NCBI GenBank assembly: GCA_013359225.1
Contig: JABWCG010000002.1
Span: forward strand, 113,470 to 177,469
Length of the DNA stretch: 64,000 bases
Source of the DNA: Candidatus Buchananbacteria bacterium
GTDB taxonomy: Bacteria > Patescibacteriota > Patescibacteriia > Buchananbacterales > UBA6539
Direction of reading: 5' to 3'
Part shown: one piece after another, positions 1 to 64,000 of the stretch
How positions within the stretch are numbered: position 1 is the stretch's first letter
Layout of the letters: every line of letters begins with the position of its first letter
Position numbers and translations under genes: made by a program
Notes under the pieces: model-generated
What the model saw: the letters and a program-made list of their open reading frames with translations, nothing else
The model's database searches: none
What the model was told of the DNA's origin: nothing

Positions 1-732
1 TTCCGTCGCTTGGGCTATCAAAAACCGCCGAAGAATTGGGGAATTGTCTATGATAGCACTAATAAAAGGCCAGTGGGCCGGGCAATCGCCAGAATTTATG
101 ACAAGAAATATAATAAGTTGCTGGAAACCAGGGTTACTGACAGCAAGGGTCGTTACTCATTCTTAGTAAACAACAATGTCTATTATGTGACGGCTGAAAA
201 ATTAGGCTATAAGCAGGCTAAAACCTCTGACATTGATTTGTCTGAAAAGGGTAAAGATGCAGTGGTCGGAATGGATATTCCTTTGGAAAAGGGTCAGGGC
301 GTTACTGAAGCTCCGGCGCCAGAAATTAAACCAGCCGCACCGTTACCGGCTAAACCACCGGCCGACAAGGTTGGTTTGCCCGCCGTATCAGCTACTCAGC
401 CAACACACGAGGTTGATCAGCCGGTTTTGGATAGTGATGATATTTTCCAAAAGTTGAGCCATTTGGAAGTGGGTAGGGAATCCCTTGAGGAGCTGATTAA
501 GGCGAAAAAAGAGGTTGAACAAATTGAGGCGGAAGTTGAGGATCGCCAAGAAAATTTAGAACAGCTTGAAGAAAAAATTGATGATATTAAAGAAAATCTG
601 GAAGAAAAAATCGCCAAATTAAATCAGTCAAAAGATAATACGCCTAAACCGGCAACTACCACATCAGCGCCAAAGGCGCCCGAACCACCAAAACCTCAGT
701 CTGGTGGTGAAAAACCTAACATTTTTGGTTAA
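1..732 (+). CDS. Secreted or surface protein, partial at the 5' edge of the window. It has a carboxypeptidase-regulatory-like beta domain, a coiled-coil and a Pro-rich tail.
   Basis: The ORF is open to the window edge. The 'KGRYSF...VYYVTAEKLGYK' pattern fits the CarboxypepD_reg fold. An EEL/KE-rich heptad segment and a PAPEIKPAAPLPAKPP stretch follow. Confidence 0.45.
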   Translation, partial: FRRLGYQKPPKNWGIVYDSTNKRPVGRAIARIYDKKYNKLLETRVTDSKGRYSFLVNNNVYYVTAEKLGYKQAKTSDIDLSEKGKDAVVGMDIPLEKGQGVTEAPAPEIKPAAPLPAKPPADKVGLPAVSATQPTHEVDQPVLDSDDIFQKLSHLEVGRESLEELIKAKKEVEQIEAEVEDRQENLEQLEEKIDDIKENLEEKIAKLNQSKDNTPKPATTTSAPKAPEPPKPQSGGEKPNIFG

Positions 733-734
733 GT

Positions 735-1298
735 ATGTTTAAAGAGGAAAAACGTCAAGCCGTTCATATCTTACTTTTGGTTTTTGCTTTTAGTCTAAAA
801 TATTTAAATCGGACCACAGCGGCGTTGTTGTTGTTCGGATTTTTGTTAGTGGTGCTGTTTATTGTTCCCCGATTGCGTGGACGACATCATTTTTATCGCC
901 GGGAAGATAAAAAATATAGCCAGGGTGCGGTAAATTATTTTTTGGTGCTGTTGGTGTTGGTGTTAGTTTTTCCGTTTGAGGTAGTGGCTGCGAGTTGGGG
1001 GATTCTGGCATTGGGTGACGGCATGGCAACACTGGTCGGTAAAAATTTTAAAACCCAAGAGCTGGCCTGGAACAGGAATAAGAGCTATATCGGTAGTGTG
1101 GCATTTATACTGTTTGGAACAGTCGGCGCTTATGTTTTGTTGCGCTGGATGTCGCCTGATTTGACAACTTTGTTTGTGTTAGGGGTAAGTTTCAAGGCCG
1201 CGACGGTATCGGCTATCGTTGAAAGCCTGCCCTGGAAAATTGATGATAATATTTCCGTGCCCTTAGTTAGCGCTGTCGTTGTGTCCTGGCTTATTTAG
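735..1298 (+). CDS. Polytopic membrane protein of the CTP-dependent polyprenol (dolichol/phytol) kinase-like family
   Basis: It has several hydrophobic helices. The 'LALGDGMATLVGKNF' segment resembles the GDG(L/M)AxLVGK motif of the phytol/dolichol kinase and CdsA-like family. Confidence 0.4.
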   Translation: MFKEEKRQAVHILLLVFAFSLKYLNRTTAALLLFGFLLVVLFIVPRLRGRHHFYRREDKKYSQGAVNYFLVLLVLVLVFPFEVVAASWGILALGDGMATLVGKNFKTQELAWNRNKSYIGSVAFILFGTVGAYVLLRWMSPDLTTLFVLGVSFKAATVSAIVESLPWKIDDNISVPLVSAVVVSWLI

Positions 1299-1349
1299 TT
1301 CGACTGTTTTGGGGTTGAAAAAAATGCTAAAATCAGCTAAGCTATTTTT

Positions 1350-2735
1350 ATGTCAAAAAAGCAAATGAAAAACGAATTGATGGATAAAATTGTCTCTTTG
1401 ACCAAACAAAGAGGCTTTATTTTCCCATCCTCAGAAATTTACGGCGGCTTTGCCAATACGTTTGATTATGGTCCGCTTGGGGTTGAATTAAAAAACAACA
1501 TCAAGCGAAAGTGGTGGCGCCGATTTGTGCATGGTCGTGATGATGTCGTCGGTATTGACGCCTCATTGATTATGAATCCCCGGGTTTGGGAAGCTTCCGG
1601 GCACTTGAAAAATTTCACCGATCCGTTAGTTGATTGTAAAAAATGTAAGAAACGCTTCCGGGCCGATCATTTGCTGGCTGCTAAGGGCATTAAACCTGAT
1701 TTAGGAACAATGAAAGAGGTTCCTAAGGAGTTAAAAATTTGTCCGGAGTGTGGCGGAGAATTAACCGAAGTACGAAAATTCAACCTGATGTTTAAAACGT
1801 ATATTGGTCCGGTTGAAGACGACGGTGCTGTTGCATATTTGCGGCCGGAAACCGCTCAGGCAATGTTTGTTGATTTTAAAAATGTTGTCGATACGACTCG
1901 CGTTGGTTTTCCGTTTGGGATCGCCCAGGTTGGTCGGGCATTTCGCAATGAAATTACTCCCGGAAATTTTATATTTCGTACTCGAGAATTTGAACAAATG
2001 GAAATTGAATATTTTATTCAGGAAAAAGACTGGCAAAAATATTTTGAACATTGGTTGGATGAAATGAAAGCCTGGATTGAGGCGTTGGGTATTTCACAAA
2101 AAGACGTAGTGTATCGGGAAATTCCTAAAGATGAACTGGCACACTATTCAAAGCGGACAATTGATATTGATTTTAAATTTCCGTTTGGACAAGATGAGCT
2201 GTATGGCTTGGCCTATCGAACCGATTTTGATTTAAAGAATCACACCAACTCCAGCGGCCAGGATTTATCCTACACTGACCCAAAAACTTCTGAAAAATTT
2301 GTGCCACATGTGATTGAACCGACTTGGGGCGTGGATCGAACATTGTTGGCAGTGTTGGTCGCCGCCTATCATGAAGAAAAAGCGCCAACTGCCGATGGTA
2401 AAACCGAAACTCGGGTGGTGATGAAATTTCCAAAAGATTTGGCACCATATCAGATTGCGGTATTGCCGTTGTCTAAGAAAGAGGAATTATCGAAATTATC
2501 TAAGGAAATTTCCAAAACATTACGAAAATATTTTTCGGTTAATTACGACGAAACACAAAGTATCGGCCGCCGCTACCGCCGCCAAGATGAAATTGGTACC
2601 CCGTATTGTATTACGGTTGATTTTGACAGTTTGACTGATCAATCAGTGACAGTCCGTGATCGTGATTCAATGAAGCAGGATCGAATTAAGATTGCTCAAC
2701 TGGCAGAATATTTAAAGAATAAATTAGAATTATAA
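1350..2735 (+). CDS. glyQS: Glycine--tRNA ligase, class II, dimeric GlyQS type
   Basis: The N-terminus 'IVSLTKQRGFIFPSSEIYGGFANTFDYGPLGVELKNNIK...' is diagnostic for alpha2-type GlyRS. Class II aaRS motifs and a Zn-binding CxxC insertion are present. Confidence 0.9.
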   Translation: MSKKQMKNELMDKIVSLTKQRGFIFPSSEIYGGFANTFDYGPLGVELKNNIKRKWWRRFVHGRDDVVGIDASLIMNPRVWEASGHLKNFTDPLVDCKKCKKRFRADHLLAAKGIKPDLGTMKEVPKELKICPECGGELTEVRKFNLMFKTYIGPVEDDGAVAYLRPETAQAMFVDFKNVVDTTRVGFPFGIAQVGRAFRNEITPGNFIFRTREFEQMEIEYFIQEKDWQKYFEHWLDEMKAWIEALGISQKDVVYREIPKDELAHYSKRTIDIDFKFPFGQDELYGLAYRTDFDLKNHTNSSGQDLSYTDPKTSEKFVPHVIEPTWGVDRTLLAVLVAAYHEEKAPTADGKTETRVVMKFPKDLAPYQIAVLPLSKKEELSKLSKEISKTLRKYFSVNYDETQSIGRRYRRQDEIGTPYCITVDFDSLTDQSVTVRDRDSMKQDRIKIAQLAEYLKNKLEL

Positions 2736-2736
2736 C

Positions 2737-4005
2737 GTGCACCAAAGCAGTAAATTGAAAAATGGTTTGCGATTAATACTGGCACCGCTTACGGAAACAA
2801 AGGCGGTGACAGTTTTAGTATTGCTGCCGGTTGGTTCTCGCTATGAGACCAAAAAAATTAATGGCGTTTCGCATTTTGTTGAACATCTATTGTTTAAGGG
2901 TACGGCGAAGCGGCCGACTAGCCTAGACATTACCAAAGAGCTTGATGCTGTGGGCGCCGAGTATAATGCTTTTACCGGCAAAGATCATACTGGTTATTAC
3001 ATCAAGGTTGCGGCTGAACGCATTGAATTAGCGTTTGATATTTTATCCGACATGTTGTTTAATTCCACTTTTGACCAGGCGGAAATAGACAAAGAGCGGG
3101 GAGTGATTATTGAAGAAATCAATATGTATAACGACAATCCGCTGATTCATTTGGGTGGACTTTTCGAACAAACGATTTTTGGCAATCATCCGCTGGGTTG
3201 GTTGATTTCCGGCCCTAAGCAGGTGATAAAAACCGTTTCGCGCCAGCAGATTGTGGCTTACAAACAACAACATTATCAGCCGCATAATATTGTATTGACA
3301 GTGGCGGGTAATTTTAAGACTAACACCGTCAAGAGGCTGGCTAATCAATATTTTGGACTCGCATCAAAAACAAAAAACAAAAAAAGTTTCAAAAAAATTC
3401 AGATTAGACAATCTCAACCGCGGGTGAATATATTGTATAAGGATACGCAGCAGGTTCAGTTGGGGCTTGGTTTTCCGGCATTTGAGACGGCAAACCCCAA
3501 AATTTTTGCTTTATATGTTTTGGCGGTTATTTTGGGCGGCAATATGAGTTCCAGGTTGTTTATCAATGTTCGCGAGAAACACGGTTTGGCGTATTATATC
3601 AGAACTGATTTAAGCACTTATCACGATACGGGAAACTTTTTGGTCCAGGCCGGACTTGACCGCAAGCGGATTAAAGAAGCTCTTGTCCTAATTATTGCTG
3701 AACTTCAAGATATTAAGGCTAACGGTGTAACTCCGAAAGAATTGCGCGCCGCAAAAGATTTTTTAAAGGGTAAGCTGATTTTAGATCTAGAAGATTCTGA
3801 AAATATTGCTGATTGGTATGGCAAACAAGTTTTACTTTTAGGTAAAACATATACGCCGGCTGAGAGGCTGAAAAAGATTTCAGCGGTAAGTCTTTTCGAT
3901 GTTGCCACAGTGGCAAAAGAGATTTTTCAATCAAAACATTTTAATTTGGCAATGATTGGTCCGTTTAAGAATTCAGCTGAGTTTAAAAAACTGTTGAAAC
4001 TTTAA
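2737..4005 (+). CDS. M16 family (insulinase/pitrilysin-like) zinc peptidase
   Basis: It has the inverted zinc motif HFVEHLLFKGT (HxxEH). Its length and N-terminal domain architecture are typical of M16B peptidases. Confidence 0.8.
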   Translation: MHQSSKLKNGLRLILAPLTETKAVTVLVLLPVGSRYETKKINGVSHFVEHLLFKGTAKRPTSLDITKELDAVGAEYNAFTGKDHTGYYIKVAAERIELAFDILSDMLFNSTFDQAEIDKERGVIIEEINMYNDNPLIHLGGLFEQTIFGNHPLGWLISGPKQVIKTVSRQQIVAYKQQHYQPHNIVLTVAGNFKTNTVKRLANQYFGLASKTKNKKSFKKIQIRQSQPRVNILYKDTQQVQLGLGFPAFETANPKIFALYVLAVILGGNMSSRLFINVREKHGLAYYIRTDLSTYHDTGNFLVQAGLDRKRIKEALVLIIAELQDIKANGVTPKELRAAKDFLKGKLILDLEDSENIADWYGKQVLLLGKTYTPAERLKKISAVSLFDVATVAKEIFQSKHFNLAMIGPFKNSAEFKKLLKL

Positions 4006-4064
4006 CCTGTTGCTATATCAAAAAGACCCTTCGTGAAAACCAAAGGGTCTTTTTGATTGGACTG

Positions 4065-4535
4065 TCAGGTAAAAATAATCAGCGCCAAAAAAGTTAAAAG
4101 AAATATTGCCTGAATTGTCATGCCGGCTTTAAAAGGCACTGTCAGACCTTTTAAGGCGTAGTGCAGGTTCCAGTGGATCGAAAAATATTTTTCAAGCAAT
4201 TTAGTCTTGGTGAGAACATAAATGCCCTGGAGAAAGTCCGGCATAATTGTTCCGGCAACTGCGAAAAGCGCCACCCAAAAGTTTTGAATCTGCCCGGTTA
4301 AGTATAGGCTGGTGAGGCTGATAGTCATTACAATAACGTCAATGGCGGTTAACTTTTTTAGCAGTAAAACCTCATGCGCCGAAAACTTGAATTTTTCTTT
4401 TACCAGAGTGGTGTCTCCATGGGGGATCATATCAAGCAGGAAATGAGAAAAAAATCCCAGCACAAAAGCAAGGCCGATATTATTAGTTTGTTCGGCGATT
4501 AAAACTCCGGCGGCCGAGTGAACAGTAAGAAACAT
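4065..4535 (-). CDS. Membrane-bound metal-dependent hydrolase-like protein (YdjM/DUF457-like), tandem paralog 1
   Basis: 'HAAAGVLIA...SHFLLDMIPHGD' has conserved His/Asp residues inside the membrane helices. It is paralogous to the adjacent ORF. Confidence 0.4.
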   Translation of the reverse strand: MFLTVHSAAGVLIAEQTNNIGLAFVLGFFSHFLLDMIPHGDTTLVKEKFKFSAHEVLLLKKLTAIDVIVMTISLTSLYLTGQIQNFWVALFAVAGTIMPDFLQGIYVLTKTKLLEKYFSIHWNLHYALKGLTVPFKAGMTIQAIFLLTFLALIIFT

Positions 4536-5008
4536 TAGATCAGCGGTTTAATGATGACAATCAAAGCAATAAGCTGGGTGAGGTGCCCCAGAATAAAAGA
4601 GATATTTTTTTCCGGCGAGTAGTGGACAAGATGATGAAAGTCGTTGAATTTTTTAAGAAAACGGTTTTTGGGGAATAAGAAACTTGATGCCTGGAGAATG
4701 TCAGGTAGGATTGATCCAATTACCCCCCAGATAATCGGTCCGGTAATAAGGTGAATATTGTTAGTTAAAAGTGCCGCGACAATAATGACGGCAACACAGA
4801 TTTCAAAGTAGACTAGGGCGACGATTTTGTTAAAGTATTTTCTTCGTAATGTTTTGGCGTTGTGGCCTTTAGAATCGATATTGGCGTCGGCATGTGGCAT
4901 CATGTCCAGGAAAAAGTGGGAAATGAAGCCGACAATGAATGAAATCAGTGAGTGATTAATGGTGCTGCCAATTAAAACCCCGGCGGCAGCATGGATTGAC
5001 AAGTACAT
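4535..5008 (-). CDS. Membrane-bound metal-dependent hydrolase-like protein (YdjM/DUF457-like), tandem paralog 2
   Basis: 'HAAAGVLIG...SHFFLDMMPHAD' has the same architecture as its neighbour. Its stop overlaps the start of the downstream paralog. Confidence 0.4.
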   Translation of the reverse strand: MYLSIHAAAGVLIGSTINHSLISFIVGFISHFFLDMMPHADANIDSKGHNAKTLRRKYFNKIVALVYFEICVAVIIVAALLTNNIHLITGPIIWGVIGSILPDILQASSFLFPKNRFLKKFNDFHHLVHYSPEKNISFILGHLTQLIALIVIIKPLI

Positions 5009-5120
5009 AGTTTATTTTATTAGTCCTTTATTTGTCTTTGAATTAATTTTAACAAAAAAAAATTGACTTGAAAAGACAAACAAAAAACCCTTTAAACAAG
5101 AAAGGATTTTTTAATCTATC

Positions 5121-5196
5121 TGGTAGCGAGGGTGGGGATCGAACCCACGACCTAAGGGTTATGATTCCTTTGCTCTACCAACTGAGCTACCTCGCC
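5121..5196 (-). tRNA. tRNA-Met (anticodon CAU; elongator Met or possibly Ile2/lysidine type)
   Basis: The reverse complement reads GGCGAGGTAGCTCAGTTGGTAGAGC...T-CAT-AA...GGTTCGATCC...CTCGCTACCA. It has a cloverleaf, a TψC arm and an encoded CCA. Confidence 0.8.
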
Positions 5197-5213
5197 GTAT
5201 GTATAAGACACTT

Positions 5214-5288
5214 TGGTTGCGGGGGCGGGATTTGCACCCGCGACCTCCAGGTTATGGGCCTGGCGAGCTGCTACTGCTCTACCCCGCG
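5214..5288 (-). tRNA. Initiator tRNA-fMet (CAU)
   Basis: The reverse complement reads CGCGGGGTAGAGCAG...CCCATAACC...GGTGCAAATCCCGCCCCCGCAACCA. The C1 x A72 mismatch, the G:C pairs in the anticodon stem and the close match to E. coli tRNA-fMet support the call. Confidence 0.8.
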
Positions 5289-5299
5289 TCGGTTTGATT

Positions 5300-5340
5300 A
5301 CCTGGTTACTATATAGTAAATTGTCTCTACTGTCAACGTT
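5300..5340 (-). promoter_or_regulatory. Sigma70-like promoter for the tRNA-fMet/tRNA-Met pair
   Basis: On the minus strand: TTGACA, a 17-nt spacer, then TATAGT. It sits about 20 nt upstream of the mature 5' end of tRNA-fMet. Confidence 0.4.
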
Positions 5341-5345
5341 TAAAC

Positions 5346-5378
5346 ATATAAAAAAGCGACAAGCTGGTCAGCTGGTCG
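5346..5378 (-). terminator. Rho-independent terminator at the end of the RlpA-like gene
   Basis: On the minus strand a GCGACCAGCTGACCAGCTTGTCGC hairpin is followed by TTTTTTAT. Confidence 0.45.
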
Positions 5379-5733
5379 CCTGTGGCAGTACTTCGTACTG
5401 CAGCTGTGTTACCCCCTTGCGGGTAAAACCTAAAAATTCCGCTGCCGCTTTGGAGACGTCGAGGTCTCGGCCTTTAACAAAAGGACCGCGGTCGGTGATA
5501 GTGACGGTTAAGGTTTTACCGTTATCCGGATTGGTCAGTTTGACCGGTGTTCCGAATGGGAGATCTTTGTGGGCAGCCAGGTGCTTATCTCGACTGTTGA
5601 AGACGTCACCGTTTGCCATCTTGTTGCCAGGTAGGTTATACCAGCTAACGGTGAGAGTCGGTTTTTCCGACAATGGCGTCATTTGGGGGCCGACGATCAG
5701 ACTTACTGCCACGACAAAAATAGCACAGTTCAC
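5368..5733 (-). CDS. RlpA-like double-psi beta-barrel (septal ring lytic transglycosylase-like) secreted protein
   Basis: It has a signal peptide. 'GDVFNSRDKHLAAHKDLPFGTPVKLTNPDNGKTLTVTITDRGPFVKGRDLDVSKAAAEFLG' is the RlpA/DPBB signature. Confidence 0.7.
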   Translation of the reverse strand: MNCAIFVVAVSLIVGPQMTPLSEKPTLTVSWYNLPGNKMANGDVFNSRDKHLAAHKDLPFGTPVKLTNPDNGKTLTVTITDRGPFVKGRDLDVSKAAAEFLGFTRKGVTQLQYEVLPQATS

Positions 5734-5940
5734 TTTCTTTCCCTCTCATTTGAGCTTTAAGTAGATGAATAGCGCGACAAGGCCCACCCTTGTCTTTAGA
5801 GCCGTTCTTTTATTCAAAGCTGCAGTTTCCTAAAGAGCTAAGTTTTTATTATACACTTTTATTTCAGTCTGTCAAGAGTTTTTAATAAAAGAAGAAGAGT
5901 TTTTTAAAAAACTCTTCTTCTTTGTTTATTTTTTATTGTT

Positions 5941-6438
5941 TTAGAGTTGCTCTCGGTAGTAACCAATTGGTGTTGGATCAAATATTTTTCCATCTAAATA
6001 GTGGGAAACTGCATCAATAATATCGTGATCTCGCAGGACGCCGTCGGCTTTAAGCTTTTTAATTTCTTCAAGAGTAAACCAGCGGGCATCCATAATCTCT
6101 TCTGGATCAAGCTGGATATTTTCTGTAACTGGTTCGGCGGCAAAGATGAATTTAACGGCATGGACTGTCCGGCCGGTCCGGGCACTTTTTTTAATAAGGG
6201 AATAGACTCCAAGAAAACCGACAATTTTTATTTTTAGGCCTGTTTCTTCTTCTGCTTCTCGTTTAGCGCCATCAATGATATTTTCGTAAAGGTCAATCCA
6301 GCCTGCCGGATGATTCCAACTGCCTTTTTCAGCCACATTTTCTTGGACTAACAAAAAACGGTCGTCTTTTTTGATCAGACAACCACCGGCGATGAAGGGT
6401 TGGGTTACTACTCGGTTTTCTACTGGAACTTGTTCCAT
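5941..6438 (-). CDS. NUDIX hydrolase
   Basis: The Nudix box is GWIDLYENIIDGAKREAEEETGL. I moved the start to the internal Met (MEQVPVENR), which is preceded by GGTGAAAAAATT. The longer six-frame ORF would run through tRNA-Leu. Confidence 0.75.
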   Translation of the reverse strand: MEQVPVENRVVTQPFIAGGCLIKKDDRFLLVQENVAEKGSWNHPAGWIDLYENIIDGAKREAEEETGLKIKIVGFLGVYSLIKKSARTGRTVHAVKFIFAAEPVTENIQLDPEEIMDARWFTLEEIKKLKADGVLRDHDIIDAVSHYLDGKIFDPTPIGYYREQL

Positions 6439-6475
6439 AATTTTTTCACCCACCTTGCTTGATGGCAAGGCGAGA

Positions 6476-6561
6476 CTGGTGCCCGAGGAGAGACTCGAAC
6501 TCTCATGCCTTTCGGCACACGATTTTGAGTCGTGCGTGTATACCAATTTCACCACTCGGGC
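6476..6561 (-). tRNA. tRNA-Leu (anticodon CAA), long variable arm
   Basis: The reverse complement reads GCCCGAGTGGTGAAATTGGTA...ACGA-CT-CAA-AA-TCGT...(long variable arm)...GAGTTCGAGTCTCTCCTCGGGCACCA. Confidence 0.8.
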
Positions 6562-6636
6562 GTAATTACAACAAAGTCAATTATAATGCACTATTTTAAA
6601 ATTGTCAAAGGAGGTTTTTTCTACTATAATATAGTC

Positions 6637-7410
6637 ATGTCGCGCACCATTGCTATTGTTAATCAGAAGGGCGGAGTCGGCAAGACTACTACCGCTATCA
6701 ATTTGGGAGCTTATCTGGCCTGGCTGGGTAAGTTTGTTTTATTGGTTGACCTTGACCCGCAGGCTAATGCCACATCCGGCCTGGGACTTGATTTAAGTAA
6801 ATTAACCCAGGGTGTTTATAACACGCTGATTGAACCAATTTCATTTCGGGAGATTATTAAAGGCACGTCGCATCCGGGCTACAAGATTGCGCCGGCAACG
6901 GCTGACCTGGCTGGGGCGCGCGTTGAATTAGTTAATATGGATGAACGGGAATTTCGGCTTCGCCAGACCATGCTTGAAGTAAAACATGATTATGATTATA
7001 TCATCATTGATTGTCCGCCTTCGCTTGATTTACTGACCATTAACGGTTTGGTAGCGGCTGATGAAGTTGTAATCCCAGTTCAGGCTGAATATCTTGCTTT
7101 GGAAGGTTTAGGGCAACTGCTTGGCACGGTTGATTTGGTTAAAAATAATCTTAAGCCCGAGCTTAATGTTTTGGGCGCAGTAGTAACAATGTATGACAAA
7201 CGAAATAAGCTTTCGGCCCAGGTGGTTAATGAACTAAAAGAGCACTTTCCTTTTAAGCTTTTTAATACCATCGTTCCGCGTAATGTCCGCCTGACTGAAT
7301 CGCCCAGTTTTGGACAGACAATTTTATCATATGACAGCCGGTCAAGTGGTGCTAAAGCCTACGAAGATCTGGCGCGGGAAATTATTGAACAAGAAAATTA
7401 TCTTTATTAG
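6637..7410 (+). CDS. parA: Chromosome partitioning ATPase ParA/Soj
   Basis: It has the deviant Walker A motif 'IAIVNQKGGVGKTTTAINL'. A strong RBS (AAAGGAGG) sits before the ATG at 6637. The longer six-frame start is ignored. Confidence 0.9.
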   Translation: MSRTIAIVNQKGGVGKTTTAINLGAYLAWLGKFVLLVDLDPQANATSGLGLDLSKLTQGVYNTLIEPISFREIIKGTSHPGYKIAPATADLAGARVELVNMDEREFRLRQTMLEVKHDYDYIIIDCPPSLDLLTINGLVAADEVVIPVQAEYLALEGLGQLLGTVDLVKNNLKPELNVLGAVVTMYDKRNKLSAQVVNELKEHFPFKLFNTIVPRNVRLTESPSFGQTILSYDSRSSGAKAYEDLAREIIEQENYLY

Positions 7411-7412
7411 CT

Positions 7413-8279
7413 ATGAATAAAACTCAAGGATTAGGCAAAGGATTAAGTTCGCTTATTCCTCCCAAAATTGATCGAACCATCATGCCGTCAGGTTCGGAAG
7501 TGTTGCCGGGCGAAGAAACTGTTGTTCAGATGCCGATTGAAAAAGTTAAAGCTAACCCAATGCAGCCGCGGAGTAATTTTGACCATGAGGGCCTAGAAGA
7601 CCTAACTAATTCAATCCGAGAACACGGTATTTTGCAACCGCTAATTTTGACGCACGGCGATAATGGTACCTACCAGGTAATTGCCGGTGAGCGTCGTTTG
7701 CGCGCTTCACAAATTTTGGGGCTTAAAACTGTTCCATCAATTGTCCGTGATATTAAGGAACAACAGAAGCTGGAGCTGGCGTTGGTTGAAAATCTACAGC
7801 GTCGGGATTTAAACCCGATTGAAGAGGCGGTGGCATATCAACGCCTGATTGATGAGTTTAGTTTAACTCAAGAAGAAGTTGGCAAGCGGGTTGGTAAAAG
7901 CCGTTCAGTCATTACGAACGCATTGCGACTGTTAACACTGCCGTCAGAAATTCAGAAAGCCTTGATTAACAATAAAATAAATTACAGCACAGCCAGGGTT
8001 ATTGTTGGTTTGCCGCCTCAGGAGCGCTTGAAATTTTTTCAGAAGGTATTGCAGCAGGATTTGACGGTCCGGGCTGTTGAAAATCAGGCGCGTCAAGTCA
8101 CCGTGAAACGTCAGGCGCATAAAACTAAAGATCCTAATATCGCTACCCTTGAAGAGCGGATTGAATCATTGTTAGGGACGAAAGTAACAATTAAAAAATC
8201 AGGCGATGGCGGCCAGATTATTATTGACTATTATTCCCCAGAAGAGCTAGAAGGACTTATTGAAAAATTTGGTGATTAG
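7413..8279 (+). CDS. parB: Chromosome partitioning protein ParB/Spo0J
   Basis: It has the ParB box 'IAGERRLRAS' and an HTH. It lies immediately downstream of parA. Confidence 0.9.
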   Translation: MNKTQGLGKGLSSLIPPKIDRTIMPSGSEVLPGEETVVQMPIEKVKANPMQPRSNFDHEGLEDLTNSIREHGILQPLILTHGDNGTYQVIAGERRLRASQILGLKTVPSIVRDIKEQQKLELALVENLQRRDLNPIEEAVAYQRLIDEFSLTQEEVGKRVGKSRSVITNALRLLTLPSEIQKALINNKINYSTARVIVGLPPQERLKFFQKVLQQDLTVRAVENQARQVTVKRQAHKTKDPNIATLEERIESLLGTKVTIKKSGDGGQIIIDYYSPEELEGLIEKFGD

Positions 8280-9802
8280 TAGTTTTGGCTAGCAGACTTA
8301 ATTCTTCCTTTAGCGGCTCCGGTTTTAACAAATTGGAGCCAGTCTCGGCTGGGGCCCCTGCGATTTTTATCGGTGATGATATCAACGACATCACCGTTTT
8401 TTAATTTAGAGTCCAGACTGGCAATTTGATTATTAATTCTAGCACCGGCGCAGTGGTCGCCGATCCAGCTATGAACGTGGTACGCAAAATCAACCGGTGT
8501 CGCGCCTTCGGGCAGATCGATAACGTCACCCTTGGGTGTAAAAACAAAAATCCGGTTTTGGAAAAAATCAATCGTTAAAGATTGTAGGTACACTTCATTG
8601 TCTTGGATTTCTTTTTGCCATTTAACTAAATCTTCAATCCAGGTTAATTTTTTTGGCAACGTGTAGCCAGGGTCGCCGATTTTTTTATTTGTCTGGCGAC
8701 TTTCTTTTTCTTTGTATTGCCAGTGGGCGGCGATACCGTTTTCTGCCTGGTCGTGCATTGCCGGAGTACGAATTTGAAACTCTACAATTTTTCCTTCAGT
8801 ACAAAAGACAGTGGAATGTAGTGATTGATAGCCATTTGGTTTTGGTTGAGCAATATAATCTTTAATCCGGCCCGGCAATGGTTTCCATAATTTATGGATA
8901 ACTCCAAGTGCTTGGTAGCAGTCCTCAACTGTTGGTACAATGATTCGCAGTGCTACTAGGTCGTAAATTTTTGAAACGTCCCCATTGTAATGAGGTTTTT
9001 GTAGTTTAAGATAGAGACTGTAAAGCCGTTTCTGCCGCCCATGGATGGAAGTGGTTTTTATTTTTTGAGCCGCTAATTCTTTTTCAACGATTTTAATCAC
9101 CCGGTTAATGTATGCCATTTTCAGTTCAATTTTTGGCAAGATATCTTTTTTCATCCATTCATATTTTTGTGGGTAAACATAAGGAAAAGATAAATCTTCA
9201 AGTTCACCTTTAATTTGTCCCATACCGAGACGATTGGCGATTGGTGCATATATTTCTAGGCTTTCCTGGGCAATTCTTTTTTGTTTTTCTTTGGGCAGTG
9301 CTTCCAAGCTACGCAAGTTATCTAGGCGATCGGCCATTTTAATGAGAATAATACGAATATCTTGGGCCATTGAAATAAACATCTTTCGTAGATTCTCGGC
9401 ATATTTTTCCATTCCGCGGTATTTAATGATACCAAGCTTACTAATGCCGCCGACTAGTTTGGCAATATCTTCGCCGAAGTTTTTTTCCACTTCAACCAAG
9501 CTGTATGTTGTGTCTTCCGGAACGTCATGGAGCAGAGCGGCAATGACAGTGTCTTGGTCAAGGCCCAGTTTAGCAACGGTTATGGCAGTTCGCAGAGGAT
9601 GATTAATATAGGGCTCTCCCGACTTTCTATTTTGTGTCTTATGAGCTTCTTCGGCAAATTCATAAGCGAGTTTAATCAAGTCAAAATCATAATTGGCGGG
9701 CGCTCGTTTGAGATAAGGGAAAATAGGCACTCGGCTAGTGACTTTATGGTTTTCTTTAAGAATTCGAAATAGTTCTTCAATTGGTAATTTGTTGCTAGTC
9801 AT
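8276..9802 (-). CDS. rel: Small bifunctional (p)ppGpp synthetase/hydrolase of the Rel/SpoT family (HD, synthetase and TGS domains, no ACT domain)
   Basis: It has the HD motif 'HDVPEDT', the RelA_SpoT synthetase region and a TGS domain. I chose the start at [10 protein letters not shown]. Confidence 0.85.
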
Positions 9803-9857
9803 GGCATTTTTTAGTATAATAATTGTAAAGGAATTAGATATAAAAATCAATTTTTCT

Positions 9858-10859
9858 ATGAGTTTACCTTTTTTTAGTTATTCAACATTACCGTTGGTGT
9901 TATTAGTGGTCTTGGTAGCCATTATTTTTTTTATGTGGCGTAAGGGTGGAGCAAGTGGCCCATATAATGCTAGTGGTAATGCAACTCCAACTTTAAATCA
10001 GTATGCTAAAGATTTAACCAAAATGGCCGCCGACGGAAAGCTTGATCCGGTGATTGGTCGCAATGAAGAAATTGAACGCGTGATTCAAGTGTTGAGCCGC
10101 CGGACTAAAAATAATCCTGTCTTAGTCGGAAAGTCCGGCGTCGGCAAAACCGCCATCGCTGAAGGTTTGGCACAAATGATTGCCGGAAAGAAAGTGCCAA
10201 AAATTTTAGAAAATAAGAAAGTGCTCGCCCTAGATCTGACCGGTATTATCGCCGGCACAAAGTATCGGGGAGAATTTGAAAAACGGATTAAACAGATTGC
10301 CGACGAGATTACCGCTGCGAAGCGCAGCATCATTTTATTTATTGATGAGATTCATACTTTGGCGGAAGCCGGTGGGGCTGAGGGAGCAATTGACGCCGAT
10401 GACATCTTAAAGCCGGCCTTAGCGCGTGGTGATCTGCAGGTAATTGGCGCAACCACTGCTGAAGAATACAAAAAATTTATTAAAAAAGATGTGACCCTTG
10501 ATCGACGGTTGCATCCAATTTTAGTTGATGAGCCGACCAAGGAAGAAACCGTTAAAATTTTAGAGGGAATTAAGCGCAAGTATGAGCAGTTTCATAAAGT
10601 GAACATTACCAAAGAAGCAATCTTAGCGGCGGTTCATTTGGCTGAACAGCATATTAAGAATAAATCATTTCCAGATAAAGCAATTGATTTAATGGATGAA
10701 GCGGCGTCGAAGGTCAGCATTGAAAATGTTACTGATGAATCAACTGCTAAAAAAACAACGTCCCAAAAGAGGCTGGCGGATAAAAAATCATGGCCGCAGG
10801 TTGGCGTAGCGGAGGTGCAGGAGGTAATGCAGGAGTGGCAGGAAAATAAATTTTTATAA
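9858..10859 (+). CDS. Membrane-anchored ClpA/ClpB-type AAA+ ATPase with a single D1 module; no N-domain, M-domain or D2
   Basis: There is an N-terminal TM helix ([17 protein letters not shown]). The protein matches ClpB D1 ([40 protein letters not shown]; Walker [11 protein letters not shown]) and ends just after the D1 small domain. Confidence 0.6.
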
Positions 10860-10874
10860 ATTGTTACTATTTTA

Positions 10875-11495
10875 ATGTCTAAGACTAAATCGGCACTATT
10901 AAACACCCTCGGCTTGTTCTTTTTATTTTATGGCGTTTATGCTATTGATTATTCGGTATATCGTGATCATTGGTCGTGGGTTTTTTGGATTTGTTATATC
11001 GGCTTGGTAATTATGGGTGCGGCAATATTATTGCGGAATTCAATGGTAATTATCAGTCAATTATATATTTTAACTATTCCACTATTAATTTGGCTGACTG
11101 ATTTTTTTTCGCGCGTTTTTACCGGACACCATTGGTTTGGAACCACAGATTATTTCTTTGAAGAATTATTATTACCGGCCCGGATTATCTCGCTGGAACA
11201 TTTTTTCCTTTTGCCCTTGGGGTATGTGGCATTTTGGGCTTTGGGAGCAAAAGCTAAGGGGGCGTGGGTCATTAGTATTATTGAGGTGGCAGTCATATAT
11301 TTTATGGTCAGATTATTCACCGACGCTGTCCAAAACGTTAACTGTGTTTTTGAGTCGTGCTTTCCTTCAGTTCCGTCCGACGCGCTTTATCCAATTCGTT
11401 GGTTTGCAATAATTCTAGGGATGATTTTAATTACCTGGTTTTTAAATTTCATGGTACTTTATTTAACTAAAAAAATTAACTATAATAAAAAATAG
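10875..11495 (+). CDS. Hypothetical polytopic membrane protein
   Basis: It has 5-6 predicted TM helices and no recognisable family. Confidence 0.4.
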   Translation: MSKTKSALLNTLGLFFLFYGVYAIDYSVYRDHWSWVFWICYIGLVIMGAAILLRNSMVIISQLYILTIPLLIWLTDFFSRVFTGHHWFGTTDYFFEELLLPARIISLEHFFLLPLGYVAFWALGAKAKGAWVISIIEVAVIYFMVRLFTDAVQNVNCVFESCFPSVPSDALYPIRWFAIILGMILITWFLNFMVLYLTKKINYNKK

Positions 11496-11520
11496 GTTTG
11501 GAAAATAACTAATAAATTTT

Positions 11521-12396
11521 ATGAACCAACAAAACGATTTGCAAACTAAAGTAAAATCTCGGGTAAGCAGCAAAGTGGTCCTGGCGGGTATTGCCATTGC
11601 CACGCTGGTTGGTGTTTCGCTGGTTACTGCCAGTCTGGTAACTCCGGCCGGTACCGGAAATTTTTATGCCGGCAGCGGTGATATCAAACTCCCGCCGCCA
11701 AAGCCGGCTTGTCCGGTGGGAGGTTATGCGGAGAATGGAAAGTATGTTTATATTTGTGAAGAGGACGGTACGGCTGCTCGACATACGTGTGATAAAAGAT
11801 TAGAAGATGCTAATGGTGTTGAGTTGTATCGCTGTTTAGATTCAAGTGGCAATACAGACAATGATCAGGTGTGTTGCTTGGAGGAAGCTCCTACGTGTCC
11901 GGCGAATTATTCCATTTGTGGCAAAGACGCTGGTGCTGTCTGTTGTAGTGCTAATGAAACTTGTGAATCTAAAAAATGGCCACCGGTTGTGGGGGATACA
12001 ATTTATTTTTGTAAACCAAAAACGTGTCCCGATCCGGCGAGGCCAAAATTGTGCACCGGTAGCACCAATAATGCTTGTTGTGCAAGTACCGATAGCTGCG
12101 GCACGAGCGGCATTGGTATTGCATACTGTAAGCCCACAGGCTGCACTGATCCAAACTGTGGTGATATCTGTTGTACTGATAATGAAATTTGTGTGACCAA
12201 AACTGGCACACCTCCAGTTTGTCAGCCAAAAGATCCTTCATCTTGTGATACCGATGGGGTTGATAATGTCCCTGGTAATAATGATGATCAAGAGTATTGT
12301 CAGGGAAGGGGTGAGTATGCCGAAAGAAAACGTTGTTGTCCGGTCCGTACTTGTTTTGTAATGCCTAATGGATATCCGCAATGTAAGACAAATTAA
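11521..12396 (+). CDS. Cysteine-rich secreted or anchored protein with a distinctive N-terminal leader (TM helix followed by TPAGTGNFYAGSG)
   Basis: It has about 40 Cys residues and a CCx5-6C motif repeated five times. The N-terminal 60 residues are shared with the product of 13547..14629. Confidence 0.5.
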   Translation: MNQQNDLQTKVKSRVSSKVVLAGIAIATLVGVSLVTASLVTPAGTGNFYAGSGDIKLPPPKPACPVGGYAENGKYVYICEEDGTAARHTCDKRLEDANGVELYRCLDSSGNTDNDQVCCLEEAPTCPANYSICGKDAGAVCCSANETCESKKWPPVVGDTIYFCKPKTCPDPARPKLCTGSTNNACCASTDSCGTSGIGIAYCKPTGCTDPNCGDICCTDNEICVTKTGTPPVCQPKDPSSCDTDGVDNVPGNNDDQEYCQGRGEYAERKRCCPVRTCFVMPNGYPQCKTN

Positions 12397-12404
12397 ATTT
12401 GTTT

Positions 12405-12450
12405 TAGAAATAGAGCCCGCTAAAGCATAGTGCTTAGCGGGCTCTTTGGT
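12405..12450. terminator. Bidirectional rho-independent terminator between convergent genes
   Basis: There is a perfect hairpin GAGCCCGCTAAAGCA/TGCTTAGCGGGCTC, followed by a T-rich run. Confidence 0.6.
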
Positions 12451-12462
12451 TTTCGGGGGGGG

Positions 12463-13374
12463 TTATTTAAGCAAAGCCCATTTGACAGGCCCTGCAAGCT
12501 CTTTGGCAGTTTGGACAAGAAAGACCTTGTCGCGAATGCTTAGTTCCTGAAGGTTGATCCAGGGAAACAAGTTGACGAACTTTATTCCAAGCTCATCGAG
12601 GTTCTCCTGGGTCCAGGCTTGCTGGTTGAACTGAGTGAGTGCTTCTTGTTGTGGCGGGGTCAAATCGTTGGGAATTGATTCCCAGACTTTGTAGTACTGA
12701 GAAGCTTGGTTGCTGATGATATTGGTGCTGACGCCGATGTCTTGGAGCGCTTGGAGGCGCTTGATGATGTCGGCGGTGTTGCCGACTGTCAGCCAGGTGA
12801 ACCCGGCACCAGAAATTTCGGGGCCGTTTTCCCATTGCTTCTCTCCGTACTTGACGGAGGTGTAGTAGCAACGAACTGCCGTCCAGCGCCCATCCTGATT
12901 GACTTCAGTAACCGTTGACAGCTCGTAGTCGCCAAGTTTCGGCGAGTTGAACGCGATGTTCATGCCGTTAAGGTCGCACCAGGCCACCCAGACCGTTTCC
13001 GTTGTCGAAGCTTTGACTTTCTCTTGTTCGTTGGCGATGACAACTGCCAACGGCTTAGGTTCCGGGTAAATCGGATATGCGTCCGAGCATTCCCCGGGTT
13101 TCGGATTCGGGTTGCCGCGACCGCAACGGATCTTGGATTCACGGTGCGAGTCCAGCAGGAGTGCGGTACCCCAGCCAAGCAGTTCAACGGCTTGCGGGTT
13201 TTTGGTTTCAGCCTTTGTGACAGCGGCTGTTAACTGTTTGACGAACATTTCGTCGGAGATGTTGGTTGGGCGCTCGGCAGCAAAGCTTGCCAAGCATAGC
13301 GTGCAGGTGAAACCTGCAAGAACTAACGTCTTCATCTTAAATATCCTTCCCCATGGAAAGTGGCTTGTAACCAT
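12463..13374 (-). CDS. Secreted hypothetical protein encoded by a compositionally atypical, GC-rich gene
   Basis: It has the signal peptide MKTLVLAGFTCTLCLASFAA. A sampled ~76-nt stretch of the gene is about 62% GC, against about 40% for the neighbouring sequence. I recognise no domain. Confidence 0.5.
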   Translation of the reverse strand: MVTSHFPWGRIFKMKTLVLAGFTCTLCLASFAAERPTNISDEMFVKQLTAAVTKAETKNPQAVELLGWGTALLLDSHRESKIRCGRGNPNPKPGECSDAYPIYPEPKPLAVVIANEQEKVKASTTETVWVAWCDLNGMNIAFNSPKLGDYELSTVTEVNQDGRWTAVRCYYTSVKYGEKQWENGPEISGAGFTWLTVGNTADIIKRLQALQDIGVSTNIISNQASQYYKVWESIPNDLTPPQQEALTQFNQQAWTQENLDELGIKFVNLFPWINLQELSIRDKVFLVQTAKELAGPVKWALLK

Positions 13375-13477
13375 AATTCACAACAGGTGAATAATGGTTT
13401 TCAAGACCGTTGTAGGGTACATTTTCTATAGTATATATTATACTATATATTCATTTTTTTGTCAATAGTAAGACAAT

Positions 13478-13516
13478 ATAATTAAAAACACCTGCTAGTT
13501 ATAGCAAGTGTTTTTA
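13478..13516. terminator. Hairpin terminator downstream of the 13547..14629 gene
   Basis: ACACCTGCTAGTTATAGCAAGTGTTTTT lies in an AT-rich spacer. Confidence 0.4.
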
Positions 13517-13546
13517 AACGACTAAAATTTATTGTTGATTATATTA

Positions 13547-14629
13547 TTATAAATCGCCGCAACTAGAAAAATTACAATTAATGTAATAGCAGGCCTTGTT
13601 GTCCGGATTGTTGGTGCCGCGAGTTTTTTCATCAACGTGAACTAACTGGGTTGAGCCGGCTTGGCCACAAATATTTTTTTCGGTGACATTGCATTCGCGT
13701 AAGACATTTAGGCCGGAAGCGGCACCCCTAATTTTTGTTTCGGCGGTAGCAGCGTCGCCAGTGCAGCCGCTACCGGCTGAAGTGGCAGCGCCGGCACAAG
13801 CGATATCTGCAGCTTGTCCGGTGTCGTGCGCGCTTTTGTTTTCATTGTTCCAATCGCTGAAGGGGACAAATTTATCGTCTTCATCACCGCGGTAACTGCT
13901 GTTGAGTACGCAGCTAGCTGGCAGTGATTCGCACTTGGGTGGTGCGCCGTACATTTTGCTGTACATTTTTGCAACCTTTCTTAAGAAGGTGTGAACGCCG
14001 GTAACATCTTTACCGCCGATACCAACCGTGTAAAGCTTTCGCGCTGGATCAGCAGAAGTGTTGGCATTGTTATCGGTTGCTGCGCCGTCATAATTTCCGG
14101 CGCTGTAAACAGGGCAGGCGCAATCAATGTGGACTGCAATCATGAACTTAAATTGTTTTTCCATATCAGTTTGGCTGATGTTGCCGTCGTTTAGCGCATC
14201 AATCAATCCGGCGCGTAGACTAATGACATCACTTAAGGCGGAGCTTTTTTCAATATCAGTGGCATTACAATCGCAAGAGCTTTCATCTCGTTCGCCTTGT
14301 CCGGCAATGTCTGGGCAAAATGCATACCAATTAGTGTTAGGATCGTTGTCAGTTGCTCGAGCTTTGCAATTGTCTCTGGTAGTATGATCGCCATTATCGC
14401 CAAATAATCCTAACCCCGTAACGCACCAACCAGAAACGGGGATTGGGATATTACTGAGATTAATGTTGCCGCTGCCGGCGTAAAAATTACCAACTCCTCC
14501 GGGAGTTAAAAGAGAAGCAGTCACCAGAGAAGCGGCGGCAATGATTATGATTATTACTGAGGTAATAACAACCCTATTATTAACTTTAGTTGTTGAAGTT
14601 ACCTTTAGTTTTGGTTTTTTGGAAATCAT
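13547..14629 (-). CDS. Cysteine-rich secreted or anchored protein; a paralogous leader (TM helix followed by TPGGVGNFYAGSG) with a different Cys-rich body
   Basis: Its N-terminus '...SLVTASLLTPGGVGNFYAGSGNINL' nearly matches that of 11521..12396. The body is Cys/Asp/Asn-rich. Confidence 0.5.
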   Translation of the reverse strand: MISKKPKLKVTSTTKVNNRVVITSVIIIIIAAASLVTASLLTPGGVGNFYAGSGNINLSNIPIPVSGWCVTGLGLFGDNGDHTTRDNCKARATDNDPNTNWYAFCPDIAGQGERDESSCDCNATDIEKSSALSDVISLRAGLIDALNDGNISQTDMEKQFKFMIAVHIDCACPVYSAGNYDGAATDNNANTSADPARKLYTVGIGGKDVTGVHTFLRKVAKMYSKMYGAPPKCESLPASCVLNSSYRGDEDDKFVPFSDWNNENKSAHDTGQAADIACAGAATSAGSGCTGDAATAETKIRGAASGLNVLRECNVTEKNICGQAGSTQLVHVDEKTRGTNNPDNKACYYINCNFSSCGDL

Positions 14630-14689
14630 ACATATTTCCTTAATTTGTTAATACTGTTTTAAGTATATCATAATCTTGACAAATTTAAA

Positions 14690-15140
14690 AAAGTATGCTA
14701 AGGTGTCTTTGTTGATGCTGGGGAAACCCTGCAAACTTGGAAAAATACCTTGTGGCTTTGCTCAAGGTATTTTTCTTTTTGTGATAATTTTTTGACAATT
14801 TTCTTTTTTTAAGCTAAATACTACTTGTATCTTTCTTCCTGGTCTTTGGAGCAATCCTTGGCCGGGAGGATTTGCGGATACGCATTTGCCCCACTGGGCG
14901 TGCGGAAGTCAACGTAAGCGACCGGGATTTTCAGGTCGTCGAAACTTCCACATCACTCATGCGGACGGGCAACCCGCTCGGAAGAAAATCGGCCCATCGG
15001 CGGCAGCATTAACTGGCTCAAATTCGGTTAACGTTGCCGCCACTATTTATTATCGGTTGCCAGATTCATTCCATTTTGTTATGATTTGTTTGCGGCTTGA
15101 AAGAAGCACCCTAGCATCAACAAAGTTTCGGGGTTTAACT
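14690..15140 (+). ncRNA. Candidate structured non-coding region, closed by a ~17-bp long-range helix and containing several strong hairpins
   Basis: 14706-14722 (CTTTGTTGATGCTGGGG) is complementary to 15110-15126 (CCCTAGCATCAACAAAG). Internal hairpins include GGCGGCAGC...GTTGCCGCC and a GNRA-loop stem (UGCUGGGGAAACCCUGCA). Its GC content is higher than the AT-rich flanks, and there is no credible ORF. Confidence 0.25.
14739..14781 (+). terminator. Intrinsic-terminator-like hairpin on the plus strand
   Basis: GAAAAATACCTTG-TGGCTTTGCT-CAAGGTATTTTTC is followed by TTTTTGTG. No plus-strand protein gene lies upstream, so it may end a small RNA. Confidence 0.3.
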
Positions 15141-15436
15141 TTCTTTCAGCCGCTTTTGTTTTTACTTTTTATTGAAGCGGGGGATTGACAAAATTATTTA
15201 GGCATGCTATACTGTATTTAGATAGATAAGATAGGTTTCTAAGCAAAGCACCTATCTTTTTAAATTAGCCCCAAGATAAACCGCGGGCGAGAAAATAAAA
15301 ACAAAAACAAGTAAATTTCCGACTTTGGCTGCGTTTGATGCAAGCACTGTTTTTAACTCGGTCGTTATCAGTCGGATTTTTTTGTACCTTAAAAAATTAA
15401 ATAGTTTTTAAAAAACTAAAAAATAAAAACAAAAAT

Positions 15437-15577
15437 ATGAATGCTCAAGAACTGTCTCAGGCACAGGATATGGATTTTGACATCACCCGTACGTTCGCGG
15501 TGCTGTCGGCGACGCTGATCTTGCCAGTCTATTTGGCCCTGTCGGTCGTCTCATATTCTATGGCCGCAATCTTATGA
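15437..15577 (+). CDS. 46-aa hydrophobic micro-protein (small ORF), GC-rich
   Basis: It runs from ATG to TGA with one TM helix (MNAQELSQAQDMDFDITRTFAVLSATLILPVYLALSVVSYSMAAIL). It is below the cutoff of the ORF track, and a strong terminator follows it. Confidence 0.25.
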   Translation: MNAQELSQAQDMDFDITRTFAVLSATLILPVYLALSVVSYSMAAIL

Positions 15578-15599
15578 CATAATAATTTTGTTTAGGATG

Positions 15600-15635
15600 C
15601 AAAAAATCCCGCGTTTGTTAGCGGGATTTTTTGCG
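15600..15635. terminator. Bidirectional terminator shared by topA (minus strand) and the small ORF (plus strand)
   Basis: AAAAAATCCCGC-GTTTGTTA-GCGGGATTTTTTG. Confidence 0.6.
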
Positions 15636-15642
15636 TTTGTTT

Positions 15643-17868
15643 TTATCGTTTGTATTTACATTCGCGACTGCTACACTTGATTGAATCTTTTGGTCCATGG
15701 ACTAGAATTGAACCGCAGTCTGGGCATTTTTCTGGCTCACTTTGTCCTTCTTCAATATAAGGTTTGCCCCAGAGCGCGTTTTTACAATCAGGGTACTGAT
15801 CACAGGCGTAGAAGAATCCGCGACGCGACCGTTTACCGACAATTTTACCTTTGCCGCAAGCAGGACAAGTGCCGAACGTTTGGGCCGCTTCTTTTTTGAT
15901 GTATTTACATTTTGGATAGTTTGAACAGCCGACAAATTCGCCGTATCTTCCTTTTCGCTTTACTAACGGATGTTCACATTCCGGACATTTTTCGCCGGTT
16001 TCAACTGGTCCTTGCGGTTCGCCGGTTTCACCATCAAGCGGCTTGGTATTTTTACATTCCGGATATCCGGTGCAGGCTAAAAATTTTCCGTAGCGGCCGA
16101 CTTTAATAACCATTGGTTTGCCACACTTATCACATACCTCGTCGGATGCTTGTTCGGTGAGTTCTTTTTTGGTCAGCTCGCTGTCTTTTTTGTCTAGGTT
16201 TTCTTTGAACGGTTCCCAGAAATTTTTAATAACCGGCTGCCATTCTTTTTTACCTTCCGCCACTTCGTCCAAATCATCTTCCATGTGGGCGGTAAACTGG
16301 TAGTCAACAATTTTAGGGAAGTGTTCGACGAGTAAGTCATTAACCAGAAATGCCATTTCAGTCGGCTTTAATTTTTTTTCTTCCTTTTCAACATAGCCGC
16401 GCTCTTGCACAGTTGAAATAGTTGGAGCGTATGTTGACGGTCGGCCAATGCCGTATTCTTCCAATGCCTTAACCAAGGCTGCTTCCGTATAGCGCGCAGG
16501 TGGTTGGGTAAAATGTTGTAACGGCTTTAGTTCAACAAGGTTCACTGTTTGATTTTCGGAGATATCAGGCAAGATGTTTTCTTTGGTACTGGTTGGATAA
16601 ATTTTTAGAAAGCCGTCGAACTTGATAATTGAACCGGTTGAACGAAAGGTGTAGGGAGTTTTTTGGGCTTTGATGTCGACAGTAGTGTTGTCCATAACGG
16701 CCTCGGCCATCTGACTACTAATCGCGCGTTGCCAGATAAGTTGGTAAAGTTTAAATTGGCGGTCATTGAGATATGGTCGAACGGACGCTGGATCATTTTT
16801 AGCCAAAGTCGGTCTAATGGCTTCGTGAGCTTCCTGGGCTAATTTTGATTTTGCAGAATATTTCTTAATTCCGGCGTGGTACTGCTTGCCAAGCTGAGTA
16901 GTAATATATTCAGCAGCTTCGTCTAAAAATTTCGTTGCTAGATTCAGTGAGTCGGTTCTCATGTAGGTAATCAAACCAACTGAGCCTTCTGATCCAAGTT
17001 CAATACCTTCATAGAGCTGTTGCGCTAGCATCATAGTCTGTTTGGCGGAAAAACCCAGCCGTGAGTTGGCAGCCTGTTGTAAGGTAGAGGTAGTAAACGG
17101 TGGCAGCGCTTTTTTCTTGGTTTGCTTTTTTTCAACCTTTTCAATGACATAGGTGGCCTGTTCTAAATCTTTTAGGATCTTATTGGCTTGCTCCTCATTA
17201 CTGATTTCTAATTTATCAATAACCTTGTCGTCAATCTTATTAAGTTTTGATTCAAAGTTTTGATTATTGGCATTAAAAATGCTTTCAATGCTCCAGTATT
17301 CTTGGGCGTTGAAAGCCTGAATTTCTCGTTCCCGTTCGACGATGAGCCGGACCGCGACTGACTGAACTCGGCCGGCTGACAATCCGCGAGCAACTTTTTT
17401 CCATAAAAATGGGGAAAGTTGATAGCCGACCAGTCGGTCCAAAACGCGCCGGGCTTGTTGGGCGTCAACCAGGTGCAGATCAAGCTCGCGCGGATTTTTT
17501 AGCGCCTCTTTGATTGCGTCTTCGGTGATTTCATGAAAAACGATTCGTTTAATTTTATTTTTTGGGGTTTTAAAAATATTGACCAGGTGCCAAGAGATCG
17601 CTTCACCTTCGCGGTCTTCGTCGGTGGCGAAGTAAATATTTTGGGCTTTGTCGGCTAACTTTTTTAATTCAGTGGCTCGTTTTTTTGATTTAACCGGAAT
17701 GACGTACTGCGGGTCAAAATTATTTTCAATATCAACGCCAAGCTTGCTTTTTGGTAAATCTCGAATATGACCAAAAGAGGATTCGATTTTATAATCGGAT
17801 CCCAAAAATTTTGAAATTGTTTTTGCTTTGGTTGGCGATTCGACAATCACCAAATTTTTGATAGCCAT
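15643..17868 (-). CDS. topA: DNA topoisomerase I with C-terminal zinc-ribbon repeats
   Basis: It has a TOPRIM N-terminus (LVIVESPTKAKTI), the type IA core and four C-terminal C4 Zn ribbons. Confidence 0.9.
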   Translation of the reverse strand: MAIKNLVIVESPTKAKTISKFLGSDYKIESSFGHIRDLPKSKLGVDIENNFDPQYVIPVKSKKRATELKKLADKAQNIYFATDEDREGEAISWHLVNIFKTPKNKIKRIVFHEITEDAIKEALKNPRELDLHLVDAQQARRVLDRLVGYQLSPFLWKKVARGLSAGRVQSVAVRLIVEREREIQAFNAQEYWSIESIFNANNQNFESKLNKIDDKVIDKLEISNEEQANKILKDLEQATYVIEKVEKKQTKKKALPPFTTSTLQQAANSRLGFSAKQTMMLAQQLYEGIELGSEGSVGLITYMRTDSLNLATKFLDEAAEYITTQLGKQYHAGIKKYSAKSKLAQEAHEAIRPTLAKNDPASVRPYLNDRQFKLYQLIWQRAISSQMAEAVMDNTTVDIKAQKTPYTFRSTGSIIKFDGFLKIYPTSTKENILPDISENQTVNLVELKPLQHFTQPPARYTEAALVKALEEYGIGRPSTYAPTISTVQERGYVEKEEKKLKPTEMAFLVNDLLVEHFPKIVDYQFTAHMEDDLDEVAEGKKEWQPVIKNFWEPFKENLDKKDSELTKKELTEQASDEVCDKCGKPMVIKVGRYGKFLACTGYPECKNTKPLDGETGEPQGPVETGEKCPECEHPLVKRKGRYGEFVGCSNYPKCKYIKKEAAQTFGTCPACGKGKIVGKRSRRGFFYACDQYPDCKNALWGKPYIEEGQSEPEKCPDCGSILVHGPKDSIKCSSRECKYKR

Positions 17869-19158
17869 TTAGATTTTCCTTTCTTTTAAAATTTGTTGTT
17901 CGCTACGCCAATTTTTTCTTAACTGGCCGGCGAGGTAAAACGAACCGGTAACTAAGACTAAATCATTTTTTGTTGCCTGACTCAGGGCTGATTCAAGCGC
18001 CATTTGCGGATCTAAAAATACCTTTATTTTTTTCGGACACTTGAGCGCGTCGCCTAATTTTTTTGGTGGGTAGGCCTTTCGATGCAGCGATAATTGTCTG
18101 GTGATAAATATTTTATGAGCGTGTTTACTGATCTCGCCGAATACTTCTTTAGGATTTCGCTCTTTAGTTAAGGCAATAATAAGATAAAGCTTTTTATATG
18201 TCAAATGTTTGATAATTTCAAGTGTCGTTTTAATTTTTGATTCATTGTGGGCGCCGTCCAAAATAACTAGCGGATTTTTTTGGATGATTTCGGTTCGGCA
18301 AGACATGGTTACGTTTTTCAAACCGGTACTGATGTGCCGGTCTGAAATGCCAAGGGTACGGGCAACTTGTGCGGCCAATTCGGCATTATACTGTTGATGT
18401 TGTCCTAATAATTTAAGCGGGTAGCGCTTCGCGGGCGCGTCAACCAGGTTAAAATATGCCTTTTGTTTTTTACAGGCTTGGCTTATAATTTTTAGCGCTT
18501 CAGGTGCATTGTAGGCAACAGTAAACAGTTTCGTTTTTGGTTTGATTATTGCTGCTTTTTCCCGGGTAATGCTCTTAATATCGTTGCCTAAAATTTCGGT
18601 ATGATCAAAACCAATTTTATTAATTACGGTAACAGCAGGTGAATCAATAATATTGGTGGCGTCATGCCGGCCGCCCAAACCAACCTCTAGGACGACATAC
18701 TCACATTTTTTTTCTTTAAAATATAAAAAGCCAATAGCGGTGAATATCTCAAAATATGAAGGTCGACCGTAGCGCGACTTAAGATAGGTTTGATCAATAG
18801 CTGGTTTTATTTTTTCAACTAGTGCGGCAAACTCATCAGGGCTAATGAGGCGGTTATTAACTTTAATTTTTTCAATTGAAGTGGTCGGAAACGGGGAAGT
18901 AAAAAGGCCGGTCGTGTTTCCGGCAGCAACCAAAATTGATTGAATCATGTTGGATACAGAACCTTTGCCGGAGGTGCCACCAACGTGGATGTATTTTAGT
19001 CCTTTCTGGGGATTACCCAGAACATTAAGGAGGTATTTAGTTCGTTTTAAAAAAATGCTCCGGCCACCTTTTTTTACAAAATAGTCATCTTGGGAGATAT
19101 TGGTGATGGACTCAAGATATTGAACGGCGGAAAAGTATTTTTCAAAGTTGTTTTTCAT
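17869..19158 (-). CDS. folC: Folylpolyglutamate synthase/dihydrofolate synthase (Mur ligase family)
   Basis: It has the Mur-ligase P-loop 'HVGGTSGKGSV' and a C-terminal Mur ligase domain. Confidence 0.8.
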   Translation of the reverse strand: MKNNFEKYFSAVQYLESITNISQDDYFVKKGGRSIFLKRTKYLLNVLGNPQKGLKYIHVGGTSGKGSVSNMIQSILVAAGNTTGLFTSPFPTTSIEKIKVNNRLISPDEFAALVEKIKPAIDQTYLKSRYGRPSYFEIFTAIGFLYFKEKKCEYVVLEVGLGGRHDATNIIDSPAVTVINKIGFDHTEILGNDIKSITREKAAIIKPKTKLFTVAYNAPEALKIISQACKKQKAYFNLVDAPAKRYPLKLLGQHQQYNAELAAQVARTLGISDRHISTGLKNVTMSCRTEIIQKNPLVILDGAHNESKIKTTLEIIKHLTYKKLYLIIALTKERNPKEVFGEISKHAHKIFITRQLSLHRKAYPPKKLGDALKCPKKIKVFLDPQMALESALSQATKNDLVLVTGSFYLAGQLRKNWRSEQQILKERKI

Positions 19159-20267
19159 GATAGTTGCGCAGTGGTTGAATAAACGTTTGAGCCGATATGT
19201 TTAATCAGCCCCTTAATTTCCATGACGCTTAAGTTTGCATTAACAACACTGATATCAAGTCTAACGTATTGCACTATTTTGTCAACGTGAAGCGGTCCGT
19301 CAAGAAGTATTTCAATTATCTTTTTTTCAGTTGGGGTAACTGATGGTGTTGGTGCAGCGGTTTGTTTTTCTTTTAGTGTTTCAACGTTCAGCGTTTCAAT
19401 GATGTCAGTAATGCTATTAACTAATCTGGCGCCGCTAGTAATCAGGCGGTGTGGTCCAGCGCTACCGATGTGAAAGATATTACCTGGAACGGCAAAAACT
19501 TCCCGGCCTTGTTCCAGGGCATAAGCGGCCGTAATGAGCGCACCGGATTTTTCGTGAGCTTCAATAACTAAGGTGCCAAGCGATAAACCGGAAATCAGCC
19601 GGTTACGAATTGGAAAATTGTGTTTTAGCGGCGGCATGGTGATTGGAAATTCCGAAAAAATAAGTCCGCCCTCCAGGGTAATTTTTTTCGCCAGGTTGCG
19701 ATGGCTAGCCGGATAGATTTGTTGTAGCCCGCAACCCAAAACGGCAACGGTGGTGCCGTGATTTTCAAGCGTCGTAGTGTGCGCGCAGGCATCAATGCCA
19801 AAGGCTAGGCCGGAGGTGATAACAAAACCTTGTCGGACGAGATCACTAACCATTTTAGCGGTGACGAGCCGGCCATACTCGGAAATTTTCCGGCTGCCGA
19901 CTACTGCCAGATTTTTTGGTCGCAGATTGTTTAATTCACCTAAATAATACAGCAGGGGAGGTGGGGCATAAATTTCTTTTAGTAGGTGTGGGTATGTATC
20001 GTCTTTGATAGTTACGGTTTTGACGTTAGCTTTTTCAACCTTGTCTGCTTCGGCCTCGGGGTTGATGGTTGATTTTAAATTGATAATCTGGCTTGAAATT
20101 TTTTCCTCAATGCCGGCCGCTAACAACCCTTTTTGGCCGGCGTGCCAGGCGGCTTTCAGGTCGCCAAAATAGTTAAGCAATTTTTGCAAACGCACCGGGC
20201 CGATGATTGGTAGCTGGTTAAAACCAATCCAATATTTAAGTTCAGATTTTGGTACTTTGCTTGACAT
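19155..20267 (-). CDS. dprA: DNA processing protein DprA (Smf)
   Basis: It has a Rossmann-like DprA core (LAVVGSRKIS...GLAFGIDACAHTTTLE...) and a C-terminal winged-helix domain. It lies next to topA, a conserved gene order. Confidence 0.85.
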   Translation of the reverse strand: MSSKVPKSELKYWIGFNQLPIIGPVRLQKLLNYFGDLKAAWHAGQKGLLAAGIEEKISSQIINLKSTINPEAEADKVEKANVKTVTIKDDTYPHLLKEIYAPPPLLYYLGELNNLRPKNLAVVGSRKISEYGRLVTAKMVSDLVRQGFVITSGLAFGIDACAHTTTLENHGTTVAVLGCGLQQIYPASHRNLAKKITLEGGLIFSEFPITMPPLKHNFPIRNRLISGLSLGTLVIEAHEKSGALITAAYALEQGREVFAVPGNIFHIGSAGPHRLITSGARLVNSITDIIETLNVETLKEKQTAAPTPSVTPTEKKIIEILLDGPLHVDKIVQYVRLDISVVNANLSVMEIKGLIKHIGSNVYSTTAQLS

Positions 20268-20346
20268 AATTAACTTTTTATGATATAATAAAATGTTGTA
20301 GTTTTTGGTGGTTCATTAGCCAAAAAAAGGAACAGGAGACTGGTTC

Positions 20347-20505
20347 ATGAAAAAAGGACGTCCAGCTTGCTGTCATTGTGGGTATGTCGACCCGGTCACG
20401 ATTCGCCCGGACAACTGCCCAAACTGTGACGAAACCTGGTATTCGTCGCATCATTCCGAGGAGGAAGCGCTTCGGCGCCCCTCCTCTTTACTATTTTTAA
20501 TATAA
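20347..20505 (+). CDS. Small (52 aa) zinc-ribbon protein (Cx2C...Cx2C)
   Basis: A GGAGA RBS precedes MKKGRPACCHCGYVDPVTIRPDNCPNCDETWY.... The 3' end contains the GAGGAGGAAGCGCTTCGGCGCCCCTCCTC hairpin with a UUCG loop. Confidence 0.3.
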   Translation: MKKGRPACCHCGYVDPVTIRPDNCPNCDETWYSSHHSEEEALRRPSSLLFLI

Positions 20506-20561
20506 ATTATTCCCCTTGACTTTTTTAAAAAAATGTGTTAAGTTGCCGTAATATCTTTAAA

Positions 20562-20713
20562 GATAATAAAGATATATATGGTAGCTTTTAGTGTCCTGCG
20601 TACCAGCGGCAAAAATTCAGACTAACCCTCCTAGTCTAATGAGTAGCCACAAGTCCGAGGGATCTATCGTTTATTCGATTAGGTTCCTTGCGCTGGTAAG
20701 CAGGATAGTGAAA
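20562..20713 (+). ncRNA. Candidate ~150-nt structured small RNA of unknown class
   Basis: A long closing helix pairs GGTAGCTTTTAGTGTCCTGCGTACCAGCGG with CTTGCGCTGGTAAGCAGGATAGTGAAAGCTAC around structured internal hairpins. No ORF is present and a terminator follows immediately. Confidence 0.3.
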
Positions 20714-20727
20714 GCTACTTTTTAATT

Positions 20728-20760
20728 AAAAAAGCGCCTCTTGGGCGCTTTGTTGATTTT
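20728..20760. terminator. Bidirectional terminator (end of pth and end of the candidate sRNA)
   Basis: The GCGCCTCTTGGGCGC hairpin is flanked by T/A runs on both strands. Confidence 0.5.
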
Positions 20761-20774
20761 TGTTGGAGCGGATC

Positions 20775-21347
20775 TTAATTGAATTCGTTCATAGCTTCGG
20801 CAATGCCCGTTGCCAGACCGACTTCAATGGCGGATAAAACGGTTTGCAGATTTTCTTCCAAGGTTAATTTACTGGTTTGGTCAATTTTTTGCAAGACATA
20901 TTTTTCGGTGGGAATTTTTGTCGGTTCGTTTGGCCGAATGCCAACCCGGAAGCGGACAAAAGCCTGGCTGCCGATTTCATCAATAATAGACTGCACTCCT
21001 TTATGACCGCCAGCGGAAGCGTTGTGGGAAATTCTGATTTTACCAAGTGGTAAATCAATTTCATCGTGGATAATCCAAATGTCGGCCGGGTTGATTTTAT
21101 AGAATGTTGCTAATGCTTTAACGGCCGCGCCGGAGTTGTTCATAAAAGTTGTTGGTTTTGCCAAAATGATTTTTTCATCAGCGTTGGCAACTTCGCAGAC
21201 TTCAGCCTTAAACTTTTTTTGCACTTTAAAGCCGAGGTCTGACTGGGCATATTTTTGTTTAACCTGATCAACGACAATAAAACCCAGATTGTGCCAGGTG
21301 TTTTGATATTCACTTCCCGGATTGCCTAAACCGACAATTAATTTCAT
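20775..21347 (-). CDS. pth: Peptidyl-tRNA hydrolase
   Basis: MKLIVGLGNPGSEYQNTWHNLGF... is the canonical Pth N-terminus. Confidence 0.9.
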   Translation of the reverse strand: MKLIVGLGNPGSEYQNTWHNLGFIVVDQVKQKYAQSDLGFKVQKKFKAEVCEVANADEKIILAKPTTFMNNSGAAVKALATFYKINPADIWIIHDEIDLPLGKIRISHNASAGGHKGVQSIIDEIGSQAFVRFRVGIRPNEPTKIPTEKYVLQKIDQTSKLTLEENLQTVLSAIEVGLATGIAEAMNEFN

Positions 21348-21351
21348 ATAT

Positions 21352-22752
21352 TTATTCTCTGCCTGAAGCTACCCGTATTGTAACAGGTACCCCAAGAAAG
21401 TTAAAACGTTCCCGCAGGCGGTTTTCAATAAACCGTAAATATGAGAAGTGAACTGATTCTTGCGCGCCGACGGTGACGATAAATATTTGTGGGTTAGTTC
21501 GCAGTTGACTTAGGGAACGTATTTTTGGTCGCTTGGGACCTTTGGCCTGGGTTGGGCGGTGTTTTTTCAGAATTTCTTCTAAGACAGTTTGTAGTACCTC
21601 ATCGGAGATTTCTTTATTTAGTTCTTCATAAATTTCTAAGACCAAGTCAAGCAGTTTATCAACATTTTTACCGGTTAGAGCAGAAGTAAAAACTAATGGT
21701 GCAAAAGACAGGTGAGGCAGATTTTTTTGATAATAGTTACGAAATTCCTGGTCGCTGGCGGTGGTTTTGCCTTCAACCAAGTCCCACTTGTTGGCGATGA
21801 TGATTAAACCCTTGCCCTCGTCGCGAATCATGCCCGAGATTGCTGAATCTTGCTTAGTTAGGCCCTGGCTAACGTCCGTCATAAACATGATAACGTCGGC
21901 ATTTTTGATGGTATTAAGACTTTTCCTGGTAGCCGTTTTTTCAATCCCGGGTTCAACTCGAGCCTTTTTTTTGATGCCGGCCGTATCAATCAAAATTACT
22001 TTTTTACCTTTGTAGATAATTTCGGTATCCTGTGGTTCGCGGGTGGTTTGTGGCGTTTCAGAAACAATCACGCGCTTTTCGCCTAAGATTTGATTAACCA
22101 AAGACGACTTTCCGGCATTTGGCTTGCCAATTAGCGCGACGCGAATACCTTTGGTTTGTATTACTTCTTTAGCTGGTCGTCCGGACCGACCCTTAATTTT
22201 TTTTATCAATTCATCCAGAAAGTCGCCAACACCGCTACCGTTTGCGGCCGAAACCGGATAGGGCTGACCCAGACCAAGCGCAAAAAAATCGTTAATTTGG
22301 TGGCGGTATTTAGGGTTGTCAATTTTATTGCAGACTAAAAAAGTTGGAATATTTAATTTTTTAATTACTAACGCGAGCTCGCGGTCTTCGGGCAACAGGC
22401 CGGATTGGCCGTCAACGACCATCATGACAACGTCTGCTTTGCCAAGTGCTTCCTTGGTCTGCAGAATAATTTCTTTTTCAATCGTAGTGGTTTGCCGTAA
22501 AATTTTTTGACTTTCTTTATTATTTGGCAGCAGTGCCTGAATGCTGTTTTTGAGAATATCAATATTAACGCCGCCAGTATCGATTAGCTGGAAGGTTTTT
22601 TTTCGCCAGGCAACGGTTCCTAAGTTGTAGTCGCGGGTTGTGCCGGCTTGTTGGGAAATCAGCGCTTTGCTGCTTTCGGTGAGCCGGTTAAATAATGACG
22701 ACTTGCCGACGTTAGTGCGTCCAACAATAACGACGGAGGGTAGTTTGATCAT
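21352..22752 (-). CDS. der: Ribosome biogenesis GTPase Der/EngA (tandem GTPase domains plus KH-like domain)
   Basis: It has two G domains (GRTNVGKSSLFN; GKPNAGKSSLVN) and a C-terminal KH-like domain. Confidence 0.9.
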   Translation of the reverse strand: MIKLPSVVIVGRTNVGKSSLFNRLTESSKALISQQAGTTRDYNLGTVAWRKKTFQLIDTGGVNIDILKNSIQALLPNNKESQKILRQTTTIEKEIILQTKEALGKADVVMMVVDGQSGLLPEDRELALVIKKLNIPTFLVCNKIDNPKYRHQINDFFALGLGQPYPVSAANGSGVGDFLDELIKKIKGRSGRPAKEVIQTKGIRVALIGKPNAGKSSLVNQILGEKRVIVSETPQTTREPQDTEIIYKGKKVILIDTAGIKKKARVEPGIEKTATRKSLNTIKNADVIMFMTDVSQGLTKQDSAISGMIRDEGKGLIIIANKWDLVEGKTTASDQEFRNYYQKNLPHLSFAPLVFTSALTGKNVDKLLDLVLEIYEELNKEISDEVLQTVLEEILKKHRPTQAKGPKRPKIRSLSQLRTNPQIFIVTVGAQESVHFSYLRFIENRLRERFNFLGVPVTIRVASGRE

Positions 22753-24197
22753 GGGTTTTTGCGATCTTGCCCTAAAATAATTAAGATGTCAGTTTGTACA
22801 TTAACTTTGGGAGTAGTGGTTGATTTTACCCAATCGGGCAGCGTTGGTGCGAGCTCGGCCGTTAAGAGTTGTGCAATGCTTTGAGCGGTTGTGTCTTCGG
22901 CCTCAGTAATCCGGTTATAGACCACGGTTTTTTGATAATCCTGGGTTGGGGCATTGCCGATTTTAATGACTTGGTAACCGAGGCTTTCCAAATACTGTGA
23001 AATTTCATAGGCTAAGCCACCAATTTTGGTGCCGTTTTGGATTTCGATCAGTTTTGGTTTCATGGCCACCAATTTTTCCGGCTCAAAGATGTTTTGGGCA
23101 ATCAATTGCATTTCCGAAAAATTTCCAGCCTTTGGTTGAAGTACAAATGCACCGTCGGCAGTAACCGATGAGTATAAAACACCGTCCGGACCGTCGTCAA
23201 AAATTCTTCGGGTGATTTTTTCTTCATCAACGTCTTTACCTAAGTTAAACAATCTGATAATCTCCCAGGCCTTTAAGTCGGTTGCTAGGTGTTGGCTAAG
23301 CGTATCCATAAGCCTGCCAATTTTATAGGGGTTAGCCAGAGTACCAAAGGACAGGGCTTTTTCTTTGGCAGCAAGCAACACCTTTTGCTGGCGTTTACTT
23401 CTGGCAAAGTCCGAGCCTTCAATACCTTTGGCATGGCGACTACGAACAAATTTTAAGGCTAAATCTCCATCCATTTTGACCCGGCCCGGCTCAATATAGA
23501 GATGTTCGTACCGTTCAGATGTTGTGGCCGTTTCTTTTCCTTTAATCGGGTATTGCGGATCGTCAACAGTGTTTTCTACTTCAACGGTAACACCGCCCAA
23601 GTCGTCAATCACTTGTTTGAAGCCGGCAAAGTCAATTCGGACATAATAGTGGATTGGAATGTTAAAAACTTGGCTAATGACTTTTTTAGTCAGCTCCGCG
23701 CCTTGGCCGGGGTTATCAAGTTCACCAAAGGCATTGGCGTGATTGATTTTGCGCCAGCCATAGTTGGGGATTTGCACGAGTAAATCGCGCGGCACGGATA
23801 GCATCGCGACCTGATCAGTCGACGGTTTATAACTGGCAACGATAATGGTATCGGTTAAAAATGGTCCATCGTGGTCCAGGCCGCCCATGCCCAGCAGTAG
23901 AATATTGATCCGATCCTCATCCTCACCCAACAATTTTTTGTCGTCGCTACCGATAAGGAATTTGAGCTGGCCCCATAGGCTGGTGTTACCAAGTGTTTTG
24001 GCAAGGTTTTCGCCGGAAGTAATCACCCCGATGCCAAAAAATATGCCCAGAATTACAAAAATTATCAGTAAATAGATTATTATTTTACTGATAGTTCTTT
24101 TCTTTCGCTTAGGTTGCTCGACGATTTTTCCTTCTTCGCTTAGAAAGTTTGGTTCCGTTCTGGTCATAGTGATTGTAGTGTTATAATTTTGCCACAA
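22749..24197 (-). CDS. LytR-CpsA-Psr (LCP) family cell-envelope phosphotransferase
   Basis: It has an N-terminal TM helix and the LCP core (DTIIVASYKPSTDQVAMLSVPRDLLVQIP...). Confidence 0.8.
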   Translation of the reverse strand: MWQNYNTTITMTRTEPNFLSEEGKIVEQPKRKKRTISKIIIYLLIIFVILGIFFGIGVITSGENLAKTLGNTSLWGQLKFLIGSDDKKLLGEDEDRINILLLGMGGLDHDGPFLTDTIIVASYKPSTDQVAMLSVPRDLLVQIPNYGWRKINHANAFGELDNPGQGAELTKKVISQVFNIPIHYYVRIDFAGFKQVIDDLGGVTVEVENTVDDPQYPIKGKETATTSERYEHLYIEPGRVKMDGDLALKFVRSRHAKGIEGSDFARSKRQQKVLLAAKEKALSFGTLANPYKIGRLMDTLSQHLATDLKAWEIIRLFNLGKDVDEEKITRRIFDDGPDGVLYSSVTADGAFVLQPKAGNFSEMQLIAQNIFEPEKLVAMKPKLIEIQNGTKIGGLAYEISQYLESLGYQVIKIGNAPTQDYQKTVVYNRITEAEDTTAQSIAQLLTAELAPTLPDWVKSTTTPKVNVQTDILIILGQDRKNP

Positions 24198-24358
24198 AAA
24201 TCCGCTGTTGACAATTGTTTTTGTTTCGGTTTACAAGTCAAAGCTTTTGTGTTATATTTGATTGCGTAATAAATAGTAGTTGGGCATACACCGCTTGAGC
24301 GTGCAACAGGTGTACCGTGAACCCAAAGGCGCTTCTTTTTTATACCTGTAATTAAGAA

Positions 24359-24435
24359 GGACAATTAGCTCAGTTGGTTAGAGCGCTGCGTTCACATCGC
24401 AGAGGTCGCTGGTTCGAGCCCAGCATTGTCCACCA
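24359..24435 (+). tRNA. tRNA-Val (anticodon CAC)
   Basis: GGACAATTAGCTCAGTTGGTTAGAGCGCTGCGTT-CAC-ATCGCAGAGGTCGCTGGTTCGAGCCCAGCATTGTCCACCA. Confidence 0.85.
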
Positions 24436-24452
24436 GACTTTTTAGAACAAAA

Positions 24453-25178
24453 ATGCTCAAAATCGGACATCGGGGTGCGAAAGCCTACGCTCCGGAAAAC
24501 ACTATTGCTTCTTTTAAGAAAGCGCTTGACCTTGGCGTTGACATGGTTGAATTTGACGTTCGGATTACTAAAGACAAACATCCGGTGGTTATTCACGATA
24601 ACCGGTTGCGCCGCCTGACGAAGGAATTTATGCGCGTTAATCATCTGACTTTATCTCAGATTAAGAAGTTGCGCGTCAAAGAAACAGAGCAGGTACCGAC
24701 GCTTGGTGAGGTGCTCAGTGTCATTGACAATAAGGTTGGCATTTTAATTGATTTGAAGGTTAAGGGTGCGGCCCAAATTGTAGTGCAGACTCTGCGGGAT
24801 TATAAAATTGATTTTGATAATGTCATGATTTCGTCGGTGCATCCGTCTGAACTGCGCTTAGTTGAACAATTAGAGCCCGATATTACCACAGCACTTATCT
24901 TTCGGTCAAACAACGCATCAAACTTTTGGTTGGTAATGGATTTTTTGGCCGTCTTGTTCTTGCCGGTTACTAAATATTACATTTCTTGGTTGGTTCGTAA
25001 TGCAAACGCCAACTACTTGAACATCAATCATCGTTTGCTGAATGAAAAAAAGGTCAAAATGTTTAAAAAACAAGGAATAAAAATTTGCGCCTGGACCGTC
25101 AACAGCAAGCGCAAAATTGAATATCTTAAAAAAATAGGAATTGACGGCATTATAACTAATTATCCAGATCGCCTATGA
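24453..25178 (+). CDS. Glycerophosphodiester phosphodiesterase
   Basis: The GDPD motif is 'IGHRGAKAYAPENTIASFKKALDLGVDMVEFDVRITKDKHPVVIHD'. I took the start at MLKIGHRG to avoid the tRNA overlap. Confidence 0.8.
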   Translation: MLKIGHRGAKAYAPENTIASFKKALDLGVDMVEFDVRITKDKHPVVIHDNRLRRLTKEFMRVNHLTLSQIKKLRVKETEQVPTLGEVLSVIDNKVGILIDLKVKGAAQIVVQTLRDYKIDFDNVMISSVHPSELRLVEQLEPDITTALIFRSNNASNFWLVMDFLAVLFLPVTKYYISWLVRNANANYLNINHRLLNEKKVKMFKKQGIKICAWTVNSKRKIEYLKKIGIDGIITNYPDRL

Positions 25179-25789
25179 AAATTTTTAAAAAAAATCATTA
25201 TCCGGCCTATTTGGAGGATGATTTATCCGTCGGCAAACAAGCTGCAATTTTTGTTTGGGAAATTTTTAAAGTGGTTGTCATTTCGTTGGCGATCATTATT
25301 CCGGTTCGTTACTACCTGATTAAGCCGTTTTATGTCAAAGGGGCATCAATGGAGCCGACATTCTATGATCATGAATATCTGATTATTAATGAACTAAGCT
25401 ACCATCTTGGTAGCCCGGTCCGCGGCGATGCAGTCGTTTTTAAATATCCGATGGACCCGACTCAGTATTTTATCAAACGAGTTATCGGTTTGCCGGGAGA
25501 AACGGTTAAAATTGCCGACGGTGAAGTTACCATTATCAATAGTGCTAATCCGCAGGGGGTGACGCTGGATGAGCGGTATCTTGACAGTACTGCAAAAACA
25601 ATCGGCGATATTGAAGTAACGCTCGGGCCCGATGAATATTATTTGCTTGGCGATAATCGTTTGGCTAGTCTGGACTCTCGGGTTTTTGGGCCGGTTAAAG
25701 AAGATTTTATTGTCGGTAAAACGCTTTTCCGTGGTTGGCCAATCAGTCGAGCGGGCCTTATAACCAATAATTTAGAATATAATTTATAA
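25175..25789 (+). CDS. lepB: Signal peptidase I
   Basis: It has the S26 boxes 'GASMEPTF' and 'GDNRLASLDSRVFG' and an N-terminal TM anchor. Confidence 0.85.
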   Translation: MKIFKKNHYPAYLEDDLSVGKQAAIFVWEIFKVVVISLAIIIPVRYYLIKPFYVKGASMEPTFYDHEYLIINELSYHLGSPVRGDAVVFKYPMDPTQYFIKRVIGLPGETVKIADGEVTIINSANPQGVTLDERYLDSTAKTIGDIEVTLGPDEYYLLGDNRLASLDSRVFGPVKEDFIVGKTLFRGWPISRAGLITNNLEYNL

Positions 25790-25794
25790 CACTT

Positions 25795-27144
25795 ATGAAT
25801 ACTAAGAAACCAGAAAAAGATTTAGAGCCAAAGAAGCCCAGCAAGAAGGGGGCATTAAAGACCGCTCAGCTGTTGCGGGGGTTTAAGGATATTTTGCCCG
25901 CTGAACAGCCGTATTGGGAATTTATCCGTAAAACCACGGAGAGCTTTTATAAAGGGTATGGTTTTTCCAGAATTGATTTGCCAATTTTAGAAGAGGCTAC
26001 CTTGTTTGTCCGGTCAATCGGCAAGGGCACTGACATCGTTGAAAAAGAAATGTTTAGCTTTGTTGACCAGGGGCAGGGGATGGTCGTGATGCGTCCGGAA
26101 GCAACCGCTTCGGTGGTACGGGCATACTTAAATCATGGCATGGTTAACCTGCCACAACCGGTTAAGCTGTTTTATTTTGGGCCGATGTTTCGTCGTGAAC
26201 GACCACAGTCCGGCCGACAGCGCCAATTCCATCAGTTTGGATTTGAAATTATCGGGGATGAAAATCCGGTCATTGATGCTCAGATTATTGCCATTACTAA
26301 CAACTTTTTCCAGGAAATTGGTCTGGGGCAGGTAAGTATTCAGGTTAACAGTATCGGTTGTCCTGATTGCCGGGCGACGTATGTTAAAGAATTAGTGACT
26401 TACTATCGTTCTAAGCGAAAATTGCTGTGTGAAGATTGTAAAAAACGTTTGACCAAAAATCCGCTACGCTTGCTCGATTGTAAAAAACCATCGTGTCAGT
26501 TTGTTAAAAATGAAGCGCCGCAGATTATTGATTGGCTAGACGACGGTTGCAAACAGCATTTCATGAAAGTGGTGGAATATTTGGACGAGCTAAATATTTC
26601 TTACATTTTGAATCCGTATTTAGTACGCGGACTTGATTATTATACCCGAACCGTGTTTGAAGTCTGGCCAAAAGAAATTAAAGAAGGCGCTCAGAGTGCG
26701 TTGTGTGGTGGCGGTCGTTATGATGGTTTGGTTGAACTCCTCGGCGGTCGACCAACGCCGGCAGTCGGTGTTTCAATTGGGGTTGAGCGCGTTATTAGCC
26801 AGTTGCGTCATAATGAAGTGGAAATTGCTGTGGGTAAAACGCCGGAAGTGTTTTTGGCACAGATTGGCGATCAGGCAAAAGTTAAGGCGTTACAGCTGTT
26901 TGAACAGTTACGAAAAGAAAATATTGAAGTGGCCGAAAACTTTTCTAAAGACAGTCTTAAGGCTCAGTTGGAGTTGGCTAATAAGCATAAAGTGAAATAT
27001 GCGCTTATTTTAGGGCAAAAAGAAGTGATGGACGGTACGATTTTGGTTCGCGATATGGAAAGCGGGGTCCAGGAAGTAATTGATTTTAAGAAGACAGTCG
27101 GTGAAGTTAAAAAGAAATTGTTAAACGGCCGGATCAAAGAATAA
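25795..27144 (+). CDS. hisS: Histidine--tRNA ligase
   Basis: It has class II motifs, the HisRS-specific 'GGGRYDGL' motif and a C-terminal anticodon-binding domain. Confidence 0.85.
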   Translation: MNTKKPEKDLEPKKPSKKGALKTAQLLRGFKDILPAEQPYWEFIRKTTESFYKGYGFSRIDLPILEEATLFVRSIGKGTDIVEKEMFSFVDQGQGMVVMRPEATASVVRAYLNHGMVNLPQPVKLFYFGPMFRRERPQSGRQRQFHQFGFEIIGDENPVIDAQIIAITNNFFQEIGLGQVSIQVNSIGCPDCRATYVKELVTYYRSKRKLLCEDCKKRLTKNPLRLLDCKKPSCQFVKNEAPQIIDWLDDGCKQHFMKVVEYLDELNISYILNPYLVRGLDYYTRTVFEVWPKEIKEGAQSALCGGGRYDGLVELLGGRPTPAVGVSIGVERVISQLRHNEVEIAVGKTPEVFLAQIGDQAKVKALQLFEQLRKENIEVAENFSKDSLKAQLELANKHKVKYALILGQKEVMDGTILVRDMESGVQEVIDFKKTVGEVKKKLLNGRIKE

Positions 27145-27249
27145 TTTTGTTGACTTATAGTGTTAAAAGTGGTATTGTTTAGTCAGTCGAACCATAAAAA
27201 TTTGATTAAAAATTTATTAATTATTCCTCATAAAGGAGGTGAATTGTAG

Positions 27250-27492
27250 GTGGCAGAAGTAAAAAGAAAGAAAAGTGAGACTTTTGAAAGCTTGCTTCGG
27301 CGGTTTCATAAGAAATTGCAGCAGAGCGGTCGCTTAATCCAGTCTCGAAAGATTCGTTTTCACGAAAAACCAAAGAACAAGACCAAGGTCCGAGCGGAAG
27401 CTCTCCGTCGGAAAGAAATTACTGAAAAGCGAGAATACTTAAAGAAAATCGGTAAATTAAAAGACGAAAAAACACCTAGTTCTTATCGTTAA
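27250..27492 (+). CDS. rpsU: 30S ribosomal protein S21
   Basis: It uses a GTG start after AAAGGAGG. MAEVKRKKSETFESLLRRFHKKLQQSGRL... is canonical S21. Confidence 0.9.
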   Translation: MAEVKRKKSETFESLLRRFHKKLQQSGRLIQSRKIRFHEKPKNKTKVRAEALRRKEITEKREYLKKIGKLKDEKTPSSYR

Positions 27493-27497
27493 ATTCA

Positions 27498-27953
27498 ATG
27501 GATATTGTTTCGCAGCTAGAACAAGATTACGTCCAGGCATTCAAGAAGAAAGATGAACTGGCGGTTTTGGTTTTACGGCAGCTGAAAACCTCAATTGCTA
27601 ACGCCGAAATTGCCAATAATCGAGCGAAGCTTGATGAAGCTGGCTTAATTAAACTACTTCGCAGTGAAGTAAAAAAACGTCGCGATGCCGCCGGATTGTA
27701 CCAGCAGGGTGGCCGTGCCGAATTAGCTCGCAAAGAAGAACAAGAAATTGAAATTATCAGCCGCTATTTACCCGCGGCGTTGAGTGAAGATCAGATCAAT
27801 CAAAAAATTGATGAGGTGATTGCCAAAACAGGCGCCAGTTCAGTCCAGGATATGGGCAAAGTGATTGGCGCCGTTATGGCCTCTTTGGGTGGTGCGGCCG
27901 ACGGGAGCGTAGTGAGTGAATTGATCAAACAAAAATTAAACAAAAAAAGTTAG
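27498..27953 (+). CDS. yqeY: GatB/YqeY domain protein
   Basis: It has the full-length YqeY-family pattern (…LRSEVKKRRDAAGLYQQGGRAELARKEEQEIEIISRYLP…). The rpsU-yqeY linkage is common. Confidence 0.8.
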   Translation: MDIVSQLEQDYVQAFKKKDELAVLVLRQLKTSIANAEIANNRAKLDEAGLIKLLRSEVKKRRDAAGLYQQGGRAELARKEEQEIEIISRYLPAALSEDQINQKIDEVIAKTGASSVQDMGKVIGAVMASLGGAADGSVVSELIKQKLNKKS

Positions 27954-28051
27954 ATTTCTGGCAAAGGGGGTTAATCTTTATCTAAACACTTGCTTATTTT
28001 TAGGGAAGTACATAATTTTAAATATTTTTTGAAAAATAAAATTATCATATT

Positions 28052-30928
28052 ATGAATAGTAAAAGACTGTTTAATAACTTCCTAAAGATTTTTGAAACTA
28101 AAGCTACCATGGTGGTTTGCGCCGTGGTAGTTTTTGTTTTTGTTTTTGCGCCGGCGGCGTTTGCCTTAGAAACCGGTCTGCAGTATGGTACAGCATCCGG
28201 GCTTGGTACCCAGGATTTGCGGGTAAGTATTATGAAGATTATCCGGATTATTTTGGGATTTGTCGGGATTATTGCCATTTTGATTACGCTTTATGCCGGG
28301 TTTATTTGGATGACGTCCGGCGGCAATGCCGATAAGATTGATACCGCCAAGCGGACTCTACGCAATGCCGTCATTGGTTTGGTGATTATTTTTTCTGCGT
28401 TTGCCATTGTCAGCTTTATTATCGGAGCGCTTGAAGGCGCGCTGACTCAGCCGGGTTTGCCGGGCGGCCAGCCGCCGGATACCGGCTGTGTTAACTGCGG
28501 CCACTTGGGCGGCGGCATCATTGAAAGCGTTTATCCGACACCATTCCAGCGCGATGTTCCTCGTAATACCAATATTCAAGTTACTTTTAAAGTGCCGATG
28601 CAGCCAAATACCATTATTGACGGCGCTCCAGCCAGCTGTTCAGTGAGCAGCCCCTGCCAGGGTGAATTAGTTGCTGATAACGTTAAGATTTTTAAAGCGG
28701 ATGAGGATGAAGACGATGATAAGCTGGCTGCAGACGAAGTGGTGGTTACTAGCACCGACGGTAAAACGTTTATTATGGATGTTATTGATTATTTAGGTGA
28801 CTCGGCTAATAAAACGTGGTATTCGGTCAAATTGGATAATGATATCTTGAAAGATAATGGCCAGCTGGCTTTTCCGGGAGTTGACGATTTCTTCTTGTGG
28901 CAGTTTGAAGTTGGCACTTTCTTGGACCTTGATCCGGTTGAAGTGTTAAACGTTTTTCCGGCCCCTGATGACGCCAGTGACGACTATGATCAAACCAGTC
29001 CGCAGGCCGCCTTTGCGACATTGACAGTGCTTTCAAATCCGATTGCGGAAGTGGTGGCTGACGTTGATACGCCGGTCGTTACTGCCGGTACCACCGCTGC
29101 CTCGGTTAGTGGCACCTATAATGGATCATTTAACGGCAATGTGCGGGTAACGATTAATCCCGGTTCAAACACTGCTGAAGTTTTTTGGGAAACCGGTAGT
29201 GCAGACAACAACTCGGCGGCAGCAATTAATAATAATACGATTGGTTTAGGCAGTGGTTTACTGTTAACTTTGAGCGACGGGTATGCTGCCGGCAATCAGT
29301 GGACAATCACTGTTACGGCTGCGCGGCCGGCTGATACGTTACGAATCGGTTCCCGGCTTTATACATTTGTATCCGGCACCGCGGCGACCAATCAAATCCA
29401 AATTGGTAATACCTTGACCGTTACTGCCGGCAACATTGTCTCGGCGCTGGCGGACAATCTTGATGTTGAGGCCTCAAATACCGGTCCGTCTATTACCGTC
29501 ACCGCCAAGTTGGCCGGTAGTCAGGGCAACAGTATTGTGGTCCAGACCCGCGGCACCTGGTCTGATATCTGTAGTGGCAGTCCGCTGGTGTGTAATGCGA
29601 ACCAGAATAATTTGGCGCGTGGTGCAAATCAGGTTTTAACTCCGACGACTAACGATGCTCCTGACCAACCAAAAAATAGTATTATCAGTATTGATTTTAA
29701 TGAACCAATTGATGTTTCAAAAGTTAGTAATGCAACGATGATTGTCCAATACGAGGCTACACCCGGCAATTGGCAGACGGTTAATGGAGTGTATTTGTTT
29801 AGCAACCAGTATAAGACTGTTGAATTTTTGTCGGAGAATGCCTGTACCGACGTTTTTGGCAATCCAGTGATTAATTCCTGCGGCGAAGGCATCTTTTGTC
29901 TACCAACCGTTTCGCCCGATCCCGATCCGTACCAGGCAACTCATTATCGGGTAATTGTTAAGGCCGGGCTATTAAAAGAATGTGCTAGTAATTCCGACTG
30001 TTCAGACCCCAACTTCAACACGTGTGTTGCAACCGGTTCGGGTCAGGCCTGTCAGGGAACCTTTGATGCAGTTGAAGCGTTTTACCCAGAAACGCGGGAT
30101 CTTAACGCCAATGGCATTACGGATGCCGCCAACAATTCATTCAACGGTAATAAAGATGAGTACGTCTTAAACGGCCGGTCGTATGGCAAGGCTGACGGTC
30201 CGGCTGAACAAAGCGGCCAGGCCGAGTATAACCTTAACGATGGTGTTACCGCTAATCTTGGTGACGATTTAGTTTGGTATTTCTATATTAATAAGACACT
30301 TAATTTGGTTCCGCCAAAAGTGTCAACAATGGGGCCAACCATCAACCAGAGCGCCATTAGTCTGACCGAAGCGCCAAATGTGACTTTTGATAAATTGGTT
30401 AGCAGCAGCAGCTTGAAGCCGGGCAATAACTACCGTGATGGTTTTTGCTACTGTCAAAACGATTCAGAATGCAATCAAACCGCTGGAGAAACGTGTGATA
30501 CGATGCGCAACAAATGTGTTAATGCCAATGATGATGCCCAGACTTTCTGTGAACAGGATAATGAGTGTGAAACTAATCGTTGTGACAATAAGAAGTACGT
30601 TACTTTAATTGATCGTGCCACACCGAAAGTTGGTTGGTGGACTACGAAAGAAGATTTGGATACCGGTACGCCGCGCGATGGTTATGGTGACCAGACTAGG
30701 GGTTCGATCCGACACACTATCTTTAATGAAATCACGAATTACGGTGCGGAATTTGGTTCGGGGGTTAAAGATATCTATCAGAACTGTTACTTCCCGGGCG
30801 GTGGACCGGATGTTGGTCCGCTACCAAACTCTGATTGTCCGGTAACAGTTAACTTGCCGTACTGTTGTAATGGTGTGGCCTATAGTCAGGCTGATTGGGA
30901 AAACACGTCGTGTTTTACTGGGTATTAG
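28052..30928 (+). CDS. Large (958 aa) surface protein. The N-terminus is a TrbC/VirB2-like two-helix pilin module; the body holds beta-rich, Ig-like extracellular domains and a Cys-rich C-terminal region.
   Basis: After the signal peptide comes 'GTQDLRVSIMKIIRIILGFVGIIAILITLYAGFIWMTSGGNADKIDTAKRTLRNAVIGLVIIFSAFAIVSFIIGAL'. That is two hydrophobic helices separated by a short polar loop, with the I-W-M-T-G motif as in VirB2/TrbC pilins. The N-terminal ~130 residues are paralogous to those of the giant ORF downstream. Confidence 0.55.
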   Translation: MNSKRLFNNFLKIFETKATMVVCAVVVFVFVFAPAAFALETGLQYGTASGLGTQDLRVSIMKIIRIILGFVGIIAILITLYAGFIWMTSGGNADKIDTAKRTLRNAVIGLVIIFSAFAIVSFIIGALEGALTQPGLPGGQPPDTGCVNCGHLGGGIIESVYPTPFQRDVPRNTNIQVTFKVPMQPNTIIDGAPASCSVSSPCQGELVADNVKIFKADEDEDDDKLAADEVVVTSTDGKTFIMDVIDYLGDSANKTWYSVKLDNDILKDNGQLAFPGVDDFFLWQFEVGTFLDLDPVEVLNVFPAPDDASDDYDQTSPQAAFATLTVLSNPIAEVVADVDTPVVTAGTTAASVSGTYNGSFNGNVRVTINPGSNTAEVFWETGSADNNSAAAINNNTIGLGSGLLLTLSDGYAAGNQWTITVTAARPADTLRIGSRLYTFVSGTAATNQIQIGNTLTVTAGNIVSALADNLDVEASNTGPSITVTAKLAGSQGNSIVVQTRGTWSDICSGSPLVCNANQNNLARGANQVLTPTTNDAPDQPKNSIISIDFNEPIDVSKVSNATMIVQYEATPGNWQTVNGVYLFSNQYKTVEFLSENACTDVFGNPVINSCGEGIFCLPTVSPDPDPYQATHYRVIVKAGLLKECASNSDCSDPNFNTCVATGSGQACQGTFDAVEAFYPETRDLNANGITDAANNSFNGNKDEYVLNGRSYGKADGPAEQSGQAEYNLNDGVTANLGDDLVWYFYINKTLNLVPPKVSTMGPTINQSAISLTEAPNVTFDKLVSSSSLKPGNNYRDGFCYCQNDSECNQTAGETCDTMRNKCVNANDDAQTFCEQDNECETNRCDNKKYVTLIDRATPKVGWWTTKEDLDTGTPRDGYGDQTRGSIRHTIFNEITNYGAEFGSGVKDIYQNCYFPGGGPDVGPLPNSDCPVTVNLPYCCNGVAYSQADWENTSCFTGY

Positions 30929-30954
30929 AACTAATTTGATTTTACGTTAAGGGA

Positions 30955-33900
30955 ATGATCCCGAAAAAATCAAAAATAAAAAAATTAATCTTACCAATCG
31001 TATTTGGTTTGGTTCTTGGCAGCTTTTTAGTTGGTAGTTCAGTTTTGGCGTTAGAAACCGGTCTTGGATACGGCACATTCTCCGGTTTGGGCACCCAGGA
31101 TCTGCGGGTATCGGTCATGAATGTCGTTCGAGCGATACTTGGATTTTTGGGAGTGTTAGCCATCGTGATTATTTTCTACGGCGGCTTTATTTGGATGACC
31201 GCTGGTGGTAATGCGGACCGGATTGCAACGGCTAAAAAGATTTTAACCAACGCTGTAATTGGGTTAGTCATTATCTTTACTTCGTTTGCCATCACTAGTT
31301 TTGTCATTAATCAGCTGATTAATGCGACTGGTGCTGGCGGTGGTGGTATTACTCCGGGTAGTTGTGATGAACCTTCGGATGTTGGTGCAGTGAATGGCTG
31401 TTATGTTTGTACCGATTTTGGCAGTAACTACGGTTGGCAGGTTGATTGCAGCATTAACGGTTGTTGTCCGGGTCCTGCGCAATGCGGCGTGGTAAGCATT
31501 ACACCATCGTCGCCACCAAATCAGCCGATGAACGCGGTGGTGCGAGTTCGGTTTAATCTGCCCACAATTACCGGGGTTGATGAAATCCAGGTTATTGATA
31601 CGACGACCGGAAATCCGGTGGCCGTTAACCGAACGGTTGTTGGCAACGTGGTTGAGATTAGACCCACCGCTTTTTGCGCCGCGCCACAAGATGCTTTGAA
31701 TTGTTTTCCGGCAAACACCACCTTTAACATTGCCATGAATTCCGGATCAATTCAGTGCGGCGGTCAGAACTTGGTGTGTGGTGGTTTTCCGGACCCCTGT
31801 CAGGGCAGTTTTACCACAGGGGATTTTGTAGACATCGCCGGTCCGACGGTTGAGCTGGTTGATCGCCAGATTTGTCAGGGCACAACTAACGAATTGCGGG
31901 CGTTGGTCAATGACGATTATGGTATTGATAACGTTCAATTTTTTGATACAACATACGGTGTTTTGATTAGTACTGATACTAATGTCAGCGTACCACCGGA
32001 AGGTTTTGCTACTGGTAATTGGGACACTTCAACATACGCAATCAATGAGTTTGTGACCGTGGAGGCGCGAGCGTCTGATTATGATAGTCATGTTGCGACT
32101 GATCAGTTGCAATTTACCATTCGCGCCGGTCATTGCTGTAACGCGGTGCAAGATGGCGATGAAACCGGCTTGAATTGTGGTGGTAATGATTGTGAAGCGT
32201 GTAATCCGGTTATTGAGTGGGTGTCGCCGTTAAACGGCGAACAGGGTAACTTGATAACGGTTCATGGCCGTCATTTTGGCGATATCCCCGGAACAGTGAC
32301 TTTTTTGGGCGCACCAAATGACGGTGGTGCCGATAATCAGGATGGACTCAATCCGGCTTCAATTAACCCTCAGTGCAGTAACTATTGGACCGATACGGAA
32401 ATTGTCACTGTTGTTCCTGATGCTCAGGACGGACCAATTATGGTCCGGGCGAACAATGGTACGGTTGACACCACTAATGAGTTGCCGGGCAATACGATTG
32501 CCGATTTTGATCGTAACGATGTTGAGCGCCCCGGTATTTGTACGGTTGTGCCATCCAGTGGCGAGCCCGGTGATGCGGTTGTGATTCATGGTCTGCGCCT
32601 TGATGCTGGCAGTGAAGTATATTTCAGTTCGGTGTTAGCCGGCGGTACCCCGGTTGCTGATGGTTTAATGGTAACTGGCGCCACGGTGCCGAATCTGGAT
32701 CCGGCTCAGGTTGGTCTGCGGGTTAAAAATCAAACCCAGTTTAGTAACCCTAAAACTTTTTCGGTTGGCGACGCCAACGCTCCCGGCCAATTTCAGTGCA
32801 GCAGCGATCAGTTGACGTGTAGTCCGGATCAGTCAAAATGTACGCCGGACAAATTCTGTAATAGTTCTTGTAACTGCGAACCGCGTCAGACCTGTGATAC
32901 TAACACCGGCACACCCAGTTGTGAACCGAGTCAGGGTTTGTGTGATCCTGGGTGGTTTTGTTATAACCCGTTGCCCGATGGAACCCATCAGCCAGATCCA
33001 AACAAGCTTGCTTGTCACTGCTATCAAGCCCAGTTTTGTGACGATCCGACCTTAGCCGCTGATGTTCAAAATCCGGCCTGTCACCCTAATGATGGAGCAT
33101 GTCCGGATAATTATACCTGTGACCCTAATAGTAATTGTACTTGCCAGCCTGTCAGTTCGATTGGTGACGATTCAGCTTACGGCTGGTTTTTCCAGTCGGG
33201 GATTAAGCCGGGATCGTGTAGCAATGAAGCGGGTATTTGTGATCCAAATAGCGCGTTATGTAATAACGGCGAGACATGCAATCCAACGACTTGTAATTGT
33301 GAACCAACCACTCAATTTGCTTGTAGTAGTGACCCTAACGTTTGTAGCCCCGATCCTGATTTGTGTGAAACGGGAACTTTTTGTAATCAAACTTGTCAGT
33401 GTGAAACTCTGGTTCCTTGTGATGCCGATCCAAACAGTCCCAGTTGCGAACCCAGTGCCTGTCCACAGAGTTATTTCTGTTACAGCGCTTCGGTCGGTGA
33501 CCCGGGGTATGATGCGAAAAAATTAGATTGTTATTGTTATCCGGGCATTTTGTGCGACGGAGATATTAGCACGCCGGTTTGTGATCCGGATAACGATTTT
33601 TGTCCAACCGATTATGAATGTAATCCAAACAGCTGTTTTTGTGAGGCTCAGGTAAAGGTTTCAGACAGTTCGACGTATACATGGTTTTTCAATACGACAT
33701 CGTTTGGTCCGCGGGTAGTTGAGAGTTGTAACCGATCAAACACTTGTGACATTGACAGCTATTCCAGTCCGTCACCATATAATGTTTCCGGCACCAGAGC
33801 GGGTGGTTATACGGTGAGTGGTGCTCGACCTGACGACGGTGCGATTCCGGTTGATTCGATTATTACGGCAATGTTTACTACCGAGATGGTTGAAAATTCC

Positions 33901-36900
33901 ATCAACGAAACATCGGTAATCGTCTTGCGATGTAATGAGGCGAGTCAGCCGTTTAATCCGACTAGTTGTGGTGCCCAGCAAATTATTGACGATAACGGCA
34001 TAGACGTTCATGGCTGTGATTATCTTGGTGAGGCGGTAACGTGTTTTGATTTTGAACCTTCGGCCTTGCTAACTAAGAATTATTGGTACCAGGTCACGTT
34101 AAATACGAGTCAAATTTTTGGCACCAATGGTGTCAATTTAATTGGTAACAGTATTGATAATAATTACCGCTGGGTCTTTAAGACGCGTGACAGTGATGAA
34201 CTTAGCCGCGTTGCCTGTGTTTATGTTGAACCGACATATCAAACAGCATACAACTTAGGAGCTGAACATGACTGGAATGCCTATGTGTCACCGGAAGATT
34301 TTGTGTGTGTTTTGATGAATCCGGATCGATCATGCACTTGGGATTGGACAACTTCCGACGGTCGGGCCACGGTGATTGACCAAAACGGCAATGAAGCAAC
34401 AACACAAGCCTTGGCAGAAACACTGCCTGATCCGCCGGTTGACGTGATCGCGAGCTGTACCTTTAGTGACGGCCAGAAAGATGGTGAAGGTAAGCTGACA
34501 ATTGATTTAACCTCGCCATATGTTATTGATAAGTTTCCTGATTGTGGTACGGCGTGTTTGAATGCCAGAATTGGTGCGACGTTCAGTCGGGCGATGGATG
34601 CGGTGAGTGTGACTGACGCAATGACTTTGTATATCTGCTATAACAATCCAAATTGTGAGATTGGTCCCGCCAATGAAGTTACGAGCTTTAGTAAGCCAAC
34701 TGCTCCAGCGCCGGATGAAGCACCAAACACTTTTGTTGGTGACATGCCGTGCTTTGACGTTAATGATGATGGAAAATATGATTATTGTTTGCTGCCCGAT
34801 ACGTATTACCGCGTAGTTATCAACAATACGGCAGTCAGCGCCAATGACAATAAGCCGTTGGCAGGGTTGAATTTTGACGATCCGACGCTTGGTGGTACCG
34901 GCGACCTTGATTCGTATTCTTGGATTTTCAAGACCCAGGCTGATGCCGGTCTTTGTCTGCCGGATCGTATTGATGTTTTCCCACAAGACGAAGTAACACC
35001 GGTTGATACTACTATTAATTATGCCTCGCGTCCCCGCACTGCCGGCGATGCCTGCGATCCGGAATTCGGCCAGCGGTTAAATCCGTATATTTGGAGCTGG
35101 GATTATGATACTAATTTAGTCTCTCGCCAGTTTGATAATCCGTTTTGTAGTGGTTACGAAGTAGCAAACCTTTTGAGTACCGCGCCGCAAAATTATTGTA
35201 CTGAGCGCTTGCCGGGTAGCTTGCGCCAGTCATGCGGCAATAATGTAATTGAAATTGGCGAATCGTGTGACGATGGTAATCTGGTTAATGGTGATGGCTG
35301 TTCGAATTCTTGTTTGCATGAAGGGACAGTGACGCCGACCTGCGGCGATGGCAAAATTGGCGCCGGTGAGGAGTGTGAAACTCCCGGATCAAATTATTGT
35401 GGTGCGGACTGTTTGTGGGTTGGTAATACTGATTATGATTTGGAAGTGTGTGGCAATGGCATTGTTGAGCTTTCTGAAATGTGTGAATATCCAAACACTC
35501 CTGGGTGTGGGGCAACCTGCTTGTTGAGCGGTACTACTGGGGCAGCGATTTGTGGCAACGGCGTAATTGATCGGGGAGAAGAGTGTGATGAAGCCGAGCG
35601 GTTGAATGGTGATGCTCCGTCAAGCGGTGATTATAACGGCGACGGTATCAGTTGTGGCCCGACTTGTTTGATTGAAAATCGTGGTATTGGCGTCTGTCGC
35701 TCAGTTGCCACTAACAAGTTTGATTTTACACAAAACGGTGGCAGCTGTAACACTGGATATGTAGCGGTGCCACTTAATACTGCTACTGGCAACAGTAATG
35801 TTGGTTCGGTTTGCGGCAACCGGATTACCGAGCTTGGTGAACAGTGTGATCTTGGCGGCCGGTGTAGTGATAATAATAAACCTTGTACAGTTAGTAATCT
35901 TTCTAATTGCGCGAATTCGGCGACAGCGACCTGCGAGCCGCGTGATACGTATTGTTTTGACCCAGGCAACGCGACCGATGGTCAAACTTGTCCGACGCCT
36001 GGTTCGGCGTGCGGCACTAGCGGTGTGTGTATTGCCAATACTTGTACTGTTGAGTGTTTAAATGCCGGTTATCCGAGCGGATTTTATTCTGACAATATCA
36101 GTCCATATCAGATTGCTGCAGCCACCAAAGACGGTGAAACATATATCCAGTCATGGATTGGTGGCTATTCGCCGGTGGATACTGGGCCGATGGGCGAGGG
36201 GCATTTGTTGGTTGGTAATGGCGGCGGTAATCAGTTTGTGATCGTTGAACGCTGGCCTGATTGCGGTAGTGCATGTTTGAACGCCGACATTGGCGGACGC
36301 TTCAGTAAGTCGGCAGATCCGAATACGGTTAATGATTTGCAGGCAATTGATTTAGGTGCTGACCGAATTTTCCTCTACGAATGTGGCTTAGACTATAGTT
36401 GTGCAATTGATAGCCTTGAACCGATTGAGGTGAGTGTTGATTCCTATATTGAAGAATATGTTAATGATGCTTTTCGTATCAACCTGCCGCTTTTCTATAA
36501 TTTGATTGATCATGACAACAATCCGTCCACGCCAATGGTGAACGCCTTGTTGCCGAATACTAATTATCGTGTCGTGGTTCGTAATACGGTAACCAGCGCC
36601 GAAGGCTTGGCTTTGACTGGCTTAAATTTTGACGATCCTTATTACGATTACCAAAATCCCGACACTGGCAGCCGTCTTGATTCTCATTCTTGGGTCTTTA
36701 GAACACAAGACACCAGCGAGATTTGCAGTCTGGACAGCGTAAATGTTAATCCGGATGATTATTACTCGGAATCAGATGCCAGTGTGAGGTATAGCTCGGA
36801 GCCACGCAGTGAGCCTGACGTATGTGATCCGCGTTACGGCCAGCGGTTAAATCCGTTTTACTACGATTGGAATTGGGATGATGAAGAGGTGACTGGAAAT

Positions 36901-39900
36901 CCGACACCGCCACCGACCTTCTTGAACTCGGCTGAGTTTGCGTTGCCATTACGCGACGGTTGCGGCAATGCGTTGCTGCAATTTGGCGAGGATTGTGATG
37001 ATGGTAATTTAGATAATGGCGACGGTTGCTCGAGCGTTTGTCTGAACGAAGGAACGACCGCGCCGACTTGTGGTAATAACAAAATTGATCGGGGAGAAGA
37101 GTGTGAGCCGCCAAGTACCGGATATTGTGGTGCCAACTGTTTGCTGATTGGTAATGATAATTATACGCCGATTGCTTTGGGCGGTTATCGACTTGATGAT
37201 GTATGTGGTAATGGCGTGGTTGAGCCAGGTGAGGAGTGTGACGAGGGAACAGAGCCAAACGGCAATGAGGCAGACGGTTGTACGGATTACTGCCGGTATA
37301 CCGGTTCAGTGCCGGCAGCGCTGTCGATTTGTGGCGACGGCCAGATTGGCCTTGGCGAAGAATGTGATGACGCCGATTTTTCAAACGGTTCTCCGGTTGC
37401 TTCCGGCGATGGTTGTAGTGGCACTGATCCAATCGCTGCTTGTACTGGACTGGATCGAACAGCTTGTACGGCATTTCCGGCAGCTAACACCTGTTATTGG
37501 ACTGGTAGTACCTGTAAAACCAGGCCGTGTTTAGTGGAAAATAGAAACGTTGCGATTTGCCGTTCTGACCGTGCGGGCGAGTTTGATTTTAATCAGAGTC
37601 CGGCCGCATGTGAAGATGGTTATGATCCGTATAACCTAACTTCGGTGAGTGGTAATAATAATTTTGAAACTCCAATTTGTGGTAACCGGGTGATTGAAGA
37701 AGGTGAAGAGTGTGATTTGGGTGGCCGGTGTAGCGATAATGGTCGCCGCTGTATTCCAACCGATCTTTCTAATTGTGCAAATCCTAAAACAGCCGTCTGT
37801 GAATTGGCGCTTGGGATTTGTACTTCAGACGGTACAACCTGTACAGTCATTGGCTCAGCTTGCGGTAGTGGCGGAACCTGTTTTTCTACCGGGTGTAGCG
37901 CGGAGTGTTTAAATGCCGGTGCGATTGAAGATTCCTTATTACAAGACACTTTGATTGACCCGTACCAGGTGGTTAACACCCTTTCCGTGCCGACTGTTTT
38001 GGCTGAGGTAAATGAAGAAATTAAAGCGTTTGCGACGATTCAGCCAAATGCCGTTGGCGTTGGGTTGCTGCATGTGGTACCCGGTTCACAGGTTGATTTT
38101 GCGGTTATTGGTCATCAGCCGGCAATTGGTGCCACTAACCAATGTTTGAACGTTGGTATTTGGGCCTTGTTCTCACGGCCATTGAATACGGAAACGCTTA
38201 GCGCCGACAGCATCAGATTGTGTCAGGGAGGCGATTGTAGCTTGGTGAAAAATTATTCATACCGCATTGTTCAGGGTGAATGTGGCGATGACAGTTTCTG
38301 TCATTTCCCAGAACACCTGTCAGATGTTGATAGCTTTGGCGTTTGTCATAACGATTTTGATTGTGTTGGCGGCCAGCTGATCGTTCGAAGCCTTAATACT
38401 GACACGGGCTTTCTTGACCCAAACCAGGATTACGAAGTAAGAGTTGATCAAAACAATTTGCAAGATATTAACGGCATGACGCTAGCCGAAGCAAATACCT
38501 GTAACGGCCAGACTTCGTGTGAGTGGGGCTTTAGTTCCGGCACTGATTTTTGTGAATGTGAATATGTCAGCGTTTCCATCAACCCGACAACTGGTGGCTC
38601 GGAAACCGTTAAAGATTTGTTTACTTGTGCCGGTGATGACTGCGGTTCTGGGACCGTCTCGCCGTTTGACGACGACGCCGCAAACGGCAATCCGGCTACT
38701 GAGCAAAATTTGGCCGGTAACCAGCATTTATATGATACCGTCTGTTATGACATTCATAATAACGAGGGTGGCCGAATTCCGCTTTTGCCGACTGGGTTAC
38801 GGTTTGAGTGGGCGGTATTCCCGAATGACGATTTAATTTATCTCACCGATTCAGACGCAACGGACTTTATTAACGATGCTTCGTTTGTCACGCCGAACAA
38901 TAAGAATGGTGATTCTGATGTCTTTATTACCGCTTATGAATACCATTGCGGTGACGGGCCAAATTTCTGTGATCCACAAAGCGCCGGCGCTTGTGGCGAC
39001 TGTGGCGGCGATAAGGCAGTTAACCAGACGGTCCGGGTTACCAACTTCATGTGTAATAACCCTTGGCCCGGTGTAGAAGTGTTTGAAGATTCTGATACTA
39101 ATTGTGATGACGCTAATAATTGTTATGACACTAATTTCACCATGCTGTATTGTCGTGACCAGGGGCAAGAGGGAGTCCATGACGATTTGCCGCCCCTGTA
39201 TGAAGATCCGTTGGTATTGGGAAATAATCCGGCGTCGCCCGCGATTAAAGATTTTATTTTCACCTTTGCTTCAACCGGTGTTAACCGAACTGTTAATGAC
39301 CGGACGCCAAGCAATAAAACCTGGACCGGCGGGGTGGGCAGTAATTATCAGTTTACCGTTGCTCAAACCGGGAATTACGCCGTAAAAATTGACGGCTACA
39401 ACTATCCGACCCCGGGCTGGGGAAACAGTGCCGACTTGTCGAGTCGCGTTCAGCCAAATCCGGCATTGTTTGATTCAAATGTAAATTATAATGGTTTTAA
39501 TATTGATGTGTATTTGCGGACCGGCACCTGTTCGGCGTCGCCGGCTCAAAAATCCGGTACTGCTGTGTTACTGCCGTATGATGAAACTAACCCCCAAACC
39601 GGTTCGGTGTCGCTAGGCCAGTTAACGGCGGGTGAAACCTACTGCATGGAATTTCGCTGGACTAATGATTGGTGTAAATGTAATCCAGAGTGTCTGGCCT
39701 CTGGCGGTACGCTTGATGATCAGTGTGACGCCAATTTCCATTTCTTGGGTTGGCAGGTTATTTCGGAGAACACTTCCAACGATGCAATTGGTATTCGAGT
39801 TTTGGAAAATCCGCTCCACTTGTCGCCAACAACGTGGTACAGTTCCGGTTTGTGCGGCGGGGTGGCCGAATTTGACAGCCTGTGTTTCAGCGATGCTGAT

Positions 39901-42900
39901 TGTTTGGTGCCAAATGACAACGGGTTGATTGCGTATTATCCGCTTGATGGGGTGGAGGCTGATTACTCCGGAAATGAGTTGGATGGTTTGAAAAACACAA
40001 ACGCTCCGTACCTGCCAGGCAAGTTTGGTCAGGCGGCGAATTTCTCAAGTGCTGATGAGTGGATTGAGGTTGCCAGTAACAGCAAGTTGCAGGTCTCTGG
40101 AGAGTTAACGGTAAGCGCCTGGGTTAATCTTAATGAAGGACTAAGCGGCGCCAACCCTGATGAACGAGGTCTTGGCATTATTGCTTCCGAATATGATTGG
40201 AATAGCGGCGGTGGCACTGAAACCGGCTGGACTTTAGGAGATGACTGGGGATGCAGCAATGCCGCCGGCAGTCCTTGTCCACCCGCCGATCAAATTTACT
40301 TTTCGGTTTTTGGTTCGGGCGGCTCGGTAGTTCGTGCCTATGCTAATAATTTTGCTCAAAACTATCTAGACCAGTGGGTATTAGTAACTGGTGTGTTTAA
40401 GCCTGGGCAGTATGTAAAACTCTATATTAATGGTGAAGAAAAATCGAGTACGGCGACAAATATTTCGTCTATTGTTTATAGCGCTGATACACCGCTACGA
40501 ATTGGTCACCGAGCTGATAATGATTATCAGGGTAACTGGATTGGCCGAATTGATGATGTCAAAATTTACAATCGGGCGCTAAGCGCTTCGGAAATTGCCG
40601 GACTGATGAAGCCAAATGTTTTGGAGTGCGTTTTCAATGTGCCGGCCAGAGGTAACCCGCAGCAAACTATTACTGATAATTATCAGTCGGTCGCTGAAGG
40701 CCGTAGCGTGTATGTTGGTGCCACTAATCGTCGGGCCAATGCGTTATGGTCGGATATTTACTTGATGTCCTATAGCCAGGGTGCGTCAAATAATACCATT
40801 GAAATTTTCAATCGGTTGCTTGATCCGGAACAGCTGACTGGCCGTTGGAGCTTTAATGCAAACGTTTCAAACCATCGGGTTTGTGATATTTATGGCTACT
40901 TTGAAGACACGACTAACATCTGTAGTGGTATTGGCACGTCCAATTTTGATTATTGTTCAACACTAGGAACCCCCGCCGCCTGTAATAATGACGCCGTTAC
41001 GTATGGCTGTTATTGGGATAGCCAGTTTGAAGTTTGTCTGGGTAAGATGTGTGAAGCAATTTATTGTGAAAATGATTTTGAATGTCCGAACTTAAGTTGT
41101 AATGCCAATAAGGAAAAAATTGTTCGCGATGCCGAGCGGTATGGTGACTTGCGTGATTTGCAGCTGGCCTTAAATCGATACGGCCAGACTAAGGGTGGTT
41201 ATCCGACCCTGGGCGGCGGTACCTACGTTCCAAACACGACGTTCTCGCAATGGCCAAGCTGGCAGCAGACGCTTGGAGCGGACTTGGGCGGGCGGCTATA
41301 TGTTGATCCGATTAATCGTTTTGTCGGTTGTTCAGATCATTATTGCGATGATAATGAAAGCGGTACTATTGACTCGGGTGAACGAACATTCTGTTTGGTT
41401 GGTGATGTTGATGCTTGCAGCAGCCGGCCGTACCTTTGTCTGGCGATTGATCCAGATCAGGAAGTAACTTGCTGGGATGAAATTACCAAGCAGTTCAGCT
41501 GCCCGGCTCAAATGTTCTCGTATGCCTATAACGCCATTAACGGCGGTGGTGACTACGCGCTTTATACTTCTTTTGAATATGATCAAATTGGCAGCTGGCG
41601 CAGTTTGCCGGGGTATTTCTGTGATACCAATAATAACGGTTCAATTCAAATCGATCAGGAAACAATCCGCTGTACGGTGAATGCCGACTGTACCAGCGGT
41701 GCCTGTTTGGCTTCAGCGGAAGCGGATTTATATGAATTGCCATTAACATCAACTGATGTTGAGTGTCGTGAATTAAACTTTACTTTGGATGCGGCAACAA
41801 TTAGCGGGGGAGTGAGTCCGGCTGAGTGCGCTGCCCGACGCTGTTATGGCGGTACTAATGATCCGGAAAACGATGAGTGTAATAGCGGAGAGGTAACTGA
41901 ATGTCCGGATTCCGGTCCTGGTACGTATTGTACGGGCGACGCTGATTATGATGGCATTTGTGATGTGGATGTCGGAACCGATAACTGTAATCCGTTCCTG
42001 GATTGTAAAGCTAACCCTCGTGATTGTTATAATCCTGATCAGCGCGATAGCGGAGGTATCCCCGGAAAAGGAGACGTTTGCGACGCGACGTGCGGTGCCG
42101 ACACCGACTCTGATGGTGTTTGCGACAGTTCGGATACTTGCCGCAACGTGTATAATCCGGCCAATGCCAGCTGTCTGGATGGCCATAGCAATCGAACCAA
42201 TGGTCAGTGTGATTATGACCTGGACAACATCGGCGACGCGTGTGACCCGTGTACTGATTTAGACCGTGATGGTTTTTGGGACAAAAATACTCCCGCCAAC
42301 ACCTGTTTGGCCGACAACTGTGCGGTAGGTCTGACCGTTTCAAATGATCGTTTTGGTTATTGCAGTGGTGATTTATCTATTCAGTGTAGTCCGGGCGCGG
42401 CCGGCAATACCATTTGTGCGGGCGCTGGAGCCGGTAGTTGTGTCCAACAGACTGGTAGTCTGGCTACTTATAATCCGTACCAGGAAGATTATGACGGAGA
42501 CGGCGTGGGATATATTTGTGATTTTTGTATTGATTTTGACGGCGATAGTCATGGTGATTATCCGTTTTATACCAGTTCAATGTTCGTGACAACCTTAACT
42601 CCTAACCAGCAGCAACATTTTAGTAGTTGTACTTCCGGCACGGCTTGGCCGGGCAACCCGGGAAATATTAATGACATTGACAACTGTCCGGGCGGACCGT
42701 TTGGTGCTGAATGTACAGATGAGTTCGGCATTGAAGTTTCTTGTTATAACCCCAGCGGCACGGCTTGGGAAGACCTGAATGGCACAAGCCACACCGGACA
42801 AAAAGATTTTAACCTAGATGGTATTGGTGACATTTGTGATGAATTTCGTGTTGGACTGGTTAATTGTGGCGACGGTATTACCGACCCGGGAGGCGGGGAA

Positions 42901-45900
42901 GCGTGTGACTGTGGTAAGTATGCCCTAACTTCCGATCCCTCAAGCCCGATTGTCTGCAGTACGATTAACGACCAACCCTGCAATCCCGGATATGATTCCA
43001 ATGTTGGCAATGGTTTGAATAATTGTAATTGGTGTTACCGCTGTCAGGAAGTAAAGAATGAAGAGGCGGGATATTGTGGTGATGATATCGTTCAGGCGCC
43101 TCAGGAAAACTGTGAACGTGGCAACGCTGGTTGTGATAATTCCTGCCAAAATTTTGAGCCGGCGGAATATTGTGACGCCAATGGGTATGATTCGGAAGTT
43201 ATTCATTTTAATTCGCCCACCGGCCAAACTTCTCATAATTTCTTAAATACCACTCCGGTTTACTTTTATATTCCGGAATGTAGTATCACTAACAGCACAG
43301 AGGTTAGTTTTGATATTGATATTACCGGCTCATTGCCGGATACGGGTATTGTTTTTGTAACAGATGTTTCCGGCAGTATGGCCGGCACCCGAATTACTGA
43401 CGCCAAGGCAGCAATAATTAATACTATTAATGATTTTGCTGCTACCGCCTTTGCCGGTAAAATTCATATTGGTTTGGTGAGCTATTCCACTGATAAAAGC
43501 CTTGATTCACCATTGGTGAAGGTTGATAACCCCACTAATGTCCAAAACTTGATCGCTAAAGTCAACGCATATGATGCCGTTGGCGGTACTGAACCGGATA
43601 AAGCAGTTCAGGAAGCAACTACAATGTTAGGCAGTTTTACCGGTAATCGTATTATGATTTTTATGACGGACGGTGATTCTCATTATACTTATGGTAATTA
43701 TGGTCCAGGTGAACCAGTCTGTTATGGCAGCCTTGATCACGGTAGTAACTGTCACGTAGTGCCAGTCTGTGAACATACGTGTGCGTATACTTGTAATGGC
43801 TCTGCTTGCCAGGAGTGCACAGCGACAAATATTTGGGGAGCCTGTACTACTTGGACAAATCGTTCGGGAACCTGCTGTCCTGATTGTCCCGGTAGTGTAG
43901 CGTATGAATTTACCTGTTCAGCCGCAAGTGTTTGTACTGGCTGTATTGCGAGCTCATCTAGTTTTACAAATGATTCTGATATTGCCAAGGGCGCACCTTA
44001 TAATATTGTTATTTATGGCGCGGCTTTTACGGGAGGCACTCAGACCGCTAACCCCACAGAAGTGAATTTAACTTCTTCTAACTGTCTTGGTGGTTCATGC
44101 AGTTCGAATTTCTGTAATAGTGGGTATTGTTTTGGTGAAGGTGGTTTAACTTTTGAAGATATTTATGGTGCAATTTATGATCAGATTGTTGAGGAGTTGG
44201 GGTATAGTTTTTCCGTTCTGGTTGATGGTGTTATGACAACTCCGATTGATTTGCCATATCAATCGCCCACGGGCGGTAGCTATCCGAATCAAACTATTGA
44301 TTTACCAAGTAACATTTGTACCAGCGGCACGGTTAATCCGTCTTATCCTGATTTTGGCCAACACACCTTGCAATTGGTTGGGCTGCCAAGCGGCATTCAA
44401 GCCAGTTTTAGCGGCGCGGCGGTGAATTATTGTACGACGTGTGATGAAGATAATGACGGCGTGATGGACGCGTCTTGCGGCGGCGCTGACTGTAATCCGG
44501 CGAACGCTAATATTCCGGTTGCGGAGTTAATTGCCGCCGGTAACTGTACTGACAATATTGATAATGACTGTGATGGCACTAAAGACGGAGCGGATATCGG
44601 GTGTGTTGATCCCGGAGGTGGGGGAACAATCCAAGAAGGAATTGGCAACTGTGCTGACGGCATTGATAATGATGTTGATTCCCGAACTGACTGCGCTGAT
44701 CCTGAATGTGTCGGAAAGCCCGGCCCTAACGGTGTGACTTGTTGCCAGGTGGGAACTGATTGTTCAACTTACGGCACGGGGCAATGTAACGCCTGTTCTA
44801 ACAATGTTTGTGTTGCGGTAACGGCCATTAATGGCAGTAATTGCGAAGGTACTTGCAGTTTTTGTAGCAATGGTACTTGTGTTAATCGCGAAACAGGTGA
44901 CGGTCGCGAATGTCCGGCCGGTTGGGCCTGTACTGGTCCGGCGGCAACAGCATACTGCTCGCCAAATGTTTCAGCTGAAAATTGCAGCCAAGCCGGCGAT
45001 GAAGACGGTGATGGTTTGGCCGATTGTGCGGACGTTGACGATTGTGACGGCCATACTGCGCCGGATGGCGGCATTTGTTGTACTGATAGTTTTGACTGTG
45101 GTGGTACGTGTCAGACTTGTTCGCCCACTGCTAAGCGGTGTGTACCTTATACCGGATTAAACGGTGGTCTGTGTTCTGGCGCCTGTACATATTGTAGTAA
45201 CGGCAGCTGCGTTGCCCGAACTAATGGCGACGGGCTTGAATGTCCGGTTGGTACTGTTTGTTCTGGTATGAGTTGTGTTGATCCGGGCGCTTCCAATGAT
45301 TGTACGGTGCCATCCTCAAAAGTTTGCCCATTCCAGCAGGGTGTTTGTAGTGGTTCGCGGGAAAATTGTGTGGCGCCGGGTGTCTGGCCGGGCTGTGATT
45401 ATCAAACATATGTAAACCATGCCGCCTCAACCGGCAAAACATATGAGGCTGGATTTGAATCACTTTGTACGGACGGTCAGGATAATGATTGTGACGGGCA
45501 GACTGACAGTGCCGATTCTGATTGTGGCGCGGTTTGTAACGATAATGGCACTTGCGACGGAGCGGAGAACTGTTCTAACTGTCCGGATGAATGTGCTTGT
45601 CTGCCGGGACAGTTGTGCTGTGGCGCGGCGACGTATAGCTGCGAAGTTCCGGATTGTAATGCTAATATTGATTGTAACGACAGCAACGCATCAACAATTG
45701 ATGTCTGCCAGGGTGCGGCGACTTGTAATGCAACTTGTATTCATACGCCGATTACGGCTTGTAGTAATGGGGACGGGTACTGTCCGGCCGGTTGTACGGC
45801 GTCTAATGATACTGACTGTGCTCCGGTCGCCGCATGTCAGGATACGGATGGCGGCAGCACGGTGTATACCACCCAGGGAACGGTTAGTGACGGCGTTGGC

Positions 45901-48225
45901 GGTGCCGTATTTGCGCCAAGAACTGATTCGTGTTCCGGCAATGTTTTAACGGAATATGGCTGTAACGGTGCCAACTTTACTTCATCAACCTATAATTGTG
46001 CCAGCGTTGCAAATACTATTTGTAGCAATGGTGCCTGTGTTTTACAGGCGGGAGTTAATAGCTGCAGCGACTCTGACGGCGGCGCTAACTATACGACGAT
46101 TGGCACGGTTTCCGGACAAGTTGATAGTGCAAACTATACTCATACTGATCAATGTGCCAGCGGCACCACTTTAACTGAATGGACTTGCAGTGGCACTCAG
46201 GCCGTTTCTTCGTCGCCAGCTTTTGACTGTACGACGCTTGGTGCCGGCTATACCTGTAGCAACGGCCGTTGTATTGCTCCGCCGCCAGTTTTTGTAAATT
46301 ACTATTGTAATACCGACGGTGACAGCGCGGTCAGCAGTTCGGTAACGATTAACTGCCAGCAGGGCACTGTTAATTGTCCGCCGGCCGGTCAGGGCTGTGT
46401 GACCGCACCAGGCACTGATTGTAATGATTCTAATTCTCAAATCTATCCAGGCGCCCCGGAGACTGCCTGCAATGGTGTTAATAATGACTGTGACGCTCAA
46501 ACCGATGAAGATTATGCTGTTATTTCCGGTCCAACGTGTGGTGTTGGCGCCTGCCAGACCACTGGCCAGCTCGTTTGCCAGAGCGGTACGATTACGGATA
46601 CTTGTACGCCCTTGCCGCCTTCAACTGAAGTGTGCGGTGACAGCGTCGACAACGATTGTAACGGAATCGTTGATAATGGTTGTATAAACGAGTGCACTCC
46701 GGGAGAACAAATTTCGTGCGGCGCTTTGGATCCAGTAAACTACAAGGGCGTTTGCGCTGCTCCAACAATTACCTGTAACGCTTTAGGCGCCTGGCCGCGA
46801 ACTGAATGTACGGCCCAAAAGAAAACCAGTGAAGTCGGTTTTTGTACGGATAATTTAGATAATGATTGTGATGGTTTTGCTGACTGTCAGGAAACCACTG
46901 ATTGTCCGGCGGGTAACGTTTGTTCCGGCAACTGTTTAGCTGGTGCGACGTGTAATGTTAGCGCCGGACCGACACAGTTTGACTGGATTTGTAATGCTCA
47001 GCCAGCGGCTTTTTGCGGCGGCACTGGCACGGCGTGCGGCTTGTGTGTTGAGGTTTCAGCTGGTAATTTCCAGTGCCAATCAAACGCTTCGGCCTGTAGT
47101 GGCGGTGCTGGGTATTGTGGTGTCTGTCAAGATCAGGGTGGCGGCGTGAATTTCAGCTGTGCACCAAACAATAATGCCTGTACGGCAGTTTGTACAACTT
47201 GTAGCAGCTCAACATTGTCGTGTGTTACTGTGGTGAATAATCAAGATACTGACGGCGCAAACCAGTGTCATGATACGGTTGGCTGCTCCGGTACGTCGTG
47301 CTCATGTAGCGTTGCCGGCGTTTGCCAAAACTGTGAAGATAATGATCATGACGGTTTATGTAATGAAATTGATGTTTGTCCGTATGATCCGGATAATGAC
47401 TTGGACAATGACGGTCTGTGTGCAGTTGGTTGTTTTAGTGGCCCGTCTCGTTTTGGCTCGCTAACCAACGGGTATATTTGTGATGCGGCCGCGTCCAATG
47501 TGTTACGCGACACTTGCCAGGGCGGCAGCAATCAGGACAGTGGCGGCTTGGGTGGCGTGCCGGACGACTGTGAGATCAATAGCTGCAAGGTGGTATTTGG
47601 CGCTCAAGACTACCTAAATATTTATATCAATGGTAAACTGGTTACTGGTAATTTATCTTTGCCGCAATATGTAAGCGGCAACCCGCCGGCGGATGTGATT
47701 GACAACGTGTTTGTCAGCCTTGATGATTATATTGCGTCCGGTGAAAACGTTATTGCAATTGAAGCTTACGTCGAAAAAGCCCGCGGTTCATATCCAGATT
47801 ACGCTCAGGCATATCGTCAGATTAGGGGAGCGTTTGCCAAGGTGACTGATCCGAGCTGTACTACCACCGGCTGTGGTTTATGTGATGCGTCCAGTTTAAG
47901 CGGCACGGCTTTAAGGACCGATCCGGTTTCCGGCAGTACGAATACTCCGGATATGCCGCTGAAATGTTTAGTGGTAAATGATACTACTAGTCCGGCGCCG
48001 ACAAACTGGAACAAGGTTGGTTTTAGCGAATCCGGCTGGTCTGATAGCGCAAACGGTTCAGCGCAAATTACTAATCCGTTCCAAGAAATTGAAGAGCGGC
48101 TCTGGAGTTCAGCCTACTATAGCAGCGTAACCAGTCCGCGCTACAACAGTCCGAAAGCGGTTTGGGCGGGCGGTAATTATACTTCAACTAGCAAGATTTA
48201 CTGTCGCTATACTTTCATTAAATAA
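30955..48225 (+). CDS. Giant (5756 aa) multidomain surface adhesin-like protein with a TrbC/VirB2-like N-terminal pilin/anchor module. It also has IPT/TIG-like Ig domains, Myxococcus-type cysteine-rich repeats (two clusters), a LamG/ConA-like lectin domain, thrombospondin type-3 Ca-binding repeats, a VWA domain with MIDAS, and many MopE-like 'CxDxxDNDCDGxxD' metal-binding motifs.
   Basis: A single 17,271-nt ORF has no stop codons. I recognise these motifs directly:
- CxxxCGDGxxxxxEECDDGNxxxGDGCSxxC repeats at about 35233-35700 and 36958-37560
- LamG-like 'LIAYYPLDG...KLYINGEEK...DDVKIYNRALSASEI' at about 39925-40610
- TSP3 'NPDQRDSGGIPGKGDVCD', 'DYDGDGVGYICD' and related repeats at about 41930-42850
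- VWA 'IVFVTDVSGSMAG...MIFMTDGDS' at about 43330-43690
- MopE-like motifs scattered across 44400-46900. Confidence 0.7.
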   Translation: MIPKKSKIKKLILPIVFGLVLGSFLVGSSVLALETGLGYGTFSGLGTQDLRVSVMNVVRAILGFLGVLAIVIIFYGGFIWMTAGGNADRIATAKKILTNAVIGLVIIFTSFAITSFVINQLINATGAGGGGITPGSCDEPSDVGAVNGCYVCTDFGSNYGWQVDCSINGCCPGPAQCGVVSITPSSPPNQPMNAVVRVRFNLPTITGVDEIQVIDTTTGNPVAVNRTVVGNVVEIRPTAFCAAPQDALNCFPANTTFNIAMNSGSIQCGGQNLVCGGFPDPCQGSFTTGDFVDIAGPTVELVDRQICQGTTNELRALVNDDYGIDNVQFFDTTYGVLISTDTNVSVPPEGFATGNWDTSTYAINEFVTVEARASDYDSHVATDQLQFTIRAGHCCNAVQDGDETGLNCGGNDCEACNPVIEWVSPLNGEQGNLITVHGRHFGDIPGTVTFLGAPNDGGADNQDGLNPASINPQCSNYWTDTEIVTVVPDAQDGPIMVRANNGTVDTTNELPGNTIADFDRNDVERPGICTVVPSSGEPGDAVVIHGLRLDAGSEVYFSSVLAGGTPVADGLMVTGATVPNLDPAQVGLRVKNQTQFSNPKTFSVGDANAPGQFQCSSDQLTCSPDQSKCTPDKFCNSSCNCEPRQTCDTNTGTPSCEPSQGLCDPGWFCYNPLPDGTHQPDPNKLACHCYQAQFCDDPTLAADVQNPACHPNDGACPDNYTCDPNSNCTCQPVSSIGDDSAYGWFFQSGIKPGSCSNEAGICDPNSALCNNGETCNPTTCNCEPTTQFACSSDPNVCSPDPDLCETGTFCNQTCQCETLVPCDADPNSPSCEPSACPQSYFCYSASVGDPGYDAKKLDCYCYPGILCDGDISTPVCDPDNDFCPTDYECNPNSCFCEAQVKVSDSSTYTWFFNTTSFGPRVVESCNRSNTCDIDSYSSPSPYNVSGTRAGGYTVSGARPDDGAIPVDSIITAMFTTEMVENSINETSVIVLRCNEASQPFNPTSCGAQQIIDDNGIDVHGCDYLGEAVTCFDFEPSALLTKNYWYQVTLNTSQIFGTNGVNLIGNSIDNNYRWVFKTRDSDELSRVACVYVEPTYQTAYNLGAEHDWNAYVSPEDFVCVLMNPDRSCTWDWTTSDGRATVIDQNGNEATTQALAETLPDPPVDVIASCTFSDGQKDGEGKLTIDLTSPYVIDKFPDCGTACLNARIGATFSRAMDAVSVTDAMTLYICYNNPNCEIGPANEVTSFSKPTAPAPDEAPNTFVGDMPCFDVNDDGKYDYCLLPDTYYRVVINNTAVSANDNKPLAGLNFDDPTLGGTGDLDSYSWIFKTQADAGLCLPDRIDVFPQDEVTPVDTTINYASRPRTAGDACDPEFGQRLNPYIWSWDYDTNLVSRQFDNPFCSGYEVANLLSTAPQNYCTERLPGSLRQSCGNNVIEIGESCDDGNLVNGDGCSNSCLHEGTVTPTCGDGKIGAGEECETPGSNYCGADCLWVGNTDYDLEVCGNGIVELSEMCEYPNTPGCGATCLLSGTTGAAICGNGVIDRGEECDEAERLNGDAPSSGDYNGDGISCGPTCLIENRGIGVCRSVATNKFDFTQNGGSCNTGYVAVPLNTATGNSNVGSVCGNRITELGEQCDLGGRCSDNNKPCTVSNLSNCANSATATCEPRDTYCFDPGNATDGQTCPTPGSACGTSGVCIANTCTVECLNAGYPSGFYSDNISPYQIAAATKDGETYIQSWIGGYSPVDTGPMGEGHLLVGNGGGNQFVIVERWPDCGSACLNADIGGRFSKSADPNTVNDLQAIDLGADRIFLYECGLDYSCAIDSLEPIEVSVDSYIEEYVNDAFRINLPLFYNLIDHDNNPSTPMVNALLPNTNYRVVVRNTVTSAEGLALTGLNFDDPYYDYQNPDTGSRLDSHSWVFRTQDTSEICSLDSVNVNPDDYYSESDASVRYSSEPRSEPDVCDPRYGQRLNPFYYDWNWDDEEVTGNPTPPPTFLNSAEFALPLRDGCGNALLQFGEDCDDGNLDNGDGCSSVCLNEGTTAPTCGNNKIDRGEECEPPSTGYCGANCLLIGNDNYTPIALGGYRLDDVCGNGVVEPGEECDEGTEPNGNEADGCTDYCRYTGSVPAALSICGDGQIGLGEECDDADFSNGSPVASGDGCSGTDPIAACTGLDRTACTAFPAANTCYWTGSTCKTRPCLVENRNVAICRSDRAGEFDFNQSPAACEDGYDPYNLTSVSGNNNFETPICGNRVIEEGEECDLGGRCSDNGRRCIPTDLSNCANPKTAVCELALGICTSDGTTCTVIGSACGSGGTCFSTGCSAECLNAGAIEDSLLQDTLIDPYQVVNTLSVPTVLAEVNEEIKAFATIQPNAVGVGLLHVVPGSQVDFAVIGHQPAIGATNQCLNVGIWALFSRPLNTETLSADSIRLCQGGDCSLVKNYSYRIVQGECGDDSFCHFPEHLSDVDSFGVCHNDFDCVGGQLIVRSLNTDTGFLDPNQDYEVRVDQNNLQDINGMTLAEANTCNGQTSCEWGFSSGTDFCECEYVSVSINPTTGGSETVKDLFTCAGDDCGSGTVSPFDDDAANGNPATEQNLAGNQHLYDTVCYDIHNNEGGRIPLLPTGLRFEWAVFPNDDLIYLTDSDATDFINDASFVTPNNKNGDSDVFITAYEYHCGDGPNFCDPQSAGACGDCGGDKAVNQTVRVTNFMCNNPWPGVEVFEDSDTNCDDANNCYDTNFTMLYCRDQGQEGVHDDLPPLYEDPLVLGNNPASPAIKDFIFTFASTGVNRTVNDRTPSNKTWTGGVGSNYQFTVAQTGNYAVKIDGYNYPTPGWGNSADLSSRVQPNPALFDSNVNYNGFNIDVYLRTGTCSASPAQKSGTAVLLPYDETNPQTGSVSLGQLTAGETYCMEFRWTNDWCKCNPECLASGGTLDDQCDANFHFLGWQVISENTSNDAIGIRVLENPLHLSPTTWYSSGLCGGVAEFDSLCFSDADCLVPNDNGLIAYYPLDGVEADYSGNELDGLKNTNAPYLPGKFGQAANFSSADEWIEVASNSKLQVSGELTVSAWVNLNEGLSGANPDERGLGIIASEYDWNSGGGTETGWTLGDDWGCSNAAGSPCPPADQIYFSVFGSGGSVVRAYANNFAQNYLDQWVLVTGVFKPGQYVKLYINGEEKSSTATNISSIVYSADTPLRIGHRADNDYQGNWIGRIDDVKIYNRALSASEIAGLMKPNVLECVFNVPARGNPQQTITDNYQSVAEGRSVYVGATNRRANALWSDIYLMSYSQGASNNTIEIFNRLLDPEQLTGRWSFNANVSNHRVCDIYGYFEDTTNICSGIGTSNFDYCSTLGTPAACNNDAVTYGCYWDSQFEVCLGKMCEAIYCENDFECPNLSCNANKEKIVRDAERYGDLRDLQLALNRYGQTKGGYPTLGGGTYVPNTTFSQWPSWQQTLGADLGGRLYVDPINRFVGCSDHYCDDNESGTIDSGERTFCLVGDVDACSSRPYLCLAIDPDQEVTCWDEITKQFSCPAQMFSYAYNAINGGGDYALYTSFEYDQIGSWRSLPGYFCDTNNNGSIQIDQETIRCTVNADCTSGACLASAEADLYELPLTSTDVECRELNFTLDAATISGGVSPAECAARRCYGGTNDPENDECNSGEVTECPDSGPGTYCTGDADYDGICDVDVGTDNCNPFLDCKANPRDCYNPDQRDSGGIPGKGDVCDATCGADTDSDGVCDSSDTCRNVYNPANASCLDGHSNRTNGQCDYDLDNIGDACDPCTDLDRDGFWDKNTPANTCLADNCAVGLTVSNDRFGYCSGDLSIQCSPGAAGNTICAGAGAGSCVQQTGSLATYNPYQEDYDGDGVGYICDFCIDFDGDSHGDYPFYTSSMFVTTLTPNQQQHFSSCTSGTAWPGNPGNINDIDNCPGGPFGAECTDEFGIEVSCYNPSGTAWEDLNGTSHTGQKDFNLDGIGDICDEFRVGLVNCGDGITDPGGGEACDCGKYALTSDPSSPIVCSTINDQPCNPGYDSNVGNGLNNCNWCYRCQEVKNEEAGYCGDDIVQAPQENCERGNAGCDNSCQNFEPAEYCDANGYDSEVIHFNSPTGQTSHNFLNTTPVYFYIPECSITNSTEVSFDIDITGSLPDTGIVFVTDVSGSMAGTRITDAKAAIINTINDFAATAFAGKIHIGLVSYSTDKSLDSPLVKVDNPTNVQNLIAKVNAYDAVGGTEPDKAVQEATTMLGSFTGNRIMIFMTDGDSHYTYGNYGPGEPVCYGSLDHGSNCHVVPVCEHTCAYTCNGSACQECTATNIWGACTTWTNRSGTCCPDCPGSVAYEFTCSAASVCTGCIASSSSFTNDSDIAKGAPYNIVIYGAAFTGGTQTANPTEVNLTSSNCLGGSCSSNFCNSGYCFGEGGLTFEDIYGAIYDQIVEELGYSFSVLVDGVMTTPIDLPYQSPTGGSYPNQTIDLPSNICTSGTVNPSYPDFGQHTLQLVGLPSGIQASFSGAAVNYCTTCDEDNDGVMDASCGGADCNPANANIPVAELIAAGNCTDNIDNDCDGTKDGADIGCVDPGGGGTIQEGIGNCADGIDNDVDSRTDCADPECVGKPGPNGVTCCQVGTDCSTYGTGQCNACSNNVCVAVTAINGSNCEGTCSFCSNGTCVNRETGDGRECPAGWACTGPAATAYCSPNVSAENCSQAGDEDGDGLADCADVDDCDGHTAPDGGICCTDSFDCGGTCQTCSPTAKRCVPYTGLNGGLCSGACTYCSNGSCVARTNGDGLECPVGTVCSGMSCVDPGASNDCTVPSSKVCPFQQGVCSGSRENCVAPGVWPGCDYQTYVNHAASTGKTYEAGFESLCTDGQDNDCDGQTDSADSDCGAVCNDNGTCDGAENCSNCPDECACLPGQLCCGAATYSCEVPDCNANIDCNDSNASTIDVCQGAATCNATCIHTPITACSNGDGYCPAGCTASNDTDCAPVAACQDTDGGSTVYTTQGTVSDGVGGAVFAPRTDSCSGNVLTEYGCNGANFTSSTYNCASVANTICSNGACVLQAGVNSCSDSDGGANYTTIGTVSGQVDSANYTHTDQCASGTTLTEWTCSGTQAVSSSPAFDCTTLGAGYTCSNGRCIAPPPVFVNYYCNTDGDSAVSSSVTINCQQGTVNCPPAGQGCVTAPGTDCNDSNSQIYPGAPETACNGVNNDCDAQTDEDYAVISGPTCGVGACQTTGQLVCQSGTITDTCTPLPPSTEVCGDSVDNDCNGIVDNGCINECTPGEQISCGALDPVNYKGVCAAPTITCNALGAWPRTECTAQKKTSEVGFCTDNLDNDCDGFADCQETTDCPAGNVCSGNCLAGATCNVSAGPTQFDWICNAQPAAFCGGTGTACGLCVEVSAGNFQCQSNASACSGGAGYCGVCQDQGGGVNFSCAPNNNACTAVCTTCSSSTLSCVTVVNNQDTDGANQCHDTVGCSGTSCSCSVAGVCQNCEDNDHDGLCNEIDVCPYDPDNDLDNDGLCAVGCFSGPSRFGSLTNGYICDAAASNVLRDTCQGGSNQDSGGLGGVPDDCEINSCKVVFGAQDYLNIYINGKLVTGNLSLPQYVSGNPPADVIDNVFVSLDDYIASGENVIAIEAYVEKARGSYPDYAQAYRQIRGAFAKVTDPSCTTTGCGLCDASSLSGTALRTDPVSGSTNTPDMPLKCLVVNDTTSPAPTNWNKVGFSESGWSDSANGSAQITNPFQEIEERLWSSAYYSSVTSPRYNSPKAVWAGGNYTSTSKIYCRYTFIK
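34531..37922 (+). repeat. Diverged internal tandem duplication inside the giant gene: two ~1.6 kb units (34531-36066 and 36247-37922)
   Basis: Protein segments align between the units:
- FPDCGTACLNARIGATFSRAMD / WPDCGSACLNADIGGRFSKSAD
- LPDTYYRVVINNTAVSAN...SYSWIFKTQ / LPNTNYRVVVRNTVTSAE...SHSWVFRTQ
- CDPEFGQRLNPYIW / CDPRYGQRLNPFYY
- both end in ...TVECLNAGY / ...SAECLNAGA. Confidence 0.7.
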
Positions 48226-48243
48226 TTAATCAAGTAAAAACGT

Positions 48244-48948
48244 ATGTTTGATGATAAACCAAACAAGCCAAATCCAATGGCGCCTACCAATTTGCCGACT
48301 GCTCCCCAAAAATTAAGCCGGGAGCCGGAAGACATCTTAGATACTATTGATGAGGCTCCGGCCGCCGCGGCTCCAGTTTCCCGGCCTCAGCCGACTATTC
48401 CGGCGATGCCAGTGCCACCAGCAATGCCAAAGGCGGAAAGGGCAACTACCAAAGAGCCGTTTGCTTTTCATTATAAAAAGTTTGTTGTAGTTATTCTCGG
48501 CATATTATTGTTGGCGGGCTTGGCGTGGGGTGGCTGGTATGCGTATACGACGTTTTTAAGGCCTGATAAAACTGCAACCAATACCAATCAGCCGACGACC
48601 ACTAATCAGAATAACGCTAATACCAATCAGCCGAATGGTAATGCCGGCGCTGCAAACGTCAATCAACCCGGCAATGTTAATGTCGGTGGCGAAGGAACAC
48701 CGGTAGATCCAAAGCCAGTTGACTCCGACAGCGATGGTCTTGATGATGAAGAGGAAAAACTATATGGGACCAATCCGGACCGAGTTGATACGGATCTTGA
48801 CGGTTTAACTGATCGTGATGAGGTAAAAGTTTTTAAAACTGACCCGAATAATCCAGATAGCGATGGGGACACCTTCTTGGACGGTAATGAAGTTCGCGCC
48901 GGCTACGACCCGAAAGGGGACGGCAAACTCTTGGAAATAAATAATTAA
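48244..48948 (+). CDS. Single-pass membrane protein with an Asn/Thr-rich low-complexity linker and thrombospondin type-3-like Ca-binding repeats
   Basis: It has the TM helix FVVVILGILLLAGLAWGGWYAY, an NQPTTTNQNNANTNQPNGN linker, and the repeats 'DSDSDGLDDEEEKLYGTNPDRVDTDLDGLTDRDE...DPNNPDSDGDTFLDGNE'. Confidence 0.5.
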   Translation: MFDDKPNKPNPMAPTNLPTAPQKLSREPEDILDTIDEAPAAAAPVSRPQPTIPAMPVPPAMPKAERATTKEPFAFHYKKFVVVILGILLLAGLAWGGWYAYTTFLRPDKTATNTNQPTTTNQNNANTNQPNGNAGAANVNQPGNVNVGGEGTPVDPKPVDSDSDGLDDEEEKLYGTNPDRVDTDLDGLTDRDEVKVFKTDPNNPDSDGDTFLDGNEVRAGYDPKGDGKLLEINN

Positions 48949-48979
48949 TTAATATCTTGAGCGAAAAAATAATCAAGCT

Positions 48980-49966
48980 ATGTTTAAGTTAGGGAAAAAT
49001 AAAGTCAGTGAATCAAAAACAGATACGGCGTTAACGTCCGGCGGGTCTGAAAGTGTTCATGTGATGCCGAGAAAATTTTATGTTGCACCTAAAAAGGGCA
49101 ATAACGGTCTAGTTATTATTATCGTTGTGGGAGTGCTGGTGGTTGGCGGCCTGGCGGCGGCGGCGATTTTTCTTAACTTAAGCCTTGGCAAAAATCAGGC
49201 CAGCAATCAAAATAGTAATACAAACACTTCAGCGTCGGTTACTACAAATACGGGCAATACTAACGTGAATATTAATAGCAACGTGAACGCTAATATTGGT
49301 ATGCCTGCAACGACTACGATTGATGTGCCGACGACAACCGATCCGGCAGTTAATATTAATGTGAATACCAATACATCAATTGATGATCCGGATATCAAAG
49401 ATGTAGAAGTAAAGCCCTTACCTTCAGCGCCTGATTCTGACAACGATGGTCTAACGCTTGAGGAAGAAAATTTATACGGCACCGACCCGTCGTTACTAGA
49501 TTCTGACAATGATGGCTTTTCCGACGGCTCGGAGCTTTTGAACGGGTATGACCCGACGCATGTCGGCCAGACGCTTGAGGCCTCAGGAGTTTTTACCAAG
49601 CACACTGGCGCTGGGTATTCAATTAGTTACCCGACCGGCTGGCAAGTGAGGCCGCAAAGTGACAATAGCGAAACATTGTTTATTTCAAGTACGGGCGAAT
49701 TTGTCGCTGTTATCATCATGGAAAATCCGGACAAGCTTCCTTTGGCAGAGTGGTATGCTAAGCAGTACCCGGATATTGATATTACCAATGCTGTTTCGGT
49801 CCGCTTAAATAGTTTTTCTGGATACCGCCATCCTGATAATCGGATTTATTTCCTGACCAAATCCGGCGACATTAGCAAGATTTTTATGGTTAATTATAAT
49901 GTTGGCAATTTCCGGCTGACTAATTTTGCCACCACGTTCAATTTGATGGTTAAGAGCCTTAATTAA
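48980..49966 (+). CDS. Paralogous single-pass membrane protein with an Asn-rich linker, TSP3-like repeats and a C-terminal globular domain
   Basis: It has the TM helix LVIIIVVGVLVVGGLAAAAIFL, an NQNSNTNTSASVTTNTGNTNVNINSN linker, and the repeats 'DSDNDGLTLEEENLYGTDPSLLDSDNDGFSDGSE'. Confidence 0.5.
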   Translation: MFKLGKNKVSESKTDTALTSGGSESVHVMPRKFYVAPKKGNNGLVIIIVVGVLVVGGLAAAAIFLNLSLGKNQASNQNSNTNTSASVTTNTGNTNVNINSNVNANIGMPATTTIDVPTTTDPAVNINVNTNTSIDDPDIKDVEVKPLPSAPDSDNDGLTLEEENLYGTDPSLLDSDNDGFSDGSELLNGYDPTHVGQTLEASGVFTKHTGAGYSISYPTGWQVRPQSDNSETLFISSTGEFVAVIIMENPDKLPLAEWYAKQYPDIDITNAVSVRLNSFSGYRHPDNRIYFLTKSGDISKIFMVNYNVGNFRLTNFATTFNLMVKSLN

Positions 49967-49980
49967 CAGGAGTTGTTTTT

Positions 49981-50412
49981 ATGGTACGGTTTGAAGTCAA
50001 CCAACAAGCAGGAAAAAAGATTACAGCAAGCGTCTGGCGTAGTTACTTAAAGCCAATTGAGGCGGCTTTGAAGCTCAAAAAACCGTTAGAGATTTCAATT
50101 GGTATTGTCGGGGATGCAGCAATTAAGAAACTTAATAAGATATACCGTCATAAAGACAAGGTTACTGATGTGTTGAGTTTTGGCGAAACCAATCAGCTCG
50201 CCGGCGGTAATAAAAACTATCTGGGCGAAATCATTATTTGTTACCCTCAGGCAGTGCGTCAGGCGAAGAAAGCCGGGCATCCGCTTAATCGGGAATTACA
50301 GCTTTTATTCACGCACGGTTTTTTGCACTTGTTAGGGTATGACCATGAAAAAGACAGTGACGCTGAGGTGATGGAGGGCTTAGAAGAAAAAATTTTGGGG
50401 TTTAGGCGTTAA
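49981..50412 (+). CDS. ybeY: rRNA maturation endoribonuclease YbeY
   Basis: It has the H3xH zinc motif 'FTHGFLHLLGYDHEKD'. Confidence 0.85.
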   Translation: MVRFEVNQQAGKKITASVWRSYLKPIEAALKLKKPLEISIGIVGDAAIKKLNKIYRHKDKVTDVLSFGETNQLAGGNKNYLGEIIICYPQAVRQAKKAGHPLNRELQLLFTHGFLHLLGYDHEKDSDAEVMEGLEEKILGFRR

Positions 50413-50417
50413 AGGTT

Positions 50418-50452
50418 GTTGGAAATAGGGTTTTATGGTAAAATATTTTTAT
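50418..50452 (+). promoter_or_regulatory. Putative extended -10 promoter for ftsA-ftsZ
   Basis: TTGTTG, a spacer, then TGGTAAAAT (TGn extended -10). It lies about 45 nt upstream of the ftsA RBS (AAAGGGAAAAAT). Confidence 0.3.
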
Positions 50453-50490
50453 AATTTTTCATTGTTAAAATTGTATTTAAAGGGAAAAAT

Positions 50491-51744
50491 ATGGCTGAAC
50501 AAGAAATAATTGCCGGGCTCGATATTGGTTCAAGTGCAGTTCGCTTAGCAATTGGTCAAATCTCCGCCAAAGGGGAACAAATCCACATTATTGGCTCTGC
50601 CGAAGTGCCCGCTGAGGGCATTAGCAAAGGAGTCATTTCCAGCATTGAAGACGCTGTTTCTTCAATTTCAGCTTGTTTAGAAAAGGCGGAACGCATGATT
50701 GGCGTGCCGGTGCAAAGAGCCTGGGTGGGCATTTCTGGCAGTCATATTATTTCTCAGGAAAGTCAGGGTGTGGTTGCAGTTGCGCGTAGTGATGGTGAGA
50801 TTTCCGAAGATGATATTGAGCGTTCAATTGAAGCGGCTCGAACCGTAGCAACGCCGCCAAACTATGAAATTTTGCATGTCATTCCCAAAAGTTTTACGGT
50901 TGACGGCCAGTCGGGGATTAAAGACCCGCTTGGTATGACCGGTGTTCGAATTGAGGTTGAAACGCAAATCATTCAGGGCTTAACGGCTCAAATAAAAAAT
51001 TTAACAAAGGCGGTATATCGCACCGGTGTTAACATTGAGGACCTGGTGCTTTCTATTTTGGCAACATCTGAAGCGGTGTTAACTAATCGACAAAAAGAGC
51101 TGGGAGTAGCGGTTATTAATATCGGCGGTTCTACTACGTCGTTGGCGGTTTTTGAAGAAGGCGACATTTTACACACAACTATTCTGCCGGTTGGTTCCGA
51201 CCATATTACCTCTGACATTGCCATTGGTTTAAGAATTTCCATTGATACGGCAGAAAAGATCAAATTGGAATATGGTTCGGCATTGTCGGAAGGAATTGGC
51301 AAGCGAGACGAAATTGATATCGGTGAATTGGAAGGTAAAGAGGCAAATTTTGTTTCCCGAAAATACATTGGTGAAATCACCGAAGCGCGCGTTGAAGAAA
51401 TTTTTGATAAGGTTGACGCTGAGTTGAAGAAGATTGATAAAAGTGGTAAACTACCGGCAGGCGTCGTGATAACTGGCGGCGGTGCCAAGCTTCATGATTT
51501 GGTTGAAGCGGCAAAAAAACGTTTACGCTTGCCCGCGGTGATTGGTACGCCAACTAACATTACTAGCGCCATTGATAAAGTTAATGATCCGAGTTTTTCT
51601 ACAGCAATCGGTTTAGTGATTTGGGGCAGTCAGCTTGCAAGCCAGCGCTCGCAAGGAGGTTTTGGTAAGTTGATGAATTATTTGCCGAATCTCAAGGGCG
51701 TTTCCAGTCAAGCTAAGAAATGGTTTAAAAAAATAATTCCTTAA
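50491..51744 (+). CDS. ftsA: Cell division protein FtsA
   Basis: It has the actin-like fold and the 'IIAGLDIGSSAVRLAIGQ' N-terminus. It lies immediately upstream of ftsZ. Confidence 0.9.
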   Translation: MAEQEIIAGLDIGSSAVRLAIGQISAKGEQIHIIGSAEVPAEGISKGVISSIEDAVSSISACLEKAERMIGVPVQRAWVGISGSHIISQESQGVVAVARSDGEISEDDIERSIEAARTVATPPNYEILHVIPKSFTVDGQSGIKDPLGMTGVRIEVETQIIQGLTAQIKNLTKAVYRTGVNIEDLVLSILATSEAVLTNRQKELGVAVINIGGSTTSLAVFEEGDILHTTILPVGSDHITSDIAIGLRISIDTAEKIKLEYGSALSEGIGKRDEIDIGELEGKEANFVSRKYIGEITEARVEEIFDKVDAELKKIDKSGKLPAGVVITGGGAKLHDLVEAAKKRLRLPAVIGTPTNITSAIDKVNDPSFSTAIGLVIWGSQLASQRSQGGFGKLMNYLPNLKGVSSQAKKWFKKIIP

Positions 51745-51747
51745 GGT

Positions 51748-52926
51748 ATGGCTGAAATCAAGCCGGAAATTGAAACATTTGCAAAAATTAAAGTTATCGG
51801 TGTTGGCGGTTCGGGTGGCGCAGCCATCAATCGCATGGTCGCCTCTAAAATTCGTGGAGTCGATTTTTTGGCGATTAATACCGATGTTCAGGCTTTGCAT
51901 CATTCTCAAGCCAAAACTAAATTGCATATTGGTAAATTAACCACCCGCGGTCTGGGTGCTGGGATGGATCCTGATATTGGTGAGAAGGCGGCTGAAGAAA
52001 GCCAGAATGATATTCGTGAGTTGATAAAAGATGCTGATATGGTGTTTGTCACTTGTGGTTTGGGTGGTGGTACCGGAACCGGTGCCGCACCGGTTGTTGC
52101 CAGCATGGCTAAAGATGCCGGTGCATTGACCGTAGCCGTTGTTACCAGGCCGTTTTCGTTTGAAGGCGCTCAGCGTGCTCAAATTGCTCAGCAGGGATAC
52201 GACAGTCTAAAAAATAAAGTTGACGCTATTGTCACGATTCCTAACGATCGACTGTTGCAAATTATTGATAAAAAAACCTCCTTACTCGACGCTTTTAAAA
52301 TTTGTGACGAAGTGTTGCAGCAGGGCGTGCAGGGGATTGCAGAATTAATTACCATACCTGGTTTAATCAACGTTGACTTTGCGGACGTCAAAACCATCAT
52401 GAAAGACACCGGTTCAGCATTAATGGGCATTGGTCAGGGTACCGGCGAGAATCGGGCCGTGGAAGCGGCTAAATCAGCTATTTCTAGCCCATTACTTGAG
52501 CTATCTATTGATGGTGCTAAAGGCATATTGTTTACCGTGGTAGGCGGACCAGACTTGGGTATGCATGAAGTCAATGAAGCCGCTAAAGTTATCACTCAGT
52601 CAGCCGATCCAAATGCTAAGGTCATTTTTGGCGCGGTTATTGATGACTCTATGAAAGATGAGGTTAAGGTTACCGTTGTGGCTACTGGTTTTTCCGACCG
52701 TGAGATTAGGGCGGCAAGTGAAAAATCGTTTGCTTCTAAGGAGAGTAATTACACGCCAAGCACTTTTGTTGAATCAAAGAATAAGGTTGAAGAAAAAACC
52801 GCTTCGGCTGTCAGGCGCATTTCAACCAAAATCCCGACAAAAAGAACAATTCCGTCCCAACCGGATATCATTGCTGAAGATGATGAGCTTGAAATCCCCG
52901 CATTTATTCGAAAAAAGATGAGGTAA
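51748..52926 (+). CDS. ftsZ: Cell division GTPase FtsZ
   Basis: It has the tubulin signature '[13 protein letters not shown]' and '[15 protein letters not shown]'. Confidence 0.95.
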
Positions 52927-53086
52927 AGTAGTCTTTACAAGTTATCCTCATAGACAACAAAAAAAAATAGGACTAAAATAAACAGTACCCCCAAAAAAAT
53001 TTAAAACCAAAATAAAACAGGCTTCGGGAGGTTTAAAATTTTAACTACATAAGGCAAAAAATGTCTTATTTTTTATCGCTCAAAAT

Positions 53087-55465
53087 ATGATATTTGGTGT
53101 TGGAGAATCAAAACTAAAGCTTACCAAGAATGCTTTAAAGGTCTTGGAAAGCCGATATTTATTGAAAGATAATGACGGCAACGTAATTGAAAAGCCGATT
53201 GAAATGTTTAGGCGCGTTGCCGGTTTTATTGTAAAAGCGGAAGATAAGTATGGCTTGACCCAGGAAGAAAAAGATGACCTGGCTAAGGCTTTCCTGGAAG
53301 TGATGGTTGATTTTGAATTTTTGCCAAACAGTCCAACCTTTACCGGCGCTGGTACGCCTTTAGGGCAGTTGTCAGCCTGCTTTGTGCTGCCGGTGGGAGA
53401 CTCTATGGAAGAAATTTTTGAAGCGATCAAAAATACCGCTTTAATCCACAAATCCGGTGGCGGAACTGGTTTTTCATTTTCTCGTATTCGGCCGGCCAAA
53501 GATCCGGTGAAGTCCACTAGCGGTTTGGCATCGGGTCCAATTTCTTTTATGACCGTTTTTGATGCTGCGACCGATACGGTGAAACAGGGTGGCACTCGTC
53601 GTGGAGCTAATATGGGCATTCTGCGGGTGGATCATCCGGATATTATGGAATTTATTGTCGCTAAGGAAGATAACAATCGACTAAACAATTTTAATATTTC
53701 AGTGGCAATCACCGACAAGTTTATGGATGCGCTTGATAAGGGTGAAGAATATGATTTGCTCAACCCCCGTGACGGCAGGGCAATCGGTAAGTTAAACGCC
53801 AAAGAAGTGTGGGACAAAATTATTGATCACGCCTGGAAAAACGGGGACCCTGGTGTTATTTTTATTGATAAAATCAACAAACATAATCCTACGCCTCATG
53901 TTGGTAAAATTGAAAGCACCAATCCGTGTGGAGAACAGCCGCTGTTACCCTATGAATCTTGTAATTTAGGTTCAATTAACTTGGCCAAATTCGTTAAAGA
54001 AGGTGAAATTGATTATCAGCGCTTAGCTTTTGTTGTACAAACAGCAGTCAGGTTTTTAGATGATGTGATTGATATGAATAAGTATCCAATCCCGCAGATT
54101 TCTCAAATGACCAGAGCTAATCGTAAGATTGGTTTAGGGGTAATGGGTTGGGCTGACATGTTGGTTGATTTAGGTATTTCCTATAATTCAAACGAGGCGA
54201 TTGATTTGGCTGAAAAAGTAATGAAATTTATCAAAAACACAGCCGATCAGGCGTCGGTTGTTTTAGCTAAAGAAAAAGGAGTATTTCCTAATTTTGAAGG
54301 CAGTATTTATGACACGCCAGATAGCACCGGAATTAGAAATGCCACCAGAACCACTATCGCGCCAACCGGCACTATCAGTATTATTGCTAACTGTTCTTCC
54401 GGGATTGAGCCGCTATTTGCTTTGGCATATGTTAGAAAATCGCGCATCGGTAAGAAAGGCGATGACTGGGTTGAGTTAGTAGAGGTTAATCCTTATTTTG
54501 AAGCAGTTGCTAAAGAACGGGGATTTTATTCCAAAGAACTAATGGAAAAAATTTCTCAAGTTGGCTCGATCCAGCACCTTGATGAAGTGCCAGACGATGT
54601 GAAACGAGTATTTGTCACCTCTCACGACATTACGCCGGAATGGCATATTCGAATGCAGACTGCTTTTCAAAAATATGTTGATAATGCCGTTTCTAAAACC
54701 ATCAACTTTCCTAACGCCGCTACTCGTGATGATGTCGCCAAAGCGTATTTATTGGCGTACGAGAATGATTGCAAAGGAGTAACTATTTATCGGGATGGCA
54801 GTCGAGATGTTCAAGTTTTAACAACCGGTCAATCGCACAAAAAGGAAGAGGCTCCAAAGGAAACCACTACTCCTGCTGCGCCGTTTTATAAGCGCAAGCG
54901 CCCGATGATGATGCGCGGCACAACTTATAAAGTAAAAACGTCGTATGGTGATTTGTATATCACCATTAATGACGACGAACAGGGTAATCCCTTCGAAGTG
55001 TTTGCTACTATTGGTAAGGCTGGCGGATTTTTTTCAGCCAAGTCAGAAGCAATTTGTCGTTTAGTTTCCTTGGCGTTACGCGCCGGCATTCCGGCCCAGG
55101 AAGTAGTCAGTCAAATTAAAGGTATTCGTGGTCCGATGCCGTCTTGGGGTGAAGGGGGAATGATTTTGTCGCTTCCTGACGCTATTGCTCAGATTATTGA
55201 AAAACATCTCAGTCAAAATCAGCAGCGGCTGGAATTAGAATTTCATAATGGCAAAGTGACCAAAGAACAGTTATCTAAAACCCCGGCCTCCTATGATCCG
55301 GCTTCATCTTTGCCGGTAGATAGCGCCAAGCCTTCCAATGGCAACGGTAATCGGGAAATTGCCGATTTTGGTACCGCGCCAGAATGTCCTGATTGTGGCA
55401 ATATTTTGGAAATCGCCGAAGGTTGTTTGAAGTGTCGATCCTGTGGCTTTTCCCGCTGCGGGTAA
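53087..55465 (+). CDS. nrdJ: Adenosylcobalamin-dependent (class II) ribonucleotide reductase NrdJ with a C-terminal Zn ribbon
   Basis: The class II RNR core includes the active-site 'TNPCGEQPLLPYESCNLGSINL'. The C-terminal CPDCGNILEIAEGCLKCRSCGFSRCG segment is a Zn ribbon. Confidence 0.9.
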   Translation: MIFGVGESKLKLTKNALKVLESRYLLKDNDGNVIEKPIEMFRRVAGFIVKAEDKYGLTQEEKDDLAKAFLEVMVDFEFLPNSPTFTGAGTPLGQLSACFVLPVGDSMEEIFEAIKNTALIHKSGGGTGFSFSRIRPAKDPVKSTSGLASGPISFMTVFDAATDTVKQGGTRRGANMGILRVDHPDIMEFIVAKEDNNRLNNFNISVAITDKFMDALDKGEEYDLLNPRDGRAIGKLNAKEVWDKIIDHAWKNGDPGVIFIDKINKHNPTPHVGKIESTNPCGEQPLLPYESCNLGSINLAKFVKEGEIDYQRLAFVVQTAVRFLDDVIDMNKYPIPQISQMTRANRKIGLGVMGWADMLVDLGISYNSNEAIDLAEKVMKFIKNTADQASVVLAKEKGVFPNFEGSIYDTPDSTGIRNATRTTIAPTGTISIIANCSSGIEPLFALAYVRKSRIGKKGDDWVELVEVNPYFEAVAKERGFYSKELMEKISQVGSIQHLDEVPDDVKRVFVTSHDITPEWHIRMQTAFQKYVDNAVSKTINFPNAATRDDVAKAYLLAYENDCKGVTIYRDGSRDVQVLTTGQSHKKEEAPKETTTPAAPFYKRKRPMMMRGTTYKVKTSYGDLYITINDDEQGNPFEVFATIGKAGGFFSAKSEAICRLVSLALRAGIPAQEVVSQIKGIRGPMPSWGEGGMILSLPDAIAQIIEKHLSQNQQRLELEFHNGKVTKEQLSKTPASYDPASSLPVDSAKPSNGNGNREIADFGTAPECPDCGNILEIAEGCLKCRSCGFSRCG

Positions 55466-55473
55466 AACTAAAC

Positions 55474-56010
55474 ATGTTGAAGGGTGCTATGAAAAGTGAT
55501 TTAGGTAAAGTTCATGTGTATACCGGCGACGGTAAGGGCAAAACTACTGCATCGCTTGGTCTTGCTTTACGCGCCATCGGTGCTGGCTATCAGGTTTATA
55601 TTGTTCAATTTTTAAAAGGCCAAGACTATAGCGAATTAACCAGTCTAAAACCGCTTAAAGAAATTACCTTAAAGCGTTTCGGCCAAAAAAGTTTTATTAT
55701 CAAAAAGGCTAAGCCGACTGACATCGCTTTGGCAAAGCAGGGGTTGGCATGGGCGCGCCGGGTGATAAAAAGTAAAAAATTTGACGTGGTAATTCTGGAT
55801 GAGATATTTTTGGCGGTTTTTTTCAAAATGTTGAAAGTGTCCGATCTAGTTTCGTTGATTAAAATCAAACCAAAAAATGTTGAGTTGATTTTGACCGGCC
55901 GCCGCGCACCGGCGGCGGTAGTAGCTTTAGCTGATTATGTTACTGAAATGAAAGAGGTAAAACACCCTTATAAAAAAGGGGTAGTGGCCCGACGAGGCAT
56001 TGAAAACTAG
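55474..56010 (+). CDS. cobO: Cob(I)alamin/corrinoid adenosyltransferase (CobO/CobA/BtuR family)
   Basis: It has the P-loop 'VYTGDGKGKTTASLGLALRAIGAGYQVYIVQFLKG', which is typical of the CobA/BtuR family. The start is at the ATG at 55474, just after the nrdJ stop. The six-frame ORF begins at an upstream TTG inside nrdJ. Confidence 0.8.
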   Translation: MLKGAMKSDLGKVHVYTGDGKGKTTASLGLALRAIGAGYQVYIVQFLKGQDYSELTSLKPLKEITLKRFGQKSFIIKKAKPTDIALAKQGLAWARRVIKSKKFDVVILDEIFLAVFFKMLKVSDLVSLIKIKPKNVELILTGRRAPAAVVALADYVTEMKEVKHPYKKGVVARRGIEN

Positions 56011-56039
56011 GTTATCCACCGTCGTGATTCTTGACAGGC

Positions 56040-56300
56040 TCACTGGTAGTTCTAAAATTTAATTACTTAAAAATTTGGTTGCATCTTAATTTTCCGAAGT
56101 AAGGTTACATTCCTTCGCTGACCCGCAACTGTGAAGTCTTTTTTCACCCCCTAGGTGGAAAAAGAATAAGCCAGGTCGAGAAAATAAGAGCTTAATTAAC
56201 CCACGTAACTCTTCGAGGATATGAGAGGCATCGTGTCGCTGGTTTTAAGCCAGCTCTTAAAATTGCTCTAACTACGAGGAATTTTTTTATTTAATAATTC
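56040..56300 (+). promoter_or_regulatory. Cobalamin (B12) riboswitch in the 5' leader of the 56314 operon
   Basis: It contains the highly conserved core 'GCTGACCCGCAACTGTGAAG' (consensus gCUGcCCCCGCAACUGUAA). Preceding it are GGTTGCA...AAGGTTACATTCC (the GGUG.AA.UCC region). After it come a B12-box-like 'AAGCCAGGTCGAG' and a 3' hairpin GCTGGTTTTAAGCCAGC, which may be the expression platform. Confidence 0.6.
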
Positions 56301-56313
56301 ATAACTAACAGAT

Positions 56314-58110
56314 ATGATTAAAAAAAACGCATTACCTATTTTTCGAATAATCGTTGTTTTTTCACTGCTGCTGCAGCCGGTGTTTGTTTCGGCCAGTTTG
56401 TCGGGCGCTGTTAGTTATTTGGAAAGTCAGGTTGATGATCCTTGGATTACAATGGCACTCGTGGCTTCTGGCCAGACGAATATCCCAACCGGTCATTTAA
56501 AACAAGTTTCCGGAACAAGTGCCACTGATTATGCTAAAACGATTTTAGCCTTAGCGGCCCTGGGCAAAGACCCCTCGACATTTGGCAACGTTGATTATGT
56601 CGCTGCGTTGGAAGATACATTTGACGGCACACAAATTGGCGACGTGAATTTGTTAAATGATGACATGTGGGGCATATTAGCATTGGCAAGCGTTGGCAAA
56701 AAAACTTCAGCGGCAGTTACTGCCACTAAAACCTACTTATTGTCAAAACAAAACAGCGACGGCGGTTGGAGTTATTCAGCGGGAGCTGGTTCTGATACTA
56801 ACGATACCGCTGCTGCAGTCATCGCGTTAATTGAAGCAGGAGTTGGAGCAAATAATGAAGTAATTACTAAGGCGTTAGCGTATATCAAATCAGCGCAAAA
56901 CAGCGACGGCGGCGTTGGTTATCAACCGGGCAACGGCTCAGACGCCGGCTCAGACGCTTGGACGATTTCAGCCTTAATTAAAGCGGGAGTCAACCCGAGT
57001 GGCTGGACGAAGAACAATATCAGTCCGATTCAACACCTTGAATCCTTGCAAGACGAAGATGGCGGTTATTGGTGGGTTACCGAAGGTACCTCAGAATGGA
57101 ACAATAAAGCTATGACTGCATATGCGGTTATCGCTTTAAGCGGTGCCACCTATCCGGTTGGGTATTATCAATCAGGAGCTGCTAACGATGGTGAATTTCA
57201 TTTGAGAATTGAAGGTGCTAGTAATACTATTTGTGATACGTTTGTCGCCGGCGTTACAGCGCTTGATTTAGTTAAAAATGCCGCGGCGGAATGTGGATAT
57301 TCATATACGATTACTCAGGAGTCATTTGGTCCGTATTTGCGAGAAATCGCTGGCGAGACAGCTTCCGGATTGAATGGGTGGTTATACTTTGTAAACAGTG
57401 CTTCACCAATCGTTGGCGCGGCTGATTACCATTTAGCGTCTGGTGATGAAGTGTTGTGGTATTTTGGTGAGTGGGGAGTTATGCCGACGCGCTTGAATGT
57501 GAGTGAAACTCAAGTTGATCCCGGCCAGGCAATTGATGTAGTGGCTGAATATTTTGATGGCAGTTCTTGGCGTCCGGTTTCCGGTGCAACTATTAAGGTG
57601 AATGATGAAGTCCGGCAAGCGGGTACTAACGGTACGCTTGCCCTACAAATTTATGAAAATGGTATTTATCGGATTTATGCCGACCATGCTGGGTATGTCA
57701 GAAGTAATACAGTGACAGTGACGGTTGGTGACACAGTTAATCAGAATGTTGGTTTACAGGTTGAGATTAATCAGGGCACGGCTGGCGTTATCGGCGGTGA
57801 GGCAATTGCTTTAGTGGTTGATGCTTCTGATATTGATTTTGGCCCATTGGCTCCGGGACACGGCAGTGAGGCTGAGGTGGTCATATCAAATCAGGGAACA
57901 GTTAATCTTGGTGTTGGCACCCAGGTCAGCGGTGACGTGGTTTTCACCAAGGGTTTAAAGATTAACGACGCCGCTCATGCCGAGTATGCCGACACCCTGG
58001 TTGCCGGCCAGAGTAAATCAACAAAAGTTGTTTTAAATGTACCTAGTGATTATCTGGCTTCTGGCGTCAAAACGGGAGAGCTAACTTTTTGGGCAACTGT
58101 TCAACCGTAA
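56314..58110 (+). CDS. Secreted transcobalamin/intrinsic-factor-like putative cobalamin-binding protein. It has a signal peptide, a prenyltransferase/terpene-cyclase-like alpha/alpha-toroid, a DUF4430 (transcobalamin-like C-terminal) domain and two beta-sandwich domains.
   Basis: The repeated 'SDGGWSYSAGAGSDTNDTAAAVIALIEAG', 'SDGGVGYQPGNGSDAGSDAWTISALIKAG' and 'EDGGYWWVTEGTSEWNNKAMTAYAVIALSG' match alpha-toroid repeats. The DUF4430-like segment is '...GPYLREIAGETASGLNGWLYFVNSASPIVGAADYHLASGDEVLWYF'. The gene lies directly downstream of the Cbl riboswitch. Confidence 0.5.
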   Translation: MIKKNALPIFRIIVVFSLLLQPVFVSASLSGAVSYLESQVDDPWITMALVASGQTNIPTGHLKQVSGTSATDYAKTILALAALGKDPSTFGNVDYVAALEDTFDGTQIGDVNLLNDDMWGILALASVGKKTSAAVTATKTYLLSKQNSDGGWSYSAGAGSDTNDTAAAVIALIEAGVGANNEVITKALAYIKSAQNSDGGVGYQPGNGSDAGSDAWTISALIKAGVNPSGWTKNNISPIQHLESLQDEDGGYWWVTEGTSEWNNKAMTAYAVIALSGATYPVGYYQSGAANDGEFHLRIEGASNTICDTFVAGVTALDLVKNAAAECGYSYTITQESFGPYLREIAGETASGLNGWLYFVNSASPIVGAADYHLASGDEVLWYFGEWGVMPTRLNVSETQVDPGQAIDVVAEYFDGSSWRPVSGATIKVNDEVRQAGTNGTLALQIYENGIYRIYADHAGYVRSNTVTVTVGDTVNQNVGLQVEINQGTAGVIGGEAIALVVDASDIDFGPLAPGHGSEAEVVISNQGTVNLGVGTQVSGDVVFTKGLKINDAAHAEYADTLVAGQSKSTKVVLNVPSDYLASGVKTGELTFWATVQP

Positions 58111-58113
58111 ATT

Positions 58114-58593
58114 ATGTTTAGATCAATTGGAGCATTACTTTTATTGATACACTTCCTGGTTGGGCCGGCGGCTGCGGCGGTTGGCGTGGCGGTTAAACCG
58201 GTGCAGCTTACTTTGCAGGGAACAACGATGCGGGCCGCGGCGGGAGAATTTTTGGTGGCGAATGTTGATCAAGTTCCGGCATTGTATCAGGTGTCAGCGG
58301 ATCAATTTGGTGATATAATTTCATTTGATTCGGCTGATTTTCAGCTGCAGCCTCAGGAAACCAGAATTGTTAAGTTTAAAGCTTGGTTTGTCAGTCCAGG
58401 AACTTTTCAAACCAATATTTCAGTTGCCGCTAAACCGCTTGGGAACAGCGGTCTGGCCGCCGCTTCAGGCGTTAAAGTTCCGCTTACCATTACGGTGGGT
58501 GGAATTTCACTCATGGCGTTGATTGGCTTAATCATGGTTTTTTGTTTAGTCTTGGCAATATTGCTGATGATAAGATTAAAAAAGAAAAAATAA
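58114..58593 (+). CDS. Small surface protein with an N-terminal signal peptide, a beta-rich domain and a C-terminal TM anchor ending in KKKK
   Basis: MFRSIGALLLLIHFLVGPAAAAV...GISLMALIGLIMVFCLVLAILLMIRLKKKK. It is translationally coupled to the upstream gene, with a 3-nt gap. Confidence 0.4.
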   Translation: MFRSIGALLLLIHFLVGPAAAAVGVAVKPVQLTLQGTTMRAAAGEFLVANVDQVPALYQVSADQFGDIISFDSADFQLQPQETRIVKFKAWFVSPGTFQTNISVAAKPLGNSGLAAASGVKVPLTITVGGISLMALIGLIMVFCLVLAILLMIRLKKKK

Positions 58594-58624
58594 TTTTTAA
58601 GAAATAATTCTTAGCCATAATCAT

Positions 58625-59056
58625 ATGAAGTTAATCGTTCGGGCCGTCATCATTGTCGCGATTTTTATTGCGGGATTTTTCGTCGGCAATCAATATCAGA
58701 CAATTTTTGACAGCAGTGTTAAACAAACTGAAAACCAATCAACAGCGATTAATGTCATGATTGATAGCGGCAAAGAGATTAAACTGTATGAAAGAGTTTC
58801 TATTGCCGAAAATGAAACGGTATTTGAATTATTGAAAAAGATTGCCGATGAAAACAATCTGGAGTTAGGCTACAAGGATTTTGGCGGTGAGCTGGGCGTC
58901 ATGATAGAATCAATCGGCGGTGTTAAGAATGACGTTAGCAGTAACGGGTTTTGGCAGTATTGGGTTAACAATTCTTATGCTCAGGTTGGGCCAAGCAGCT
59001 ATCGGATACACGCCGGTGATTCAATAACCTGGAAATATGTCACTAATCAATTTTAA
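58625..59056 (+). CDS. Membrane-anchored standalone DUF4430 (transcobalamin-like beta-domain) protein
   Basis: It has an N-terminal TM helix. The segment '...LELGYKDFGGELGVMIESIGGVKNDVSSNGFWQYWVNNSYAQVGPSSYRIHAGDSITWKYV' parallels the DUF4430 segment of the upstream gene. Confidence 0.45.
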   Translation: MKLIVRAVIIVAIFIAGFFVGNQYQTIFDSSVKQTENQSTAINVMIDSGKEIKLYERVSIAENETVFELLKKIADENNLELGYKDFGGELGVMIESIGGVKNDVSSNGFWQYWVNNSYAQVGPSSYRIHAGDSITWKYVTNQF

Positions 59057-59069
59057 TAACTCATATACT

Positions 59070-59609
59070 ATGAATACCAAGTTTAAATTAGCCACTGCAG
59101 CCCTATTAATTGTTTTAGGAGTAACCTGTCGTTTGTTGCCACATTTGTGGAACTTTGTTCCCGTAACTGCCATTGCTTTGTTCGCCGGATTTTATTTTGG
59201 TCGGCGGTATGCTTTGGTGTTGCCGTTAGTGATCGCTTTCGTCAGCGATTTATTTCTTGGGTTTTATCAGTGGCAATTAATGCTGGCAGTGTATCTGAGT
59301 TTTATGGTGGTCGGTATGATTGGTTTTATGGTTAGAAAATACAAGAACGTTGAAACAATTATAGCCGCCAGCATCAGTTCGTCGGTTTTGTTTTATTTAG
59401 TAACTAACTGGGCAGTCTGGCGATTTTCGCCGTGGTACGAAAAGTCTGTTAACGGATTACTTAGCTCTTATGTTTTGGCCGTGCCGTTTTTTAGGAATGC
59501 CCTGCTGGGTGATTTATTTTATACGGCGGTATTGTTTGGCTCGTATGAATTAGTGCATTTGATGGTTAGCCGCCATCGTCGTCTGTCAGCATTGGTTGAA
59601 ACAAAATAA
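59070..59609 (+). CDS. Small polytopic membrane protein; candidate ECF S-component-like (CbrT/BtuM-like) corrinoid transporter
   Basis: It is about 180 aa with 5-6 TM helices (LIVLGVTCRLLPHLWNFVPVTAIALFAGFYFG...). It is the last gene of the riboswitch-controlled unit. The function is assigned by context only. Confidence 0.3.
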   Translation: MNTKFKLATAALLIVLGVTCRLLPHLWNFVPVTAIALFAGFYFGRRYALVLPLVIAFVSDLFLGFYQWQLMLAVYLSFMVVGMIGFMVRKYKNVETIIAASISSSVLFYLVTNWAVWRFSPWYEKSVNGLLSSYVLAVPFFRNALLGDLFYTAVLFGSYELVHLMVSRHRRLSALVETK

Positions 59610-59611
59610 AT

Positions 59612-59652
59612 CTAAAACCCCGCCCCCGATGTTTCAAGAAGGCGGGGTTTTT
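59612..59652 (+). terminator. Rho-independent terminator ending the B12 operon
   Basis: AAAACCCCGCCCCCGATGTTTCAAGAAGGCGGGGTTTTTATTTTTGG. Confidence 0.6.
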
Positions 59653-59685
59653 ATTTTTGGCTAAATATTGTATAATATATTTCGT

Positions 59686-60054
59686 ATGGACCAAAAAGAT
59701 CAGCCAATTTTTGACCAGAGTCAGGCTCGTAGCTCGGTTAATGAAATAGGTTTTGCCGATAGTGATATTCGCCAATTATTGGAAGAAAATTTGCAAGCCA
59801 CCAAGCAGGTGCAGGAGTCACTGGCAAAAATTAACCGTTGGATTGCGTTTCAAAAAGTGTGGGGGGTTATTAAAACATTGATTATTATTATTCCGCTGCT
59901 GTTAGGGCTGATCTATTTGCCTGCTTTATTGCAGAATGTTATTAGTCCATACCAAGAATTGCTTAAAGTTGGTTTGCCTGATACTGCCGGTGATGAAGGA
60001 CTGCTTGATAAAGTTAATGAACTTTTAAATGCCAACCAGAACACAAATCAGTAA
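59686..60054 (+). CDS. Hypothetical protein with one TM helix, possibly leaderless
   Basis: TATAAT sits 9 nt upstream of the ATG at 59686 and there is no SD. The six-frame ORF starts at an upstream TTG. Confidence 0.35.
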   Translation: MDQKDQPIFDQSQARSSVNEIGFADSDIRQLLEENLQATKQVQESLAKINRWIAFQKVWGVIKTLIIIIPLLLGLIYLPALLQNVISPYQELLKVGLPDTAGDEGLLDKVNELLNANQNTNQ

Positions 60055-60367
60055 ATCCGGGTTGACTCAGTTCCAAATTGCGGTTTTGCAAAAATTACAG
60101 TCGGTGCCAAGGGGTAGGGTAACAACATATCAGTATTTAGCGCGCGCCATCGGCCGGCCGAGGGCAGTTCGAGCGGTTGGCAACGCTTTAAACGCTAATC
60201 CATGGATTATTAGCGTGCCCTGTCATCGGGTGGTGCGAAATAACGGCGAAATTGGCGGCTATGCGCGAGGAGCGAAAAGGAAAGCATTGGTTTTAAAAAA
60301 TGAGGGGATTATGACGCGGCAGGGAAAAATTGTTGATTTTGAAAAAAAGCTTTATCGTTTTGGTTAA
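60029..60367 (+). CDS. ogt: Methylated-DNA--protein-cysteine methyltransferase (DNA-binding and active-site domain only)
   Basis: It has the active site 'ISVPCHRVV' and the helix-turn-helix 'YQYLARAIGRPRAVRAVGNALNANP'. Confidence 0.7.
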   Translation: MPTRTQISKSGLTQFQIAVLQKLQSVPRGRVTTYQYLARAIGRPRAVRAVGNALNANPWIISVPCHRVVRNNGEIGGYARGAKRKALVLKNEGIMTRQGKIVDFEKKLYRFG

Positions 60368-60395
60368 TTCAATGTCTAATTAATATTAGGTACAT

Positions 60396-60794
60396 ATGTC
60401 TCAAAGAACTATTGTCATCTTTGGCTTATTCCTGGTTATTTCAATTGTCGGAGGAATTTTTATTTATTTCTATCAAGGCTACGCCGAGCAATTGATTAGC
60501 CGGTACGTTTCAAAAATTACGGTTTGTGAAAATATTTCAAACGAAGAAGTGTGCTATGCTAAAGAATTCTGCGAGGGCATTTATGGCCCCACTTGTCCTG
60601 ACTGCAACGATAGTGCTTTTCGTCGCTGTCAGCGCATACCATTGAACGTGTTAGCTAAAACTGAACAGTCAAAATCGTTATGCACTAAAACCGGCGGCGA
60701 ATGGTTTCATGGTAAAATGGGTGATTTTTGTGTCTGCCAGGAAATTGGAGTTAACAAAGTATTTGATGCAGCGCAGGGCTGTATTAATAAATAA
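60396..60794 (+). CDS. Hypothetical membrane-anchored Cys-rich protein
   Basis: It has an N-terminal TM helix and 10 Cys residues, with no recognisable family. Confidence 0.3.
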   Translation: MSQRTIVIFGLFLVISIVGGIFIYFYQGYAEQLISRYVSKITVCENISNEEVCYAKEFCEGIYGPTCPDCNDSAFRRCQRIPLNVLAKTEQSKSLCTKTGGEWFHGKMGDFCVCQEIGVNKVFDAAQGCINK

Positions 60795-60800
60795 TTATTT

Positions 60801-61902
60801 ATGAAAGACATTGTTCAAAATTTTAAGGCCTTAGCCAAAGCAATTGCGGCAACCAGGAGGTTACTTTGACCTTGATGGTTTGAGGCGAGAAATAAAAATA
60901 TTAGAATCAGAAATCGTTAAACCTGATTTTTGGCAAAACCAAGACCGGGCAAAACAAATTTCTCGACGCAGTGAAAGTATTCGATCAACCGTTGAGCAGT
61001 GGGATACGCTTGACCGAGAAGTTGCTGATAACGCCAAACTAGCCCAGGAGGCTATTGATCAGCAGGATGAATCATTGCTTGGTGAACTAGAACAAGAATA
61101 TATTCGGCTGAGAAAAGTTTTTGAGAAGCTGGAATTTCTTGTTTTATTTTCTCAAAAATATGATAGTAATGATGCGATCATCTCCATTCATGCCGGCACG
61201 GGCGGCATCGAGGCGCAAGATTGGGCCGAAATGTTGTTGCGAATGTATCTAAGATTTTGTGAACGTAAAAATTTTGTTGTTACTGTTATTGATGAAACCA
61301 GGGGGCAGGAAGCGGGGATTAAAAGTGCAACAGTTCAGATTGGAGGGTATTACGCGTATGGTAACCTGAAATCAGAAGCTGGAGTTCACCGTTTGGTTAG
61401 AATTTCGCCATTTGATGCTGAAAAGATGAGACACACGTCTTTTGCTTTAGTTGAAGTATTGCCGGTTTTGACCGATACTCAAGCAGTAAAGATTAATGAG
61501 TCGGATTTAAAGATTGACACTTTTCGTTCCGGCGGTCCGGGCGGGCAAAGTGTTAACACTACTGACTCGGCGGTTCGCCTTACTCATCTGCCGTCAGGAC
61601 TGGTGGTTAAAGTCCAAAACGAACGGTCGCAGCAGCAGAATAAGCAAACAGCGCTTAAGTTGTTGCAGGCTAAACTGGCTAAATTGCAGGAAGCGGCTAA
61701 GGGGCAAGAGCTGGCAAAAATCAGAGGGGAAGTGCTTTCAGCGGAATGGGGCAATCAGATCAGATCATACGTACTTCAGCCGTATAAGCTGGTGAAGGAT
61801 CACCGAACTGATTTTGAGAGCAAGGAGCCTGATGATGTTTTGAACGGAGAGCTTGACGGTTTTGTCGAAAGTTATCTAAGATATATAAATAAAAATTCAT
61901 AA
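60801..61902 (+). CDS. prfB: Peptide chain release factor 2, expressed through a programmed +1 ribosomal frameshift (join 60801..60866, 60868..61902)
   Basis: It has the GGQ motif 'SGGPGGQSVNTTDSAVRLTHLPSG'. The zero frame runs ATG...AGGAGG TTA CTT TGA and stops after 22 codons. A +1 shift at CTT-T-GAC continues into the RF2 body (…YFDLDGLRREIK…). Confidence 0.9.
60855..60870 (+). promoter_or_regulatory. prfB autoregulatory +1 frameshift site (internal SD AGGAGG, then CTT TGA C)
   Basis: This is the canonical RF2 recoding signal read directly from the sequence: an SD-like AGGAGG 3 nt upstream of the CUU UGA C slippery/stop context. Confidence 0.85.
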
Positions 61903-61911
61903 TTGGTAAAT

Positions 61912-62847
61912 ATGCCGAAAGTATTGGTCACTGGCGGGGCGGGGTTTATTGGGTCACATTTGTGTCGTTATCTATTGGAACGGGGAAACCAGGTTGTTTG
62001 CCTGGATAATTTTTTTACTGGCCAAAAACGTAATATTAAAGATTTGTTGGATAACAAAAATTTTTTGCTTTTAGAACATGACGTCACTAATCCGTTTGAG
62101 GCAGAAGTTGACCAAATTTATAATCTAGCTTGCCCGGCGTCGCCGGTTCATTACCAAAAAACGCCGGTGGAAACGGTACGAACCAATGTTTTGGGAGCCA
62201 TTAATTGTCTTGAACTTTCTAAGAAGTTGGGCGGGATTCGGGTGTTGCAGGCATCCACTTCCGAAGTCTACGGTGATCCCGAGGTTCATCCACAAACGGA
62301 AAAATATAATGGCAATGTTAACCCGATTGGTCCGCGCGCCTGCTATGACGAAGGCAAACGTTGCGCCGAGACATTATTTTTTGATTATCATCGTGAAAGC
62401 CGGGTACCAATTAAAGTTGTCAGAATTTTTAATACTTATGGGCCAAACATGTCCTGGGATGACGGACGAGTTGTCTCAAATTTTATTACTCAGGCACTTA
62501 AGGGTGAACCGATCACTATTTATGGCAGTGGTAATCAAACCCGGTCATTTTGTTATGTTGATGATATGGTTTCTGGTTTGTATCAGATGATGGAGCTTGA
62601 TGATGATTGGACCGGTCCGGTTAATCTTGGTAATCCCGGAGAGTTTACTATTAAAGAGCTGGCGGAAACAATTATCAAAATGACTAACAGTACGAGTAAG
62701 ATTATTTTTAAAGATTTGCCGCAGGACGATCCGAAACAGCGAAAGCCCGATATTAGTCTGGCTAAAACGCGATTACAGTGGCAGCCGAACGTTGACCTTG
62801 CGGCTGGGCTAGAAAAAACCATTAATTATTTTAAAGACGTGTTATGA
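61912..62847 (+). CDS. uxs: UDP-glucuronate decarboxylase (UDP-xylose synthase), SDR family
   Basis: '[59 protein letters not shown]' closely matches UXS. YxxxK is present. Confidence 0.8.
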
Positions 62848-63494
62848 AAAAATATTATTTAGGACTGATGCTGATTCTGGCTGCGGTGATGGTCGGTTGT
62901 GTTGGCCAAATTAAAACCCTGGCCGACGTGGTGGCGCTTTCTGCTAAAAATACCAACTATAAGTATCAGCAGATTGATCCGGCGAATCCGAGTGAATCAA
63001 CAGAAATATTTTTTAAAGATGGCAAAGTAAAAATTAAGAGTCCAATTGGCGACACATATATTGATCAGGCCGCTAATCGGTTATATGCCGGATCCAGTCA
63101 AGAAGCGCTGCAAAACATTTTTATTTTTTCTGATATTCCAACTCAGCTCCAGGAATTTTTGAAATATAATTTAGTTATTCCAGTTAATCAGCTTGATATT
63201 AGTAAAACGTATCTGAAAAAAGAAAAGATTGGCGATAAAGACACTTTTGTTTTTGAACTGTTGGATGCTCAGGAAGAGTATGACTACACTACGACGGTTT
63301 GGTTTTGGGATGAAAACGGTTTGCCGGTACAATTTAGAATTACCAATAATACGACTGGTAACAGTATTGATATTCAAGTCCAAAATATTGAGTTTGGAGT
63401 CGTCACTGACGATGACGTCACAGTGCCGGCTACGGCGCGGTTGTTGGATTCAACCCAGGCCATACCGGAAGACTTAATTAATAATAATCAATAA
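62844..63494 (+). CDS. Hypothetical lipoprotein
   Basis: The signal peptide has a lipobox (LAAVMVGC). No recognisable domain. Confidence 0.4.
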
Positions 63495-63495
63495 T

Positions 63496-64000
63496 GTGAA
63501 GTTGTTAGTTACCGGAGGCGCCGGGTTTATTGGCAGTAGCGTTGTTGATGCCCTGATTGAAAAAGGGCACGACGTTGTGGTAGTTGATGATTTGTCAACC
63601 GGTGAGAAAAAAAATATCAATCCTAAAGCCAAGTTTTATAAGTTGGATATTGGTGACGAAAAGAAAATAGAAAAAGTTTTTAAAGCTGAAAAGCCGCAGG
63701 CAGTGTTTCATTTGGCGGCCCAAATTGACGTACGTAAATCGGTTGCCGATCCGGTCGGTGACGCGCACAAGAATATTATTGCCGGGTTAACGCTTTTGGA
63801 ATCTTGCCGAAAACATCAGGTTGCTAAAGTAATTTTTTCTTCAACCGGCGGCGCGATTTATGGTGATACTGAATCGCGACCAACCGCCGAAAACCACCCC
63901 GAGTCGCCGGTTTCGCCTTATGGTATTGCCAAATTGACCCTGGAAAAATATCTTTATTTTTATCACTATGCCTATGGCTTATCGTACGTTGTGTTACGCT
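63496..64000 (+). CDS. galE: UDP-glucose 4-epimerase-like NAD-dependent epimerase, 3' partial (runs off the window)
   Basis: It uses a GTG start. '[41 protein letters not shown]...' matches GalE. The ORF is open to the window end. Confidence 0.7.
   Translation, partial: MKLLVTGGAGFIGSSVVDALIEKGHDVVVVDDLSTGEKKNINPKAKFYKLDIGDEKKIEKVFKAEKPQAVFHLAAQIDVRKSVADPVGDAHKNIIAGLTLLESCRKHQVAKVIFSSTGGAIYGDTESRPTAENHPESPVSPYGIAKLTLEKYLYFYHYAYGLSYVVLR

Follow-up and report, generated by a model that had tools for sequence, protein, structure and literature searches.

Known sorting signals and their enzymes

To our knowledge, the dedicated sorting signals described so far are nearly all C-terminal. Sortases, exosortases, rhombosortase and myxosortase were all discovered or confirmed through signal-enzyme pairing, and SipW is encoded beside its substrates TasA and TapA in the tapA-sipW-tasA operon of Bacillus subtilis. 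Other signals are distinguished by a few residues. A type IV prepilin signal has a Gly(-1) right before its hydrophobic segment and a Glu(+5) (G/FTLIE-like), and is cleaved on the cytoplasmic side by prepilin peptidase; a lipobox, [LVI][ASTVI][GAS]C, closes a short h-region with its invariant Cys; and a Tat signal contains the twin-arginine motif S/T-R-R-x-F-L-K in its n-region. Patescibacteria rely on cell-surface contact with their hosts, and their surface biology is mostly unannotated.

PEP-CTERM/exosortase, PGF-CTERM/archaeosortase, GlyGly-CTERM/rhombosortase and MYXO-CTERM/myxosortase are presented as tripartite C-terminal signal systems in the relevant passages of two reports (PMC11980579; PMC3237569). 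In section 23 of a recent computational study, serine-lipobox (SLP) proteins have been predicted together with the Skillet-1 Lipocone, which is encoded by the gene upstream and is characterized there by an ExxQ motif in H3 and a DxxD motif in H4; the SLP signal is lipobox-like and ends in a conserved G-S, with variable extracellular domains behind it (Burroughs, Aravind and co-workers, eLife 2025; PMC12419801).

A leader shared by two unrelated proteins

Two genes of the window, the whole 64-kb stretch of DNA that was analysed, from the genome of an uncultivated member of the Patescibacteria (Buchananbacteria), encode Cys-rich proteins, A and B, with unrelated bodies behind a common N-terminal leader (Table 1). 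The original prediction, made on this DNA earlier, had placed two such genes here, and both the ORFs and BLASTP bear it out. In A and B alike, a basic TKxK box precedes a 23-residue hydrophobic helix ending in SLVTASL, which is followed by a Pro and by GxGNFYAGSG. BLASTP of A against B returns a single significant segment (residues 34-119 vs 35-119, E=2e-10), due to LVTASL(V/L)TP.G.GNFYAGSG(D/N)I, and the remainder of both proteins is unrelated. The N-termini had been called nearly identical over about 55 residues, which holds for the core, consisting of the helix end and the motif (19/24 residues), but is overstated for the whole leader (23/53), whose first ~30 residues have only their character in common, a basic box and then a hydrophobic run. 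The DNA of the leader core is 71% identical between A and B. Although 19 residues of this 24-codon core are identical, just 8 codons are, 11 of the 19 shared residues using different codons, so the match has been kept at the protein level and is no recent DNA copy. In contig L016, leaders A and B share 25 identical residues and 11 identical codons.

Table 1. Positions of the genes, leader segments and other features in the window
Feature	Position	Strand	Description
Gene M	10875..11495	+	NUM25708.1, HUU49_03770; ORF, 206 aa, six long predicted helices (6-TM)
Gene A	11521..12396	+	NUM25709.1, HUU49_03775; 291 aa; leader, Pro-rich linker, body of CC...C...C modules
Leader A, n-region	11521..11574	+	aa 1-18; basic box QTKVKSRVSSK, read from sequence
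Leader A, hydrophobic span	11575..11643	+	aa 19-41; 23 uncharged residues ending SLVTASLVT
Leader A, juxtamembrane motif	11644..11685	+	aa 42-55; PAGTGNFYAGSGDI
Leader core A and leader core B DNA	11616..11691 and 14456-14531		arms of an imperfect inverted repeat; 76 nt, 72% complementary
Gene C	12463..13374	-	303 aa; lipoprotein or secreted protein, flanked by A and B; ordinary short signal peptide
Gene C promoter	13437-13465		perfect
Gene C terminator	13482-13517		own terminator
Gene B	13547..14629	-	HUU49_03785 = P0004; 360 aa; leader and body with SxHxxGxAxD ... E ... HxD
Leader B	14462..14629	-	aa 1-56
Leader B, n-region	14573-14629	-	
Leader B, hydrophobic span	14504-14572	-	aa 20-42
Leader B, motif	14462-14503	-	PGGVGNFYAGSGNI
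SPase I gene	25175-25789		LepB-like ORF

The box TK(V/T/I)K(V/I)xx(K/R) is present in all leaders, and the last basic residue is separated from the Pro by 22-23 residues in all six leaders counted (A and B of the window, A of L006, A of L014, A and B of L016). Past the helix, G46, F48 and Y49 are the same in all 17 leaders compared, and S52 is kept in at least 90% of them. Both leaders of contig L018 read F-S where their relatives read F-Y, and the conserved Ser of (G/A)-S-G is absent from this contig. In the AlphaFold (AF2) model of B, the helix spans residues 18-39, residues 38-58 have pLDDT <50 and lie outside the folded body, and the leader motif is modelled as a linear motif outside the fold.

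Leaders were also compared with the known signal classes. All 25 leaders lack both Gly(-1) and Glu(+5) around the helix start, the residues there being SSK followed by VVLAG in A and NNR followed by VVITS in B. Cys is absent from the first 63 residues of A, from the first 68 of B and from every leader. Lacking Cys, and lacking Gly ahead of the helix, the leader fits neither the lipobox nor the type IV prepilin (class III) signal, as had been predicted. A Tat signal was rejected as well, no leader having an RR pair; the n-regions are Lys/Thr-rich (TKVKSRVSSK and KLKVTSTTKVNNR). When A, B, C and M were run through hmmscan (NCBIfam and Pfam, E<=1), none of the specialised signal families (SipW-cognate, YSIRK, KxYKxGKxW, sortase/exosortase-type) was matched. 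Gene C and the small lipoproteins nearby have ordinary signals.

Could the leader be a long but ordinary Sec signal peptide, cut by type I signal peptidase after T-A-S, with the motif as the mature N-terminus, for example a wall- or S-layer-binding peptide? Small residues do occupy plausible -3/-1 positions (T-A-S/L in the window, A-L-S/M in L016), and the window holds an SPase I gene. However, the unambiguous signal peptides of this genome, in gene C and in the ORFs at 56314 and 58114, reach only about half the length of the leader, with uncharged spans of roughly 12-15 vs 22-23 residues, and one lineage has Thr at the putative -1 position (SALTAT-L), which makes such a signal peptide improbable.

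Distribution of the leader

A six-frame motif scan of the 64-kb window found GNFYAGSG and SLVTAS in genes A and B only, and an HMM built from 25 leaders scored these two ORFs at 87 and 72 bits, with the next ORF in the window below 5 bits; leaders in general score 55-87 bits vs a background of at most 8 bits. The motif search and HMM had been proposed with the original prediction, and, extended to 1.84 billion representative proteins (HMMER), the leader profile gave 18 matches at E<=1e-3, 16 of which are real. All 16 have the leader at the N-terminus and are related to A, to B or to a third body. A motif confined to A and B, as expected from a simple recent duplication of a 5' gene segment, is not what was found: orthologues of either gene keep the leader, and it is borne by at least three further unrelated bodies. 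The cargos, at least five of them unrelated and four of these in one 8.5-kb contig, include the A-type, the B-type, a third type seen as P0018 in L013 and again in L011 and L018, and two proteins of L016, one of 251 aa (dockerin/BP74_N) and one of 437 aa. Between two and four leader genes were seen per genome fragment, far below the numbers of classical sorting systems.

Leaders on unrelated bodies within L016 are 53-63% identical to each other. Between orthologues of the window and L016, leaders are 24-31% and bodies 48-51% identical. When leaders were paired by genome (5 genomes), only 2-3 of 120 permutations did as well or better, and when a close relative was omitted the observed same-genome pairing ranked top of 24. 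By these comparisons, leader variants match by genome, not by protein family. This likeness within genomes could stem from ongoing recombination instead of co-evolution with a partner.

Gene M, a candidate partner

It had been suggested that a peptidase or transporter co-occurring with the motif be sought across genomes; the candidate is gene M, which ends 25 nt before gene A starts. Homologues of M (37-61% identity) immediately precede a leader gene in L003, L004, L006/7/9, L008, L010, L011/L018, L013, L014/15 and L016. Altogether, this order is found in 10/10 distinct bacterial loci, with gaps of -17 to +78 nt, and the cargo after M is A-type in six, B-type in two and third-type in two of them. 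The adjacency is partly explained by inheritance of M and the leader gene as one block. An M homologue (39% identity) in the archaeal-looking contig L019 has no adjoining leader gene and none anywhere in 13 kb; some B-type leader genes are not beside M, the B gene of the window being 2 kb off, and L001 and L005 have no M within 11-14 kb of contig.

Invariant polar residues of M are C40, Q62, D76, R103, S106, H109, S134, N154, C157, S161 and C162. By the positive-inside rule, most of them would be situated in loops on the outer side, where the leader motif would also lie, and their conservation looks enzyme-like. No Pfam, NCBIfam or PDB relative of M was detected. Nine M homologues searched against Pfam (E<=10), and M against NCBIfam, gave no match to the polytopic sorting-enzyme families exosortase/archaeosortase, rhomboid/rhombosortase, CPBP/myxosortase, prepilin peptidase or LspA. 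The AF2 model of M has a pLDDT of 70, with conserved loops <50, and Foldseek against PDB returned generic helix bundles only (E>=0.9); at this model quality a distant relationship between folds may have escaped the search.

Exchange of cargos behind M and the leader

Comparison of L006 with L010 reveals DNA homology (81%) that extends through M and for exactly 145 nt into the following gene and then ends, the cargo being A-type in one and B-type in the other. Between L013 and L010, homology ends 137 nt into the gene after M, where L013 has the third cargo, so that in the swapped loci it ends at codon 45-48. Similarly, P0019 and P0022 have 40/43 leader residues in common and 35% identity over the whole alignment. 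Cargo has thus been swapped behind an orthologous M and leader. These natural swaps show that the tag is autonomous, and its autonomy would be what allows cargos to be exchanged behind it.

Recombination at the leader/cargo boundary, documented here, is also what would be expected if the leader were a generic type-II signal anchor whose neighbouring genes swap 5' ends by recombination or gene conversion, with no dedicated partner and with M as a syntenic housekeeping membrane protein. The position of A and B, 2 kb apart, inverted and with their 76-nt imperfect inverted repeat, fits this explanation, as do the L019 homologue of M without a leader gene and the leader genes without a nearby M. 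Nevertheless, a generic anchor needs no invariant G-x-F-Y...S past the helix, no conserved basic box and no fixed 22-23-residue spacing; same-genome leaders are heavily diverged at synonymous sites, so conversion was not recent, yet their amino acids are retained; and the leader is on the gene directly after M in every one of the bacterial loci despite differing bodies. We consider a generic anchor unlikely.

A more active form of rearrangement would be a shufflon-like switch, in which the leader DNAs serve as inverted recombination sites and inversion of the 11.7-14.5 kb segment exchanges bodies A and B downstream of the M promoter. The two genes are convergent, their leader DNAs are inverted repeats, and among related contigs one has M then an A-type gene and another M then a B-type gene. 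Yet the arms are just 72% identical and their longest exact run is 11 nt, an identity too low and a run too short to suggest an active invertible segment; no recombinase or invertase was noticed beside the cluster among the ORFs annotated; and the two contigs differ by 19% in DNA, hence belong to separate species and are not alternative states within a population. Such a switch is extremely improbable.

Cargo proteins and gene C

Protein A, with 30 Cys residues and orthologues P0001-3 and P0011-15, has no Pfam or NCBIfam match. In protein B, 14 of 16 Cys residues are invariant among 13 homologues, as is the motif S-x-H268-x-x-G-x-A-x-D275 ... E312 ... H331-x-D333, and orthologues are 41-73% identical. 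Peptidases of the LAS/M15 group have the LAS fold and an SxHxxGxAxD ... HxD/H arrangement, in which Zn is bound by H-x(3-6)-D and by a C-terminal H. Searches with B gave only weak, sub-threshold matches, to four M15 families of Pfam (PF08291, PF13539, PF05951 and PF02557; best E 0.046) and to the PHROG 'endolysin' family phrog_894 (E 0.006). A sequence search of PDB gave no match, and Foldseek against PDB and BFVD gave nothing significant, with VanXYc, LysECD7 and beta-lytic protease only in the noise. The body of B is tentatively regarded as a LAS/M15-like peptidoglycan peptidase.

Gene C, which has a terminator and a promoter of its own, is divided among the loci: its N-terminal part accompanies B-type genes (L001, L014, L016, L018 and the window), and its C-terminal part occurs as a separate small lipoprotein beside the M-adjacent cargo (L003, L006, L013, L014 and L018). 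This association of the C N-terminal module with B-type genes and of the lipoprotein module with the cargo next to M, the constant N-terminus that gives way at a sharp junction to a variable C-terminus, and the LAS/M15 motif and weak endolysin-family matches of B are all consistent with a polymorphic surface-effector system. M and the leader would be its constant delivery and tethering module, the cargos (such as the M15-like B) its exchangeable effectors, and C and its two halves cognate partners or immunity proteins, with the motif marking the junction like VENN in CdiA. However, no toxin or immunity family was recognised in Pfam or NCBIfam, the fold assignment of B is not significant, cargo diversity is small, and B orthologues are well conserved rather than hypervariable, so we hold an effector system to be quite unlikely. 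It overlaps with the explanation through a signal-anchor recognised by M and does not exclude it.

Proposed function of the leader

The original prediction read the shared N-terminus as a dedicated signal, and this reading is favoured by cross-genome conservation, by the extra cargos, by the modelled position of the motif outside the fold of B and by within-genome co-variation. Its fallback, a shared anchoring domain, is equally compatible with the data. We propose, with about an even chance of being right, that the leader, specific to this lineage, works as a modular signal-anchor and sorting tag and that M recognises it. Three conserved parts may be distinguished: a cytoplasmic TKxK(V/I)xx(K/R), a Pro-capped uncharged helix of 22-23 residues, and a flexible GxG(N/K)FYx(G)SG(D/N)(I/L) on the outer face. 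The Sec machinery would insert the leader N-in/C-out, so that the cargo is shown outside on a Pro-rich or low-complexity stalk. M would then recognise the conserved helix end and the motif at the outer membrane face, and would either dock the cargo or, slightly more likely, process it covalently, cleaving or modifying it in or close to the motif, around F-Y-x-G-S-G. Cargo genes would be exchanged by recombination at the leader/cargo junction.

More specifically, M might be a new membrane-embedded processing enzyme with outer-face Cys, His and Asp residues that cleaves G(N/K)FYxGSG or links it covalently to a lipid, a glycan or the wall. Its substrates would be a few exchangeable surface effectors of episymbiotic Patescibacteria, a wall hydrolase among them, and the leader would be an N-terminal mirror image of the tripartite signals. 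We regard this version as rather unlikely; if correct, it would add the first sortase-like system acting at the N-terminus, together with a CPR-specific cargo-swapping platform. If M processes or docks the tag, a new protein family, a new N-terminal anchoring route and a set of "hypothetical" proteins labelled as surface-displayed would be gained. If M does neither, the locus is still a clean case of modular leader exchange in reduced genomes. The analysis yields a searchable tag (HMM), a candidate partner family with invariant residues and natural cases of cargo swap.

Comparison with known systems

The sharp leader/cargo junction and the unrelated C-terminal bodies behind the same N-terminus recall CdiA-CT, Rhs and MafB. 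Unlike in those systems, the constant part is only ~55 residues and a membrane anchor, searches of Pfam and NCBIfam turned up no toxin or immunity domain, and cargo families are conserved across genomes. The leader also resembles SipW, YSIRK-G/S, KxYKxGKxW, Tat, lipobox and prepilin signals, which are N-terminal, have extra motifs and route few proteins to a dedicated peptidase or pathway. However, no NCBIfam or Pfam model of such signals or of their peptidases matches A, B or M, and M, a 6-TM protein, does not belong to the S26 peptidases.

The locus partly recalls SLP/Skillet-1 in that M is followed by a leader with a nearly invariant Ser (mostly G-S or A-S) and a variable cargo. The leader differs in having a full-length helix (22-23 residues), with the Ser ~10 residues past the Pro cap and the end of the TM helix, whereas in SLP it closes a short h-region. 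M was rejected as a Skillet-1: compared by hhalign with 30 Skillet-1 domains of the PMC12419801 supplement, aligned in MAFFT, the M alignment reached a probability of 0.3%, and neither ExxQ nor DxxD is among the M invariants. NUM25708 and Buchananbacteria are absent from the PMC12419801 supplements. The taxa given for SLP in that section are Bacillota, the FCB group and Pseudomonadota (PMC12419801), whereas those of the leader are Patescibacteria.

The tripartite C-terminal signals follow the topology and logic proposed for the leader, with a motif outside, a TM helix, a basic cluster inside, and recognition by a multi-pass membrane enzyme often encoded nearby. M matches none of their enzyme families in Pfam or NCBIfam, the leader targets just 2-4 proteins per genome fragment, and its cleavage is hypothetical. 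In its arrangement the leader is their N-terminal mirror image, and, because it is placed at the N-terminus, it must double as the export signal.

The shared leader of the two cysteine-rich proteins

Proteins A and B of the window, which comes from a MAG named Candidatus Buchananbacteria, carry the common N-terminal leader that had been proposed for them: BLASTP of one against the other finds a single significant match (E=2e-10), which rests on LVTASL(V/L)TP.G.GNFYAGSG(D/N)I, and no other alignment. The motif is confined to these two genes in a six-frame scan of the 64-kb window, and with an HMM of 25 leaders they reach 87 and 72 bits, all remaining window ORFs staying below 5 bits. The original prediction of near identity over about 55 residues holds for the helix end and the motif (19/24 residues), but not for the whole leader, in which just 23/53 residues are identical. 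At the DNA level the leader core is 71% identical, and different codons are used at 11 of 19 identical residues, indicating that the likeness is maintained at the protein level and does not stem from recent duplication of a 5' segment. Recent duplication or gene conversion as its source is ruled out by this synonymous-site divergence. As had also been predicted, the leader is neither a type IV prepilin signal nor a lipobox, failing the defining features of both; those of Tat signals are likewise unmet, no curated signal model matched, and A, B and their neighbours matched no Pfam or NCBIfam family.

Three elements are conserved in the leader: the basic box TK(V/T/I)K(V/I)xx(K/R), an uncharged stretch of 22-23 residues between the last basic residue and a Pro (six leaders counted), and the motif GxG(N/K)FYx(G)SG(D/N)(I/L), 3' of which a Pro-rich or low-complexity linker is encoded. 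In an AlphaFold model of B (pLDDT 76), residues 18-39 are helical and residues 38-58 disordered, the motif thus being a linear element outside the folded body. The whole might be a long SPase I signal with the conserved motif as the mature N-terminus, a reading that we regard as quite improbable; the clear Sec signal peptides of the window (gene C, between A and B, and two further ORFs) are about half as long as the leader.

Full-length searches recovered few relatives, mostly metagenomic: three for A, and seven proteins matching B, B itself included. A contig scan of 185,579 species genomes with a narrower B alignment found no relative. A profile of the leader by itself gave 18 matches at E<=1e-3 (HMMER, 1.84 billion representative proteins), two of which are translated repeats. 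In each of the other 16 the leader forms the very N-terminus, and the body is of the A family, of the B family or of a third cysteine-rich kind (P0018). The leader is thus rare and clade-restricted, yet conserved across genomes rather than limited to the two proteins in which it was noticed. No description of it, or of the membrane protein M encoded upstream of A, was found in the literature.

Table. Coordinates of the features discussed.
Feature	Sequence	Position	Strand	Description
Tandem membrane proteins	window	4065-4535, 4535-5008	-	paralogous, ~156 aa
AAA+ protein	window	9738-10859		probable true start near 9855
Gene M	window	10875-11495		206 aa, six long predicted helices; NUM25708.1, HUU49_03770; annotated hypothetical
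Gene A	window	11521-12396	+	291 aa; NUM25709.1, HUU49_03775; annotated hypothetical
Gene C	window	12463-13374
Promoter of C	window	13465-13437	-	TTGACA-17-TATAAT
Hairpin 3' of B	window	13517-13482	-	terminator-like, 16-bp stem
Gene B	window	13547-14629	-	360 aa; HUU49_03785; annotated hypothetical
B-topA gap	window	14630-15642		1 kb, GC 0.39
Terminator-like Rfam matches	window	15537-15671
Giant ORF 1	window	28052-30928		958 aa
Giant ORF 2	window	30955-48225		5756 aa
ORFs with clear Sec signal peptides	window	56314; 58114
C-module gene	L001	4560-5240
C-module gene	L003	3232-3576
C-module gene	L006	2871-3212
C-module genes	L014	10877-11287, 11526-12122
C-module genes	L018	11391-11756, 12398-13063
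Closest relative (sample ERZ27315056)	L004; L017	3409-3591; 5112-5759		contigs appear to abut, judged by protein ends
M homologue	L019	9995-10630		contig CAZPUY010000004.1
Two genes, position of tandem membrane proteins	L020	506-1530		156-157 aa

An exchangeable module

The leader tracks the genome rather than the protein family. On the 8.5-kb contig L016, from a more distant relative, M, a B-type gene and C are followed on the opposite strand by an A-type gene and by genes for a dockerin/BP74_N protein of 251 aa and a protein of 437 aa. The four cargos have in common a lineage-specific leader variant, TKTK..KTV - helix - LS(M/I)LP...G.YA(T/S), and are 53-63% identical to each other in the leader despite their unrelated bodies; between the window and L016, orthologues are 48-51% identical in their bodies and 24-31% in their leaders. 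Paralogous leaders that split before speciation would be expected to be equally distant within and between genomes. The same-genome pairing was reached by only 2-3 of 120 permutations across five genomes, namely itself and the swap of the close relatives G1 and G2, and it ranked top of 24 permutations when G2 was left out. On contig L018, both leaders have F-S where relatives have F-Y. Recent conversion between same-genome leaders is rejected because their synonymous sites are strongly diverged.

Replacement of the cargo behind the leader is visible, and the leader is an autonomous, exchangeable module. L006 and L010 are 81% identical in DNA across M and the spacer and on into the next gene for exactly 145 nt, past which they are unrelated, one encoding an A-type body and the other a B-type. 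Homology between L013 and L010 likewise ends after 137 nt of the leader gene, with the third body in L013, and P0019 and P0022 have 40/43 leader residues in common in an alignment just 35% identical as a whole. That the bodies make up a polymorphic effector platform has been weighed as well, and appears quite improbable. An invertible switch between the leaders of A and B is unlikely: the inverted repeat is just 72% identical, on which ground an active invertible segment was rejected.

In the close relative of the window genome represented by L004 and L017, a third leader gene is present, a second A paralogue. Taken as abutting, the two contigs carry AAA, M, A and A2 on the same strand, with C, B and topA on the opposite one; the extra tandem paralogue (P0002-like, with its own leader) is absent from the window. 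L018 (contig CAYIBK010000004.1) carries M, a third-type cargo, a lipoprotein gene, the N-terminal C module and a B-type gene, as in Buchananbacteria-like contigs, and over 1.75 kb its DNA is 86% identical to that of L013. It is a GTDB representative contig titled uncultured Gammaproteobacteria bacterium, a title that looks doubtful.

The adjacent membrane protein M

Gene M ends 25 nt before gene A. Its homologues (37-61% identity) lie immediately 5' of a leader gene in all ten distinct loci recovered (the window, L003, L004, L006/L007/L009, L008, L010, L011/L018, L013, L014/L015 and L016), at a distance of -17 to +78 nt. The gene behind M is A-type in six of the ten, B-type in two (L010, L016) and of the third type in two (L013, L011/L018), so that M is linked to the leader and not to one particular protein. 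A generic anchor spread by recombination, to which M would be irrelevant, is an unlikely explanation, although the least improbable of the rival readings. No M was found within L001 and L005, which bear B-type leader genes; as these contigs are too short to establish its absence, a claim that the B leader decays where M is absent was dropped.

Across nine aligned bacterial homologues, C40, Q62, D76, R103, S106, H109, S134, N154, C157, S161 and C162 of M are invariant. The positive-inside rule would put most of them at the outer face, together with the leader motif. M matched no family in Pfam or NCBIfam, and its structure model (pLDDT 70 from a 7-sequence alignment, conserved loops <50) matched only generic helix bundles in the PDB. 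A homologue 39% identical to M is found on L019, titled Candidatus Woesearchaeota archaeon, where it keeps C40, Q62, D76, S106, H109, N154, C157 and C162, with R103 replaced by Lys. Its neighbours are archaeal-type (a TFS-like zinc ribbon and a RadB/KaiC-like ATPase), and no leader gene lies beside it; the M family is thus not confined to the bacterial clade, and its members can occur unpaired with the leader.

A short membrane-anchored AAA+ protein, with an N-terminal TM helix and a single ClpA/B-type D1 module, is encoded alongside the cluster in the window, L001, L004, L008, L014 and L020, and is absent there in L018. Either mere synteny (RelA-AAA ... topA) or a functional connection with the leader's cytoplasmic basic box might account for this adjacency.

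Cargo proteins and gene C

The body of A, a protein with 30 Cys, is built of CC...C...C modules and belongs to no known family. Of the 16 Cys in B, 14 are invariant, and so is S-x-H-x-x-G-x-A-x-D ... E ... H-x-D, the zinc-ligand signature of LAS/M15 peptidoglycan peptidases. Matches to four Pfam M15 families and one PHROG endolysin family were sub-threshold only, and the PDB yielded neither a sequence match nor a significant fold match; B is tentatively assigned as a LAS/M15 peptidase on the basis of its conserved residues.

The product of gene C is secreted, and joins two modules that relatives encode as distinct genes, in some cases on opposite strands. B-type genes are accompanied by the N-terminal module (motif CG.GNPNPKPGECSD); the C-terminal one is a lipoprotein of ~115-135 aa, convergent to the M-adjacent cargo. 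Given the hairpin directly 3' of B and the perfect promoter ahead of C, the two genes, although their adjacency is conserved, are probably transcribed separately.

Other features of the window

The gap between B and topA holds no convincing ORF. Blocks of 40-180 nt, 80-93% conserved, recur 3' of topA at the equivalent position in L017 and L002, and with weaker conservation (74-93%) in L014, where M instead of B follows. The matches fall in every reading frame with indels between them, a pattern that suggests a topA-linked structured non-coding element. Rfam searches of the gap (gathering and E<=1) gave only terminator-like matches, and no tRNA or tmRNA was found there; Rfam and tRNA scans detected no RNA genes in the 9-16 kb region. 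Two giant adjacent ORFs have another common N-terminal module on different bodies: a signal-like helix, then ALETGL.YGT.SGLGTQDLRVS.M..(I/V)R.ILGF.G..AI..., a second hydrophobic helix included. Two paralogous membrane proteins are encoded in tandem, and one of the two genes at the corresponding position in L020 has a faint match to Pfam YdjM.

Proposed role and comparison with known systems

The original prediction of a dedicated sorting, processing or anchoring tag is borne out in this hedged form, with M added as a concrete candidate partner. The reading with the best support is that of a specialised leader acting as signal anchor and sorting tag: insertion by the Sec pathway would set it N-in/C-out, its helix would be capped by the Pro at the outer leaflet, and at the membrane interface would sit the Gly-rich FY motif, to be read by a common partner, for which M is the obvious candidate. 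We lean slightly towards a catalytic role, in which M may cleave or modify the motif around F-Y-x-G-S-G, because the conservation pattern of M looks enzyme-like and because, to our knowledge, processing takes place in every known case of a tripartite signal paired with a polytopic protein encoded beside it. Were M simply to dock the leader, the data would be accounted for about as well. Known from sequence, in a narrow clade and with few cargos, M and the leader nevertheless offer the study of CPR surface biology a lead that is clean and can be tested.

The closest published logic is the predicted serine-lipobox/Skillet-1 system, in which a polytopic Lipocone protein is encoded in one operon together with a gene downstream of it, whose product has an atypical N-terminal signal that ends in G-S, along with variable extracellular domains (PMC12419801). 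Signal geometry and taxa differ, and M as a Skillet-1 Lipocone was rejected (hhalign probability 0.3%; ExxQ and DxxD motifs lacking). M has no match to the exosortase, archaeosortase, rhombosortase or myxosortase families and represents an uncharacterised family, the candidate partner of the leader. Those enzymes handle tripartite C-terminal sorting signals (PMC11980579, PMC3237569), and it is this arrangement that the leader and M mirror, at the opposite terminus of the protein.

Follow-up and report, generated by a model that had tools for sequence, protein, structure and literature searches.

A GC3-rich exoprotein gene of Candidatus Buchananbacteria and the composition shared by its Patescibacterial family

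We describe a gene for a putative exported protein whose GC-richness is a conserved property of the gene and not the mark of a recent arrival, a conclusion that follows from finding the same excess at all nine Patescibacterial loci compared, in what is an old and conserved unit. The target gene is real and has its own transcription unit in a Candidatus Buchananbacteria-type Patescibacterium, and the family is old within the Patescibacteria, with members down to about 25% identity in comparable neighbourhoods. As the overall explanation we favour, with the balance of belief close to level, a conserved and probably very highly expressed exoprotein unit in which a bias towards C-ending codons has been maintained in place. 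This bias in codon choice would have been kept where it stands instead of being the scar of a recent import, and its most likely cause, judging from sequence features, would be selection acting on codon usage or the mRNA, tied to an abundant exoprotein being very highly expressed. An earlier reading made from the DNA letters (the sequence-only reading) had proposed recent transfer out of a GC-richer lineage, which could have been the host, and had suggested that the gene might encode a host-derived or host-directed secreted factor; the cross-phylum link to a high-GC lineage proved to be real, and the lineage is the Hydrogenedentes.

The target gene occupies 12463..13335 on the minus strand of the window, by which we mean the whole stretch of 64,000 nucleotides analysed, and encodes 290 residues (about 30 kDa) followed by a TAA stop at 12463-12465 (minus strand). 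The longest frame at the locus in the ORF list runs from 12463 to 13374 (minus strand, 303 residues), and this was the extent assumed by the sequence-only reading; the gene itself stands, with a shorter start, since the family alignment places the start at the ATG at 13335 (MKTLV...), as in all homologues, and the ATG at 13374, which lies within a conserved leader hairpin, was rejected. The signal peptide proposed earlier was likewise recovered, as read from the sequence and kept across the family: residues 1-20 (MKTLVLAGFTCTLCLASFAA; 13276..13335, minus strand) would comprise positive, hydrophobic and small-residue cleavage regions (MK-TLVLAGFTCTLCL-ASFA followed by AE), with a putative SPase I site, kept across the family, after SFA, between MKTLVLAGFTCTLCLASFA and AERP, and with no lipobox directly preceding a Cys in this N-terminus. 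A comparable hydrophobic N-terminus is seen in the alignment in nearly all 30 family members. The conserved core domain that follows (aa 21-206, ~185 residues; 12718..13275, minus strand) is predicted to be alpha/beta, and holds one conserved disulfide loop (C71-GRGNPNPKPGE-C83) and a motif of conserved alignment columns, W-x-A-W-x-D...N...E. AlphaFold2 modelled this core from the 30-sequence alignment with a pLDDT of 93 and a pTM of 0.87, a run used in place of one with 13 sequences (pLDDT 59), and Foldseek searches with the core model gave no match (best PDB E=0.08, best BFVD E=0.07, TM <=0.27). The C-terminal helical extension (aa 207-290; 12466..12717, minus strand), defined from alignments and with a structure predicted at low confidence, is limited to 'long' forms (the window protein, P0002, P0003, P0005 and P0016). 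The protein had been said to have no recognisable domain, and domain searches with Pfam, NCBIfam, PADLOC, PHROGs and PDB sequences indeed returned nothing above threshold.

The compositional jump, taken alone, might be put down to an artefact, with either the assembly being chimeric or the ORF, in its GC-rich patch, being spurious, a reading to which we attach practically no weight. It is refuted by independent NCBI, ENA, JGI and Logan assemblies that carry the gene in an unchanged setting, by a pN far below pS, and by a well-conserved family alignment and a confident fold prediction.

A promoter scan identified a sigma-70-type promoter of the target gene that matches the consensus at 12/12 positions (TTGACA-17-TATAAT; 13437..13465, minus strand). 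This AT-rich promoter is kept in all six aligned Patescibacterial loci, and a purine-rich block is kept in six loci at the position of the Shine-Dalgarno sequence (GGGGAAGGA; 13344..13352, minus strand, 8 nt 5' of the ATG). The leader, roughly 95 nt long, contains a structured element (13361..13408, minus strand), found by RNAfold of 7 loci and by covariation. It is built around a 12-bp hairpin (13370-13398) whose CUGU(U/C) loop is invariant and which an outer GGUCU/AGCC stem extends; the hairpin lies some 20-30 nt in from the predicted 5' end. Over the aligned loci, L093 included, 86.9% of cells are paired and 10 of the 12 pairs show compensatory change; none of 500 shuffles was as good, and slid controls reached 32-46%. 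With Rfam 15, tRNAs alone reach threshold in the window, and all matches in the leader score below half of the respective family's gathering score. The idea that the hairpin is a regulon motif was rejected, there being no further intergenic copy in the window. The 12/12 promoter, the Shine-Dalgarno sequence and the stable leader hairpin are, as predicted elements, strong expression signals.

Both flanking hairpins claimed by the sequence-only reading are present, one of them perfect. The terminator of the upstream Cys-rich gene (cys360, below), with a 16-bp stem that is 94% complementary (13482-13517, minus strand), separates that gene from the target promoter. A terminator-like hairpin with perfect 12-nt arms (100%; 12412-12445) lies between the target gene and the convergent gene cys291 and possibly serves both; a conserved C-rich tract precedes it on the mRNA, and L005 and L091 have homologues of this hairpin, L006 and L090 a variant. 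The spacers, described as AT-rich, are so upstream (27% GC), the downstream one having 48% GC. An inverted repeat brackets the coding sequence, the Shine-Dalgarno region being complementary to the C-tract after the stop, and pairing between the 5' and 3' ends of the mRNA was considered; duplex energies were not above those of shuffles in the window (z=0.09) and were inconsistent among loci, and the idea was dropped.

The GC contrast had been put at 60% against 40%, which is overstated, although the gene is a compositional outlier: its GC content is 52.4% where the window averages 44.3% (z=2.4 over windows of 912 nt), it shares the top GC of the window with part of a giant ORF at 44-46 kb, and 0.60 GC is reached by three 100-nt windows only. 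GC1 and GC2 are normal (z 0.6-0.7), and the anomaly lies in third positions, where the target GC3 of 0.628 compares with 0.419±0.037 in the 44 other ORFs of the window (z=5.7). The outlying position suspected earlier is thereby borne out in GC3, in codon usage (RSCU correlation with its own genome r=0.04) and in tetranucleotides (distance z=2.8, rank 8/632 windows). Third positions are C in 39% of codons, compared with 21% in host genes; at two-fold sites C/(C+T) reaches 0.82, compared with about 0.46 in same-strand genes. All Arg codons are CGY, while GTG, GCG and CGG, heavily used by Hydrogenedentes, are avoided. An antisense ORF was considered and rejected as the source of the GC-richness: long ones occur in L005, L006 and L100, and in the window the frame is interrupted by stops. 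Ribosomal-protein and EF-Tu (tuf) genes, sought as a codon reference set, occur neither in the window nor in the fetched loci. Two general points were counted on the opposite side of the explanation we favour: selection on codons is expected to be weak in slow-growing organisms with reduced genomes, and by classical logic a GC3-rich gene in an AT-rich genome is taken as foreign.

The family is rare, with 13 homologues in 5.8 billion clusters and 19 representatives in 1.84 billion, and family-alignment searches of a genome contig collection and of a viral contig collection found no relative; a metagenome scan with the family added one new locus, L100. Our Patescibacterial comparison set comprises nine contigs, namely the window and eight more, drawn from four archives, that carry a member at 23-64% protein identity; the sources of the Patescibacterial copies include JGI 3300025150 and 3300014208 and several ENA and Logan assemblies. 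In 9/9 contigs the GC3 of the member exceeds that of every compared flanking gene, by 0.04 to about 0.4: 0.63 vs 0.42 in the window, 0.64 vs 0.34-0.40 in L005, 0.67 vs 0.20-0.32 in L006, 0.61 vs 0.25 in L090, 0.65 vs 0.47-0.49 in L091, 0.66 vs 0.42-0.47 in L100, 0.60 vs 0.34-0.40 in L096, 0.58 vs 0.22-0.46 in L093, and 0.45 vs 0.31-0.41 in L008, which has the longest branch and the lowest member GC3. The sequence-only reading had itself named homologues restricted to close relatives with a similar GC bias as an argument against import, and the second half of this is what was found in every Patescibacterial relative compared. Moreover, since the window and five other contigs share promoter, leader and downstream hairpin region, and since the distant seventh locus, L093, shares the promoter and the leader hairpin, we conclude that the unit was inherited within the phylum.

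These comparisons bear directly on the idea that the gene arrived recently from a donor of higher GC, perhaps the host, and is too new to have ameliorated. Such an event would account for the GC3 and tetranucleotide outliers in the window, for homologues at 63-66% identity in Hydrogenedentes, and for the lack of a family member in the topA-relA interval of the nearest species representatives (L009, L012, L013 and L014). Nevertheless we regard it as very improbable. The best non-Patescibacterial identity is just 66%, with pS between the target and the Hydrogenedentes copies at 0.65-0.69, and synonymous differences between the target and all other copies are near saturation (pS 0.53-0.87). Syntenic copies in five other Patescibacterial contigs are flanked by the AT-rich promoter and the leader and by the downstream hairpin region, and distant family members show the bias too. 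The borders of the target show no mobility signature, there being no integrase ORF, no tRNA and no flanking direct repeat >14 nt, and in the phylogeny the target is not nested in a donor lineage.

The only close homologues outside the Patescibacteria are those of the Hydrogenedentes. In neighbour-joining (NJ) trees, which are based on about 185 columns, have moderate support at the deciding nodes and include members of which about half have no assigned host taxon, the Hydrogenedentes copies form one clade with 100% support, nested within Patescibacterial sequences (bootstrap 78% and 89%). These copies are carried by an island with a serine recombinase, next to a truncated comM-like gene, in the order HTH, CarboxypepD_reg, Big_2 or an unannotated protein, target homologue, in some cases a CDP-OH-P-transferase, and a large serine recombinase, which overlaps a 352-aa ChlI+Mg_chelatase gene; variable defence-type cargo (Qat, PD-(D/E)XK, DUF87) lies upstream. 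Considering that the Hydrogenedentes clade is nested in Patescibacterial sequences and sits on a recombinase island, the transfer probably ran from Patescibacteria to Hydrogenedentes, as far as the sequences indicate. The upstream regions of the Hydrogenedentes copies have no similarity to the Patescibacterial leader. The Hydrogenedentes-type copies were obtained from SRR27370448, SRR27370449, SRR27370452, SRR24881069, SRR14117728 and GCA_019637335.1. According to a survey of horizontal transfer in the phylum, Patescibacteria exchange genes mostly among themselves and also with other phyla (PMC12455944); in the literature, the pairing of Buchananbacteria with Hydrogenedentes yielded one taxonomy review naming both and nothing more.

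It is conceivable, though we think it distinctly unlikely, that an ancestor of the Buchananbacteria acquired the gene once, long ago, from a GC-rich bacterium (Hydrogenedentes-like or other), after which it gained a native promoter and leader, was inherited vertically and was partly ameliorated. The excess over flanking genes in every Patescibacterial copy fits such a history, as do the low GC3 of the longest-branch copy, L008, a deep-branching member (P0020) in a 57% GC non-Patescibacterial genome, and codon usage: the RSCU correlation of the target is r=0.60 with Hydrogenedentes genes, and at four-fold and purine-ending sites the target is intermediate between Hydrogenedentes and same-strand host genes. 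The private synonymous changes in the window lineage are also mostly GC-to-AT (8:2 and 11:1), on a long branch where parsimony is biased that way. The correlation of 0.60 set against the 0.04 for its own genome, these GC-to-AT changes, P0020 and the absence from L009 and L012-L014 were all counted against the maintained-bias explanation. However, member GC3 is 0.58-0.67 (L008 0.45) whatever the host GC3 (0.2-0.49), even at about 25% identity, and private synonymous changes in the L005 and L006 lineages are balanced, at 15 GC-to-AT vs 16 AT-to-GC, when about 80% GC-to-AT would be expected of genes relaxing to host GC3 (binomial P about 6e-5). Further, C at four-fold sites is 0.44-0.54 in four copies, equal to or above the Hydrogenedentes value of 0.42, with G well below that of Hydrogenedentes, and the Hydrogenedentes sequences lie inside and not outside the Patescibacterial ones.

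The target lies in a variable interval between relA (8276-9850, minus strand) and topA (15643-17868, minus strand), spanning 8276..17868 in the window. By tblastn over 80 topA loci, relA and topA are adjacent in most Patescibacteria sampled; the topA of the window is 72-81% identical to those of Patescibacteria and Buchananbacteria MAGs. Interval content differs in L009, L014 and L096, and the family is present in L005 (topA 87% identical), L006, L008, L090 and L091. Within the L009 interval lies a different GC-rich gene, with a GC3 of 0.68, whose exoprotein product has PASTA, Ig and Flg_new_2 domains.

An interval of this kind might be a recombination hot spot of recurrent exchange, in which alleles from other strains repeatedly replace this fast-evolving gene and GC-biased gene conversion, or repeated input from a GC-rich pool, keeps GC3 high. 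In keeping with this, gene and host trees conflict (for the window and L005, identity is 87% in topA and 64% in the target core), alleles of genomes with lower GC3 (L006) match that of L005 at 81-83% identity, the core and the C-terminal extension differ in history, and interval content varies by species, the GC-rich gene of L009 included. We nonetheless judge it improbable, since the neighbouring genes cys360 and cys291, which evolve equally fast, have normal GC3, the GC excess ends sharply at the borders of the target coding sequence, the enrichment is specific to C instead of applying to G+C, and the Hydrogenedentes flanks have no homology able to guide replacement. Maintenance of C-ending codons within a conserved exoprotein unit remains the reading we prefer.

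The sequence-only reading had placed the target between two leader-bearing Cys-rich genes, and this is the arrangement found, the two having a leader in common. Upstream lies cys360 (13547..14629, minus strand), a putative membrane-anchored Cys-rich exoprotein gene by alignment and linkage, 100% identical to NCBI HUU49_03785 of Candidatus Buchananbacteria; on the other side lies the convergent gene cys291 (11521..12396, plus strand), whose ORF translation is a Cys-rich exoprotein that shares its N-terminal anchor/leader with cys360. A further part of this conserved module is mem206 (10875..11495, plus strand), which encodes a polytopic membrane protein with a conserved N(V/I)(N/S)C-x4-C motif. 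Patescibacterial members have as neighbours genes for a Cys-rich exoprotein and a small membrane protein, or lie between relA/AAA and topA, or both: a cys360-family gene adjoins the member in the window, L005, L008, L091, L100 and L093 (at least six loci), with convergent orientation in L100 and L093, and is not adjacent in L006, L090 and L096, while cys291 homologues adjoin it in L005, L006 and L090. In alignment the C-terminal part of cys360 shows invariant residues (H-x2-G-x-A-x-D ... E ... H-x-D) that resemble those of LAS/M15 zinc peptidases. It is a candidate M15 peptidase at most: a search of the cys360 profile against the PDB found nothing, and Pfam gave a weak match to Peptidase_M15_4 (E=0.08).

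In the weakest of the inferred steps, the target protein would work extracellularly, binding or partnering the cell-envelope module encoded next to it, and it may possibly modulate or neutralize the adjacent LAS-peptidase-like putative wall hydrolase; this proposal draws on the gene neighbourhood and on the motif of a neighbour with a weak HMM match (E=0.08). A bolder scenario, in which we place little belief, is that the target is the self-protection or partner part of a Buchananbacterial wall-attacking module made up of the LAS-peptidase-like Cys-rich protein, the membrane protein and the target itself, and that Hydrogenedentes took up the copy of their epibiont as an orphan immunity gene, carried on a defence island inserted in comM. 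If so, this would be a symbiont-to-host transfer, Hydrogenedentes would be the host or target lineage of these Patescibacteria, and the family would represent a new fold family of hydrolase-neutralizing proteins with C-rich codon usage kept by selection.

The target serves as a counter-example to taking a GC island as recent horizontal transfer: one gene holds a GC3 of about 0.6-0.67 in genomes where the rest span 0.2 to 0.49, and does so in members as far apart as about 25% protein identity. Screens of Patescibacterial MAGs that infer transfer from GC would misclassify it, and what holds C-ending codons in place in a genome that is reduced and AT-rich deserves an explanation. Very few Patescibacteria have a known host, and a rare family whose only close outsiders are in Hydrogenedentes offers a testable pairing; these homologues give a hint of the bacteria that such symbionts meet. 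In addition, the predicted fold, which has no PDB or viral-structure match, and the covarying leader hairpin are unannotated features of the Patescibacterial surface or secretome.

Among known families, the closest likeness in sequence is to Pfam DUF6777 (PF20568), which weakly matches 7/30 members (best E=0.0035) in the disulfide-loop region, residues 48-83. Unlike a true member, the family scores 17.4-17.5 bits against a gathering threshold of 27, with about 34/163 profile positions matched, and membership was rejected on that score.

With respect to effector-immunity pairs, the likeness lies in a small exported protein encoded beside a putative LAS/M15-like hydrolase in at least six Patescibacterial loci. 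Ross et al. 2019 reportedly described 'acquired interbacterial defence' islands, in which orphan immunity genes lie next to recombinases, and the Hydrogenedentes homologue resembles these in its recombinase island, its defence-gene company and the lack of a cys360-type hydrolase alongside. In contrast to such pairs, the target and cys360 are not co-transcribed, a terminator (13482-13517) and a separate promoter lying between them, their orientation varies and some loci have no adjacent hydrolase; cys360 is a putative enzyme by its motif and by a Pfam match of E=0.08.

Genes for abundant surface or exported proteins, such as the Lactobacillus S-layer gene slpA or, for its leader, Bacillus aprE, combine a strong promoter, a stabilizing stem-loop in the 5' untranslated region and codon bias. 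The target resembles them, as far as sequence can tell, in its consensus promoter, hairpin leader of ~95 nt, strong Shine-Dalgarno sequence, terminator-like hairpin, signal peptide and bias towards NNC and CGY codons. It differs in that the hairpin lies some 20-30 nt inside the predicted 5' end instead of at it, and the protein has no similarity to S-layer proteins.

Finally, in the framework of Lawrence and Ochman, compositionally atypical genes are 'alien' arrivals that ameliorate towards their new genome. Like these, the target deviates in GC3, codon usage and tetranucleotides, and lies in a variable interval between core genes. Unlike them, it shares its deviation with family members across nine Patescibacterial genomes of differing GC, has a native-looking promoter and leader in seven loci and a downstream hairpin region in six, shows no mobility signature, and has high-GC homologues that are nested inside the Patescibacterial ones. 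Considering the shared deviation, the conserved flanks, the absence of a mobility signature and the nested position of the high-GC homologues together, we conclude that the composition of this gene is not the mark of a recent arrival.

The GC-rich gene for a secreted protein that lies on the minus strand between two Cys-rich genes (here the target gene) is best classed as a compositional outlier, its outlying character being itself a conserved trait. The sequence-only reading had placed it at 12463–13374, and the window does hold an ORF of 303 codons there on the minus strand; however, since all target homologues start at what is here an internal methionine (MK(T/G/R)L in the family alignment), the ATG at 13335 has GGGGAAGGA just upstream, and the ATG of the longer ORF (13374) falls within a conserved RNA hairpin, the true gene, as judged from these features, is 12463–13335 and encodes 290 aa. 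The contrast of about 60% against 40% GC claimed for it is real but overstated: the gene has 52.4% GC against 44.3% for the window, 60% is attained by just three 100-nt windows, and the spacer upstream has 27% GC. The anomaly lies in third codon positions (GC3 0.628 against 0.419±0.037 in the 44 other ORFs of the window; z=5.7), GC1 and GC2 being normal, and by tetranucleotide distance the gene is 8th among 632 windows. For the window GC maximum it is tied with part of a giant ORF (30955–48225, plus strand, 5756 aa), the 44–46 kb part of which is about 52% GC and equals the target gene in tetranucleotide deviation; there GC2 is raised (0.50) and GC3 is not, and the GC-richness probably comes from amino-acid composition or repeats.

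The recent import from a higher-GC donor that had been proposed is very improbable. Copies of the gene in Hydrogenedentes fit their own genome (GC3 0.67–0.74), which, taken alone, suggests a Hydrogenedentes-like donor. However, GC3 exceeds that of the flanks in every Patescibacterial member (0.58–0.67, and 0.45 in contig L008, against 0.20–0.49), even in those only about 25% identical; the flanks of the gene are native and homologous, with promoter, leader and downstream hairpin present in six loci; and synonymous differences between the window copy and any other (0.53–0.87) imply that the divergence is old. At the borders of the gene in the window, neither an integrase nor a tRNA nor direct repeats were found. 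Codon usage is atypical, and the excess is C-specific and comes without the G-ending codons of Hydrogenedentes: third positions are 39% C against 21% in host genes, C/(C+T) at two-fold sites is 0.82 against a value near 0.46 for the remaining genes of the minus strand, Arg codons are CGY only, GTG, GCG and CGG, heavily used in Hydrogenedentes, are avoided, and C at four-fold sites is higher in four target copies than in Hydrogenedentes genes. Codon outliers in this window are to be judged after correction for a strong strand asymmetry at third positions (C/(C+T) 0.36–0.60 and G/(A+G) 0.13–0.23, with one value of 0.37, in minus-strand genes; 0.13–0.42 and 0.21–0.47 in plus-strand genes), which agrees with the steadily rising cumulative GC skew of the profiled stretch at 10–16 kb; the C-richness of the target gene is partly such asymmetry, yet the gene is far outside the minus-strand range. 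Relaxation to host composition predicts about 80% GC-to-AT changes, from which the private synonymous changes of the sister lineages L005 and L006 (15 GC-to-AT against 16 AT-to-GC) deviate (P about 6e-5). In the window lineage GC-to-AT changes are in excess (8:2 and 11:1), as some relaxation or a long-branch parsimony bias would produce; an ancient acquisition of the gene we regard as rather unlikely. The codon bias thus appears to have been maintained in place, most likely through high expression; biased gene conversion, or selection of another kind acting on the mRNA, could also account for it.

What is shown is that the gene forms a transcription unit of its own, with strong signals, that encodes an exported protein and is conserved, together with its leader, its neighbours and its C-ending codon bias, across Buchananbacteria-type genomes. 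Both bracketing hairpins described earlier are present, one at 12412–12445, between the target gene and the convergent Cys-rich gene (cys291), and the other at 13482–13517, the terminator hairpin of the upstream Cys-rich gene (cys360). Between this terminator and the target start codon lies a perfect promoter (TTGACA-17-TATAAT, 13465–13437); promoter, leader of about 95 nt and downstream hairpin with C-rich tract are common to six Patescibacterial loci. A hairpin in the 5'UTR (13361–13408, minus strand; 12-bp stem, invariant CUGU(U/C) loop) also stands upstream of the homologous genes in L005, L006, L008, L090, L091 and L093. It covaries strongly across the seven loci, the distant L093 included (86.9% of cells paired), with compensatory changes at 10 of its 12 pairs, and 0 of 500 shuffles were equally good. 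It has no matching Rfam family and may represent a new cis-acting RNA element, mRNA-stabilising or regulatory; the Patescibacterial-type leader was not found in Hydrogenedentes upstream regions. An inverted repeat (12455–12471 and 13336–13352; 17 nt, 82% complementary) brackets the coding sequence. The Shine-Dalgarno region is complementary to the C-rich tract directly 3' of the stop codon, which is kept in five of the six loci; the energies of this duplex are no better than those of shuffles, and it is a candidate pairing only. In L006 a putative tRNA-gene 3' end (about 860–905; …GGTTCGAGTCC…CACCA, identified by eye) precedes the unit by about 200 nt, and the gene upstream of the unit shows no relation to cys360, which argues that the unit has been relocated at least once within Patescibacteria.

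The earlier statement that the protein has no recognisable domain holds: Pfam, NCBIfam, PADLOC, PHROGs and PDB sequence searches gave no match above threshold, and the family has only 13 homologues among 5.8 billion clusters and 19 representatives among 1.84 billion. AlphaFold2, run with 30 sequences on aa 21–215 (residues past about 206 being of low confidence), predicts a core (pLDDT 93, pTM 0.87) in which an N-terminal helix packs against a multi-stranded sheet, and Foldseek found no match to this core in PDB or BFVD (best E 0.07–0.08, TM ≤0.27). The family conserves a single disulfide loop (CGRGNPNPKPGEC), several aromatic residues and a block of the form W-x-A-W-x-D...G...N...E; since invariant polar residues are few, the protein would seem to resemble a binding module more than an enzyme. 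In the long forms, the window protein among them, some 85 further residues add a helical part at the C-terminus.

Patescibacterial members, on contigs drawn from ENA, JGI, Logan and NCBI (L005, L006, L008, L090, L091/92, L100, L096/97 and L093–95), range from 64% down to about 23–27% protein identity, and each adjoins cys360-family, cys291-family, mem206 (polytopic membrane protein) and/or AAA–relA–topA genes; one of them, the P0023 cluster, carries the NCBI label Buchananbacteria. Another lineage has a divergent member (P0020), in a genome of 57% GC where DUF1156 and SNF2/NOV_C genes are its neighbours. The Hydrogenedentes copies, in one named MAG and on three contigs of shared synteny (L001 1–12470, L002, L007 and L089), have a core 63–66% identical to that of the window and belong to a cassette of HTH, CarboxypepD_reg, Big_2 or unannotated protein, target, with or without a CDP-OH-P-transferase, and a large serine recombinase. 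A truncated comM-like gene (ChlI+Mg_chelatase, 352 aa) has its 3' end overlapped by the recombinase gene, and from the whole arrangement we infer an island inserted in comM; the upstream cargo of the island is Qat in two contigs and DUF87/TrwB/PD-(D/E)XK in another. Neighbour-joining unites the four Hydrogenedentes sequences in a single clade (100% support), nested in a group (enclosing nodes 78% and 89%, moderate support, with a taxon assigned for half of the family) whose remaining members, like the successive outgroups (P0012, P0003/P0005, P0016, P0014), are Patescibacterial wherever context is known. The phylogeny meant to reveal a donor therefore places Hydrogenedentes among the Patescibacterial sequences and not outside them; because of the island context in Hydrogenedentes, and because the family is deeper and its synteny conserved in Patescibacteria, these comparisons favour a transfer out of Patescibacteria into Hydrogenedentes over the reverse. 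Between the window and L005, topA is 87% identical and the target core 64%, and the L005 target gene is 81–83% identical to L006-type alleles. Gene and host trees conflict within Patescibacteria, so that some exchange among them is likely; PMC12455944 reports such exchange for the phylum in general.

The window topA is 72–81% identical to that of Patescibacteria and Candidatus Buchananbacteria MAGs. In most sampled Patescibacteria topA adjoins relA, and in the window about 5.8 kb separates the two, holding an AAA+ protein, mem206, cys291, the target gene, cys360 and a conserved spacer. Species differ in what they carry between the two genes: cys268, mem209 and AAA without the target gene in L014, a LamG protein and a distantly related member of the target family in L096, and, in the closest species representative (L009, topA 81% identical), another GC-rich exoprotein gene (12767–14218, minus strand, 483 aa) with PASTA, Ig and Flg_new_2 domains, GEGEGE linkers and GC3 of 0.68 against 0.46–0.48 in the flanks. 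The latter is a second compositional outlier at the relA–topA hot spot. The cys360–topA spacer (14630–15642), largely conserved with L005, carries on the plus strand a small conserved hydrophobic ORF (15437–15577, 46 aa), near-consensus promoter-like sites (15185–15213 and 15057–15085) and an 18-bp terminator hairpin (15595–15638). The Cys-rich neighbours do bear a common N-terminal anchor/leader (...SLVTASL(V/L)TP.G.GNFYAGSG; cys291 11521–11700, cys360 14450–14629), found also in the L005 homologue and more divergent in L008; it is the leader to which the sequence-only reading referred. mem206 (10875–11495, plus strand; counterparts at L006 2718–3338, L014 13525–14154 and L093 2775–3635) is kept beside Cys-rich genes and, with its conserved N(V/I)(N/S)C-x4-C motif, might have a role in disulfide formation of the Cys-rich exoproteins.

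The combination of a rare family with a new predicted fold, a persistent codon anomaly and a covarying leader hairpin is notable, as is the specific gene link between Patescibacteria and Hydrogenedentes. We suggest, as the weakest step of the proposal, that the target protein may act extracellularly with the neighbouring envelope module, possibly as partner or inhibitor in a module with cys360 as a putative LAS/M15-like protein, a role that would explain the orphan copy on a defence-type Hydrogenedentes island. The cys360 protein matches HUU49_03785, encoded on a 188.5-kb contig of a Candidatus Buchananbacteria MAG, at 100% identity, and its family numbers just 8 members among 5.8 billion clusters; a profile search against PDB gave no match, and Pfam a weak one to Peptidase_M15_4 (E=0.08). 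In the alignment of its homologues (A9; window 13547–14629, minus strand) H268, G271, A273, D275, E312, H331 and D333 are invariant, and this pattern, H-x2-G-x-A-x-D / E / H-x-D, is similar to the zinc site (S-x-H-x-x-G-x-A-x-D ... H-x-D) that LAS/M15 peptidoglycan peptidases have.

Follow-up and report, generated by a model that had tools for sequence, protein, structure and literature searches.

A conserved gene pair of Candidatus Buchananbacteria joining predicted VirB2-type pilin modules to giant adhesin-like cargo

Two adjacent genes in a 64-kb stretch of DNA (the whole stretch analysed, hereafter the window) from Candidatus Buchananbacteria, an ultrasmall member of the Patescibacteria, encode a medium protein, ORF A (M), and a giant protein, ORF B (G), which share an N-terminal module. 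We propose, with moderate confidence, that the two are conserved, co-transcribed modular pilins of the VirB2 type, which present giant adhesins and join a VirB2-like pilin assembly.

ORF A (28052..30928; 958 aa, from the ORF list and its translation; all features given here lie on the + strand) begins with a predicted Sec-type signal peptide (residues 1-38, 28052..28165; called from the sequence and its hydrophobic segment at residues 21-39), followed by the mature VirB2-type pilin module (residues 39-127, 28166..28432; assigned by Pfam, an AF2 hairpin and hhalign), in which a polar, exposed N-terminal segment, LETGLQYGTASGLGTQDLR, precedes helix 1, the loop SGGNADKIDTAKRTLR and helix 2. After a Gly/Pro-rich linker comes a string of Ig-like beta-sandwiches with Cys-rich segments, the first bacterial Ig-like domain being a Big_5 match (Pfam PF13205, residues 157-271, 28520..28864; 43.1 bits). 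The AF2 model of ORF A (pLDDT 77.9) showed three N-terminal helices and then an all-beta fold, with the S-layer protein SbsC as its best fold match in the PDB (E 2e-5).

ORF B (30955..48225; 5756 aa) starts after a gap of 26 nt without a terminator. It has a predicted Sec-type signal peptide (residues 1-32, 30955..31050; sequence and hydrophobic segment), a mature T4SS_pilin module (residues 33-121, 31051..31317) paralogous to that at 28166-28432, and again a Gly/Pro-rich linker after helix 2. Its cargo comprises a Big_5 Ig-like domain (33811..34185; Pfam, 63.8 bits), an array of diverged Cys-rich acidic repeats of the CGNGxxExGEECD type (35227..37715; TIGR02232 myxo_disulf_rpt, 56.5 bits; DUF4215; direct-repeat family D1 of 9 copies, 63-84% identical), a LamG/concanavalin-A-like lectin domain (40054..40599; Pfam Laminin_G_3, 71.3 bits), a von Willebrand factor A domain (43348..43686; Pfam VWA 40.0 bits, VWA_2 37.8 bits) in which a motif search located a MIDAS-type DVSGS motif at residue 4137, and a MopE-type Cys-rich putative metal-binding motif (46417..46509, the best of 2 stretches; Pfam, 35.3 bits). 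A single internal LPDTG occurs at residue 4127, directly N-terminal of the VWA domain. This cargo is acidic and contains 406 Cys (7.2%). The cargo of the two proteins, ~830 aa in ORF A and ~5,630 aa in ORF B, is adhesin-like in its domains, with Ig-like Big_5 strings and Cys-rich segments in both proteins and a LamG lectin domain and MIDAS-bearing VWA domain in the giant.

Downstream of ORF B lies TSP3 gene 1 (48244..48948; Pfam TSP3_bac and synteny), encoding a possible accessory bitopic membrane protein with a Pro/Ala-rich N-terminus, one TM, an Asn/Thr-rich linker and bacterial TSP3 Ca-binding repeats. Its homologues were found 3' of the giant gene in 20 related loci, and this conserved adjacency makes it a possible member of the paired-gene system. 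The adjacency of a second TSP3-repeat membrane protein gene (48980..49966; Pfam) downstream of the giant gene is also conserved. Upstream of the pair, a signal peptidase I gene (S26; 25175..25789; Pfam Peptidase_S26, 142.9 bits) is likewise found 5' of the pair in nearly all related loci, and its product would be expected to cleave both leaders at their AxA sites, a putative functional link. The signal peptidase I neighbourhood as a whole is conserved housekeeping synteny, and the locus is probably origin-proximal.

The module was compared with known pilin families. Pfam PF18895 (T4SS_pilin; cut-off 26.6 bits) matched both proteins above its cut-off, with 33.0 bits in ORF A and 32.8 / 31.0 bits in ORF B. 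PF04956 (TrbC) gave 27.3 bits in ORF A only, slightly under its cut-off of 27.9, and the NCBIfam model Mbov_0395 (pilin-like conjugal transfer protein) gave 38.1, under its cut-off of 40. When 39 Patescibacteria pilin modules were aligned by hhalign with 7 bona fide VirB2/TrbC proteins whose genes lie between VirB1 and VirB3, the probability was moderate at 68.6% (E 4.6e-5, 60 columns, 30% identity), in the register GT.D…ILG.FG…A…G..WM. AF2 modelled the ORF A module as a hairpin (H56-87 / H93-132, pLDDT >90). Foldseek searches with the module returned generic helical hairpins only (E > 1), and a profile search of PDB sequences gave no match. In both proteins a short, positively charged loop (SGGNADKIDTAKRTLR in ORF A) joins two hydrophobic helices behind a signal peptide, which is the VirB2/TrbC pattern; at 958 aa and 5756 aa, with the module at ~39-127 and ~33-121, neither is a small protein made of a pilin domain only. 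ORF A is identical to P0034, named 'TrbC/VirB2 family protein [Candidatus Buchananbacteria bacterium]' by NCBI. These results argue, from sequence and profile evidence, that the shared leader is a specific pilin-type domain (VirB2/TrbC-like T4SS_pilin).

The two modules were then compared as protein and as DNA. BLASTP aligned ORF A residues 21-127 with ORF B residues 15-121 without gaps (67/107 identities, 63%; E 3e-38), and the 82-aa core (ALETGL...FAI) was 73% identical; the original prediction of near-identical modules therefore holds as strong protein similarity, not as near-identity. The similarity sets in at the predicted signal-peptidase site and not at the start codons, and the signal peptides themselves are unrelated (16% identical); with its PF18895 scores of 33.0 and 32.8 bits, the likeness goes beyond the generic signal peptide to which it might have been restricted. 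The codon-aligned core was identical at 168/246 nt (68%), third positions of the 107 codons in the BLASTP alignment were 40% identical, and the modules shared no exact run longer than 14 nt. The same codon was used at 25/60 identical non-Met/Trp residues, compared with 25.5 expected from the codon usage of ORF A and ORF B themselves (z = -0.13). The modules were not among the direct repeats detected by a repeat finder (seed 12, minimum 30 nt). Since codon identity is at chance and no run exceeds 14 nt, the nucleotide similarity is wholly that implied by amino-acid conservation. The nucleotide alignment of the two 5' regions thus gave no DNA repeat in place of the ~400-bp direct repeats that had been predicted, and the similar stretch is itself shorter, at ~270-320 nt (A 28112-28432, B 30997-31317). 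The window contains no copy of the module besides these two. Past helix 2 the next 60 aa were 28% identical, and all BLASTP segments outside the module had E >= 0.003, so the claim that the bodies diverge completely is essentially true in sequence. The bodies do share kinds of parts, namely Big_5 Ig-like domains and Cys-rich segments.

The medium-plus-giant pair was found at the same place in 52/80 species loci and 18 loci from metagenomes, in the conserved order …SPase I-HisRS-S21-YqeY-[M]-[G]-TSP3-TSP3-YbeY-FtsA…, and its cargo was orthologous across loci, with identities of 24-53% along alignments of up to 900 aa. Only the giant gene was found in L060, L077 and probably L106 and L112, and only the medium gene in L034. 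The same pair in the same synteny with orthologous cargo indicates an old, conserved unit, which most plausibly arose by one ancient duplication, as judged from these comparisons, and not by a recent one. Beyond this locus, 56,124 cluster representatives matched the pilin module at E <= 1e-3; of the best 150 of these matches, 52 were proteins of 500-1300 aa and 32 were proteins of 1300-6860 aa with an N-terminal module. The predicted modular family of pilin leader plus long extracellular cargo is therefore very large, whereas its supposed growth by duplication and variable cargo are not seen at this locus, where one ancient duplication and orthologous cargo were found instead. The NCBI labels of the orthologous pair are inconsistent ('TrbC/VirB2 family protein', 'Ig-like domain-containing protein', 'LamG-like…', 'IPT/TIG domain-containing protein'). 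The TrbC/VirB2 family name of ORF A is thus already in NCBI, and our literature search turned up no published account of the conserved fused pair.

Across the family, modules of the same pair resembled each other more than modules of different genomes (identity 0.657 vs 0.49; 0/20,000 permutations reached the observed value), and for 50/106 modules the nearest of 233 modules was the tandem partner. The within-genome excess was greatest in the exposed 27-aa N-terminal segment (0.61 vs 0.37). Synonymous identity between paired modules was also in excess, both family-wide (z = 8.8) and in single species (z = 5.4, 4.35 and 3.86), with identical tracts in L013 (37 nt) and in L068 and L036 (49 nt). 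Between the ORF A and ORF B modules no gene-conversion tract was found, the longest identical run being 14 nt; with synonymous sites at chance, the DNA here is no substrate for homologous recombination. As pair and cargo are orthologous in the great majority of loci, the exchange that these alignments point to homogenises the modules, as gene conversion does, and does not swap cargo. Strain-level (near-identical) relatives were looked for and none was found. Of the recombination between modules that the original prediction envisaged, exchange is borne out family-wide, and a substrate in this window and the swapping of cargo are not. Concerted evolution of this kind can come from gene conversion alone, without a shared interaction. 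The locus offers a clean natural case of concerted evolution in which only a ~270-nt module is affected and the two genes are unrelated elsewhere.

Hydrophobic segments of ORF A were found at residues 21-39, 60-78 and 106-124, with equivalents in ORF B; these three are the only ones, and all are N-terminal. The ORF A signal peptide has a basic n-region, a hydrophobic core and A-F-A before the predicted signal peptidase I cut ahead of LETGL, and that of ORF B ends in V-L-A, also with a predicted cut before LETGL; the sites are putative, that of ORF A following from the AxA rule. A class III signal peptide (G|F/M xxxE) was absent from the first 60 residues and no N_methyl Pfam match was obtained, the leaders of both proteins being of the Sec type with AxA. 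Neither protein has a C-terminal LPXTG, hydrophobic segment or TM. This leaves the pilin hairpin as the sole means of attachment, since neither protein has another membrane segment or a sorting signal. The pilins of F/pED208 pili point their alpha2-alpha3 loop into the lumen and have both termini on the outer face (PMC5018250), so that a C-terminal fusion is geometrically external. By analogy, the cleaved hairpin would sit in the cytoplasmic membrane with its loop inside and both termini outside, and this VirB2/TraA topology would place the cargo on the cell surface.

Free-standing short pilins were examined in related genomes. One type, S*, has a mature N-terminus as in the M/G modules and is 51-66% identical to those of its own genome, L001 (L011_S_9953, 55-66%, and L020_S_9875, 51-58%, both in that genome), whereas other array pilins are 30-40% identical to M/G modules. 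The S* array is separate and holds ~9 pilin genes; in L141, a 125-aa pilin sits between M and G. No VirB4, VirB6, VirB3 or coupling protein was found among the ORFs of the window, and a scan of large ORFs in 12 related loci found no T4SS machinery genes within ~10 kb of the pilin arrays. VirB2-like pilins and their arrays are widely distributed among Patescibacteria; for Southlakia epibionticum the array is essential (Wang et al. 2023, PMC10633639; PMC12102498). In Paceibacterales that parasitise methanogens, the unknown proteins with high expression include some with a T4SS-pilin domain (PMC10936435).

On these grounds we propose that both proteins would be exported by Sec and cut by signal peptidase I at AxA|LETGL, and that the hairpin would settle in the cytoplasmic membrane with its loop inside and the cargo at the cell surface. 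Most likely, the pilin module would then bring ORF A and ORF B into a VirB2-like pilin assembly built mainly of the closely related free-standing S* short pilin from the separate ~9-gene array, in which the two would be low-abundance, cargo-bearing subunits offering giant adhesins to a host cell. Against this co-assembly stand the absence of T4SS machinery genes from the window and from the scanned surroundings of the pilin arrays, the generic fold matches and moderate hhalign probability of the module, and the size of the cargo: ~830 or ~5,630 aa is far more than any VirB2-type pilin is known to carry, and a helical pilus lattice might accommodate it only at the tip or in a rare subunit. The likeness of the modules would be held, after the ancient duplication, by selection on a shared interaction together with occasional gene conversion.

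A possible, though not the favoured, reading is that the VirB2-like hairpin has become a plain N-terminal two-helix tether for two large adhesin or S-layer-like proteins on the cytoplasmic membrane of a monoderm cell, where it would neither leave the membrane nor polymerise and would have no functional connection with a T4SS or the short pilins. It agrees with the absence of T4SS genes from the window and from the surroundings of related pilin arrays, with the housekeeping synteny of the locus, with the generic fold of the hairpin and with a very large cargo whose best structural match is an S-layer protein of Ig-like domains. However, simple anchors normally keep hydrophobicity only, whereas here the entire mature module is kept, including the 27-aa exposed polar N-terminus and the GGN..K loop, between paralogues with saturated synonymous sites. 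The module also co-varies within genomes and has a particular free-standing array pilin as its closest match, and the short pilin between M and G in L141 likewise argues against a plain anchor.

We regard as possible, but less likely than not, the stronger form of our proposal, in which ORF A and ORF B are VirB2-type filament subunits that polymerise with S* and carry their adhesins at the tip or along a pilus of a monoderm cell. If true, these would be the first conjugative-type pilins with cargo, host capture would become a concrete function for the enigmatic VirB2-like arrays essential in cultivated Patescibacteria, and the co-variation seen within genomes in the exposed N-terminal segment would be a sign of subunit-subunit fit.

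It is highly improbable that the pilin module serves as an export or release signal, recognised by a VirB4-type ATPase that pulls the proteins out of the membrane and passes them on to the cell surface or the host cell, making them T4SS-dependent secreted effectors or adhesins and not pilus subunits; the strong conservation of the module would suit this, as would the Patescibacteria T4SS, which lacks a relaxase and coupling protein and has been proposed to export proteins or to have another role (PMC10633639, PMC12102498), but T4SS genes are absent nearby. Scarcely credible is the idea that the 5' modules act as recombination substrates whose unequal or homologous exchange deletes or swaps cargo and generates surface variation within populations, since the run of at most 14 nt and chance-level synonymous identity in the window, and the orthology of pair and cargo in most loci with modules homogenised and cargo not shuffled, stand against the family-wide recombination of modules (synonymous excess z = 8.8; tracts in L013, L068 and L036) and the single-gene species (L060, L077 and probably L106 and L112; L034) that might reflect deletion between direct repeats.

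Our preferred reading, modular pilins within a VirB2-like assembly, bears on a group that accounts for much of bacterial diversity and whose cultivated members live attached to host cells. To our knowledge, monoderm T4SSs normally lack a pilus, yet the pilin array is essential in the one genetically tractable species, which makes the VirB2-like pilins of Patescibacteria puzzling. A pilin domain as the sole attachment of two giant adhesin-like proteins ties this pilin family directly to surface adhesion, and for genome annotation, genes labelled inconsistently are actually one orthologous pair.

Compared with known systems, ORF A and ORF B resemble VirB2/TrbC/TraA pilins: a Sec signal peptide precedes a hydrophobic hairpin of two helices joined by a short basic loop, and the termini-outside topology permits an external C-terminal fusion (PMC5018250). 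Canonical pilins, however, are ~70-130 aa with nothing past helix 2 and lie beside VirB3/VirB4, whereas ORF A and ORF B carry ~830 and ~5,630 extra residues and have no such neighbours within the 64-kb window. C-terminal cargo rules out the head-to-tail cyclisation of VirB2/TrbC. The pair shares phylum, Pfam family, tandem arrangement and chromosomal location with the VirB2-like arrays of Patescibacteria, and its two PF18895-positive genes 26 nt apart form an array in the sense of at least two T4SS_pilin/TrbC-positive genes in tandem. Those arrays hold 2-11 short pilins with a mean identity of 25% and a maximum of 54% (Quinonero-Coronel et al. 2025, PMC12102498), whereas the ORF A/B modules are 63-73% identical, fused to cargo and placed at a different, housekeeping-flanked locus; fused proteins are not mentioned in that paper, where 'giant' and 'fused' do not appear in this sense. 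Sortase-anchored Gram-positive adhesins carry a C-terminal LPXTG with a hydrophobic tail or TM, which ORF A and ORF B lack. The giant adhesins of small-celled or predatory bacteria (e.g. Omnitrophota) are, like ORF A and ORF B, multi-kilodalton, Cys-rich and acidic with Ig-like, lectin and VWA domains, and our organism is likewise presumed to be host-dependent; ORF A and ORF B differ in attaching by a VirB2-type hairpin, and not by a C-terminal anchor, T1SS signal, lipobox or multiple TM segments. An analogue in design only is found in the modular type IV pilins of Streptococcus sanguinis, an established precedent, where PilB bears a vWA module and PilC a concanavalin-A-like lectin module (Raynaud et al. 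2021, PMC8179133); a small N-terminal pilin module and a short flexible linker carry a grafted adhesion module. Type IV pilins belong to an unrelated superfamily, with a class III signal peptide that a prepilin peptidase cuts and a single long alpha1 helix, both absent from ORF A and ORF B. The same types of module (VWA with MIDAS, ConA/LamG lectin) recur in ORF B, within cargo one to two orders of magnitude larger in ORF A and ORF B than in PilB and PilC.

The medium gene (M; ORF A, 28052-30928, 958 aa) and the giant gene (G; ORF B, 30955-48225, 5756 aa) lie on the same strand, separated by 26 nt. BLASTP comparison of the two proteins yielded one strong ungapped segment spanning residues 21-127 of ORF A and 15-121 of ORF B (67/107 identities, 63%, E 3e-38), while all other segments had E ≥ 0.003. 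The 82-aa core quoted in the original prediction was 73% identical, confirming at the protein level the shared N-terminal module proposed there. The similarity starts at the predicted signal-peptidase site (between A-F-A and LETGL in ORF A, and between V-L-A and LETGL in ORF B), extends to the end of the second hydrophobic helix and comprises a pilin-type domain, so that the shared leader goes beyond a generic signal peptide; the signal peptides are 16% identical and the 60 aa directly after the module 28% identical. A six-frame HMM scan detected only two copies of the module in the window, those of ORF A and ORF B.

At the nucleotide level, the results did not support the predicted ~400-bp direct repeats. 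The similar stretch measures ~270-320 nt, the codon-aligned core is 68% identical (168/246 nt), third-position identity is 40% over the 107-codon BLASTP-aligned block, and the longest exact run is 14 nt. The same codon is used at 25 of the 60 identical residues with synonymous alternatives, compared with 25.5 expected from the codon usage of both genes (z = -0.13), and the module pair went unreported by a repeat finder at seed 12 and length 30. Synonymous identity at expectation, the short longest run and the silent repeat finder together indicate that the nucleotide similarity is a mere by-product of protein conservation, and that synonymous sites between the two modules are saturated. An exact 32-mer from the ORF A module had no match in the metagenome collection, and a protein-guided metagenome scan returned only distant relatives (≤ 40% over long matches).

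The module resembles the VirB2/TrbC pilins of type IV secretion systems (T4SS). Pfam T4SS_pilin (PF18895) scored 33.0 bits in ORF A and 32.8 and 31.0 bits in ORF B (cut-off 26.6), TrbC/VirB2 (PF04956) scored 27.3 bits in ORF A, slightly below its cut-off of 27.9, and the NCBIfam Mycoplasma ICE pilin-like model NF045849 scored 38.1 against a threshold of 40. We aligned seven bona fide VirB2/TrbC proteins, encoded between virB1 and virB3 on alphaproteobacterial plasmids, with 39 Patescibacteria modules using hhalign, which matched 60 columns at a probability of 68.6% (E 4.6e-5) and in a plausible register (GT.D…ILG.FG…A…G..WM…loop…helix 2). AlphaFold2 predicted a confident helical hairpin (helices 56-87 and 93-132, pLDDT above 90); Foldseek searches with this hairpin retrieved generic hairpins only, making the structural comparison uninformative rather than negative, and the module alignment, used as a profile against PDB sequences, produced nothing beyond one chance match (E 1.8). 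The domain call for ORF A is already held in public annotation, where the identical protein (P0034) carries the NCBI name 'TrbC/VirB2 family protein [Candidatus Buchananbacteria bacterium]'.

Each protein contains three hydrophobic segments, all N-terminal, namely a signal peptide and two helices joined by a basic loop (SGGNADKIDTAKRTLR). The remainder is acidic and Cys-rich in both (26 Cys in ORF A; 406 Cys, 7.2%, in ORF B), and neither ORF carries a C-terminal anchor or sortase motif. Based on the positive-inside rule and the analogy with VirB2/TraA, the loop would be cytoplasmic and the cargo, the protein body after the module, extracellular. The ORF A cargo was predicted as a string of beta-sandwich domains (pLDDT ~85-94 across most of residues 150-760) that best matched the Ig-like S-layer protein SbsC in the PDB (E 2e-5), followed by cadherin/NCAM-type chains; Pfam also identified a Big_5 domain. 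ORF B combines Big_5 and LamG/ConA-like lectin domains with a VWA domain that carries a MIDAS-type DVSGS motif, a stretch of Cys-rich acidic repeats (TIGR02232/DUF4215) and MopE-type motifs. No enzyme domain was found in either cargo, and by domain content the cargo parts are adhesin-type.

To place the pair among its relatives, we queried one genome per species with the module alignment, recovering at least 474 relatives, and ran a module HMM over the 80 best loci. Gene content was Patescibacteria-type at every locus examined, with the nearest relatives in Candidatus Buchananbacteria. With ORFs classed as stop-to-stop segments, 52 of the 80 loci, which share kinship and are not independent events, had a medium ORF (about 500-1100 aa) with a giant ORF immediately downstream, and both ORFs carried the module N-terminally. 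The giant ORFs ranged from 1140 to >3460 aa, often clipped by the 10-kb flank, and these lengths are lower bounds where the locus or contig ends. Two further pairs (L027 and L067) had the first gene clipped by the contig end; the giant gene of L027 appears as two consecutive ORFs (2441-8215 and 8219-11455) split by a single stop, which may reflect a sequencing error, a pseudogene or a genuine split. Gene order in the flanks of the pairs matches that of the window (…SPase I-HisRS-S21-YqeY-[M]-[G]-TSP3a-TSP3b-YbeY-FtsA). The independent protein-guided scan added 18 pairs in metagenome contigs, and wherever a locus had an M-type gene and sufficient sequence beyond it, a G-type gene essentially always came next. 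Exceptions were L060 and L077 (apparently also L106 and L112), where the giant gene stands right after YqeY with no M gene, and L034, where M is followed by FtsK. L060 (5896-7201) and L077 (5782-7186) also have signal peptidase I genes as a tandem pair in place of the single gene, and a giant of >3,100 aa. The pair and its synteny occur in many TPA-assembled MAGs titled 'uncultured Gammaproteobacteria bacterium' (L008, L012, L013, L017, L019, L021, L023 and others), titles that look like a placeholder or error.

Between loci, identity is 24-53% for M cargo (over up to ~900 aa) and 24-44% for G cargo (over hundreds of residues), PF18895 and PF13205 are present in all full-length homologues of the ORF A cargo, and G-type homologues are variously annotated as LamG-like or IPT/TIG proteins. 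Judged by these alignments, M and G cargo are each orthologous across loci. A full HMMER pass over 1.84 billion representative proteins matched 56,124 at E ≤ 1e-3 and 15,452 at E ≤ 1e-10. Among the best 150 matches, the module was N-terminal in 52 proteins of 500-1300 aa and 32 of 1300-6860 aa, 12 were short pilins, and 41 had several modules. These multi-module proteins (P0064, P0066, P0072-P0074, P0161 and others) carry 2-17 modules each, for example 6 in 552 aa, and are either read-through or mis-called tandem arrays (perhaps through an alternative genetic code) or genuine poly-pilin proteins. Thus, the predicted modular family exists, and its picture as one growing by duplication with swappable cargo gives way to a fixed, ancient M-G pair in conserved synteny.

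A simple ancient duplication predicts that orthologous modules are more alike than paralogous ones; the reverse was observed. Mean module identity was 0.657 between M and G within a genome, compared with 0.49 (M-M), 0.51 (G-G) and 0.49 (M-G) between genomes, and none of 20,000 permutations reached the within-genome value (permuted maximum 0.527). Of 106 modules, 50 had their tandem partner as the closest among 233 others, and own M+G pairs formed 23 of 52 neighbour-joining cherries. The within-genome excess was greatest in the exposed 27-aa N-terminal segment (0.61 vs 0.37), compared with 0.66-0.70 vs 0.52-0.57 in the helices and loop. Across all genomes, synonymous codon identity exceeded the codon-usage expectation (1506 vs 1283; z = 8.8). 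The excess was strong at some loci, among them L013 (z = 5.4, longest identical run 37 nt), L068 (4.35), L015 (4.28) and L036 (3.86, longest identical run 49 nt), and nucleotide patterns at loci with the excess were visibly mosaic. The L054 modules share 91% protein identity, yet their synonymous sites are near expectation (z = 1.25). These identity and synonymous patterns demonstrate occasional gene conversion between M and G modules in the family, and make selection keeping them alike likely. The excess is absent from other loci, including the window and its nearest relative, L001 (z = -0.10), and neither process is recent in the window. The predicted recombination between modules therefore holds in part: this locus lacks recombination-grade identity, while the family shows module homogenisation and rare loss of one gene. 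In the literature, covered mostly outside subscription journals, we found no description of this pilin domain fused to giant cargo, of the conserved pair with its synteny, or of concerted evolution of the modules.

At about 20 of the 80 best loci, the module stands alone as a pilin of 120-190 aa, encoded in conserved tandem arrays that number 6-11 genes. In the L001 genome, a short pilin with an M/G-type mature N-terminus (LALN.GLEYGTYTGLGTKDLRE), present in the array locus L020 and the single-pilin locus L011, shares 51-66% identity with the M/G modules encoded there, compared with 30-40% for the remaining eight array pilins, and an equivalent high-scoring pilin occupies a fixed position in the arrays of other species. 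The M/G modules therefore derive from this one specific pilin, here S*, and have stayed close to it. At the metagenome locus L141 (5797-14511), a gene for a free pilin of 125 aa lies between M and G, physically linking short pilins to the pair. The Buchananbacteria arrays (L020 7108-13372; L079 344-7894) comprise ~9-10 short pilin genes after NTP-transferase and SBP_bac_1 solute-binding-protein genes; other classes have the array upstream of PNPase. Beside the arrays, 19 large ORFs from 12 loci included PNPase, SMC, a P-type ATPase and a solute-binding protein, and none was VirB4 or another T4SS gene; the large ORFs scanned at L020 and L079 likewise yielded no T4SS component. Patescibacteria VirB2-like pilin arrays have been described (441 arrays, each of 2-11 genes, with identity averaging 25% and reaching at most 54%; PMC12102498), one array is essential in Southlakia (PMC10633639; reviewed in PMC12857230), and proteins with a T4SS-pilin domain rank among the highly expressed unknowns of Paceibacterales (PMC10936435).

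The window is ordinary chromosome. No terminator-like site was found between ORF A and ORF B, and the gap 5' of ORF A is 98 nt and AT-rich; on these grounds the two genes are probably co-transcribed. A stem-loop of 15 pairs with a T-run (28100-28134), within the signal-peptide coding region of ORF A, was flagged as terminator-like and then dropped as probably coincidental, since such hits are rarer in the region than in shuffled sequence. Upstream of the pair lie GDPD, signal peptidase I, HisRS, S21 and YqeY, and downstream two TSP3-repeat membrane proteins, YbeY, FtsA, FtsZ, class II RNR and RF. The two bitopic TSP3 proteins (48244-48948 and 48980-49966), directly 3' of the giant gene, each combine an N-terminus rich in Pro/Ala, a single TM, a linker rich in Asn/Thr and bacterial TSP3 Ca-binding repeats; homologues follow the giant gene in 20 of the related loci, so the four genes may form a unit. 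RelA/SpoT, topoisomerase I, DprA, Pth, Der and LytR are also encoded in the window. ParA/ParB (6532-8279), ~20 kb upstream, suggests an origin-proximal location of the pair, and cumulative GC skew climbs monotonically over the whole window with no switch; Patescibacteria T4SS genes are reported to lie often near dnaA. Two adjoining tRNA-Met (CAT) genes occupy the minus strand at 5121-5288, one overlapped by a probably spurious 183-aa ORF (5213-5764). A cluster at 53087-59609 encodes a class II-type ribonucleotide reductase (with TSCPD), a BtuR/CobO corrinoid adenosyltransferase, a prenyltransferase/SQHop-like + DUF4430 protein, a second DUF4430 protein and a DUF6580/ECF-S-like membrane protein, and resembles a module for cobalamin capture/uptake that would supply the B12-dependent RNR.

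By analogy with VirB2/TraA biology, M and G would be inserted through Sec and cleaved by signal peptidase I, leaving the module hairpin in the membrane with its loop inside and both termini outside. From there, the two proteins may act as modular VirB2-type pilins that dock via the module into an assembly of short pilins, S* being their principal partner, and display giant adhesins for contact with a host. In the main competing explanation, the hairpin serves as a membrane tether only. This is favoured by the huge cargo and by the T4SS genes not found nearby, with no T4SS machinery gene in the 64-kb window; a mere tether, however, fits poorly with the conserved and co-varying exposed N-terminal segment, the closeness of the module to S* and the pilin intercalated between M and G in L141. 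We consider the two roughly comparable, with a modest edge to co-assembly. Other readings fell away: type IV (T4P) pilin identity is ruled out by the lack of a class III signal peptide and of any N_methyl hit, the 'Pam' donor-strand-exchange pilus of CPR bacteria (2026) is unrelated, being built of Ig-fold pilins in a paper that leaves VirB2 unmentioned, and an assembly artefact or recent duplication is ruled out by synonymous saturation and by retention of the pair in dozens of independent assemblies.

In F/pED208 pili, the lumen is lined by the loop and both termini lie on the outside (PMC5018250), so a C-terminal fusion would be displayed externally. The proposed co-assembly of M and G with short pilins parallels the modular type IV pilins PilB (vWA) and PilC (ConA-like lectin), which polymerise via their pilin module and occupy the pilus tip (PMC8179133).
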